NCBI GenBank assembly: GCA_029942125.1
Contig: JAPYUB010000002.1
Location: 1-43,410, forward strand
Length of the DNA stretch: 43,410 nt
DNA from: Candidatus Thalassarchaeaceae archaeon
GTDB taxonomy: Archaea; Thermoplasmatota; Poseidoniia; Poseidoniales; Thalassarchaeaceae
Reading direction: 5' to 3'
Below are positions 1 through 43,410 of the stretch, one piece after another. The notes under the pieces were generated by a model. The model made no database searches. It was not told where the DNA came from and saw nothing but the letters and a program-made list of their open reading frames with translations. Each line of letters begins with the position of its first letter. Within the stretch, counting starts at the first letter, position 1. The position numbers and the translations under genes are program-made.

Positions 1-399
1 GTGCTCAGATTGGCGACAATCACCTAGAACTGGAAGAATGCCTGGGCGAGTTTTTGATAATTTAATGAGATCACGAATACATCGAGAAGAAATGTCGATG
101 GCTACAATCGTCCCTCCGAGATGATTCTTGGCCGCACAGAGATGATCATGGAGGTGGCTGATGGTAGTACCATGTCCTGAACCCAAGTACAGGCATACAC
201 TTCCGGGTTCTGGTAACAGTCCACTTTCCGAGGCTTTCAATAATCCGGCTCCAAGTTTTGAGGCTCGAGGATTCCATTGGCGCCATTCCTTTTTTCCATC
301 TCTCTTGAGGCGCTCACCACGCAGACTGACACCCTTAACCGCATTTCGAGACCAGAGACTGCGACCATCGATTCGAACTCTATCAGAGAAGGATATCAC
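1..399 (-). CDS. flpA: Fibrillarin-like 2'-O-methyltransferase, N-terminal part only (gene runs off the left edge)
   Basis: Absent from the ORF track because it has no stop inside the window. Manual minus-strand translation from GTG at 399 gives VISFSDRVRIDGRSLWSRNAVKGVSLRGERLKRDGKKEWRQWNPRASKLGAGLLK...VCLYLGSGHGTTISHLHDHL...GTIVAIDISSRCIRDLIKLSKTRPGILPVLGDCRQSEH. These match fibrillarin hallmarks (YR.WNP.RSKLAA, LYLGA.SGTT.SH, R.L..A..R.NI.PIL.DA). A GGAGGTGA motif lies just upstream of the GTG and the gene sits directly downstream of nop5, the canonical gene order. Confidence 0.85.
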   Translation of the reverse strand, partial: MISFSDRVRIDGRSLWSRNAVKGVSLRGERLKRDGKKEWRQWNPRASKLGAGLLKASESGLLPEPGSVCLYLGSGHGTTISHLHDHLCAAKNHLGGTIVAIDISSRCIRDLIKLSKTRPGILPVLGDCRQSEH

Positions 400-403
400 A
401 AAT

Positions 404-1390
404 TCACCTCCGGCTTCTACGTGCTCGAATCTCGCCGACCTTCTTCTCGACCTCGGCGACTTGCTTTGAGGTCCAAGGTTCTCCTCCAAAGTGGTCAACC
501 CGCACTGCAATGGCCACCTTTGCAGCCAACATTCTAGCAATGGATCCTCGCGTCCACTTTGGGCTTCGGCAAATCCAAGGGTGTTGGAATATATGGCCAT
601 GCTTGGGCGGGTCGGTACCTTGGCGAAGATGTAGGAAAAAGGCCTTCTCGGCCCCTAAGACCTGAATCGTGCTCGCTGGAAGTCTGGCCATACGAGCCCG
701 ACCGTGTGCGGCAGTACACAGTTTAGCAGCAAGAAGTGGTCCGAGAAGGTTCGAAACAGAAGGCATGTAGGTATTCGTCAGTTCCCTGACGGACTTTTCC
801 ATGCTGTCAACCGTATCTGTCATATTCACTGTCGATGAAGCCAACGAATGCAGACCTGACCACTCGTGAGGACCCAACTCGACCTCAGCAGCAGTCACAT
901 CCAAACCGGCCGCTAATTCCAGCAGATTAGAAGAGTTAGAAACCGCTGAAGCGATGGAACTGCGATGTAGGTCCAAATCCAGAGTGGGGAGGAAGAGCCC
1001 TGCCCATTCGACAAGATGTGATTCGAGTGAGTTCTGTGAGGATCGTGCCTCATCTAACGCCCTGACAAGGTGCTCTAGGCGACGGTCTGAATCAGCAGCA
1101 GAATCTGCGACGCCTTGTTCAGCAAGTTTGAGAGAAGCATCTTGCAACAGGACGATTTCATCATCACCCAACGCGGGCCACGAATCAATCGATGTGGGGG
1201 GTGTCACTTGAATCTCCGGAAATCGCTCTGCCAGAGTTCGCGCCTCGATAGTCATGCGCCCATTCATGAGCAGAGTCAACCGTTCCACGAGAGCGGTGGT
1301 TGTTCGAACACCACCCCAAATGCTCTCATCTAAAACCCGCTCTTCTTCGTCATAAACGCGTGCCAATCGCCAGTCCCACACCAGTTGCAC
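404..1390 (-). CDS. nop5: Nop5/Nop56-58 family C/D box sRNP core protein
   Basis: 328-aa ORF. The C-terminal Nop domain motifs are GAEKAFFLHLRQGTDPPKHGHIFQHPWI and RGSIARMLAAKVAIAVRVDHFGG. Fibrillarin follows immediately. The start codon at 1390 is GTG. Confidence 0.85.
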   Translation of the reverse strand: MQLVWDWRLARVYDEEERVLDESIWGGVRTTTALVERLTLLMNGRMTIEARTLAERFPEIQVTPPTSIDSWPALGDDEIVLLQDASLKLAEQGVADSAADSDRRLEHLVRALDEARSSQNSLESHLVEWAGLFLPTLDLDLHRSSIASAVSNSSNLLELAAGLDVTAAEVELGPHEWSGLHSLASSTVNMTDTVDSMEKSVRELTNTYMPSVSNLLGPLLAAKLCTAAHGRARMARLPASTIQVLGAEKAFFLHLRQGTDPPKHGHIFQHPWICRSPKWTRGSIARMLAAKVAIAVRVDHFGGEPWTSKQVAEVEKKVGEIRARRSRR

Positions 1391-1490
1391 ACTTCACGCA
1401 GGACCCTCTCCTTCAAAGTCCGTGCGGAATGATACATGAGCAATGCCGGACAACGTATCATTCAAGTGTGAGTAGTGTACCGGTGCGCCT

Positions 1491-1844
1491 ATGTTCTGTC
1501 CTGAATGTGGAACGCTATCATTCCCTGGTCCCTCTGGGAATATCAAGTGCCCCAATTATGAATGTGGGTACCATGGTACTTCTGAGAACAAAGTAATGAT
1601 GGAAGATGGAACCGAAATTGACATCTCTAAAGCATCGTCAACTAGCAAGGTCGAAAGTCGAGATAGAAGGGTCATTGTCGATTCGGAACAACAGCAAGGA
1701 GTCCTTACAAGCAGTACTTACATTTGCCCTAAATGTGATTCAGATAGTGTTTATGCCGAACTTAAACAAACCAGAGCTTCCGATGAACCAGAGACACGCA
1801 TACTGACCTGTGCAGAGTGTGGACATGGTTGGCGTGAGTACTGA
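1491..1844 (+). CDS. tfs: Transcription factor S (TFS / RpoM-like zinc-ribbon protein)
   Basis: 117 aa. It has an N-terminal Zn ribbon (CPECG...CPNYECG) and a C-terminal Zn ribbon (CPKCDS...QTRASDEPETRILTCAECGHGW) containing the acidic DE loop typical of TFS/TFIIS domain III. Confidence 0.85.
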   Translation: MFCPECGTLSFPGPSGNIKCPNYECGYHGTSENKVMMEDGTEIDISKASSTSKVESRDRRVIVDSEQQQGVLTSSTYICPKCDSDSVYAELKQTRASDEPETRILTCAECGHGWREY

Positions 1845-1926
1845 TTTCGGCCAGAACACCGTAGGTGTTCCAAAGTGAACCCTTTTGAGCCCCCTCTGCC
1901 CAGAACTCAGGTAATAGGGTGAACTC

Positions 1927-2670
1927 ATGTTGAATATCACGGCCAAACAAGATACTATGAGAACAATCGTGGAGATTCTCACAGTTCTTGTCGAAGATGC
2001 CAAATTCAAGTTTGAAGATGGGCACCTCGAAGTGCGCGCTGTCGATGCAATGCATGTCGCAATGGTGCGAATGGAAATTGATGCTGCAGCCTTTGAAGCA
2101 TGGGAATGTGAACCCTGTACGATTGGATTTGAATTGAAGAAACTTCATGATCTCATTGGATTGGCCGAAGCTGGAGACCTCATCGAAATGAATTACGATG
2201 AGAATGATGGCAGGGTCAATATTCAGGTTGGAGAAATCAATCGGACAATTCGTCCATTGGATCGAGCCACGATGTTGGAACCACGCGTTCCTGATGTTGA
2301 ATTGCACAGTTCTGTCAAACTCTCAACCATCAAGTTCAGTCGAGCACTACGTGCAGCCAAACAAGTGGGGGACCTCGCGACAATCTCCCTCAATGCACAA
2401 TCCTTCGGAGTGAACGTCAGTGGCGATACCGATACCGTCAACGTCTCGTACGATGCGGGGGAATTGCAAGACTTAGTCTGTGATGGCCCCGTAAAGAGCC
2501 AATACAGCCTTTCTCTACTCTACCCCATGGCCAAGCGCATGGAGGGGATTGTGGACACCGTAACCTTGTTCTTCAACGAGAATCACCCATTGCGATTAGA
2601 ATTTGAATTTGCAGATGGGGCCGGTCGTTGCATCTACTTCCTCGCACCAAGAATTGAAGACGATGCGTGA
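1927..2670 (+). CDS. pcn: DNA polymerase sliding clamp (PCNA)
   Basis: 247 aa, the typical archaeal PCNA length. The N-terminal pattern is ...IVEILTVLVEDAKFKFEDGHLEVRAVDAMHVAMVRMEI and the C-terminus is YFLAPRIEDD. Confidence 0.85.
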   Translation: MLNITAKQDTMRTIVEILTVLVEDAKFKFEDGHLEVRAVDAMHVAMVRMEIDAAAFEAWECEPCTIGFELKKLHDLIGLAEAGDLIEMNYDENDGRVNIQVGEINRTIRPLDRATMLEPRVPDVELHSSVKLSTIKFSRALRAAKQVGDLATISLNAQSFGVNVSGDTDTVNVSYDAGELQDLVCDGPVKSQYSLSLLYPMAKRMEGIVDTVTLFFNENHPLRLEFEFADGAGRCIYFLAPRIEDDA

Positions 2671-2683
2671 ACCCGCGTAGAGC

Positions 2684-3781
2684 ATGGGAAACCCCCGGGT
2701 GTGCGTCATCATCCCAACCTTGCGCAACGCTGAAGAGTTGGAAATTGCCCTCAGTGGTTTGAACAATCAATCTTGGGAAGGGGCACTGGAAATTGCTATT
2801 GTGGGCTCAACCGGCGATCCTGGAGAAGCCGTAGCAAGAACAAACGGAGCAACGTGGATTGATGATGCTGGTAGTCGAACCAGAGCCGATGCCTGTAATG
2901 TTGCACTCGACGTCGTGGATTGCGATATTGTTCTGTTCACAGATGATGATGTCTGGGTGCCAGAGGACTGGGTAGCGAATCTAGTCCAATGGTTTGAACG
3001 CGAGAATGTTGCTGGAGTTGGAGGGCCGAATTTTGCACCCCCCGATGATAGGTCGACATTCTGGCAACGCGTGATTGATGTGACATTCTGTTCAAAATGG
3101 GTCACTGCAGGCACGAATTATGGTAATCGAGGCACTGAGAGGTTAACCCGAGCAAAGCAATTACCGGGTGTGAATGCGGCGTATCGAAAATCTGTACTCG
3201 ACGAGGTTGGCGGATTCGATAAAGGCGCAATTGGATGTGAAGATGCGATGATGGATTACCGCATCGAAATGGCTGGACATAAACTGTGGCAGGATCGCGA
3301 TGCAATCATGTGGCATCGACGGAGGAATCCAAGTCGTGTTAGAAAACAAATTCGAAATTATGGTCTTGTTAGGATTCTGGCCAGCGACATCCATCCGGGA
3401 ATGAAATCGTGGAGTCATACTGCCGTCGGATTGTTCCCACTTCTGGTACTTGCAGCGTTGACCTCCTTCGTTTATGGTGCATTGAACGGAGGTTTGGCTT
3501 GGCCAAATGTGTGGGATATTTCTCTAGAGACAGTTCCAATGGGAACATCTCGATCGATGGTTCATCTTCCTGTCAGTCTTGCGGGTGTGTATGTTCTGCT
3601 GTGTTGGTTGGGAGCGGCGTTAGGCACATCACCCTCTCGTAACTTTGCGACCATTCTCATGGCACCCCTAATGACATTCCTGATGCATTGGTCGTATGGA
3701 ATTGGGGTCTTGACCGCTTGGTGGAGAATTCACATCTCCAATAATGCTGGATTACAGATTGATGACAAAGATCGTGCCTAG
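2684..3781 (+). CDS. Family 2 glycosyltransferase with C-terminal membrane domain
   Basis: GT2 N-terminus VCVIIPTLRNAEELEIALSGLNNQSW, a DxD-type LFTDDDVWVPEDW motif, and several hydrophobic helices in the last ~120 aa. Confidence 0.7.
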   Translation: MGNPRVCVIIPTLRNAEELEIALSGLNNQSWEGALEIAIVGSTGDPGEAVARTNGATWIDDAGSRTRADACNVALDVVDCDIVLFTDDDVWVPEDWVANLVQWFERENVAGVGGPNFAPPDDRSTFWQRVIDVTFCSKWVTAGTNYGNRGTERLTRAKQLPGVNAAYRKSVLDEVGGFDKGAIGCEDAMMDYRIEMAGHKLWQDRDAIMWHRRRNPSRVRKQIRNYGLVRILASDIHPGMKSWSHTAVGLFPLLVLAALTSFVYGALNGGLAWPNVWDISLETVPMGTSRSMVHLPVSLAGVYVLLCWLGAALGTSPSRNFATILMAPLMTFLMHWSYGIGVLTAWWRIHISNNAGLQIDDKDRA

Positions 3782-4578
3782 ACTCGATGCATTTGATTAT
3801 CTTGAATTGAATAGGACGGTGACTTAGGTCGCCAGATTAATGCGGTCATGAGTGAAAAAAATATTCCTCCAACGGCAATGTTGAGCCAACTCTCTGAGAG
3901 ATATCGAGAACTCGCATTAAAGTAAGCCCATGTGAAACTGGGAATAATTCCAATGATTAAGGCGATGATTGATTCGCGAACAATTAGGTCGCTCTTCGGG
4001 GGGGAAGTCGGCATCTTCAGTTCACCTTCAGGGACTGATGAACGAACCAAACGGAATCCCATCTGAGGACGAGAGACTCCCCGGGGGGTAGCCCCACGCA
4101 TGGTGCCAGTTCCACCCCATATACGTGTCACGTGTGCAGTATGGTCAGATACTCCGCCTCCACGAACTTGAGGGACCCAAGGGCGTCCATCACACGGAGC
4201 TCCCCAGTAACCACTACGGGGTGGTCGGTCGCTCAATACCTCCACCAAGACGTCACCCAGTCCAATTGCACCTTGTTCTGATGCAAGGGCCCATTCAGCC
4301 TCCGAAGGTGGGCGAAGATTGTCAGTTGTTCCAACGAGGGCAGCCTCGATCATCAGAGGTGTCAAACGATTTACTGTAGACGCTGAATCAACACCTGCAA
4401 TCGATTGCCCAGTCAATGTTTTCCATTGAGAATATGTAATCGGAGCAACACTAATGTCAAATTCTGTTTCAATGCGAATTTCATGGCGTGGACCATTGCT
4501 CACATGCATTAAGGCTCCACGTTCATCTCCAAGCCAAGCGGTACCTGGAGTGACCTTAATCCATTCAATTTCGCTCAA
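3778..4578 (-). CDS. Formylglycine-generating-enzyme (FGE/SUMF1) domain protein with two C-terminal TM helices
   Basis: Motifs IEWIKVTPGTAWLGDERG, LRPPSEAEWALASEQG and RPQMGFRLVR fit the FGE-sulfatase fold. The track ORF (to 4830) overlaps the ABC gene by about 250 nt in another frame. I place the start at TTG 4578, which follows a GAGGAGG motif and lies 4 nt after the ABC stop. ATG 4509 is an alternative start. Confidence 0.55.
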   Translation of the reverse strand: MSEIEWIKVTPGTAWLGDERGALMHVSNGPRHEIRIETEFDISVAPITYSQWKTLTGQSIAGVDSASTVNRLTPLMIEAALVGTTDNLRPPSEAEWALASEQGAIGLGDVLVEVLSDRPPRSGYWGAPCDGRPWVPQVRGGGVSDHTAHVTRIWGGTGTMRGATPRGVSRPQMGFRLVRSSVPEGELKMPTSPPKSDLIVRESIIALIIGIIPSFTWAYFNASSRYLSESWLNIAVGGIFFSLMTALIWRPKSPSYSIQDNQMHRV

Positions 4579-4582
4579 GGAA

Positions 4583-6451
4583 TTACTCCTCCTCAAGTGC
4601 TCCAGTTTGAATTGCCCATTGACTTGAATAAACACCATCATTGGCCACGAGAATGTCGTGAGTCCCTCTCTCGACAACCGCCCCATCAACCATCGATAGA
4701 ATTTCATCGGCATTACGAATGGTCGACAAACGGTGAGCCACAGCAATGGTAGTCCGAGACTCACCCGTTCCCAGAAGATTCGATTGAATTCGTCGCTCGG
4801 TCTCGGCATCCAATGCACTGGATGCTTCATCCAATATCAAGAAACTCGGCTTCATCAACAACGCCCGGGCCAAGGAGATTCTCGCACGCTGCCCACCAGA
4901 GAGCATGACACCACGATCTCCTACCAGCGTATTGACTCCATCCTCCATGTCGACCACGAATTCATCTGCGCCGGCGAGACGAAGGGCAATATCAATCTCC
5001 TCCTCTGAAGCATCTCGAGAGTATACGACGTTGTCGCGAACGCTACCATAGAACAAGAAGGGATCTTGACTGACGAATCCCATCTGCTCCCGAACACTGT
5101 TCAAAGTGATGTCTTGGATATTCCGTCCATTGATTAAGACCTCACCCGAATCTGGCTCATAATAGCGTAGAAGTAACTTCAAAATCGTTGATTTCCCCGC
5201 TCCAGTGTGACCCATCACACCAATGAATCCGCCCTGCCCCACATTGAATGAAATGCCATTCAATACGGCAGTATCTGTACCAGGGTAAGTAAAGTGAACA
5301 TCATTGAACTCAATTCTCTCGATGGGACCTTCTAGGGCTGTCGCATCCGCCTTATCGACAATACTCGGCTCCAGGTCAACCATGGCAATAACACGACGTG
5401 CTGCCGCTTCCCCACGTTGCAATTGATTGACGAGCATACCGAAAATGAACAATGGCATCGAAAGACGTGTCATAATGAGAAGGAACGTGACAAAAGCACC
5501 GGTTGAGATGTCCCCCTCCTTCATCAGCCAGCCCCCAACTGAAACCAAAAGACCGTAGACGATTCCAGCCACAGAATAGAGCCCGGGGATGAAGCGATTC
5601 CGATCTAGACTTGCACCAATGGCTTGATCTCGATAGCCTTCACTCTCGTTAGAGACGCGTGTTGTTTCCCATTCTTGAGCATTGTATGCCTGAACGACTG
5701 CAATGCCTGAAATCACATTTTCAAGGACCGCATTGATGCCACCCGTAGACTCACGTTGTTTGCGATATTTTCGTTGCACCCGGGTCGAGAACAAATACAC
5801 CATTGGGAATATGAGAACGAGAGGGCCAAATAGGACGGCGGTCAATTTCCATGACATCATCATGAGAATGACGAATGCGGTGATGAATGTCGTGAAAATA
5901 CGAATAATCGATGTAGAGGAATCTGAAATGACATCCTCCAGTTGATTCACGTCCGATGATAAGACAGACATCAGGACACCGGTTTGCCTCAGATCATAGT
6001 ATGATGCTTCCATTCTGATGAGGCTGCGCGTAGCATCCAATCTGAGATCGTGTTGAACCTTGTAACCTAGTGTCTGCCAGCAAAAATCTGAAACACCTTG
6101 GAAAATAGCAAGTCCAACAAAACCGAGGAATATTAGAATCCCGTACGATAGAGCTTGGTCATCGCTGATGAAATTCAACACGTTCTCGTCGAGGAAGTTG
6201 CGGAAATCTCCTAGACGTCCACCTGAAGCTGTGCCGCTGTAATAATCAACTGCAAAACCGATGAATATGAAAGGTACCAAATCAAAGATTCTAGCTAGCA
6301 TATTGGTTGCAATTCCAACTGTAGCTCTGCGACGATATGGACGGATGTAAGGGAAAATTCTCCAAATTCTACGGCCAAGAATTTGAGTCGATTCATCGTT
6401 ATCCTCATCATCGGAATTACCGATAGATGAGCCATGATGATGGTGGGACAT
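4583..6451 (-). CDS. ABC exporter, fused TMD-NBD (MsbA/multidrug-lipid exporter type)
   Basis: 622 aa. A six-helix N-terminal half is followed by Walker A GHTGAGKST, signature LSGGQRARISLARAL and Walker B ILDEASSALD. The N-terminus MSHHHHGSS... is natural (ATG at 6451). Confidence 0.9.
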   Translation of the reverse strand: MSHHHHGSSIGNSDDEDNDESTQILGRRIWRIFPYIRPYRRRATVGIATNMLARIFDLVPFIFIGFAVDYYSGTASGGRLGDFRNFLDENVLNFISDDQALSYGILIFLGFVGLAIFQGVSDFCWQTLGYKVQHDLRLDATRSLIRMEASYYDLRQTGVLMSVLSSDVNQLEDVISDSSTSIIRIFTTFITAFVILMMMSWKLTAVLFGPLVLIFPMVYLFSTRVQRKYRKQRESTGGINAVLENVISGIAVVQAYNAQEWETTRVSNESEGYRDQAIGASLDRNRFIPGLYSVAGIVYGLLVSVGGWLMKEGDISTGAFVTFLLIMTRLSMPLFIFGMLVNQLQRGEAAARRVIAMVDLEPSIVDKADATALEGPIERIEFNDVHFTYPGTDTAVLNGISFNVGQGGFIGVMGHTGAGKSTILKLLLRYYEPDSGEVLINGRNIQDITLNSVREQMGFVSQDPFLFYGSVRDNVVYSRDASEEEIDIALRLAGADEFVVDMEDGVNTLVGDRGVMLSGGQRARISLARALLMKPSFLILDEASSALDAETERRIQSNLLGTGESRTTIAVAHRLSTIRNADEILSMVDGAVVERGTHDILVANDGVYSSQWAIQTGALEEE

Positions 6452-6504
6452 CGAAGTCGGGTCAGGTCAATGGTTTTTCAATACGACAGTGTCAAATTCT
6501 GAAG

Positions 6505-6576
6505 TGCGGACGACGGGATTTGAACCCGTGACATGAGGTTGGAAACCTCAGGTGATAACCCCTTCACTACATCCGC
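6505..6576 (-). tRNA. tRNA-Gly (anticodon UCC), no encoded CCA
   Basis: The minus-strand sequence GCGGATG TA GTGA AGGGGTTA TCAC C TGAGG TTTCCAA CCTCA TGTC ACGGG TTCAAAT CCCGT CGTCCGC A folds by hand into a 72-nt cloverleaf. It has a 7-bp acceptor stem (one G-U), a 4-bp D stem, a 5-bp anticodon stem, the loop TT-TCC-AA and a 5-bp T stem with TTCAAAT. Confidence 0.9.
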
Positions 6577-6665
6577 GGTAGATTGAGGGGGCAGCGCGTT
6601 GGTCTTATCCAATTCGGTCCGGCCAGTCCCGCAGATTCAAGGAGTATAGACGCTCGGCACGCTGT

Positions 6666-6848
6666 ATGCATTGGCGGCGTAAAGTCGGTATCGGGATGTG
6701 TTTCATTTTCATGCCTGCAGTTGCACCCCTCTGGGCTCTCGCGTTCAATGTAGAGGTGGTGACAATGATTCGTGTGTTGACCTTACTATTTGTTCCAAGT
6801 TTAATTATCGCACTTGGGGGAAAATCCATTGAACAAGATGAAGTCTGA
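6666..6848 (+). CDS. Possible small membrane protein (two hydrophobic helices)
   Basis: A 60-aa ORF with VGIGMCFIFMPAVAPLWALAF and VLTLLFVPSLIIALGG. There is no other support, and the overlapping minus-strand 83-aa ORF looks less protein-like. Confidence 0.25.
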   Translation: MHWRRKVGIGMCFIFMPAVAPLWALAFNVEVVTMIRVLTLLFVPSLIIALGGKSIEQDEV

Positions 6849-6859
6849 ATAATCACAAT

Positions 6860-7654
6860 CTACACGACTTCAATCAGCCTTGAAAATCCAAAGGCGAATG
6901 GTCTACCATCAAGCAATTCTCGCCAATGATAGGCTTCAAGTTGATATTCATGACCCTCGTGGGATAGGACTACTTCATCGCAATTCAACACCGTGAATGT
7001 CTGCGGGGGGACGTGCATCCCCAAGCCGCATGCCTTCTGAACTGCCTCTTTGACAACCCAGGTTCTGATGGCTTCTTGCATTCCAACTCTGGCATCGTTT
7101 TCCCACAATTGTTCAAGATGCTGAAGTTCATCCCCCGAAGTCATCATCGTCAACAGATTTCGAGCCCGGGGCACATCCAGAGGTTCTGCATCCAACCCAA
7201 TTAATGAACCATTCAAAGAAATGGCGGCAATTGAAATCCCATTGGAATGTCCCAACGTTATCTCAGGAAGTGCTGGACTCAAAGGGCCACCGGCGCGCTT
7301 TCTCGCTTCATGATCCCTCCACATCAGATTCGGTTTACGATGCTCGTCCCTAACCACTCGGAGGTCGGATGGATCGAAACCGATGTCGCGAAGCAGAGTT
7401 GCCAATGCATAACGAGCGGATGCATGTTCAAGGGCGCGTTTGGGTGTAACAAAGGTCGATGCTTCGAATTGATCTACGAGAGGAACTTTGGACAGATTGG
7501 GGAGGGGCCCCCCTGGAGTATCGAGGACGACGGGAATCCAAACTGCAATTACATCGTTCAAACCACATTCTTCAGGTAGGGTAAGAGGAGATACTAGGCC
7601 TGCAGGTTGCCAATTTTCCATATAAATTCCCCAATTGGAAAATTGATTATTCAA
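6860..7654 (-). CDS. Sfp-type 4'-phosphopantetheinyl transferase
   Basis: Sfp-family motifs in order: HRKPNL (G/RKP), ITLGHSNG (SxSHS-like), GLDAEP (GxDxE) and WVVKEAVQKACG (WxxKEAxxK). The ORF starts 4 nt after the megasynthase stop. The start is TTG 7654 or ATG 7621. Confidence 0.8.
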   Translation of the reverse strand: MNNQFSNWGIYMENWQPAGLVSPLTLPEECGLNDVIAVWIPVVLDTPGGPLPNLSKVPLVDQFEASTFVTPKRALEHASARYALATLLRDIGFDPSDLRVVRDEHRKPNLMWRDHEARKRAGGPLSPALPEITLGHSNGISIAAISLNGSLIGLDAEPLDVPRARNLLTMMTSGDELQHLEQLWENDARVGMQEAIRTWVVKEAVQKACGLGMHVPPQTFTVLNCDEVVLSHEGHEYQLEAYHWRELLDGRPFAFGFSRLIEVV

Positions 7655-7658
7655 TTGA

Positions 7659-10600
7659 TTATTTTTTCTTTCTTTTGAGATTGAATCTCATTTCATCAGG
7701 CACTGGGGCCATGCCTTTGAGACGAAGCCCAGTGAGTGAGATAATCGGCTTCTGATTGCGATCGAACACCACGGCATCATGAATCGTCACTCCTCCGTCT
7801 TCTTGACCCCGGCGGTAACTTCGCACCCTCAAATCATCACGTTTGGCTGGAATCTTTAGAATTTCACATTCTTCGATTCCAATTGGGAGACTAGAGATGC
7901 CGTCCACTTCCATTGCTACCAATCCAGCATTTTGAAAACAAGCTTCGATGAGCATTGGCAAGGATTCCAAGAGAACGGGTTCCTCTTGGAATAATTGTGA
8001 ATTCGGCAATTGATTGCGCAACAATGCAATTCCATCAGCGCCCATATTATCTCGATCTGATATACCCTTAATCAGGCCACCATGGACTTGGAAGCGAGGG
8101 CCATGGAAGAATCGATCGTAGATGAAACTGGGTTGGAATGAGGCATTTCCCCTTCCTGGCGAATCGGTGAAAGATATCTTCGCATTCCGGGAGGCCCCTT
8201 CCTTGAGCAACCGGACCAAGGCCTCATGGTGTATTCTTGGCTCACCAAAAATTTCACCTTTTGAATTCACCAAATCGCTCTCAATATGACATCTTAGGGT
8301 CAACGAATTGTGATCTTGACCATTGAATTCAACTTTAACTCGAACTCGAGCTTCTTCTTTCATCAATTTGATTGGCAATCCAAATTTGACATCTGAGAAT
8401 CCCTCAAGATTACACATTGGGTAGAGCAATAGCGCACTTTGAGCAAACATTTCCATCGCCATCACTCCAGGGTGGTACGGTGTTCCGTCGATTGAATGGT
8501 CGATGAGGAATGGGAAACGTTCAGTGGAAAGTGTACATTCCGTCACAATTTCAGAATAGGGCTCATGTGTGATAATTCGATCAACAAAAGGAAACCGTTC
8601 AGTTTCTGCCATGGCGCCAGCGGTATCGGTAGGAAATTTCTGAGGGGGCGCTCTTTTGCACCCCTCATCATCCAATATCCCCAATGCGCCAGCAGCAACA
8701 ACGCGTCGTTTTCCACCAGCTAGCATTTCCTGAACGAAAATTTCGACACCGGTTTCAACTGGAATTGTCTCAATTCCTGCCTGCAAGAATACAGATTCCA
8801 CAGACCCGCGTGTTGCCATCCCAACGTCGCGCCATCCCGACCAAGCAATCGCCACTGCCCGAGGTGCGTCCTCATGATGTGCAATGCGACACATCTCAGC
8901 ATCGAGGATGTTGTTGGCCGCTGCATAATCGACCTGCCCTCCATTCCCAAACCGACCGGCGACTGAAGTGAATGCACACATAACTCGCAACTGATCTAGT
9001 TCGTCGCCTATTGCATCAATCAATGCCCTCCAACCATCAATTTTCACTGAAATGACCTTTGAAAAGGTCTCCCAAGATTTGTCAGCGACGAGTTTAGAAT
9101 CTTCAAGTCCGGCACCGTGAACAACACCAGTTATTGGGCCGAATTCTTCTCTTACAGCGGATAGAACTTTGGAAACTGATTTTGAATTCGTGACATCACA
9201 GGCATCATATAATGCTCTATTGCCAGTTGCTTGAATGTCAAGTATTGTTTGATGAATCTCTAGACTGCGAAGATGCTTGTCCCATTCACTATTCCACTCA
9301 ACCATGGTGACTTGACCAGATTCACTCTGAGCAATCATCTCCTCTCGAAGTTCCATCTTGCGATTTTCCAAAGTGGATTCATCATCTTCGAGCCATTCCT
9401 CAATGCTTGCATCCAATCGTGTTCGACCCAGGAGAATGAATGTGGCACCAGCATTGGGGCTTGCTTCTGCCACACCGACAATACATCTCGCAGTAACTCC
9501 TGAACCGCCACCGGAAACAATCCACACGTCATCGCTCTCAAGGGCACTAATCTCCTCGGTGAGATTTTCCTCATATAGGCGAAGAGCCCAACGGTTTCCG
9601 TCACGCGATAATCCCACTTCCAACGGTGAGACTCGACCGAATGCTTCCGCCCAAATTTGATGGGCCAGTGCTGTGGGGTTTGATAGCAACTCAGGATCTA
9701 CATCAACAGCACGACAACGAATATGCGGCTTTTCTTTAGCATATGATTTGACAATGCCATGTGCACCCGCTGCAAGGGCATTGAAACGGCTGCTCGAGTT
9801 ACCGTGACGGCCATCCATTGCGCTGACAGACATCACTGTTCCATCTGTAATTGAATTGAAGTGGCTATCGAGTGATTTCAACAATCCAAACAAACCATGC
9901 GTCGTTGATGTGAGTTGAACCTGCTGGGTTTCACTTTCCCACCCCACCCCTGCGAGGCGGAGGGGTGAGAGATGAAGTAAAGCTACAACATCCCCAATCT
10001 TGGCAAGATGTGCGCTGACCTCGGCAAGTTGGTCGTGGTTCCCGGGGTCAACACGTACAATATCCACAGGGCCATCTTTCTCGATTTTTATCTTAGAGAC
10101 GATACTGGGGTCGAGCATGATGCGAACGGTATCGATTCCAGCGGCTTCAAGGATGTGGCAAAGGGTATCCGCAACCCCCCAAGGATCGTCAGTTACAGCA
10201 ATGACTTTGCCATCAATATCGAGAGGTGTGGTTGCTTCTGGTTGTACGTCCTCAGCCTCTACCTGCCATCGTCGCACACCTGTTGATTCGGGTTTTATCT
10301 CTGGTGACGGAGGTTCAGGTTCAGAAACCACTGACGGTTCATCGATTGTTGCTACTTCCTCTGTATACTGATCGCCTTGATCCAGATAGGCAATCATGTG
10401 ATTGAGCGTGGGATGATTGCTCAAAACAAATGATTCGTCCACTGGCAATCCATAGAAATCACGAAGTTCAGCCATGATTTCTGCCTGTTTCACTGTATCG
10501 ATTCCAAGTTCGCCCTCAAGGTCCTGATCCAATTCAATGAAATCCTCAGGATACCCGGTATGTTTGACAACGACGGAGATTACTTTGGCTGCGACAGCAG

Positions 10601-13600
10601 TCGATGAAGGTGAACTTGGCTGAATAATTGGCGATTCCTCTATTTCAGGTTCTGATACAGGTGTTGACTCAAGCGGGGTAGAAGGAACGACGGTAGATGC
10701 ACCACCGCCAAGATAGGCAATCATGTGATTGAGCGTGGGATGATTGCTCAAAACAAATGATTCGTCCACTGGCAATCCATAGAAATCACGAAGTTCAGCC
10801 ATGATTTCTGCCTGTTTCACTGTATCGATTCCAAGTTCGCCCTCAAGGTCCTGATCCAATTCAATGAAATCCTCAGGATACCCGGTATGTTTGACAACGA
10901 CGGAGATTACTTTGGCGGATACATCATCGGAAGGCGGGGGGCTCTCCAGTTCAATCACTTCCTCGGTTACACTGGGTTCGGGTTGAGGGGGAGTAATAGA
11001 TTCTGCTAGGGGACTAGAGGGTTTTTTCCCCCTCACAAACGTCGACCAAGGGTCCCCCTGAACTCCACCGATGATCATCTCATCGGGATTGATGAAAGCG
11101 ACAAGTTTGCGCTGCAATATTCGCAGATCTGCAGTGCCACCACCTGCCTTCGATGCCCACTCAGCCACACGTTCACGATCCACTCTATCAAGGGTCGTTG
11201 CGATGCGTTTGAACATGCAAAAGGCCATCTGAGAACCAAAACCAGCACCATGTCTTACAACGTACTCAACGTCTACAGGACCGCCGGTAGAAAGACGAAG
11301 GTCGCCCAATTCGGGATCGGGTTCTTTGAAATTGGCAATAGGAGGGAATTCACCTTGACAAAGTCCGCGAATTGAAACCGCATCTTCAATTCCTGTAGCC
11401 ATTGGATGGCCTGTGAATCCTTTCGTATTCGTGATGATAACCTTTGATGCACTATCACCAAAGGTCCGACGCAGTGCTTGAATCTCAGCCGCGGCAGAGC
11501 CACCACGAGGAGGAGTGGCCGGTTCATGAGACATGAAAGAGGTTCGAGAAGAAATCGTATGACGATTCAACCCCCAATCGCGTTCCATCTTGCTGATGAA
11601 TGTGTCTAATGAGTCGGACACATGTTCAACATCAAGTCTGGTGGGATGGAATGCAGAATTGGCAAGATGCGCCCCTAGAAGTTCTACATACGGAGTGACG
11701 CCCCTCTCCATAGCGAGACTATTTCGTTCTAGAACGAAGGCAGCAGCACCCATTCCAGTCAACATTCCGCTTCGACGTGCATCGAATGGGACGCTCACTT
11801 CTTCCACGACATTTCCCATTGCATGGGCTCCAGCAGCAGTGAATCCAGGACCAAACCATGTCATCATCTCATCACTGCTTACATCATCAGCACTGATGAT
11901 AATAATGCGGTCACAGCGTCCGGTTGTCAGCCAATCTTCCGCGATTGCAATTGCTGATGGTGTTGAGGCGCAGGCATTATTTATTGCAGTGTTCGGACCT
12001 CGAGCACCGATCAATTGTGCGAATTGTGAATGACCCATGGTGAGAACCTGCAGAAGGAAACGGCGATCGAAATTTCCTTTCTCATCTGCACCATTGTTCT
12101 GTGCATGACGCATTGCTTGCTCAATACCAGGGAAACATGAAGCGAAGATGACACCAGTTCGGTCACGTTCTGATTCAGGGAGATGCCAATGCTGAATGTG
12201 ACGCTTGCCGGCTTTGTTGACCTGTTCGACTGCAATCAAAGGTAAACCTGCATCCTTGAGTGCTTCAAGTCCTGCTGCGATGGCCAAAGATGTCGTGATG
12301 TCCATAGCTTCAACAATCTTTGAATCCACACCGTATTGCTCTGCCAAATCGAAATGACCCTTGCGGCCAGCGAGTTGTGGAATCTGACTGAAATCATTGC
12401 AGGGAACAAATTCTGCAGAACCATCGGCGTGCTTGATTATTCGAACTATGTTGCGTTCCAAAAGACGTTGTTTGAGATCCTCTGAGAGTTCTGAAATAAA
12501 ATTCTCTCCGCGAATGATTCGATCAAGTGAATCCGGTGCGAAAACTTCCTCCATTCCGGGCAGGCCCAGACTGATACCACTGAAAACGAAAGGATTGTTT
12601 CGGCGGACCGCCATTGGATCAGTTTGGAGTCCGGCTGAGTGTATTGTGGACCCCTGAACAAGGACAGGTGAACCTAGGGGAACTTCATCCAACCATTCAA
12701 CCAATGCGGGAAGTGTCGTTGCATCTGTGTTGCCTTTGACTCGATAATTGGATTGAATCTTCTGATAGATTTCAGAAATCTTCTCTACACTCAATCCGAT
12801 AGTCTCTAAATCGGTTGAACCATGAATCATCCTTACAGGGAATCCGCTAACCTCCGAAACAATATTTGCGATTGCGGATTCCTTCAATTTGCGACTCGCC
12901 TCATCCTGCTCTTCATCACTAAGAACTGGGTATGGCATATCTTGTAGGGTAGCTGTGTTGCCAATTCCCGCTGTTCCGGCAATGGGCACAACGACGGGTG
13001 TTGAGATCCGAACTCCAGCTTTGAAGGCATCAGTCAAAACATCGCTATCGGCCTCTGGCATCTTTGGAATACGGCCAGAGAGGGCGTGGACAGCGAGGGC
13101 AGCATGGAAAGAGGCGATGCCACCCACCTTGGGATGATTCGTGTTGGCGACAAGTTTCGGTTTGTTTTCGAATATCTGTTCTGCGAACAAAGCGAGGGCA
13201 CGCTTGGGGCCGACTTCGACGAACAAACGCGCACCCCCATCATACATTGTCTCCATCTGTTGAATCCATTCAACAGCAGAAGCCATCTGAGGAGCAAGTT
13301 TGGCTAGAATGGCTTGCTTTGGGCTGCTGCCAGCGGGAGCAACATTCGGATACCAACCTCCATCGAAATTGGATGTGATTGGAATTTGGGGTAATCGAAT
13401 ATCCAATCCTTCAAGGAAATGGCGCAACGGCTCATTCGCCGGTGCAACTATTTGAGAATGGAAGGCGTGACTGGTCTGTAATTGTACACACGGAGTACCT
13501 GCTTCACCAAATGCCTTCATGACGCGTTTCATCGACTCTGTCTCACCGGCAATGACGGTCATTTTTGGACTGTTCTTATTGGCCGCAATGACGTAACCAT

Positions 13601-15950
13601 CCTCCGCTTCCAATACCGCTACAATCTGTTCAAACGGAGCCGAGACCGAGGCCATAATCCCACAATCTGGAACCTCGACGCTGCCCATTTCAGTGCCCCG
13701 GGCAGCCACAGCACGAAGGGCTGAATCAAAATCGAGAATATCGGCAACCATCAAGGCAGCATATTCACCCAACGAATGGCCAGCAACCATGTCCGGTTCA
13801 AGCCCATGCGCCTTCATCAAACGATGCAGGCTTAGATCGGCAGTGAGCATGGCCGGTTGAGTATATTCTGTCTGTTTGAGTTTGAATTCAGCTTCCTTCT
13901 TTTCATCATCAGAGAGATTTTCACGAAGAACGAAAGATGACAGAGTTTCACCATCAAGAACTTCAATCATAGTCTGATCCGCTTCATCCCATGTTTCTCC
14001 AATGCATCGATATCGTTTGGACAGGTCGTGGGTCATGCCAACGTATTGGCTGCCTTGACCAGGATAAAGATGAGCGACCTTGGCCTGTTCTGGCAATGGA
14101 GCCGTGTCTGTAATCATCACCATTTGCTTGGCCAAGAAATCCCATTTCGAACGGTCATCAATCGAACTTTCTAACAAATCGAAGCGCTTTGAGAGTTGAG
14201 CCCAATCATTGGCCACTATAGCACATCTAATGCCTTCGGCAACATATCCCTTACTCGCCTCTGGCAAGGCCTTGGAAAGACGCTTGCCCTGTGGATTATC
14301 ATCGAAATTTGAACCACTGAAAAGTTCACCACGGATGGTTGATAATATTATTTTCAGAGCATCTAAATCAGGTGCATTCGCCAGTAGAACCCCTCCTTCA
14401 ATCTCCTTGAGTTCATAATGTGATAATGAGGCCGTGGAAGCGATTGAGTTCGGGGCCGATGCACCAGGATTCAACCAAGCATCTCGACGTGCATCAAATT
14501 CGTTCGCGAGAAGAGAATGGAAATCTCGATCGTAGGCTTCCAAAGCACAGTGGAAATTCGTTCCTCCGAAACCGAAGGAGGAGACTCCCGCTCGCCGAGG
14601 ATGGCCGCTCGGAGTAGCCCACGGCTTGGACTCAGTAGGAACATAGAATGGATTCTGAGTCCAATCGATGTTTTCATTGGGTGTGGAGAAACCCGCACTA
14701 GGTGGAATCGTAGCTGTATCGACGGCTCGAATAGCCTTGACCAAACCGGCAATGCCAGCCGCTGCTTTGAGATGTCCAATCTGACTCTTAATCGAGCCCA
14801 CAGCAACGGTCTGCCCAGCAGGAATGTTGTCGAAAGCAGTAGACAAACTGGCCATCTCAGTGGCATCACCAACCACTGTAGAGGTCCCGTGGGCTTCAAT
14901 CAACTCGACGGTTGAAGATTCGTAGCCAGCCTGCATATATGCACGACTGACTGCTTGAACTTGACCACGGGTACTCGGTGCAGTTATGCCTTTTCCACGG
15001 CCATCGCTACTCGCACCGACGCCACGGATGACGGCTTGAATTGAATCATCATCTCGAATAGCATCCGAGAGGCGTTTCAGGGTTAGGGCGCCGGATCCTT
15101 CACCCATGACGAAGCCATTTGCCTTGGTATCAAATGGTGTGGAGTGAGTCGCTGATAGAGCACCGATGGCGCTGAATTTTGCAAAGGTTGAAGGATCCAT
15201 CGTGCGGTCGCTGGCTCCTGCAATCATCATGTCTACTTGGCGTGTCTGTAGTAATCGACAGGCATCAAGAATCGCAGCGAAGGTGGAAGCACAGGCAGCA
15301 TCTGTCGAATAATTAGGGCCTTGTAAATCAAGGAGATTGGCGACCCTCCCCGACACGACATTGGCGAGTTCACCCGGCATCGTATCTTCTGTAACAAGAG
15401 GAAGGCCAGCGAGAATAGCTTCCTTGAACGCGGTCTTTCCTTCATTGGGCATCCCTCCAGCTTCAACTGCGTGACGTGCGAACTGGTCGGCCCACACTCG
15501 GTGGTTGGATAAATTACGATTCTCACCGCCGAGGGCGTTTGCAAAGATGACGCCGGTTCTAGCCTTCGGCAATTCGCGAGCACCTTCACCCATGTATCCT
15601 GCATCTTCCAAGGCTGCCGCACTAACGGTCACAGCCCACAATTGGGTCGGATCAATCTGGGGCAGTGATCCAGGTGGAATTCTCCAGCGTCGCCAGTCGA
15701 ATTCGAATTCTTCGACCCATCCACCGATTTTTGAGTAAGTTTTGTTCTCATCGACATTCTTTGGCCCACCTTCCATCCAAAAGTCTGAGGATATCCAACG
15801 ATTATCAGGGACTTCCTTGAGTGATATTCTTGCTGACAAGATGTTCTCCCAGAATGCGTGAACATCGGGTGCATCCGGCAGCAATGCTGCGACACCGATG
15901 ATGGCAATTGGTTCAAACGGATCCTGTGGAGGTTCGTCAAGAATTGTCAA
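7659..15950 (-). CDS. Type I PKS / PUFA-synthase (PfaA/HglE)-like megasynthase, 2763 aa: KS - AT(malonyl) - ACP-like - KS - ACP - ACP - KR - DH
   Basis: A single uninterrupted ORF. Domain motifs were read directly from the translation (see domain entries). The start is TTG at 15950, preceded by GAGG and only 9 nt after the fabI stop. There is no in-cis ER or TE domain. Confidence 0.95.
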   Translation of the reverse strand: MTILDEPPQDPFEPIAIIGVAALLPDAPDVHAFWENILSARISLKEVPDNRWISSDFWMEGGPKNVDENKTYSKIGGWVEEFEFDWRRWRIPPGSLPQIDPTQLWAVTVSAAALEDAGYMGEGARELPKARTGVIFANALGGENRNLSNHRVWADQFARHAVEAGGMPNEGKTAFKEAILAGLPLVTEDTMPGELANVVSGRVANLLDLQGPNYSTDAACASTFAAILDACRLLQTRQVDMMIAGASDRTMDPSTFAKFSAIGALSATHSTPFDTKANGFVMGEGSGALTLKRLSDAIRDDDSIQAVIRGVGASSDGRGKGITAPSTRGQVQAVSRAYMQAGYESSTVELIEAHGTSTVVGDATEMASLSTAFDNIPAGQTVAVGSIKSQIGHLKAAAGIAGLVKAIRAVDTATIPPSAGFSTPNENIDWTQNPFYVPTESKPWATPSGHPRRAGVSSFGFGGTNFHCALEAYDRDFHSLLANEFDARRDAWLNPGASAPNSIASTASLSHYELKEIEGGVLLANAPDLDALKIILSTIRGELFSGSNFDDNPQGKRLSKALPEASKGYVAEGIRCAIVANDWAQLSKRFDLLESSIDDRSKWDFLAKQMVMITDTAPLPEQAKVAHLYPGQGSQYVGMTHDLSKRYRCIGETWDEADQTMIEVLDGETLSSFVLRENLSDDEKKEAEFKLKQTEYTQPAMLTADLSLHRLMKAHGLEPDMVAGHSLGEYAALMVADILDFDSALRAVAARGTEMGSVEVPDCGIMASVSAPFEQIVAVLEAEDGYVIAANKNSPKMTVIAGETESMKRVMKAFGEAGTPCVQLQTSHAFHSQIVAPANEPLRHFLEGLDIRLPQIPITSNFDGGWYPNVAPAGSSPKQAILAKLAPQMASAVEWIQQMETMYDGGARLFVEVGPKRALALFAEQIFENKPKLVANTNHPKVGGIASFHAALAVHALSGRIPKMPEADSDVLTDAFKAGVRISTPVVVPIAGTAGIGNTATLQDMPYPVLSDEEQDEASRKLKESAIANIVSEVSGFPVRMIHGSTDLETIGLSVEKISEIYQKIQSNYRVKGNTDATTLPALVEWLDEVPLGSPVLVQGSTIHSAGLQTDPMAVRRNNPFVFSGISLGLPGMEEVFAPDSLDRIIRGENFISELSEDLKQRLLERNIVRIIKHADGSAEFVPCNDFSQIPQLAGRKGHFDLAEQYGVDSKIVEAMDITTSLAIAAGLEALKDAGLPLIAVEQVNKAGKRHIQHWHLPESERDRTGVIFASCFPGIEQAMRHAQNNGADEKGNFDRRFLLQVLTMGHSQFAQLIGARGPNTAINNACASTPSAIAIAEDWLTTGRCDRIIIISADDVSSDEMMTWFGPGFTAAGAHAMGNVVEEVSVPFDARRSGMLTGMGAAAFVLERNSLAMERGVTPYVELLGAHLANSAFHPTRLDVEHVSDSLDTFISKMERDWGLNRHTISSRTSFMSHEPATPPRGGSAAAEIQALRRTFGDSASKVIITNTKGFTGHPMATGIEDAVSIRGLCQGEFPPIANFKEPDPELGDLRLSTGGPVDVEYVVRHGAGFGSQMAFCMFKRIATTLDRVDRERVAEWASKAGGGTADLRILQRKLVAFINPDEMIIGGVQGDPWSTFVRGKKPSSPLAESITPPQPEPSVTEEVIELESPPPSDDVSAKVISVVVKHTGYPEDFIELDQDLEGELGIDTVKQAEIMAELRDFYGLPVDESFVLSNHPTLNHMIAYLGGGASTVVPSTPLESTPVSEPEIEESPIIQPSSPSSTAVAAKVISVVVKHTGYPEDFIELDQDLEGELGIDTVKQAEIMAELRDFYGLPVDESFVLSNHPTLNHMIAYLDQGDQYTEEVATIDEPSVVSEPEPPSPEIKPESTGVRRWQVEAEDVQPEATTPLDIDGKVIAVTDDPWGVADTLCHILEAAGIDTVRIMLDPSIVSKIKIEKDGPVDIVRVDPGNHDQLAEVSAHLAKIGDVVALLHLSPLRLAGVGWESETQQVQLTSTTHGLFGLLKSLDSHFNSITDGTVMSVSAMDGRHGNSSSRFNALAAGAHGIVKSYAKEKPHIRCRAVDVDPELLSNPTALAHQIWAEAFGRVSPLEVGLSRDGNRWALRLYEENLTEEISALESDDVWIVSGGGSGVTARCIVGVAEASPNAGATFILLGRTRLDASIEEWLEDDESTLENRKMELREEMIAQSESGQVTMVEWNSEWDKHLRSLEIHQTILDIQATGNRALYDACDVTNSKSVSKVLSAVREEFGPITGVVHGAGLEDSKLVADKSWETFSKVISVKIDGWRALIDAIGDELDQLRVMCAFTSVAGRFGNGGQVDYAAANNILDAEMCRIAHHEDAPRAVAIAWSGWRDVGMATRGSVESVFLQAGIETIPVETGVEIFVQEMLAGGKRRVVAAGALGILDDEGCKRAPPQKFPTDTAGAMAETERFPFVDRIITHEPYSEIVTECTLSTERFPFLIDHSIDGTPYHPGVMAMEMFAQSALLLYPMCNLEGFSDVKFGLPIKLMKEEARVRVKVEFNGQDHNSLTLRCHIESDLVNSKGEIFGEPRIHHEALVRLLKEGASRNAKISFTDSPGRGNASFQPSFIYDRFFHGPRFQVHGGLIKGISDRDNMGADGIALLRNQLPNSQLFQEEPVLLESLPMLIEACFQNAGLVAMEVDGISSLPIGIEECEILKIPAKRDDLRVRSYRRGQEDGGVTIHDAVVFDRNQKPIISLTGLRLKGMAPVPDEMRFNLKRKKK
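7701..8603 (-). other. Megasynthase domain: PKS-type dehydratase, double hotdog (aa ~2450-2750)
   Basis: FLIDH(2485)SIDGTPYHPGVMAME fits the HxxxGxxxxP motif, and the second hotdog carries LIEACFQNAG (DxxxQ-like). Confidence 0.8.
8691..10208 (-). other. Megasynthase domain: ketoreductase, structural plus catalytic subdomains (aa ~1915-2420)
   Basis: The Rossmann motif is VSGGGSGVTA (aa 2146-2155). It is followed by VVHGAGLEDS and the catalytic GQVDY(2342)AAANN (PKS KR YAAAN motif). Confidence 0.85.
10383..10598 (-). other. Megasynthase domain: ACP copy 2 (aa ~1785-1856), Thr at the attachment position
   Basis: Identical in sequence to copy 1. Thr1819 is the ACA codon at 10494..10496. Confidence 0.85.
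10384..10916. repeat. Two 206-bp perfectly identical direct repeats (10384..10589 and 10711..10916), period 327 bp, encoding the tandem ACPs
   Basis: A base-by-base comparison of the two stretches shows no mismatch. The 121-bp linker between them is unique. Confidence 0.95.
10710..10925 (-). other. Megasynthase domain: ACP copy 1 (aa ~1676-1747), Thr at the attachment position
   Basis: The sequence is AKVISVVVKHTGYPEDFIELDQDLEGELGIDT(1710)VKQAEIMAELRDFYGLPVDESFVLSNHPTLNHMIAYL. It aligns residue for residue with LGxDS(L/I)xxVE of ACPs, but the codon at 10821..10823 is ACA (Thr). Confidence 0.85.
11202..12596 (-). other. Megasynthase domain: ketosynthase 2, divergent (aa ~1119-1583)
   Basis: NNAC(1327)ASTPSAI keeps the Cys, so it is not a CLF-type Gln. 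The first His motif is divergent, SH(1475)EPATPPRGG instead of HGTGT. The second is GFTGH(1515)PMATG, and the C-terminus is GAGFGSQ. Confidence 0.75.
12681..12923 (-). other. Megasynthase domain: degenerate ACP-like four-helix segment (aa ~1010-1090)
   Basis: The pattern AIANIVSEVSGFPVRMIHGSTDLETIGLS(1054)VEKISEIYQKI...LPALVEWL follows ACP helix spacing. The site reads GLS rather than G-x-D-S. Confidence 0.4.
13146..14078 (-). other. Megasynthase domain: acyltransferase, malonyl-type (aa ~625-935)
   Basis: YPGQGSQYVGM, the active site GHS(726)LGEYAAL, and the HAFHS motif (HAFH is associated with malonyl specificity). Confidence 0.85.
14535..15914 (-). other. Megasynthase domain: ketosynthase 1 (aa ~13-472)
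   Basis: The catalytic triad motifs are YSTDAAC(220)AS, EAH(354)GTSTVVGD and IGH(393)LKAAAG, followed by the C-terminal GFGGTNFH. Confidence 0.9.
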
Positions 15951-15959
15951 TATCTCGCC

Positions 15960-16751
15960 TCAGTCACTAATACTATCTGGAACCATCGTGCTGGAATATC
16001 CAGCATCGACGTGGATTACTTGTCCTGTCACGCCGGATCCAAGCGAGCTGGATAGCCAAACTGCACAACCTGCAACGTCGTTCTGATTGACATTACGTCG
16101 CAGTGGTGAATTGCGTTCTACATGGTTGAGAATATCATCGAATCCCGGAATACCACTAGCTGCCAAGGTTCGAATTGGTCCAGATGATATTGCATTGACA
16201 CGATGACCATCCTCACCAACCCGCATAGCCAATTCACGAACCCATGCCTCAAGAGCAGCCTTGGCAATGCTCATGACACCATAATTGGGAACATAACGTG
16301 TGCTGGCAGCATACGTCAGGGTGACTGTGGATGAATTCGGACCGAGATGAGGGAGGGCATGACGCATCACGCGTTGCAGGGAGTGAGCCGAGATTGTCAT
16401 CGCGATGTTGAGGGCTTCCTCTTCGACGAACAGCATATGTCGATCAAAACATTCCTTCGGTGCGAATCCGATAGCATGGATGACGATGTCGGCCTTGGAT
16501 CCAGGTGCGGCCTTCTGCCATTCATGGAAAAATTCGGTTGTGGTCTCTTCGGAGGCAACATCGATTGGGTAGAATGCTTCAATCGCCTCAAGTTTGTCCT
16601 TGAGTTGGAAAACACGGCTCATGAATCGCTTCTGATATCCGAGTATGAGTTTGCAACCGGCCTCCGCCAAACTATTGCAAATTGCCCAAGCGATTGAATC
16701 CTCAGAGGCAACGCCGAAGACCAGTGCAGTTTTTCCTTCAAGTTGCAGCAT
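15960..16751 (-). CDS. fabI: Enoyl-[acyl-carrier-protein] reductase, FabI type (SDR)
   Basis: The N-terminus is LEGKTALVFGVASEDSIAWAI. The Y-x6-K catalytic motif is NYGVMSIAKAALEAW, followed by NAISSGPIRTLAASG. 263 aa with an ATG start. Confidence 0.9.
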   Translation of the reverse strand: MLQLEGKTALVFGVASEDSIAWAICNSLAEAGCKLILGYQKRFMSRVFQLKDKLEAIEAFYPIDVASEETTTEFFHEWQKAAPGSKADIVIHAIGFAPKECFDRHMLFVEEEALNIAMTISAHSLQRVMRHALPHLGPNSSTVTLTYAASTRYVPNYGVMSIAKAALEAWVRELAMRVGEDGHRVNAISSGPIRTLAASGIPGFDDILNHVERNSPLRRNVNQNDVAGCAVWLSSSLGSGVTGQVIHVDAGYSSTMVPDSISD

Positions 16752-16762
16752 GAAACCACTTT

Positions 16763-16834
16763 CAGCCCTATGGGCTGTGGGCTTCGACCGCCGACAGGTT
16801 TTGAGGGTGCCCCTCAGAAGTGACCCTACGGGTC
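16763..16834 (-). other. Structured intergenic spacer: three short GC hairpins between the TatD-like gene and fabI
   Basis: On the minus strand these read GACCC-GTA-GGGTC (16822..16834, the TAG stop sits in the loop), GAGGG-GCA-CCCTC (16803..16815) and CAGCCC-ATA-GGGCTG (16763..16777). I saw no clear TATA box in this 74-nt gap. Confidence 0.4.
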
Positions 16835-17725
16835 AAATTCACCATATAGTGAACTGGGCCAGACATATTGAACATTGTGCATCAATTCTGCAATGTACTC
16901 TGGATTTTCGTGCTCAAGCATTGAAGATACGAGGGCATGGGTGCGTTTCGGCACGGTTTTCGGGCCGAGGACTGCTCCAGGGCGAGAAAGGTCATCCAGA
17001 TAGTCGGTCTCCATGGTCCAAGTAGACGAACAATGTCGATGTGTTTCCAACAATGTTGACAAGCAATCTTTGCCCATGCTGACTGATGATGACAAACCAT
17101 GCGTGAACAAAGAACTGACATCGGCTGGAGCATAATGGTGAACTGCACGTTTGCGTTCCAAACCGGAACGATCACAGATGGCAGCCAATTCTGCATTGGT
17201 TTGCGCTCCATTATCCTCGACGTGTAATTGAATTGGCACACCTGCCTTAGAGGCCATGTGCATGACTATCTCCAATTGTTCATTGGCAGCACCCCAGATC
17301 TCATCTGACACAGGATAATGGGGGCGGCCAACTTCACCCAAAGCAACAGCATCACCTTCCGCACAATATTCCAACGCCAGTGCCACCGAATCGATATGAA
17401 GTTGAGTTGCACTCTCAATGCCTAGAATGTGAATCTGTTTCTCCCAGACAACAGGGTGAGGACCAAGGATTACACGAACATCGATTCCAACCTCTCGGCG
17501 AACTGCATCCGCCATATCCAATGTACCGATGTAGGCTTGTTTGACGGCGTCAAGAGATTCAGGTAATTTGTTGGGGAACCCGGGCTTGTGAACCAAGCAA
17601 AAATGTGTGCCACCTGCATTGGCAAAATCCTGCGCCGCGGCGAGCCCTCGAGCGTTAATATCCAGATGTAGATGAGTATCCCAAATGGGGCCGGTCCATC
17701 GACCCTCGACGATTGTCATGTGCAT
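16826..17725 (-). CDS. TatD-related metal-dependent hydrolase (TIM-barrel amidohydrolase fold)
   Basis: The HxH motif is WDTHLHLD, with later GEVGRPHYP, IQLHVED and HHYAPAD. ATG 17725 overlaps the upstream stop as TGATG. Confidence 0.7.
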   Translation of the reverse strand: MHMTIVEGRWTGPIWDTHLHLDINARGLAAAQDFANAGGTHFCLVHKPGFPNKLPESLDAVKQAYIGTLDMADAVRREVGIDVRVILGPHPVVWEKQIHILGIESATQLHIDSVALALEYCAEGDAVALGEVGRPHYPVSDEIWGAANEQLEIVMHMASKAGVPIQLHVEDNGAQTNAELAAICDRSGLERKRAVHHYAPADVSSLFTHGLSSSVSMGKDCLSTLLETHRHCSSTWTMETDYLDDLSRPGAVLGPKTVPKRTHALVSSMLEHENPEYIAELMHNVQYVWPSSLYGEFDP

Positions 17726-18240
17726 CAACCCAATAGATTCTCATCGGAAAGTCTCTGCTTCCATCGACGAGCGGCCATTGCGACCAATTTCACATGACGA
17801 GCCTCGGTTGCAATTCCGCGACCATTGCGGAACAACAGCATCTGTATCTCGTGCCGGGTGTCGTTGATCCTTAGGCAATCCAGTTCACTATCCATGGTTG
17901 CTTCTGGGTACAAATCAGGAACTCCTTCGAGGGAAACCCGCGACTCAAAATCAAATGAGGCGACCACAGGCCCGACTTCAAAGGTCATTCCAGATTCAGC
18001 TTCTCCAAGACGCAAGAGTACCTCTTTTGCAGCGAGGTGGGCCATGTCCTGTTTACGACATCCATGAACAATGATTCGGCCATCATTATCGACCAATAGT
18101 GTTGCACGTGGAGCCACTAAAGATAGGGTGACGTATCGTCCACTTCGCTTTCCTCCAATCTCATCGACCACACGTTGAGGGTCTAGAGGTGAAGCAGGGA
18201 TGAATCTGAACAATTGATTCTCAACACGTGCTTCTGTCAT
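17725..18240 (-). CDS. Divergent TBP-fold (TATA-binding-protein-like) protein
   Basis: Two repeat signatures align to archaeal TBP repeats (LLIFSSGK.V.TGAKS....A...L): ATLLVDNDGRIIVHGCRKQDMAHLAAKEVLLRL and IQMLLFRNGRGIATEARHVKLVAMAARRWKQRL. I chose the start at ATG 18240, which forms an ATGA overlap with the upstream stop. The track ORF extends to 18309. Confidence 0.5.
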   Translation of the reverse strand: MTEARVENQLFRFIPASPLDPQRVVDEIGGKRSGRYVTLSLVAPRATLLVDNDGRIIVHGCRKQDMAHLAAKEVLLRLGEAESGMTFEVGPVVASFDFESRVSLEGVPDLYPEATMDSELDCLRINDTRHEIQMLLFRNGRGIATEARHVKLVAMAARRWKQRLSDENLLG

Positions 18241-19055
18241 TCTTCCTCCTCCTCGACATGTTCTGGTAATGGGGAACTTTCCAGCGCTGAATGGATGCTG
18301 GGCATCCAAGCCTGCATGACTGGCACTAGGAGCACAGGTGTGCTCGCATCATCAACCTGCCCCCCGTAAAGCGTTCCCAATGCACCACGAAGACGGGAAG
18401 CCAAACGCAAATCTCTGCGTGATTGCAACTCAGTTGAAAGAACCGATTCCGAGCGATTCCACCAAGCGGCAGCTAATGCGCTGGCTTGTGCCAAACCATG
18501 GGCTTTTGCATCATCACGCACCGATTTTGGAGGAGTAGTACAACGCATGGCTTCACGTAGCATACGCTTCCAAATTCTACCACTGAAAATAGAACGTGCC
18601 AAATGGCGTAGACGAACCATTTCATCTGCGCAATCTTCGACCCATTGGGTCCATTCTTCATCTTCGGGCTCAACGAAGAATACCGGTCTGCTTCCAGTTC
18701 CTGACGGGCTCTCGGCGGCTTGAAACAGACGACGAGGTTCTGGGTCTGGGAAGCGACAGGTCTGGATTGAGTCAATCGATGAATGACCGAGCATCATTCG
18801 GGCCAAGGTACCGCCACTTGAAGCGATGGAATCACGATTAATGCCAGGGGATGCCTTCTCTTGTTCTGCTTGATCATCCCAGATTTCGGATTCATCATCA
18901 GGAAGAAGGAACGCCAAACCATGCCAGTCACCTGTAGTTCGACGAAGTGAATCAGTCAGAACGACATTCGGTAAGAAGGGCCACAAACGGATGATGCCAC
19001 CGCAGGGGTCCTCCCATTCAATTGGCGACCAGCTCAAGGGCGCCGAATCGGTCAT
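18237..19055 (-). CDS. Hypothetical protein (acidic C-terminus EEEEE)
   Basis: The track ORF (to 19172) overlaps the end of the giant gene. I placed the start at ATG 19055 (MTDSAPLSW...), which follows GAGGT and lies 8 nt after the giant gene's TGA. I recognise no motifs. Confidence 0.5.
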   Translation of the reverse strand: MTDSAPLSWSPIEWEDPCGGIIRLWPFLPNVVLTDSLRRTTGDWHGLAFLLPDDESEIWDDQAEQEKASPGINRDSIASSGGTLARMMLGHSSIDSIQTCRFPDPEPRRLFQAAESPSGTGSRPVFFVEPEDEEWTQWVEDCADEMVRLRHLARSIFSGRIWKRMLREAMRCTTPPKSVRDDAKAHGLAQASALAAAWWNRSESVLSTELQSRRDLRLASRLRGALGTLYGGQVDDASTPVLLVPVMQAWMPSIHSALESSPLPEHVEEEEE

Positions 19056-19065
19056 CGGTTCAACC

Positions 19066-22000
19066 TCATTCTTGACTAGCGAGCCAATCTTCAAGTTGCT
19101 GTACATTCCAACCTTGATCGAAGTAGCCTTGTATTGTGGCTTCATCCCAGAAGGGGAACTTCTCCTTTGCAATATCCATCGGACTCTGTGCTACAACGGC
19201 GGCGGCTGGCGGAGCTCTAGAAGCACCAGGTGGGCCTCTTCGGTCGCCAGCTCGAGTGGCTGGAGGACCGCGACTTTGCATCGGTTCGACCGCTTGTCCA
19301 GTTGGCAGGAAATCATCCTCTTCGATGTATTCTAGTTCATCGTCCTCAACGGTTCGATTGAGTACGAGAATAACGACTACAATGGCGACAATCAGCAGAG
19401 CAACGACGCCGGCGAGGCCGACCATCATCATGGTGTTTCCACCTTCTTCATCCTCGACGTATTTTGCCACATTGAAGGCTGGAATACTCGCAATTTCATC
19501 ATCGTTCATATCCAATATGACGTAACTGACATTGGTTGCAGGATTCGGGAATTGTTCCATCTCAATTCGCCATCTCGCATCCTCTTCCGGTTGAACACTG
19601 AATGGACAGATGTAACTGACTGGAGAACTGGCTTCACCACTAATCCACGTTACAATTTGAATCTCAAGAGTGCCTTCCTTATTCCCATCATTCTGGAAAT
19701 CTACCAAGAGATCAAAATCACTCTCAGCCATCGGTCTAGCAACGGACATGTCGACACGTGTAACAGTGAATTGTGCAGATTCGTAAGCCAAATCGTATGT
19801 TCCAGCACCACTGTTCAGTGAATTACCGAAGGAGCCCGCACCATTGATGGTCTGACCCGCAGAATCATGGCCAGTCAACCAGAACTTAACAATCACGTTT
19901 TCCATGTCGCCGGGGACAGGTTGCGTTGAATCCCATAGATCAAAACAAGTCGATGTTGCACGGATTCGGCCTTGAGATGATTCAAGGAACAATGGGGTAC
20001 TCTCCCATCCCTGTCCATCGTCGAATACATTCAGATATTCGGTCCAATTGTACTCGAATCCACCTACTTCCTGAGTCTTGTAGAACATCCAGTTCAAGGA
20101 TACTGAAGTGGTGTCCATACCTTGTAATTCGTCGATAAGAATCTCGGCGTTAAGACAACCCATGACAGATGAAGAGATACTCCCTTCAATGGTCTCACCC
20201 GATACAGAATTGGACAGGTCCCACGATCCGAATACAGCATCTGGCCTGTCACCATCAACCTTGATGATAAATGAGCGCGAAGGTGCGGGTGTATTGTCAA
20301 CAGCACCATTGGGTAAACCGAGTAATTCCAAAGTGTAACTATACTCATTTGTGGATGATGCAGCGGAAACCACCAATTGGAAGGAACCGTTCTCAAAGTC
20401 ATATTCATTCACATCAACGAGGGCGGGAGAATAGCCACTATCCGGTAATCCTGCAGGATAAAGTGGTGTTCTGGTCACACGTAGCATTAATGTAATCTCT
20501 GGACTGACGAAAATCAAATCGTTCATCCCTGCGCTGAATACATATCTGCCTTCGATAACCAAGATGTCGCCTTGATAGACAAAACCACCTGATGATGTGC
20601 CGACACCATCTGTTGAGAAGCCTGAGGTGTCGTCAACTGAGAAGGTCGTCGTATCCAGTTCAATTCCACTAGAGTAGGACCAACGTTGCGGGTTTCGAGA
20701 CGCACTGATGTGAACTTCGTTGTTGTTCAGATCCTTGTCCTTCATTCCTATATCTGGAGTCTTCACGCCACCTACATACGACAACGGAACCGACCATTCC
20801 ATTCGAATTGGAACGTCAAGTGTGAATTGTTGTTCGAACGGCGAAATCAACACGTTTCCTTCGCGAGTGAGCATACGAGGCTTGATGCCTGTGTTTTCGT
20901 AATCGTCGAGAATCTCAATCCAAGTACTGTCAGTCCAAGCCGTATCATTCTGAGGAGAGTAAATAATCTCTATACAGCCGTCTGGGTCGTAGGTCTGAGT
21001 CATAGCAGGATTGCAGATTGACGGGTTCATCGTGATTCGGATTGTCTCAATGTCTTGCCAACCGTTGTCATCCTTTCCATCAACCAACAAGTGGTAGATG
21101 TTACCGGCATAGATGGAACGATTGTTTTCATTCAACATCGTGCCATGAGAATCCGAAATGTGGAAGGCCTCGACCAATGGTGTGCGGCTTTCCATGGCAA
21201 TGTATGTGACCATGTCCTCGTGGATTCCAGCCCCACCACCATCAATCTGGTTGCCGCCAATGTCTGAACCAGAGACAAACAAACTGACCATTTGGGGTGG
21301 GTCGATACCGCTGTTCGCATAATCACTGATGCACTCACACGGGTGGTCGATGAGATAGTACGACGTATCAGATTCCGTCTGACGAGTGATGTCAATCTGA
21401 GAATATTCATTCAGTTGTGCTTCTCGATCCATTTCACCCGTATCGGGGCTCACGTAAGTCGGGACGCCAGGACAGAGGCCATCAAGACCACAATCATCGG
21501 AGGCCTCGACCCAATAATTGAGGGTCAATGTCTCTGGTGCCACAGGCAGGTCCTGTGCTGCAATTCTGAACTTCTGATTATTGCTTGCCCTTACCCAAGT
21601 ATCGTCAGTGAGGTCACGCCAATCTCCTTGCACGCTGAACACAGATATGTTCAGCATATGTGGTGCGAAAGGATCGAGAGTGATTGTAAATCGAATTGCG
21701 CAATCACTGTCCGGGTTGAAACTTGCAGGTGGGCACAAATAATCTCCATCGGTATAGTTGGAGATGAGCAATCGATACTGCTCAACCCCAGCCTCAGATG
21801 CAGGCAAGTTGGGTTGCCATGAATAATCGCCATCGATTGAAGCGGGTGTGGAATCAACAAACAACCAATCCTCAAACGTGAGTTCAGATTGGTTGCGTTT
21901 CTCCAACTTAACCATGTAACTGTTAGGGTTGGGTGCGATATCCAAATCTTCGTAACGAATGTTGAAATCAAGTGTAATCGTGTTGCTTGAGAATGCATTG

Positions 22001-24957
22001 TTCAAATCGATCTGTTCAACACCACCATGATTGAATAGATGGAAATCGGTCATTCCTGCGTCATTCTCAACAGCATTACCGTAATCGGGCGCAATCAGAT
22101 TACCTGCTGGCAGACCGCTTACCCCTGTGTTGGATATCACGGCTGCGTATAGGCGCACATTGGGCGTGTCATCCCATGTGGGGTTGACGCGGAAGCGCCA
22201 GTTGAGTTGCTTTCCACCAGACGAAGCGTCGGTGGCCAAAGATTGTAAGGACATGAAATCGATATTGTCGTCGGGGTCACTCTCTTCCCAGAAACTGCCG
22301 TTTGATAAGTCCCATCGCAACTCCATGTTTCCGTTGGCCGTCTCAAACAGAAGGCTTGCTCCACCCAAGGTCTGACCAGTGGATGCATCAACATCGTGTG
22401 TGGTCACAATCTCAATGATGTCACCATTAGGATACATACCTGTGATACCACCATCATCGTACGTTGAATCATAACCACTCGTCGTTGAGATTGAAAGCGA
22501 AGACAGCGAGATTGAACCGCCGGAACCTCCAATGATTCTCATCGGGACAATCACATTTCCAGTAGCACCACCGCTGCTTGCCAAAGCAACACCTTGGTTG
22601 AGCTCGCGTGCGATGTTGTTGGAGCTGCTGATTGCACGTTCCCAGTCATAGATGATGTCGATATCACGGAATGTGATGCTCGCACCAGAAGTGGACATGG
22701 TAGCATCGATACTAAGTCGGAACAAGCACCATTCGTTGCCGTATCCATCCACCCAAGCAACAGGCACCAAGGGATTGTCTAACAGGCTCTGTACGCTGTC
22801 GTGAATGGATGTCAAAGGACTCTGCGGGTATGGAATGAGGGTAGGTCCCTCATCGATTGTACCAAGGCTGACCTCTTCGGTTCCACTGATAAGTGACAAA
22901 TCAAATTCGCCGATTCCGTTGTTCTCAAAATTCAACTCCGCGTAACTCAAAATAGCGCCTTTCGGCAGAAGGAACGGTGCGCCCTCTCCGTGGAGACTGA
23001 TGTCCAGAGAAATGGTACGTGAAGGAGATCCTTCATTCACGCCATTGACGACACCAGTGCGGAACATGTCCTGACGACCGAAGCGGCCGAAGCCTGGATC
23101 GGTCATCCCCCATTCGATATCACTATCCGCGGCAACATCGAGAGTGATGCCCCGCGAATGGTGGGCAAAGCGATATTCGACGTGGAATGATGAAACCTCA
23201 CACATCGAAGTGTAATTTGCCAACACACCTAACGTGAAACTCGGAGCTGTGAGTTCGGTCCACTGATTGTTGGTCAGTTGAATCGCGGATTGATCTGAAT
23301 TCAAACTCATGCCCATGATAAAATTGGGGCCACCACAATTGTCCACGATTATTGGCTTCATGGCGATAACAGGCATTGAGAAATCAGAACGTACGACTGG
23401 GGTCGAGGACGAAGGATCTTGGATTGTGGATGATATCATTACAGTCGAGCCTTCGCCCATGGCTGAGGTCCATTTGTCACCACTGTATATTCCACCATCC
23501 CAGTATACACCCTCAGTATTATTGAAATTAGTACCAATGATGGTACCCAATTGGAATCCATACAAAATAGGCGTCGAAAGTCTGGCTGAACCAGAACCAA
23601 ATGTGAATTTGAAATCGATTAGAGGGTACGTATCTGCATTGATATCCCACAATTCTATGAGGCTACCTTGAAGATTCGACATCGAGTTTCCATTTCTATC
23701 AATGACGATGTTGCCTGTTGATGCATCGATAACATCAACGCCGAAATCAGCAGATGCGGATTTGCGCAGTTCAAGATTTAGAAGGCCGTAGCCATCAGGA
23801 AATCCAGCTTGACCCGAAGATTGTGGTGCGAACGAACTCAATACGACATCACTCTGAGCAGGCAGCGGGTCACCGACACGAACACCATCGATATACCAAC
23901 CAGCATTAAAGAACTCCTCAGGGAATGCACCCTGTCGTGGATTGACTTCGTGGACGAACAAGAGTTTGACGTATCTACCTGCATGCGTAGAAAGGTCGAT
24001 TCGAATATCCGACCATCCATTCGGGGAGTTCGAGGTTGTTGTTCCATTTCCAGCAAGGACGTAATCACCGAGGCTAGGACCATTGGCCCCAAGGTAATCG
24101 CACTTCCCCGAGGGAACTTGGTTTACCGACGAACCCAATTGATACAGACCATCACCCGCAGAGATTCCAGTAGTTGCACCGATATCGAAGGGAGTGAAAA
24201 CTGCATTCTGGAAATCGGCATTGTTTGTAGAATTCTGTACGGCGACATAGGCACAATCATCGTAGTAGTACGTCGATGAACCTGATGATGCTTCCCGATA
24301 GAACATCGAATGGAAACTTTGGAAGGAAAGATCTGCTTTTCCAGGGTGAACAAAAAAGGAGGCACTGGTGAGAACCATGTTGTGTTCTCCATCGGGTAGA
24401 TTAGCGGTATAATCTGGATTTTCAAAATCCGTTCCCCAGCACCAATCACCGACACCACAACCTAGTCCAGGTAGGACGTTATTATCTTGGTGTGAATGCC
24501 CCCAATTGGCCACCAACGGAGGAATACCTTGTTCTGGACCGGCAGACCAGCCCTCGGGATTGGCTTCAAAATCAGCGTTGTAACCTTGACTAGTAAGTTT
24601 CAGATATTCTTCGTTTACCGTGAAATCAATGCTGGAAGAGAATTGAGTCATTCCGCCGTTGTAAATAGGATTCCAGATTTCCCCATTGGCGACAAGAGAA
24701 CTGTCAATGGTTTGAACATCATCATGCTCAGCATAATCTGTTCCGACTATGAACCCTGCTGCATTGACTGTTTCACCGGCTGGCATGCTGATGCCAGCCG
24801 TCAAATCATCGCCCCAAATTCCTTGATTACGTAGTTCGACATCCACTTCGGAATTACCATTGGCGAATGTGCTGATCGTAGCAGCATGAACCATGGTGGT
24901 CGAGAATAACATCAAGCAAATCATGGCCAGCGATAACGTACGCGTTCGGGTTGTCAT
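19066..24957 (-). CDS. Giant secreted, C-terminally membrane-anchored surface protein (1963 aa)
   Basis: The N-terminal signal-like sequence is MTTRTRTLSLAMICLMLFSTTMVHAAT. It is followed by ~1800 aa of Asn/Ser/Thr/Gly/Asp-rich, beta-rich-looking sequence. A single TM helix (MMMVGLAGVVALLIVAIVVVILVL) lies near the C-terminus, then a ~100-aa charged and Pro-rich cytoplasmic tail. Confidence 0.85.
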   Translation of the reverse strand: MTTRTRTLSLAMICLMLFSTTMVHAATISTFANGNSEVDVELRNQGIWGDDLTAGISMPAGETVNAAGFIVGTDYAEHDDVQTIDSSLVANGEIWNPIYNGGMTQFSSSIDFTVNEEYLKLTSQGYNADFEANPEGWSAGPEQGIPPLVANWGHSHQDNNVLPGLGCGVGDWCWGTDFENPDYTANLPDGEHNMVLTSASFFVHPGKADLSFQSFHSMFYREASSGSSTYYYDDCAYVAVQNSTNNADFQNAVFTPFDIGATTGISAGDGLYQLGSSVNQVPSGKCDYLGANGPSLGDYVLAGNGTTTSNSPNGWSDIRIDLSTHAGRYVKLLFVHEVNPRQGAFPEEFFNAGWYIDGVRVGDPLPAQSDVVLSSFAPQSSGQAGFPDGYGLLNLELRKSASADFGVDVIDASTGNIVIDRNGNSMSNLQGSLIELWDINADTYPLIDFKFTFGSGSARLSTPILYGFQLGTIIGTNFNNTEGVYWDGGIYSGDKWTSAMGEGSTVMISSTIQDPSSSTPVVRSDFSMPVIAMKPIIVDNCGGPNFIMGMSLNSDQSAIQLTNNQWTELTAPSFTLGVLANYTSMCEVSSFHVEYRFAHHSRGITLDVAADSDIEWGMTDPGFGRFGRQDMFRTGVVNGVNEGSPSRTISLDISLHGEGAPFLLPKGAILSYAELNFENNGIGEFDLSLISGTEEVSLGTIDEGPTLIPYPQSPLTSIHDSVQSLLDNPLVPVAWVDGYGNEWCLFRLSIDATMSTSGASITFRDIDIIYDWERAISSSNNIARELNQGVALASSGGATGNVIVPMRIIGGSGGSISLSSLSISTTSGYDSTYDDGGITGMYPNGDIIEIVTTHDVDASTGQTLGGASLLFETANGNMELRWDLSNGSFWEESDPDDNIDFMSLQSLATDASSGGKQLNWRFRVNPTWDDTPNVRLYAAVISNTGVSGLPAGNLIAPDYGNAVENDAGMTDFHLFNHGGVEQIDLNNAFSSNTITLDFNIRYEDLDIAPNPNSYMVKLEKRNQSELTFEDWLFVDSTPASIDGDYSWQPNLPASEAGVEQYRLLISNYTDGDYLCPPASFNPDSDCAIRFTITLDPFAPHMLNISVFSVQGDWRDLTDDTWVRASNNQKFRIAAQDLPVAPETLTLNYWVEASDDCGLDGLCPGVPTYVSPDTGEMDREAQLNEYSQIDITRQTESDTSYYLIDHPCECISDYANSGIDPPQMVSLFVSGSDIGGNQIDGGGAGIHEDMVTYIAMESRTPLVEAFHISDSHGTMLNENNRSIYAGNIYHLLVDGKDDNGWQDIETIRITMNPSICNPAMTQTYDPDGCIEIIYSPQNDTAWTDSTWIEILDDYENTGIKPRMLTREGNVLISPFEQQFTLDVPIRMEWSVPLSYVGGVKTPDIGMKDKDLNNNEVHISASRNPQRWSYSSGIELDTTTFSVDDTSGFSTDGVGTSSGGFVYQGDILVIEGRYVFSAGMNDLIFVSPEITLMLRVTRTPLYPAGLPDSGYSPALVDVNEYDFENGSFQLVVSAASSTNEYSYTLELLGLPNGAVDNTPAPSRSFIIKVDGDRPDAVFGSWDLSNSVSGETIEGSISSSVMGCLNAEILIDELQGMDTTSVSLNWMFYKTQEVGGFEYNWTEYLNVFDDGQGWESTPLFLESSQGRIRATSTCFDLWDSTQPVPGDMENVIVKFWLTGHDSAGQTINGAGSFGNSLNSGAGTYDLAYESAQFTVTRVDMSVARPMAESDFDLLVDFQNDGNKEGTLEIQIVTWISGEASSPVSYICPFSVQPEEDARWRIEMEQFPNPATNVSYVILDMNDDEIASIPAFNVAKYVEDEEGGNTMMMVGLAGVVALLIVAIVVVILVLNRTVEDDELEYIEEDDFLPTGQAVEPMQSRGPPATRAGDRRGPPGASRAPPAAAVVAQSPMDIAKEKFPFWDEATIQGYFDQGWNVQQLEDWLASQE

Positions 24958-25039
24958 ATCATGTCACATCCAAGATAAACCACGTAGTGGTTCTAAACTG
25001 GCCACTCAAGGCCCGCATATAACACCCATGATTCGTTGG

Positions 25040-25059
25040 TTGGCCCCGTAGGGGGCCAA
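25040..25059. terminator. Perfect 8-bp GC-rich hairpin just downstream of the ThiI-like stop
   Basis: TTGGCCCC-GTAG-GGGGCCAA, 9 nt after the stop at 25068 on the minus strand. No U-tract follows, so a terminator role is only suggested. Confidence 0.35.
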
Positions 25060-25067
25060 ACAAAGAA

Positions 25068-25733
25068 TTATGCGGAACTCAATGACCTGATTCGCAACGA
25101 TTTGAGGCAATCCTCTACCAATTCATCTAGGCCACCTTGTGCATTCTCGTTTCGGCGTAAACGATTCAGGTCTGCAACCGTAGTTGGCCTATTTGGCCCG
25201 AGGGCATCACACAATTCTGGCCCTGCAGCAATGTCATAGGTTCCCAATTCACGCGCTTCATCGATGATTTCTTGCTTATCCAATCCAAGTAAAGGTCTCA
25301 ATATTCGCAGGCTACTGGCTTCCTCTACTGCACCTAGATTCCCTAGCGTTTGGCTGCTCACTTGACCAAGATTCTCACCAGTGAGTATAGCTGTCGCACC
25401 AACTTCGATTGCAATCGAACTCCCGATGGCATTGAAAAGACGTTTCATGTGAACAAAATAATCCCTATGAGCCGCTGGTTCAGTGAATTTCGCCAGGGTC
25501 TCTCCCACGGTGACAACACGAAGATTTGAGTCAATGGAACCCGAAGATTCTAGATTTTCAATGAGATGTGACAGGCTTGCAGCAGTCTTGTCTTCGGCCT
25601 CAGTACCGGTGATAGGTTCTTGAGAGCAATGAACGGGGACGATGCGCCAACCTGAGCGGGCCATCCGTGAAACGGCGACAGGGGAATCAATCCCACCCGA
25701 AACCAGAGCGATGCAGATGCACTCGTTGGCCAT
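25068..25733 (-). CDS. ThiI-like PP-loop ATP pyrophosphatase domain protein (no THUMP/ferredoxin-like N-domain)
   Basis: The PP-loop is ALVSGGIDSPVA, with ILTGENLGQVSSQTLGNL and RPLLGLDKQEIIDEARELGT as in tRNA 4-thiouridine synthase. It is only 221 aa. Confidence 0.75.
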   Translation of the reverse strand: MANECICIALVSGGIDSPVAVSRMARSGWRIVPVHCSQEPITGTEAEDKTAASLSHLIENLESSGSIDSNLRVVTVGETLAKFTEPAAHRDYFVHMKRLFNAIGSSIAIEVGATAILTGENLGQVSSQTLGNLGAVEEASSLRILRPLLGLDKQEIIDEARELGTYDIAAGPELCDALGPNRPTTVADLNRLRRNENAQGGLDELVEDCLKSLRIRSLSSA

Positions 25734-25832
25734 GATGCTGCGCAGTGTTTGACCCCCATAATGGGATGGGTCGGATAAAACGGGGTGACAGCCTCAAGAG
25801 GGAGTGGCGTCGCCCAAGGTTTGGAGATAGAT

Positions 25833-26294
25833 ATGTCCGGCCCCTACTCGACCGAACCTGTGACCAAAATCGATGAAGTGTTTCCTCAGGATACGAATGC
25901 CTACAATACGCTCTTCGGGGGTCGATTGATGAGCATCATGGATACAGCGGCCGGCATGGTTTCGAGTAAATTCGCACATCGTGAATTCGTGACTGTTTCA
26001 GTGGATGCGTTGAAATTCAGAAGGCCGGCATTTCAAGGCGATCTCATCAAAACCACGGCTCGAGTGGTACACACAAGTACTCACACCGCAGGGGTACACG
26101 TCGTTGCAAAACGATTGGACCGAAGTGAATGGGTGACTGAAGAAATTTGTTCGGGATTTTTCTTCATGGTCGCCATCGATTCTGAAATGAAACCTATTCC
26201 AATCCCACAATTCACTCCAAATGGAGAAGAGGAGCAACGGATGTGGAATTTGGCTCAGGCAGCCAGAGATGCAATGAAATCCGCTGGGCAGTAA
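25833..26294 (+). CDS. Acyl-CoA thioesterase (hotdog fold, YciA/BFIT-like)
   Basis: The motif DTNAYNTLFGGRLMSIMDTAAGMV is typical of acyl-CoA hydrolases. I chose ATG 25833, which has GGAG 6 nt upstream. The track start is GTG 25785. Confidence 0.75.
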   Translation: MSGPYSTEPVTKIDEVFPQDTNAYNTLFGGRLMSIMDTAAGMVSSKFAHREFVTVSVDALKFRRPAFQGDLIKTTARVVHTSTHTAGVHVVAKRLDRSEWVTEEICSGFFFMVAIDSEMKPIPIPQFTPNGEEEQRMWNLAQAARDAMKSAGQ

Positions 26295-26317
26295 TCATCA
26301 ATGGACGGTTGAAGACC

Positions 26318-27307
26318 ATGCCCGTACTGAACGTCGCTTTTGTTGGCTCAGAAGAATTCGCCAGAACACTGGCAAAGAAAGGAGACGTTCGCGATATTGA
26401 ATCCTATGTCCACAAAGAAGTGGTTGACGGACAAATTCGTATTCTCTCATTGTTGAGACCACTGCGCCACCCTGAACGACTTCGCCCCTTGCTCAGCGTC
26501 CTCAATGTTGCAAAAGCAGGCATTGTAGAGATTGCCAAGGTAGATGCGGCACTTGGAGAAGTACTCGTTGCTTTCGGGGCAGCCGATATCGCGATTGGAC
26601 ATGCAATCATCTCACCTGAAGAGGGTGGATGGGTCGACCCGGAACAGATCCGCGTAATCCTTGATCAGGCTGGCCTTGCAGGTTGGATATTACACGAGGA
26701 AGTACCTGATGAACATACACTCCGTAATTCGTTGCTCTCAACACTGAGTACAGGGGATGAGAATGAACCTCTGGTCATACCGATTGATCAACATTTCAAT
26801 GTCAAAGGTGTGGGTTTGGTCGCGATTGGTTACGTACAGGCAGGAACTGTTTCCAAACATGATGAGATTCACGTGCTTCCAGCTCAGGAGAATGGCATCG
26901 CACGTAGTTTGCAGGTCATGGATGATGATGTAGAACAAAGCATCGCTGGGGATAGAGTGGGTGTGGCTCTTCGCAATATAAGAGAGGAAGCCCTTCATCG
27001 GGGTTGCATATTGACACATGTGGATGGGGATGCTTTGGTCTGTCACAACAGTTCGAAATTCCTCCTGTCTCCTGCCCCATTTCAAAAACGTCTACTCTCA
27101 AAAGGAGATGTTGTTCACGCAGCGGTTGATTTGCAATTCCAAGTAGGGCGGATAACCGAGATAGATCCGACAACATGCTATATTACAGTTGAATGGGAAC
27201 AACCACTTTGGATTCAAAAACGAGAGGCTGCACCTATAATTATAGTCCAATTGGATGCCGGAAATATGCGTATTATGGGTGTTGGACAAAGCATCGTGCC
27301 CGCGTGA
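26318..27307 (+). CDS. EF-Tu/SelB-like protein with a degenerate GTPase P-loop
   Basis: The EF-Tu domain-2 signature is PLVIPIDQHFNVKGVGLVAIGYVQAGTVSKHDEIHVLP...IAGDRVGVALRNI. The N-terminus reads VAFVGSEEFARTLAKKG instead of GHVDHGKT. I set the start at ATG 26318, after the thioesterase stop. Confidence 0.55.
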   Translation: MPVLNVAFVGSEEFARTLAKKGDVRDIESYVHKEVVDGQIRILSLLRPLRHPERLRPLLSVLNVAKAGIVEIAKVDAALGEVLVAFGAADIAIGHAIISPEEGGWVDPEQIRVILDQAGLAGWILHEEVPDEHTLRNSLLSTLSTGDENEPLVIPIDQHFNVKGVGLVAIGYVQAGTVSKHDEIHVLPAQENGIARSLQVMDDDVEQSIAGDRVGVALRNIREEALHRGCILTHVDGDALVCHNSSKFLLSPAPFQKRLLSKGDVVHAAVDLQFQVGRITEIDPTTCYITVEWEQPLWIQKREAAPIIIVQLDAGNMRIMGVGQSIVPA

Positions 27308-27389
27308 GAGTAAGACCACTAAATTGTGGGTCTTAAGGTGATGATTGCCAATAAACTGTATAAGCAGCAAGTTGCGCTGACGTTCTGGG

Positions 27390-29222
27390 ATGCATCAACA
27401 GGAGGGACCTTTTGGGGTTCAGCCTGAGCAGCGTGGGAACGAAATCCTCGCAACGTTCAGGCTGGCCGGAGTAGGCGGAGGCATCAAGGGTCTCTTGAAC
27501 GAAAAATCGCTCCTCTTAGAACGTCGTGACGGAAAGGGTCTTCGTCTCGACATCAATACAATTCGACGTGTTCGCCACCACCATATTCCTGTGATACCTC
27601 AGGGTTTGACATGGATGGGATTCATCACACTGATTCTGGCGGCAAGGGTGCTCTCAGGTCCGATTCAGCTCTATGCTCTTGGAATTGGAGCGTTCACCAT
27701 ATTCGGATGGTTGTTGGGACGTAGACCAACTCTTTGTATCGATACGAAACAAGGTGACCGACACATCCTACATGGTCCAGATAGCCTGCTATTACGAACT
27801 CAAATGATGATTAATCGTCTCTGTGAAGGAAAGACATTGGAAGAAGCGAGAGAAGGATTGGACGAGATTCAACTCAATCCAAATTTCCCCTCGATTTCAC
27901 CATTGGAAGCAGTCAAAGTTGAGGCCGCAGCCATTCAAGCAGAACGTGTTGAAGAGGCTGAGCTTTTGCCGGAGATTGGAATCTTCGATGAAGCTGATTT
28001 AGAGCAAGCACTCAAGGCAATGTATCATGGGGGCGCAGGAGAAATTCCGCAACCCATGTCTACTGAAACCGCATCAACTGTCAATTCATTGCCTCCGACT
28101 GAATCATTCCCTACGGACAGCCCAGCAGATCAAGCAGGCCGGGGATTGTTGGATCGGGCTAGAGATTCATTGCAGGCTGTTCGTTCTGAGAGTGATGAAT
28201 GGAATCAACAGCAGAAACTCGATAGTTGGTCAAGGCCTTGGGAACAACCAGTAGTTGAAAATACAGTCAGTCAACCTTCGGGCGATTCCGCCTATGAACG
28301 AACCTGGGGCAGGGACGAACCCCAATGGTATAACGAAAAACAATCTGCTCAGGAAACGCGAATCCAGTCGGCCCTTTCTGAGGCAAAAGAGGAAGGAGGT
28401 GGGTTCTTCTCTGGATCAATGTTCGACGACCCAACGCCATCTCAGACAACTGAATCCGGAATCTTTGGGAATTTGTTCGATTCTCCAGCCCCTTCACCCA
28501 CACCTCAGCCTGTTGCAAACCCCAGGCCTAACCCCACGTGGTCGGGCCAAGCCATTCGAGAGGCAATGCCTACATCCAGTGCGCTTGCAACAACTCTTCC
28601 TGAACCGACCCTGCATGCACTGCGTGAAGAGTGTACTCCTGGTGTGGTCGCAGCGGCTCGAGTTGCAATTCCGGAGCCTGAACCACAAGCAACCTCTGTC
28701 AGCCAACACAATCTTGAGGAATTCCCGGCCCTTGGTGCATTGCTGAGAAACTCACCGAAGAAACGGCTACGTAGCTCAATTCCACCCAAAGAAGGACGAT
28801 TCGCGAAACTAGTGAGTGCGCTAATTCGAACGAATGCCAAGCCCATCAGAAAGGCGGTGCGACCTGTAAGAATCGAGGGGGATGATTATGCAGAAATTTA
28901 TGGCGATGATGATGGATTCGGTGATGGACAATATCGTGAACTCTCACTTCGCTCAGGTCAAATTCTTCGCCTTCGGGCAGATCAAGATCATCAAGCCGAA
29001 GTTGCGGAACGAATCAGAACGCTTTCGAAGTCTTCCGGCGGTGCCTTGGCTGATGATGATGCGGATGCTCTCATCGAACGCCTATCGGCTAGCGGGGATC
29101 TTGCCCCCATTGCCAATTTACTCAAGGTGGCTGATTCAAAGCAACTTTCCTTCGGACAACTTGCGAGTACTTCGCCACCTAAGGAAGCGCCCGGCCATCA
29201 CGGAATCGCTAGACTCGGCTGA
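27390..29222 (+). CDS. Hypothetical membrane protein with a long Pro/Glu/Ser-rich disordered region
   Basis: 610-aa ORF with an ATG start. Two hydrophobic helices lie at aa ~75-115 (WMGFITLILAARVL, LYALGIGAFTIFGWLLG). The rest is low-complexity sequence with no recognisable catalytic motif. Confidence 0.6.
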   Translation: MHQQEGPFGVQPEQRGNEILATFRLAGVGGGIKGLLNEKSLLLERRDGKGLRLDINTIRRVRHHHIPVIPQGLTWMGFITLILAARVLSGPIQLYALGIGAFTIFGWLLGRRPTLCIDTKQGDRHILHGPDSLLLRTQMMINRLCEGKTLEEAREGLDEIQLNPNFPSISPLEAVKVEAAAIQAERVEEAELLPEIGIFDEADLEQALKAMYHGGAGEIPQPMSTETASTVNSLPPTESFPTDSPADQAGRGLLDRARDSLQAVRSESDEWNQQQKLDSWSRPWEQPVVENTVSQPSGDSAYERTWGRDEPQWYNEKQSAQETRIQSALSEAKEEGGGFFSGSMFDDPTPSQTTESGIFGNLFDSPAPSPTPQPVANPRPNPTWSGQAIREAMPTSSALATTLPEPTLHALREECTPGVVAAARVAIPEPEPQATSVSQHNLEEFPALGALLRNSPKKRLRSSIPPKEGRFAKLVSALIRTNAKPIRKAVRPVRIEGDDYAEIYGDDDGFGDGQYRELSLRSGQILRLRADQDHQAEVAERIRTLSKSSGGALADDDADALIERLSASGDLAPIANLLKVADSKQLSFGQLASTSPPKEAPGHHGIARLG

Positions 29223-30197
29223 TTAAATCAACCCGACCATGCGCCGATAAGCATCCAATCTGGCATGGTATTCACCTCGGTCCAATCCAATCAAGGCATC
29301 CGTACCGAAAGCAGAAATCGTGAATGATGCGGTCACCGTAGCATGCACCAGTGCATTGTGCAATTCATCATAAGACGGTTGAATATCCTCTGATTCGGAC
29401 AGGAATGTCAGCAATGTTCCGGCGAATGAATCACCACATCCAGTTGGATCAACAATGTCAGATGTAGGGAACGCAGGAAGGGTCATGAGACCATTGTCTG
29501 TAATCGCGACACTACCATGTTCGCCCTTTTTGATGATGAGAATCGAAGGACCAGGTCCAGCCTCAGTGCCTCCGGTGAGGGCGCTACCATCACGAATCGA
29601 GTTGCCGGCTCGAATCAGATTTTCATCCTTTGCAATCATTCGAACCTCCGAGTCATTTAGAATAGCTAAATTCACACGCCTCAATACACCTGATAGTTCC
29701 TCAAACGCGATGTTAATCCAAAGATCCATTGAATCTAAGGCAATGAATTTCGCCCCTTCGCACTGATTCAGAACGTGAGATTGAATCGAGGGGTGATTGT
29801 TTGCTAAGAAGAGGACGCGAGGCGACCACCAAGCGGCTGGAACTTTGGGTTCGTATCCATCGAGAACGTTCTGTTGTGTTTCGATGGTGATGGCCTGCCC
29901 CATATCTCCTTCATATCGACCATGCCAACGGAATGTTCGGCCACCTTCAATAATCTCGACGCCGTCAAGGTTGAGACCAACTTCACGAAGAAGATTGGAA
30001 TCATCTTCCAGGAAATCGTCTCCAACAGCACAGACTAAACCAACGGGAAGCGTTCCACCGGGGTCTAATCTTCGACTAGCATGAAAGGCCGCAGCAATAC
30101 CAGCAAATGTTCCAGAACCACCCAATGAATTGGTGACGTTGCCTACTTCCGTCTCAAGGTCATCATACGCGAGGCTTCCAACAATGACGATGTCCAT
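29223..30197 (-). CDS. PfkB-family carbohydrate/nucleoside kinase
   Basis: The N-terminal motif is LGGSGTFAGIAAA and the C-terminal anion-hole motif is DPTGCGDSFAG. The ATG lies 4 nt after the upstream stop, with GGTGA upstream. Confidence 0.8.
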   Translation of the reverse strand: MDIVIVGSLAYDDLETEVGNVTNSLGGSGTFAGIAAAFHASRRLDPGGTLPVGLVCAVGDDFLEDDSNLLREVGLNLDGVEIIEGGRTFRWHGRYEGDMGQAITIETQQNVLDGYEPKVPAAWWSPRVLFLANNHPSIQSHVLNQCEGAKFIALDSMDLWINIAFEELSGVLRRVNLAILNDSEVRMIAKDENLIRAGNSIRDGSALTGGTEAGPGPSILIIKKGEHGSVAITDNGLMTLPAFPTSDIVDPTGCGDSFAGTLLTFLSESEDIQPSYDELHNALVHATVTASFTISAFGTDALIGLDRGEYHARLDAYRRMVGLI

Positions 30198-30201
30198 GAT
30201 C

Positions 30202-31539
30202 TCACCCTAGCAGGTTGGGATGGTTCTCTAGATATTGAATTGTCACATCGCGTGCGATGAAATCCGGTTCATCCAAGATGGCCTGATGCAATGGGATTAC
30301 AGTTTCAACTCCAATGAGTGTTGTCTCAAACAAGGCGGCCTTCATCTTCGCAATCGCTTCATCGCGATTCTGACCCCAAACGATGAGTTTCGCGAGAAGT
30401 GAGTCAAAACAACCGGGCATTTCGTAACCGATGTGAGCGTGCGTATCAACCCTGACCCCTCTGCCACCGGGGAAATGGCAATCCCACAGTTTCCCGGGCG
30501 ATGGAACGAAATTATTCGGATTTTCTGCATTCAGCCGGCATTGGATGGCATGTCCTGAAAATTGGATTTCTTCTTGAGATAGGGGAAGAGCCTCGCCCGC
30601 AGCGACACGAATTCCCAATTTCACCAGATCGACTCCAGTAATCATCTCCGTAATCGTATGTTCGACTTGAACTCGAGGATTGACCTCAAGGAAGTAGAAT
30701 TTGCCGTGTTTATCTCGTAGAAATTCAAAGGTGGCCAATCCACGATACCCAACAGCACGAGCACCTTCACAAACCCTAGATCCAATTTCGGTACGTACTT
30801 CCTCAGAAAGCCAAGGACCCTCCTCAAGGAGTTTCTGATGACGTCGTTGAATCGAGCAGAAACGTTCGCCAAAGTGAATTGCATCTTCTCCATCTGCCAG
30901 AACCTGAAACTCAATATGCTGGGCCCCTTCGATGAATTTCTCAACAAAGACGCGATTGTCCCCAAATGCAGATTGGGCACGAGATTGACACAGTTTCAGA
31001 GCCGATTCAAACTCGCTGGCCTGATGGACAATCTGCATTCCAATTCCACCGCCACCTGCAGCAGCCTTGATGATGACAGGGTATCCAATCTCATCAGCCA
31101 ACTTGCTTGCTACTTGGGCATCATCAACGGCCTCGTCACTTCCCCGTGCAACGGGTAGACCAGCGGCTTCCATGGCTTTCCGGGCCTCGATTTTATCCCC
31201 CAAGAGGGAGATTACATCGGCACTTGGGCCAATGAAGGTGATGTCTTCCTCCTGACATCGCTTTACAAATGCAGCATTCTCAGCCAAGAATCCATATCCA
31301 GGGTGAATGGCTTCTGCTCCCACATCCTTTGCAGCCTGAATGACGGCTTCATAATCGAGATATGAATCCAAAGGGTTGGACCGATAAAGTGGAATGGCGT
31401 AATCCGAAAATCGAACAGGGAGAGAAAGTCGATCCTCTCTACCATGGACAATGCAAACTTCAATGCCGAGTTCTCTGAGGGCCCGACTTATTCGAAGCGC
31501 AATCTCACCTCGGTTGGCAATCAAGACGCGCTTGAACAT
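30202..31539 (-). CDS. accC: Biotin carboxylase (AccC / PycA-type ATP-grasp subunit)
   Basis: MFKRVLIANRGEIALR, AIHPGYGFLAEN, GYPVIIKAAAGGGGIGM, YFLEVNPRVQVEHTITE. I chose ATG 31539 by homology of the N-terminus. TTG 31566 and ATG 31551 are alternatives. No BCCP or carboxyltransferase gene is adjacent. Confidence 0.9.
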   Translation of the reverse strand: MFKRVLIANRGEIALRISRALRELGIEVCIVHGREDRLSLPVRFSDYAIPLYRSNPLDSYLDYEAVIQAAKDVGAEAIHPGYGFLAENAAFVKRCQEEDITFIGPSADVISLLGDKIEARKAMEAAGLPVARGSDEAVDDAQVASKLADEIGYPVIIKAAAGGGGIGMQIVHQASEFESALKLCQSRAQSAFGDNRVFVEKFIEGAQHIEFQVLADGEDAIHFGERFCSIQRRHQKLLEEGPWLSEEVRTEIGSRVCEGARAVGYRGLATFEFLRDKHGKFYFLEVNPRVQVEHTITEMITGVDLVKLGIRVAAGEALPLSQEEIQFSGHAIQCRLNAENPNNFVPSPGKLWDCHFPGGRGVRVDTHAHIGYEMPGCFDSLLAKLIVWGQNRDEAIAKMKAALFETTLIGVETVIPLHQAILDEPDFIARDVTIQYLENHPNLLG

Positions 31540-31600
31540 GAATGTCGGCATTCGCGACCGGTTCAAAGGCGTGCCGCATCCGCCTTTAGGGCGGATTCTC

Positions 31601-32971
31601 TCAGTAGACGTCGCGCAAGTAGCGCTTCTCTTCTCTCATCATAGTCTGTTCGACAAATTGCTTTGCATCTTCCTCAGAGAGTCCGCCTTGCTCAATACAG
31701 ATGTTAATCAGCGTAGAATGAACATCCCGTGCCATCCGATTCTTGTCACCGCAGACATAGAAGTAACCACCATTGTCAATCCAGTCCCAGATTTCTGCAG
31801 CATGACCAGCCATCAGATGTTGAACATAGACCTTCTCAGGACCTTCTCGAGACCATGCCAAATCGAGTTTGTCAATCGTTCCATCCTCCACGAATGCTCC
31901 GATTTCATCCCGATAAAGGAATTCGCCCTCTTCAGTCCAATCACCAAAGAATAGCCAATTTCGGCCCGTGGCACCATCCAACTTTCTCTGTTGTAAGAAT
32001 GCACGGAATGGAGCGATGCCGGTTCCTGGACCAACCATGATGATGTCTTTGGATCCATCCCCTGGGAGAATGAATGACCGGGTCGGTGACATGAATACGC
32101 GAACATTGCTTGTACCTTCAGGAACCCGATCTGCAAGATAACCAGTAGTCAATCCGGTTTTTGTTCGTCCTTGACCTTCGTATCGAACGATTGCAATAGT
32201 CAAGTGAACGGTCCCTAGTTCGAAATCAGGAGAAGATGCAATCGAATAGAGGCGTGGCTTCAAACGGTCGATTTGGTCAACGAAATCTTGGCCACTAAAT
32301 CCTAGGTGGCCAAAGTCATTGAGAACATCAATATAATCGCGAGCCCAGAGATAATCAGACATCGCTTTGTCATCAGAACTCAAGGAGTTCCACTGTTCAA
32401 AGGCTGGATCAACATTGCTCCCAATTGGGCTGAACCCATCGGGATAATCATCATCATCACCTGACCATGACCAATGCATGGTTGCTTGTCCTGAATCAAC
32501 AGATGTTCGGATACGCTTGACAATTCGAATTTCGGAGGGACCACCAATGACTTCGAATTTATTGCCAATACTGGCAACAAATTTCCTATTGGCCTGATGA
32601 ATTTCGTAATGATTAGAGAGAGCATCTAGTAGCGTAATCGCTCCAACGTGAGTTTCAACAATTTCATCAGCATCAGCGCCGAGTGCAACGATGACATCAT
32701 CCACTAATTCCGAAGAAGTGACTGGGATAATCCCCAGCGCATCTCCGGCTTTGTAGGTCAAACCTGAGTTACCCAAGTCGAATACAAAGTGACGTGTTTC
32801 CTTTTTGGAACTCTCTCCATTCAGAATGTGATTCACAGTGACCGTTGACTCGTAGGGATTCTTTGCGCTCCATTTCGCCATAGAATCACCGTGAGCCATA
32901 CCCGGATAGAGAGAGGTGATGTGGGCGCCTCGTCTTTCGTATTTCAACCAAAGGGGTAAGACGCTAGCCAT
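31601..32971 (-). CDS. CysJ / cytochrome-P450-reductase-like FAD/NADPH oxidoreductase (no flavodoxin domain)
   Basis: The FAD motif is RLYSIASS, the NADPH motif is GPGTGIAPFRAF, and the C-terminus is KRYLRDVY. The start is uncertain: ATG 32971, TTG 33004 or internal Met codons. Confidence 0.75.
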   Translation of the reverse strand: MASVLPLWLKYERRGAHITSLYPGMAHGDSMAKWSAKNPYESTVTVNHILNGESSKKETRHFVFDLGNSGLTYKAGDALGIIPVTSSELVDDVIVALGADADEIVETHVGAITLLDALSNHYEIHQANRKFVASIGNKFEVIGGPSEIRIVKRIRTSVDSGQATMHWSWSGDDDDYPDGFSPIGSNVDPAFEQWNSLSSDDKAMSDYLWARDYIDVLNDFGHLGFSGQDFVDQIDRLKPRLYSIASSPDFELGTVHLTIAIVRYEGQGRTKTGLTTGYLADRVPEGTSNVRVFMSPTRSFILPGDGSKDIIMVGPGTGIAPFRAFLQQRKLDGATGRNWLFFGDWTEEGEFLYRDEIGAFVEDGTIDKLDLAWSREGPEKVYVQHLMAGHAAEIWDWIDNGGYFYVCGDKNRMARDVHSTLINICIEQGGLSEEDAKQFVEQTMMREEKRYLRDVY

Positions 32972-33046
32972 CTTGAGTATTCTCTGCGGAAAAGCAAGGC
33001 GCAAACTTGACCTTTGTCAAATGTTTGGAGGAGTTGAGGGGAGCCA

Positions 33047-33769
33047 ATGGTAGAGATTACATTTCTTGGAACGGGGAATGCTTTCTGCCCCACCGGGCGG
33101 CTTCATTCTCTCGTACTTATCGACGGAAATATGCTGGTAGATGCACCACCGACCATCATACCTCAACTTCGTCAACATGGAATCTCACCGGCTGAAATCA
33201 CAGATTTATTCATCACGCACTGGCATGGAGATCACACCTTCGGACTACCATTTCTTCTATTGGAGCGAAAATGGATCTCTGATCGTCAAGCCGAGAATAG
33301 ATTGATGATTCATGCTCATGAGGGTGGTGAAAAAAGGCTGAATCTACTCTGTGAATTGGCTTATCCTGAATCATTGGATGACCTGTTTTGGGTCTCACAC
33401 CATACAGAGAATGGAGAAGCTCAAGGGTGGAAATTTGAGCGGTTTGAAGTTTGCCATAACCCTGCAACAGAACCACACGGCTATCGTTTTGAGAAGGATG
33501 GTTTCATACTCGTGCATTGTGGTGATTCAGGGCCGTGTGAAAACATCGAACGGCTTGCGACTGAAGCGGATGTTATGATTATTGAACTCGGCATCCCGGA
33601 TTATGTCGATAGCCCATATCATTACACGCCATCTCGGCTGACGGAATTGGCTCTAGAAAATCCAAAAACCACCTTCTTGGCAACACACAATTTTTCGAAA
33701 GGAGGGGAAACATCCGATCTACCTGAGAATGTAATTGAAGTAGAAGATGGGAATCGATTCACATTCTAA
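33047..33769 (+). CDS. Metallo-beta-lactamase fold hydrolase (RNase Z/ElaC-like small form)
   Basis: The N-terminus is ITFLGTGNAF and the HxHxDH motif is ITHWHGDHTFG. There is a strong GAGGGGAG upstream of the ATG. Confidence 0.75.
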   Translation: MVEITFLGTGNAFCPTGRLHSLVLIDGNMLVDAPPTIIPQLRQHGISPAEITDLFITHWHGDHTFGLPFLLLERKWISDRQAENRLMIHAHEGGEKRLNLLCELAYPESLDDLFWVSHHTENGEAQGWKFERFEVCHNPATEPHGYRFEKDGFILVHCGDSGPCENIERLATEADVMIIELGIPDYVDSPYHYTPSRLTELALENPKTTFLATHNFSKGGETSDLPENVIEVEDGNRFTF

Positions 33770-34219
33770 TTGTAATTATAATGTTGATTAAAATACCTTC
33801 ATTTTGAGATAAAATGGTGTGTCAATTCTCACATTATCAACTGATTCCAATTGGAATCTAGTTCTTTTGTGAGTTGAACTATGAATCTAGATGAATTCAA
33901 TTCCAATAGGATCAATCACCAGATATCATGGGGTGCCTTTGGGAAAAAGTTCTCAAATGATATCTCTTGTTTCTTCTGTGAAGGAGAATTTCCTAAATCG
34001 GGGGTATGGATGGCCTTATTGTGATAAATTCGGGGTCAAACCAATCCATTTCAGGATGAGAGAGTTATGAAAATTCATCGGCATAATCTCAATACTCCAG
34101 CGGGTGTGATGACCATGTTTAATTATCCCATACGGTCTCGGGAACATCCCTGTAGAGTTTGAAAGTCTGGGTGTTGCTCACATTGGTCTGGCTTGGGGAA
34201 AATGCGGAAGTGTTAAAAA
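33770..34219. other. Candidate chromosomal replication origin (oriC) upstream of orc1/cdc6
   Basis: This is a 450-bp non-coding spacer. An AT-rich stretch at 33770..33830 could serve as a DUE. There is a 16-bp perfect palindrome GATTCCAATTGGAATC (33843..33858) and a third ATTCCAAT copy at 33900..33907. G-string repeats AAATCGGGGGT (33995..34005) and AAATTCGGGGT (34026..34036) are also present. It is immediately adjacent to orc1/cdc6. Confidence 0.5.
33843..33858. repeat. 16-bp perfect palindrome GATTCCAATTGGAATC (ORB-core-like TTCCA..TGGAA dyad)
   Basis: Read directly from the sequence. It is its own reverse complement. Confidence 0.95.
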
Positions 34220-35467
34220 ATGAGCGAAAATCTTTTCGATAATCTTCTGCACGTGAAGAGCCTGTTCAGAGATAGACGTGCACTCAGCCATGCATTCAAT
34301 CCTCAAAAATTACCTCATCGGAGTGATGAGATTTCTGCACTTGTAAACAACCTTGTGGAAGCACTTAGAGGGCACGCGCCTTCAAACATGAATCTGTACG
34401 GTAGACCTGGATCGGGAAAGACCGCTGTAACCCGTTTCGTTTGTCGTGATTTAGAATCAAAAGGCGCAGCGGAAGGATGCAATATCAGCACCGTTGAAAT
34501 CAACTGTAGAAATATCGATACAAAATACAGAGTCCTCGCTGAAATTGGAAATAGCTTGGCCGAAGAAGGGGATGATACGATTCCCTTCACAGGGTGGCCG
34601 GCTGACAAAGTGTTTGACCGCGTGCGCGCACGTATGCAGGCACGCGGGGGCGTCCACGTTATTGTACTGGATGAAATCGATCATTTGGTCAAGAAAGGGA
34701 AAGAAGGAGATGACCTCCTGTACAGTTTGACCAGCCTGAACATTGGATTGCTTGACGGCGCATTTTGTTGCGTGATTGGAATCAGCAATGATCTTGCTTT
34801 TACTGAAATGTTAGACCCTAGAGTTCAATCACGTCTTGCTCCCATAGATGTTGTATTTTCACCGTATAATGCGGCTCAATTGGAGGATGTGTTGAGGCCT
34901 CGCGCAGACAGGGGTATCATGGATGATGCTTTGGATGAAGCAGTCATTCCGTTGTGTGCTGCCCTGGCTGCCAAAGAAGATGGAGATGCTAGAAGGGCGC
35001 TTGATTTGCTGAGAATTTCGGTTCAACAAGCGGAGCAGAGTGAGGTTCCTATGGTCGGAATTAATCATGTCAGACAAGCCCAGAATCAGCTTGAATTCGA
35101 TCAGATTACGCCAACAATTCAAAATCTACCTTTACAACAAAAATTGGTGTTATTTTCAATCATCATCAACGAGAAAAATGGGCTTTCTAATATCTCAACT
35201 GGAGAGGTTTATGGGACGTATGAATTGGCGTGTAACAATGCTAGTGAAAGACCGTTGACAAGTCGCCGAGTTTCATCACTAATCCGAGGGTTGGACATGG
35301 CGGGAATCATCACGGCCAAGACGACTAGTCGGGGACGACATGGGATGTCGAAGCGAATCAATACCTGCTTGCCTCCTTCGTTTGATGCTCTGCATGTCAT
35401 GCGTTCTGCTGAACCATTGATGGATGGTGTAGTCGATGCTCGATATCGGCTACAGAACAAACTCTAG
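34220..35467 (+). CDS. orc1: Orc1/Cdc6 replication initiator (AAA+ with C-terminal winged helix)
   Basis: Walker A is YGRPGSGKTA and Walker B is VIVLDEIDHL. It also has ISNDLAF, GDARRALDLLR (sensor 2) and a C-terminal wH segment. 415 aa. Confidence 0.9.
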   Translation: MSENLFDNLLHVKSLFRDRRALSHAFNPQKLPHRSDEISALVNNLVEALRGHAPSNMNLYGRPGSGKTAVTRFVCRDLESKGAAEGCNISTVEINCRNIDTKYRVLAEIGNSLAEEGDDTIPFTGWPADKVFDRVRARMQARGGVHVIVLDEIDHLVKKGKEGDDLLYSLTSLNIGLLDGAFCCVIGISNDLAFTEMLDPRVQSRLAPIDVVFSPYNAAQLEDVLRPRADRGIMDDALDEAVIPLCAALAAKEDGDARRALDLLRISVQQAEQSEVPMVGINHVRQAQNQLEFDQITPTIQNLPLQQKLVLFSIIINEKNGLSNISTGEVYGTYELACNNASERPLTSRRVSSLIRGLDMAGIITAKTTSRGRHGMSKRINTCLPPSFDALHVMRSAEPLMDGVVDARYRLQNKL

Positions 35468-35504
35468 AGCCGATATTCGCAGGGTGTGTTTTGCGGTAAC
35501 GGTT

Positions 35505-36062
35505 ATGACGAGAACATGGGTCGCCGAGCCAATGACCGCAGAGAATGGACATGGTGGGCGTGGGCTCTCTTCACTTGCCTTTGCCCTTGGCCTGTGGGCA
35601 ACGATTCTCGGAATCCTCAACATCACGTGCGGAATTGGAGGCTACCCTGAAAGTAAACTCAAAATTGTGTGGGCGGCATATCTCAGCGTTGGGCAACTCT
35701 ATCCTGATCTTTTCACCAGTGATATGGTCTACCGACCGATAAGTGATACCGTCTTCATGGCCCTCTCTATCGGCTTGATGGCTTGGGGTGGCCGATGCAT
35801 ACACAATTCTACGGAAGGAGGGATTGTGGCATGGCTACAGAGTGTGGCTACCTGCGATTCTTGGCTCAGCCTCATGTCTACAAAAGAAGCTGGAGGTCAA
35901 ATGACCGCAGCCATGTGGTGCATTGTTTTAGGCCTAGGATTCTACACATACCAAGGCATTGTGCATTGGAACTGGGTTGATGTAGGCGTCTACTCTGTCA
36001 CCGCTGCCCTACTCGGCTTCGGAGTTGCATTGATGTTTGCAGCCAAAGCTGAGATGGAATAA
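35505..36062 (+). CDS. Hypothetical polytopic membrane protein
   Basis: About five hydrophobic helices. I set the start at ATG 35505, after the orc1 stop; the track ORF begins at 35436 inside orc1. Confidence 0.5.
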   Translation: MTRTWVAEPMTAENGHGGRGLSSLAFALGLWATILGILNITCGIGGYPESKLKIVWAAYLSVGQLYPDLFTSDMVYRPISDTVFMALSIGLMAWGGRCIHNSTEGGIVAWLQSVATCDSWLSLMSTKEAGGQMTAAMWCIVLGLGFYTYQGIVHWNWVDVGVYSVTAALLGFGVALMFAAKAEME

Positions 36063-36073
36063 TAATTAATCTT

Positions 36074-43410: not shown

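What the first reader, a model, noticed from the sequence alone, without database searches (positions are those of the whole stretch)
6860..16751. Complete carrier-protein-dependent type I PKS/FAS-like system (FabI, KS-AT-ACP*-KS-ACP-ACP-KR-DH megasynthase, Sfp-type PPTase) inside an archaeal chromosome
**Seen in the sequence**
- Three minus-strand genes are packed with 9-nt and 4-nt gaps.
- The 2763-aa ORF carries intact catalytic motifs. KS1 has DAAC220AS, EAH354GTST and GH393LKAAAG. The AT has GHS726LGE plus HAFH (malonyl type). KS2 has NNAC1327AS. The KR has SGGGSGVTA and DY2342AAAN. The DH has H2485sidGtpyhP.
- FabI (Y-x6-K) would supply the missing enoyl reductase in trans, and the PPTase has all Sfp motifs.

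**Established knowledge**
- KS-AT-ACPn-KR-DH is the PfaA/HglE-type layout of bacterial PUFA and glycolipid synthases.
- Archaea are generally described as lacking ACP, its activating PPTase and FAS/PKS assembly lines; an ACP-independent route has been proposed for them.

**Inference**
- This is a self-contained iterative fatty-acyl or polyketide synthase. It is flanked on the same contig by archaeal core genes (PCNA/TFS/Nop5 on one side, Orc1/Cdc6 on the other).
- It could make bacterial-type acyl chains or a novel lipid in this lineage.
- I do not know of a characterised archaeal example, but I cannot search the literature here.
Basis: partly seen in the sequence, partly recalled or inferred. 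Interest (0 to 1): 0.9.

Follow-up and report, generated by a model that had tools for sequence, protein, structure and literature searches.

The report
Archaeal fatty-acid-type megasynthase with threonine carriers
The abundant ocean archaea called Marine Group II carry a conserved, bacterial-style fatty-acid/polyketide assembly line whose carrier domains have a threonine where every studied carrier has a serine; its existence was loosely known, but its product and the threonine are unexplained.

Summary
The three co-directional genes encode a FabI-type enoyl reductase, a 2763-aa synthase and an Sfp-type PPTase.

- **Architecture:** The synthase reads KS1–AT–pseudo-ACP–KS2–ACP–ACP–KR–DH.
[quoted passage not shown] The trio and its upstream neighbours are syntenic in MGIIa and MGIIb. 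Composition matches the flanks, and dN/dS is about 0.03–0.05.
- **Family:** It fits the "Type R" secondary-lipid FAS/PKS cluster of Shulse & Allen (2011): KS-MAT-"CLF"-ACPn-KR plus a PPTase. That type is widespread in Chloroflexota, Acidobacteriota and Actinomycetota, and its product is unknown. A Heimdallarchaeota homologue also exists.
[quoted passage not shown] No paper I could search describes this system.
- **New feature:** The phosphopantetheine-acceptor position of the ACPs is Thr (GIDTVKQAE). It is Thr in 278 of 280 Poseidoniales ACPs and about 96% of the wider family. Rare Ser lineages are nested among Thr ones.

Most likely function: an iterative malonyl-CoA-fed synthase making a reduced long acyl chain. 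The product and the release step are unknown.

The parts
15960..16751 (-). FabI-type enoyl-ACP reductase, the candidate trans-acting ER, 9 nt upstream of the megasynthase
   Evidence: PF13561 at 229 bits. Best NCBIfam hits are all FabI equivalogs at about 230 bits, but below their cut-offs. The NYGVMSIAK Y157-x6-K164 motif is present. It is 90-94% identical in MGIIb and 70-71% in MGIIa, always adjacent to the synthase. dN/dS is 0.03.
7659..15950 (-). 2763-aa type I megasynthase: KS1-AT-psiACP-KS2-ACP-ACP-KR-DH
   Evidence: There are hundreds of full-length Poseidoniales orthologues. dN/dS is 0.05.
14526..15914 (-). KS1 (aa 13-475), PfaA-like, with C220/H354/H393
   Evidence: PF00109, PF02801 and PF16197. 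The TIGR02813 best stretch covers aa 14-476. Motifs confirmed.
13119..14069 (-). Acyltransferase (aa 628-944), with the GHS726LGE and HAFH malonyl-type fingerprint
   Evidence: PF00698 at 115 bits. FabD TIGR00128 at 189 bits. Motifs confirmed. Substrate specificity is inferred from the established HAFH/YASH rule.
12693..12917 (-). Pseudo-ACP (aa about 1012-1086): ACP fold without a conserved acceptor residue
   Evidence: No Pfam hit. hhalign against the family ACPs gives 74% probability, E 3e-5. The AlphaFold core has pLDDT 83-89, and all top-50 PDB fold matches are ACP/PCP. The acceptor position varies among S/D/Q/T/N/G/R/A.
11151..12563 (-). KS2 (aa about 1130-1600): divergent FabF-like ketosynthase, the 'CLF' of Shulse & Allen, with Cys1327 and both His retained
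   Evidence: PF00109 at 47 bits. FabF TIGR03150 at 134 bits. Best PDB match is 4ddo FabF at 1e-25, with Cys and both His aligned. C/H/H are invariant wherever those motifs were matched in the homologues examined. dN/dS is 0.044.
10710..10913 (-). ACP1 (aa 1680-1747). The acceptor position is Thr1710 (codon ACA, 10821-10823).
   Evidence: PF00550. The Thr aligns with the phosphopantetheinyl-Ser of solved ACPs. The AlphaFold model (core pLDDT 94) puts the Thr as the first residue of helix II. Codon.
10383..10586 (-). ACP2 (aa 1789-1856). The acceptor position is Thr1819 (codon ACA, 10494-10496).
   Evidence: PF00550 second stretch. The 69-aa core is identical to ACP1, and the 207 nt are 99.5% identical.
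8751..9533 (-). Ketoreductase (aa about 2140-2400), with SGGGSGVTA and Y2342. The region before it (aa about 1900-2140) has no Pfam hit and is probably the KR structural subdomain (my inference).
   Evidence: PF08659 at 94 bits. Motifs confirmed. No Pfam hit for aa 1880-2235.
7716..8558 (-). PKS-type double-hotdog dehydratase (aa 2465-2745), with H2485xxxGxxxxP. The catalytic acid is Glu in LIEACFQ.
   Evidence: PF21089 at 29.6 bits; PF14765 at 22.7 bits, just under its cut-off. Alignment to CurJ and PksJ DH places Glu where they have Asp. It is Glu in 116 of 116 Poseidoniales motifs matched.
6860..7654 (-). Sfp-type 4'-phosphopantetheinyl transferase (probable ATG start at 7621)
   Evidence: PF01648 at 35 bits. 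GLDAEP and WVVKEAVQK motifs are present. It lies directly downstream of the synthase in every Poseidoniales locus that extends past the synthase 3' end (L022's contig ends there) and in L037/L038. In bacterial L034 it follows the ACC gene at the cluster end. No NCBIfam hit and no PDB sequence hit.

Best explanation
This is the Poseidoniales (Marine Group II) version of the 'Type R' secondary-lipid FAS/PKS. It is an iterative, malonyl-CoA-fed type I synthase.

**Proposed cycle**
1. The AT loads malonyl units onto the tandem ACPs.
2. Two catalytically competent ketosynthases extend the chain. These are the PfaA-like KS1 and the FabF-like KS2. By analogy with PUFA synthases, they probably serve different chain-length ranges.
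3. KR, DH and the co-transcribed FabI reduce each beta-keto group. The result is a largely saturated long acyl chain that stays on the ACP.
4. The adjacent divergent Sfp-type PPTase activates the ACPs, most likely by attaching phosphopantetheine to the conserved Thr that replaces the canonical Ser.
5. The chain is then passed to an enzyme encoded elsewhere, such as an acyltransferase or thioesterase.

**Shown**
- Domain identities and intact catalytic residues.
- Operon-like packing of the three genes.
- Vertical inheritance and purifying selection in an archaeal lineage.
- Family membership by architecture.
- The Thr sits at the acceptor position.

**Inferred**
- Malonyl specificity.
- FabI acting as the trans ER.
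- Thr being the modified residue.
- A saturated product.
- The release route and the cellular role (membrane or secondary lipid).
For: **Domains and motifs**
- Domain calls and motif positions.
- The KS2 Cys/His/His triad is invariant wherever those motifs were matched in the homologues examined.

**Native to the lineage**
- All 27 species-level genome hits are Poseidoniales. One exception is a mis-binned contig.
- The order big-protein / unknown / TBP-like / TatD / FabI / PKS / PPT is conserved in MGIIb (72-82% PKS identity) and MGIIa (52-55%).
- The same arrangement occurs in L032 and L037.
- Tetranucleotide r = 0.97, RSCU r = 0.91 (control 0.89), GC3 0.435 vs 0.445.
- dN/dS is 0.05 for the PKS and 0.03 for FabI. 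Every domain for which dN/dS could be computed is at or below 0.12; synonymous sites are saturated for the PPTase and the psi-ACP region.

**Family**
- 986 clusters at 50% identity match KS2 plus ACP at E <= 1e-30, with the same layout.
- Named members come from Roseiflexaceae, Bryobacteraceae, Terriglobales, Anaerolineae, Actinomycetota and Heimdallarchaeota.
- Bacterial loci add ACC, PPTase and ETF/acyl-CoA dehydrogenase genes.
- This matches the Type R description, including an ACC gene between the pfaA and PPTase homologues.

**Thr as a functional acceptor**
- Thr counts: 278 of 280 in Poseidoniales, 360 vs 16 Ser in representatives, and 67 vs 0 in named bacterial hits.
- The site is only ever Thr or Ser, whereas the pseudo-ACP site drifts freely.
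- Ser-type lineages are nested inside Thr-type MGIIb.
- One protein mixes both types.
- The Thr aligns to the phosphopantetheinyl-Ser and caps helix II in a pLDDT-94 model.
- A PPTase gene sits beside or within the cluster in nearly all loci that extend far enough to show it; the Heimdallarchaeota contig ends 0.5 kb past the synthase.
Against: - No thioesterase, reductase or acyltransferase domain or gene sits in the operon, so release is unexplained.
- The product of any Type R cluster is unknown.
- PfaA and FabI NCBIfam cut-offs are not met. The DH second-half hit is just under Pfam's cut-off, and the DH uses Glu rather than Asp.
- FabI's role rests on adjacency and conservation only. Bacterial relatives lack FabI and have ETF/acyl-CoA dehydrogenase instead.
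- From memory, not tested here: E. coli ACP S36T is not modified by AcpS. Thr as an acceptor therefore needs a specialised PPTase.
- PPTase co-variation with the Ser/Thr state is only weak, with two cases.
- No lipid or expression data were available. The only expression statement found is in a retracted paper.
Confidence: 0.7

Rival explanations
1. The cluster makes a specialised secondary lipid rather than bulk fatty acids. Candidates are a very-long-chain hydroxy or keto lipid, or a glycolipid of the heterocyst-glycolipid kind. The lipid would be glycosylated by the nearby GT2 and exported or flipped by the MsbA/HepA-like ABC transporter.
For: - antiSMASH-type surveys label Poseidoniaceae clusters hglE-KS/T1PKS.
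- The family was defined as a 'secondary lipid' synthase.
- A GT2 with a family-21 (lipid glycosyltransferase-like) hit lies within 10 kb, as does an MsbA/HepA-like ABC exporter.
- GT2-PCNA or the ABC gene lies within 10 kb of the cluster in MGIIa too.
- Tandem ACPs are typical of PUFA and hgl systems.
Against: - The GT2 and ABC hits are generic and below the equivalog cut-offs.
- Their adjacency is not fixed between MGIIa and MGIIb.
- No HglB-type reductase/TE and no hglC/D/G partners are present.
- With KR, DH and FabI all intact, full reduction is the simplest outcome.
- The ABC exporter is far more conserved (83-89% identity) than the synthase (about 53%), which suggests an independent essential role.
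Confidence: 0.22
2. The Thr-type ACPs are not phosphopantetheinylated. The synthase would then be inactive, or would work through another carrier such as CoA thioesters or an unlinked ACP. The PPTase would serve another target.
For: - The canonical Ser is absent from both ACPs.
- Archaea are generally described as lacking ACP and ACP synthase and as using ACP-independent routes.
- The PPTase is very divergent, with no NCBIfam or PDB sequence hit.
Against: - The acceptor position is restricted to Thr or Ser across more than 700 ACP motifs counted. The neighbouring pseudo-ACP position drifts.
- The ACP cores are under strong constraint and kept 99.5% identical at the DNA level.
- A PPTase is adjacent in archaeal and bacterial members alike.
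- The whole synthase has dN/dS of 0.05.
Confidence: 0.06
3. The cluster is a bacterial contaminant or chimeric join, or a very recent horizontal insertion into this particular contig.
For: - All the enzymes are of bacterial type.
- One related contig is labelled Verrucomicrobiales.
Against: - The same gene order, with archaeal neighbours on both sides, occurs in more than 12 independent MAGs of two families.
- The exact FabI sequence with TatD and TBP-like neighbours recurs in three other assemblies and one sequencing-run assembly.
- Composition and codon usage equal the flanks.
- The 'Verrucomicrobiales' contig is 92-97% identical in DNA to a Poseidonia contig.
- Poseidoniales sequences form one clade in the KS2 tree.
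Confidence: 0.01

Closest known systems
'Type R' secondary-lipid FAS/PKS gene cluster (Shulse & Allen 2011, PMC3098273)
   Same: - One pfaA homologue with KS-MAT-second KS ('CLF')-tandem ACP-KR, followed by a PPTase gene.
- It is often associated with acetyl-CoA carboxylase.
- The same host lineages turn up among KS2 relatives: Roseiflexaceae, Bryobacteraceae and Terriglobales.
- The product is unknown.
   Different: - The host here is archaeal; that paper lists no archaea.
- A FabI is fused into the operon.
- The window has 2 ACPs, against 3-6 in the description.
- A C-terminal PS-DH and an internal pseudo-ACP are recognised here.
- 'CLF' is a misnomer, because the domain keeps its Cys/His/His.
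- The Thr acceptor is not mentioned in that paper (0 occurrences of 'threonine').
PfaA subunit of bacterial and thraustochytrid PUFA synthases (TIGR02813)
   Same: - The order KS-MAT-tandem ACP-KR-PS-DH.
- It is the best NCBIfam hit (798 bits).
- It has a dedicated Sfp-type PPTase (PfaE).
   Different: - The score is below the family cut-off of 1010 bits.
- An extra KS2 and a pseudo-ACP are inserted.
- No PfaB, no PfaC (KS-CLF-FabA-type DH) and no PfaD were found in the window.
- There is therefore no isomerising DH, so cis double bonds are not expected.
- The ER is FabI rather than PfaD.
- The ACP motif is GIDTVKQAE rather than the GIDSIKRVE type (the latter from memory).
HglE-type heterocyst glycolipid synthase (antiSMASH class hglE-KS)
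   Same: - PfaA-like KS with tandem ACPs.
- This is the class label given to Poseidoniaceae clusters in surveys.
- A glycosyltransferase and an ABC exporter lie nearby.
   Different: - No hglB/C/D/G-type partners were seen.
- The GT2 and ABC genes are generic and not fixed in position.
- This is a resemblance only; membership was not tested by phylogeny.
ArsA/ArsD type I fatty acid synthase of Azotobacter ('Type P' phenolic-lipid cluster; from memory)
   Same: An iterative type I FAS of the Pfa lineage that builds a saturated long chain and keeps it on the ACP for hand-over to another enzyme. This is the working model used here for release.
   Different: - No type III PKS partner is nearby.
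- The domains are split differently.
- It was not compared by sequence here.
Proposed ACP-independent archaeal fatty acid synthase complex (bioRxiv 10.1101/2024.07.05.601840)
   Same: It addresses the same question: how archaea could make fatty acids.
   Different: That route is ACP-independent and built from archaeal thiolase- and SDR-type enzymes. That paper states that archaea lack FAS I/II, ACP and ACP synthase almost universally. The present system is a bacterial-type, carrier-domain megasynthase.

Membership tests
Type R secondary-lipid FAS/PKS cluster (Shulse & Allen 2011) | A single pfaA homologue with the order KS-MAT-CLF(second KS)-tandem ACP-KR | tested here: met
   Searches give KS1-AT-(psiACP)-KS2-ACP-ACP-KR-DH. 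The window has 2 ACPs, while relatives have 1-6.
Type R secondary-lipid FAS/PKS cluster (Shulse & Allen 2011) | A PPTase (pfaE homologue) gene immediately downstream | tested here: met
   A PF01648 gene lies 4 nt (or 37 nt) downstream. It is conserved in every locus that extends past the synthase 3' end.
Type R secondary-lipid FAS/PKS cluster (Shulse & Allen 2011) | KS groups phylogenetically with the Type R reference sequences (Roseiflexus, Koribacter, Solibacter, Elusimicrobium) | tested here: inconclusive
   The reference sequences could not be fetched by name. Indirectly, KS2 relatives at 43-55% identity are named Roseiflexaceae, Bryobacteraceae and Terriglobales. Bacterial loci also show the ACC-between-synthase-and-PPTase arrangement reported for Koribacter.
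PUFA synthase (Pfa) system | PfaA scores above the TIGR02813 cut-off | tested here: not met
   798.5 bits against a cut-off of 1010.1.
PUFA synthase (Pfa) system | Partner subunits PfaB (AT), PfaC (KS-CLF-FabA-type DH x2) and PfaD (FabK-like ER) | tested here: not met
   None appears among the Pfam-scanned ORFs of the 43-kb window. The ER candidate is a FabI.
Heterocyst glycolipid (hgl) synthase | HglE plus hglB/C/D/G partners and the HglT glycosyltransferase | tested here: not met
   Only a generic GT2 and an ABC exporter are nearby. No further KS/CLF or reductase-TE genes are in the window.
Phosphopantetheine-binding carrier domain (PF00550) | Profile match and the four-helix carrier fold | tested here: met
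   PF00550 at 66-70 bits with 2 stretches. AlphaFold model with core pLDDT 94 and helices I, II and IV.
Phosphopantetheine-binding carrier domain (PF00550) | Conserved Ser at the N-terminus of helix II as the phosphopantetheine acceptor | tested here: not met
   Thr1710 and Thr1819 occupy that position. It is Thr in 278 of 280 Poseidoniales ACPs and about 96% of the family's ACPs.
Phosphopantetheine-binding carrier domain (PF00550) | Actually carries 4'-phosphopantetheine | not testable with these tools
   Needs mass spectrometry of the ACP co-expressed with the PPTase.
FabI enoyl-ACP reductase | SDR fold of the adh_short_C2 type with the Tyr-x6-Lys catalytic pair | tested here: met
   PF13561 at 229 bits over the full length. 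Y157-x6-K164 is present.
FabI enoyl-ACP reductase | Score above an NCBIfam FabI equivalog cut-off | tested here: not met
   The best hit is 230.6 bits against a cut-off of 370. All 12 FabI models are below their cut-offs.
Sfp-type (group II) PPTase | ACPS-superfamily domain with the Mg-binding GxD..E motif and the W/F-x-x-KE-A/S-x-x-K motif, in a protein of about 230-260 aa | tested here: met
   PF01648 at 35 bits (cut-off 25). GLDAEP and WVVKEAVQK are present in a 253-264 aa protein. The N-terminal half is recognised only in relatives, as 4PPT_N or AASDHPPT_N weak hits.

The most novel reading that the evidence does not exclude
Two readings combine here.

1. The tandem carrier domains of this synthase carry their phosphopantetheine arm on a threonine (O-phosphopantetheinyl-Thr). 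So do those of the whole roughly thousand-cluster family found in Chloroflexota, Acidobacteriota, Actinomycetota and other phyla. The arm would be installed by the co-clustered divergent PPTase. That would be a natural variant of a modification regarded as strictly serine-linked.
2. In Marine Group II archaea, which lack G1P dehydrogenase, this Thr-ACP synthase would be the enzyme that supplies fatty acyl chains for bacterial-type or mixed membrane lipids.
Probability: 0.4. Interest if true: 0.85.

Novelty: new member of a known kind. Interest (0 to 1): 0.62.

Why it matters
**Archaeal lipids.** Marine Group II archaea are among the most abundant planktonic archaea, are uncultured, and have unknown membrane lipids. 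They lack G1P dehydrogenase but have G3P dehydrogenase and PlsC homologues. Current reviews state that archaea lack FAS I/II, ACP and ACP synthase almost universally. An order-wide, selection-maintained, carrier-domain megasynthase with its own PPTase and FabI gives the vague "putative bacteria-like fatty acid pathway" a concrete, clonable enzyme. That makes the lipid-divide question in this lineage directly testable. A homologue in Heimdallarchaeota extends the same test to the lineage near eukaryotes.

**Carrier-protein enzymology.** The near-universal Thr at the acceptor site of this large and wholly uncharacterised family is a testable anomaly. It could also explain why such clusters may fail when activated with Sfp in heterologous hosts.

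**Caveats.** The cluster itself is already present, automatically annotated, in public MAGs and in BGC surveys. The product remains unknown.

Tried and rejected
- **83-aa ORF as a stand-alone ACP.** I considered the ORF at 6605-6856(-) and rejected it. It has no Pfam or NCBIfam hit. Codon-periodic conservation favours a 60-aa membrane ORF on the opposite strand plus a tRNA-Gly.
- **Structured RNA downstream of the PPTase.** Rfam finds only the tRNA.
- **Chimera or recent HGT.** Rejected.
- **PPTase co-variation with the Ser/Thr state.** Ser-type loci have more divergent PPTases (23-36% vs 48-78% identity). With only two cases and fast-evolving proteins, this is inconclusive.
- **Sequence searches for the PPTase.** PDB and NCBIfam returned nothing.
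- **Tandem Repeats Finder.** It did not report the ACP repeat. Direct comparison shows a 207-nt core that is 99.5% identical.
- **Literature.** None found a paper describing this synthase in MGII, a characterised Type R product, or a Thr-linked phosphopantetheine.
- **Papers not held.** Villanueva et al. 2017 and Martin-Cuadrado et al. 2015 are not in the library, so their exact gene lists could not be checked.
- **Type R reference proteins.** The named proteins (Roseiflexus, Koribacter, Solibacter, Elusimicrobium) could not be retrieved. Only family- or order-level namesakes were found.

Full report
**1. Observation**

They are separated by 9 and 4 nt.
- KS1: C220, H354, H393.
- AT: S726 and HAFH.
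- KS2: C1327.
- KR: SGGGSGVTA and Y2342.
- DH: H2485xxxGxxxxP.

Pfam supports all domain calls above gathering score:
- Megasynthase: KS N- and C-terminal domains, AT, two PP-binding stretches, KR and PKS_DH_N.
- Upstream gene: a full-length adh_short_C2 (FabI-type) match.
- Downstream gene: an ACPS-superfamily match.

FabI has the NYGVMSIAK Tyr-x6-Lys pair. The PPTase has the GLDAEP and WVVKEAVQK motifs. Orthologues indicate that the PPTase starts at the ATG at 7621 rather than the TTG at 7654.

The archaeal flanks are real:
- Nop5 at 404-1390(-).
- TFS at 1491-1844(+).
- PCNA at 1927-2670(+).
- A TBP-like gene at 17725-18309(-).
- Orc1/Cdc6 at 34220-35467(+).

**2. Whose genome, and is it a chimera?**

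The synthase has hundreds of full-length relatives of 2650-3050 aa. The sources that name them call them Marine Group II euryarchaeote, Ca. Thalassarchaeum/Thalassarchaeaceae, Poseidoniales or Poseidonia. In a species-level genome collection, all 27 hits are Poseidoniales MAGs. The one exception is labelled Verrucomicrobiales, and it is 92-97% identical in DNA to a Poseidonia contig over 16 kb, so it is mis-binned.

Synteny:
- The gene order large protein / unknown / TBP-like / TatD / FabI / synthase / PPTase is conserved in MGIIb loci (72-82% synthase identity) and in MGIIa loci (52-55%).
- The same order occurs in L032 and in a 3.0-Mb contig, L037.
- The downstream ABC / unknown / GT2 / PCNA / TFS / Nop5 block is conserved within MGIIb.
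- The exact FabI protein recurs in three other assemblies and one sequencing-run assembly with the same neighbours.

Composition and selection:

| Measure | Result |
|---|---|
| Tetranucleotide r, cluster vs rest of window | 0.97 |
| RSCU r, cluster vs flanks (flank-vs-flank control) | 0.91 (0.89) |
| GC3, cluster vs flanks | 0.435 vs 0.445 |
| dN/dS against L006, synthase | 0.05 |
| dN/dS against L006, FabI | 0.03 |
| dN/dS per domain, where computable | 0.02-0.12 |

Synonymous sites are saturated for the PPTase and the psi-ACP region, so no dN/dS ratio was obtained for those two. The cluster is therefore an old, vertically inherited, functional part of Poseidoniales genomes.

**3.

*(a) The 'ACP*' between AT and KS2.*
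- It has no Pfam hit.
- It matches the family's ACP profile weakly (hhalign 74%).
- Its AlphaFold model has a core pLDDT of 83-89. All of the top 50 PDB matches are ACP or PCP domains, with target-normalised TM-scores of 0.65-0.79.
- Its acceptor position varies freely among S, D, Q, T, N, G, R and A.
- It is therefore a pseudo-carrier, probably with a structural role.

*(b) KS2.*
- It is a divergent FabF-like ketosynthase: best PDB match 4ddo at 1e-25, and TIGR03150 at 134 bits.
- It has the motifs NNAC1327AS, SHEPATP and TGHPM.
- Its Cys/His/His triad is invariant wherever those motifs were matched in the homologues examined.
- It is therefore not a Cys-less chain-length factor.

*(c) The DH.* It keeps the His motif, but it has Glu where CurJ and PksJ have the catalytic Asp. 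This holds in all 116 Poseidoniales motifs matched.

*(d) The true ACPs.*
- Both read ELGIDTVKQAEIM. Thr1710 (codon ACA, 10821-10823) and Thr1819 (10494-10496) occupy the position of the phosphopantetheinylated Ser.
- This is shown by alignment to solved ACPs and by a pLDDT-94 model in which the Thr is the first residue of helix II.
- The two ACP cores are 69 aa, identical in protein and 99.5% identical in DNA.

**4. The threonine is a family trait**

| Set of ACP motifs | Thr | Ser |
|---|---|---|
| 120 Poseidoniales homologues | 278 | 2 |
| Top 150 representatives | 360 | 16 |
| Named bacterial hits | 67 | 0 |

- An exhaustive search with KS2 plus the ACPs found 986 clusters (50% identity level) at E <= 1e-30. 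Most are 2900-4000-aa proteins with KS at about residue 215, AT at about 700, KS2 at about 1250, then ACPn-KR-DH.
- The site is never anything but Thr or Ser.
- Two Ser-type lineages (P0113/L032 and P0121/L038, codons TCA/TCT) are nested among Thr-type MGIIb sequences in a KS2 tree.
- One bacterial protein mixes both types.
- A Heimdallarchaeota homologue is Ser-type.
- This restriction contrasts with the drifting pseudo-ACP position. Together with the nearly constant presence of a PPTase gene wherever the locus extends far enough, it argues that the hydroxyl is functional. That would mean Thr is the acceptor.
- This conclusion is an inference. PPTases next to Ser-type synthases are more divergent than expected, but there are only two cases.

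**5. What family is it?**

- NCBIfam's best model is PfaA (TIGR02813) at 798 bits, below its 1010-bit cut-off.
- No PfaB, PfaC or PfaD partners exist in the window.
- Shulse & Allen (2011) describe a 'Type R' cluster. It is one pfaA homologue with KS-MAT-CLF-ACP(3-6)-KR followed by a PPTase gene. It occurs in Koribacter, Solibacter, Elusimicrobium and Roseiflexus. In Koribacter an ACC gene lies between the two genes. The product is unknown.
- KS2 relatives at 43-55% identity are named Roseiflexaceae, Bryobacteraceae, Terriglobales, Anaerolineae, Ardenticatenaceae, various Actinomycetota, Myxococcota and Heimdallarchaeota.
- Bacterial loci show ETF-beta / ETF-alpha / acyl-CoA dehydrogenase / KS-AT / KS2-ACP / ACP / KR / ACC / PPTase.
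- I therefore file the window's system as a Type R member on architecture and context.
- The direct phylogenetic test against the reference strains could not be run.
- That paper mentions neither archaea nor threonine.

**6. Mechanism**

Shown:
- All catalytic domains needed for a reducing cycle are intact and constrained.
- The ER is missing from the megasynthase.
- A FabI sits 9 nt upstream in every Poseidoniales locus examined, and it is more conserved (70-94% identity) than the synthase.

Inferred:
- The AT loads malonyl units (HAFH fingerprint).
- KS1 and KS2 extend the chain.
- KR (LED, a B-type-like motif), DH and FabI reduce it.
- The chain stays on the Thr-linked arm until an unlinked acyltransferase or thioesterase takes it.
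- Candidate helpers in the window are not shown to be linked. They are an AccC-like biotin carboxylase at 30202-31566, a YciA-like 4HBT thioesterase at 25785-26294, a PPAT-DUF359 fusion for the last CoA steps at 37092-38099, an MsbA/HepA-like ABC exporter at 4583-6451, and a GT2 at 2684-3781.

The main rival is a specialised glycolipid or hydroxy-lipid. It cannot be excluded.

**7. What was known**

- Rinke et al. (supplement), Besseling et al. and Villanueva et al. state that MGII lack G1P dehydrogenase. [quoted passage not shown]
- None of the texts I could read mentions a type I synthase, ACP or PPTase.
- Tully et al. discuss only fatty-acid degradation.
- A retracted long-read study lists T1PKS and HglE-KS clusters in Poseidoniaceae.
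- A 2024 preprint states that archaea lack FAS I/II, ACP and ACP synthase almost universally.
- Villanueva 2017 itself is not in the library.
- No paper on Thr-linked phosphopantetheine was found.

**8. Verdict**

- It is a new (archaeal) member of a bioinformatically known but uncharacterised family. Its presence in MGII is already visible in public annotation and is hinted at in the literature.
- The added value here has three parts: the family assignment, the evidence of order-wide vertical inheritance, and the Thr-for-Ser acceptor as a family hallmark.
- Interest is moderate to high, and it depends on experiments that are now well defined.

Noticed in passing
window 6504-6576 (-): tRNA-Gly (anticodon TCC) lies between the PPTase and the ABC transporter gene (Rfam 66 bits; ARAGORN).
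   Followed up: yes
window 6666-6848 (+), overlapping the 83-aa ORF 6605-6856 (-): A 60-aa ORF, predicted by eye to have two membrane helices, lies convergent with the PPTase. It is conserved in MGIIb loci, and the invariant columns fall every third base. The 83-aa minus-strand ORF is probably its shadow. The 60-aa ORF has no Pfam hit and its function is unknown.
   Followed up: partly
window 10383-10913 (-): The two ACP cores form a 207-nt direct repeat that is 99.5% identical, with a 327-nt period. ACP copy number among relatives (1-4 in Poseidoniales, up to 6 in bacteria) may partly reflect repeat collapse in short-read assemblies. The near-identity also suggests gene conversion.
   Followed up: partly
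window 37092-38099 (-): A fusion of a cytidylyltransferase-like domain with DUF359. From memory, these correspond to archaeal phosphopantetheine adenylyltransferase and dephospho-CoA kinase, the last two steps of CoA synthesis. CoA is the donor of the phosphopantetheine arm. No link to the cluster was shown.
   Followed up: no
window 30202-31566 (-) and 25785-26294 (+): An AccC-type biotin carboxylase (582 bits, just under the cut-off) and a YciA-like 4HBT thioesterase. They could act in malonyl-CoA supply and chain release. The thioesterase is also present next to ThiI in L018 and L032.
   Followed up: partly
window 4583-6451 (-): The MsbA/HepA-like ABC exporter is 83-89% identical between MGIIa and MGIIb, although the neighbouring synthase is only about 53% identical. 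It lies within 10 kb of the cluster in both families.
   Followed up: partly
window 19066-24957 (-): A 1963-aa protein with no Pfam domain is syntenic upstream of the cluster in all Poseidoniales loci (33-86% identity). Its function is unknown.
   Followed up: no
L031 (NZEQ01000014.1, labelled Verrucomicrobiales bacterium ARS100): The contig is 92-97% identical in DNA over 16.2 kb to a Poseidonia sp. contig (L024). The bacterial label is a binning error in the public MAG.
   Followed up: yes
L034 (6.57-Mb contig) and L035 (Ardenticatenaceae): Bacterial members of the family are split into KS-AT, KS2-ACP, ACP and KR proteins. They are flanked by ETF alpha/beta, an acyl-CoA dehydrogenase, a Fe-S/CCG protein and acetyl-CoA carboxylase. 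They have no FabI, which suggests a flavin/ETF-linked enoyl reduction step there.
   Followed up: partly
L036 (Ca. Heimdallarchaeota, JADCLS010000015.1): A 3234-aa homologue with five Ser-type ACPs lies near ACC subunits, a KAS-III-like gene and an Arf/Ras-family GTPase. This is a second archaeal lineage with this synthase family.
   Followed up: partly
L037 (3.0-Mb contig, GC 68.5%): A lineage of unknown name has the same TatD-FabI-synthase-PPTase synteny and four Thr-type ACPs. It is sister to MGIIa plus MGIIb in the KS2 tree. The cluster may therefore predate the MGIIa/MGIIb split.
   Followed up: partly
window 16752-16825: The 74-nt spacer upstream of FabI contains two short palindromes (GAGGGGCACCCTC-like and CAGCCCATAGGGCTG) and no obvious TATA-like box. 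It might be a terminator of the TatD gene or a regulator site.
   Followed up: no
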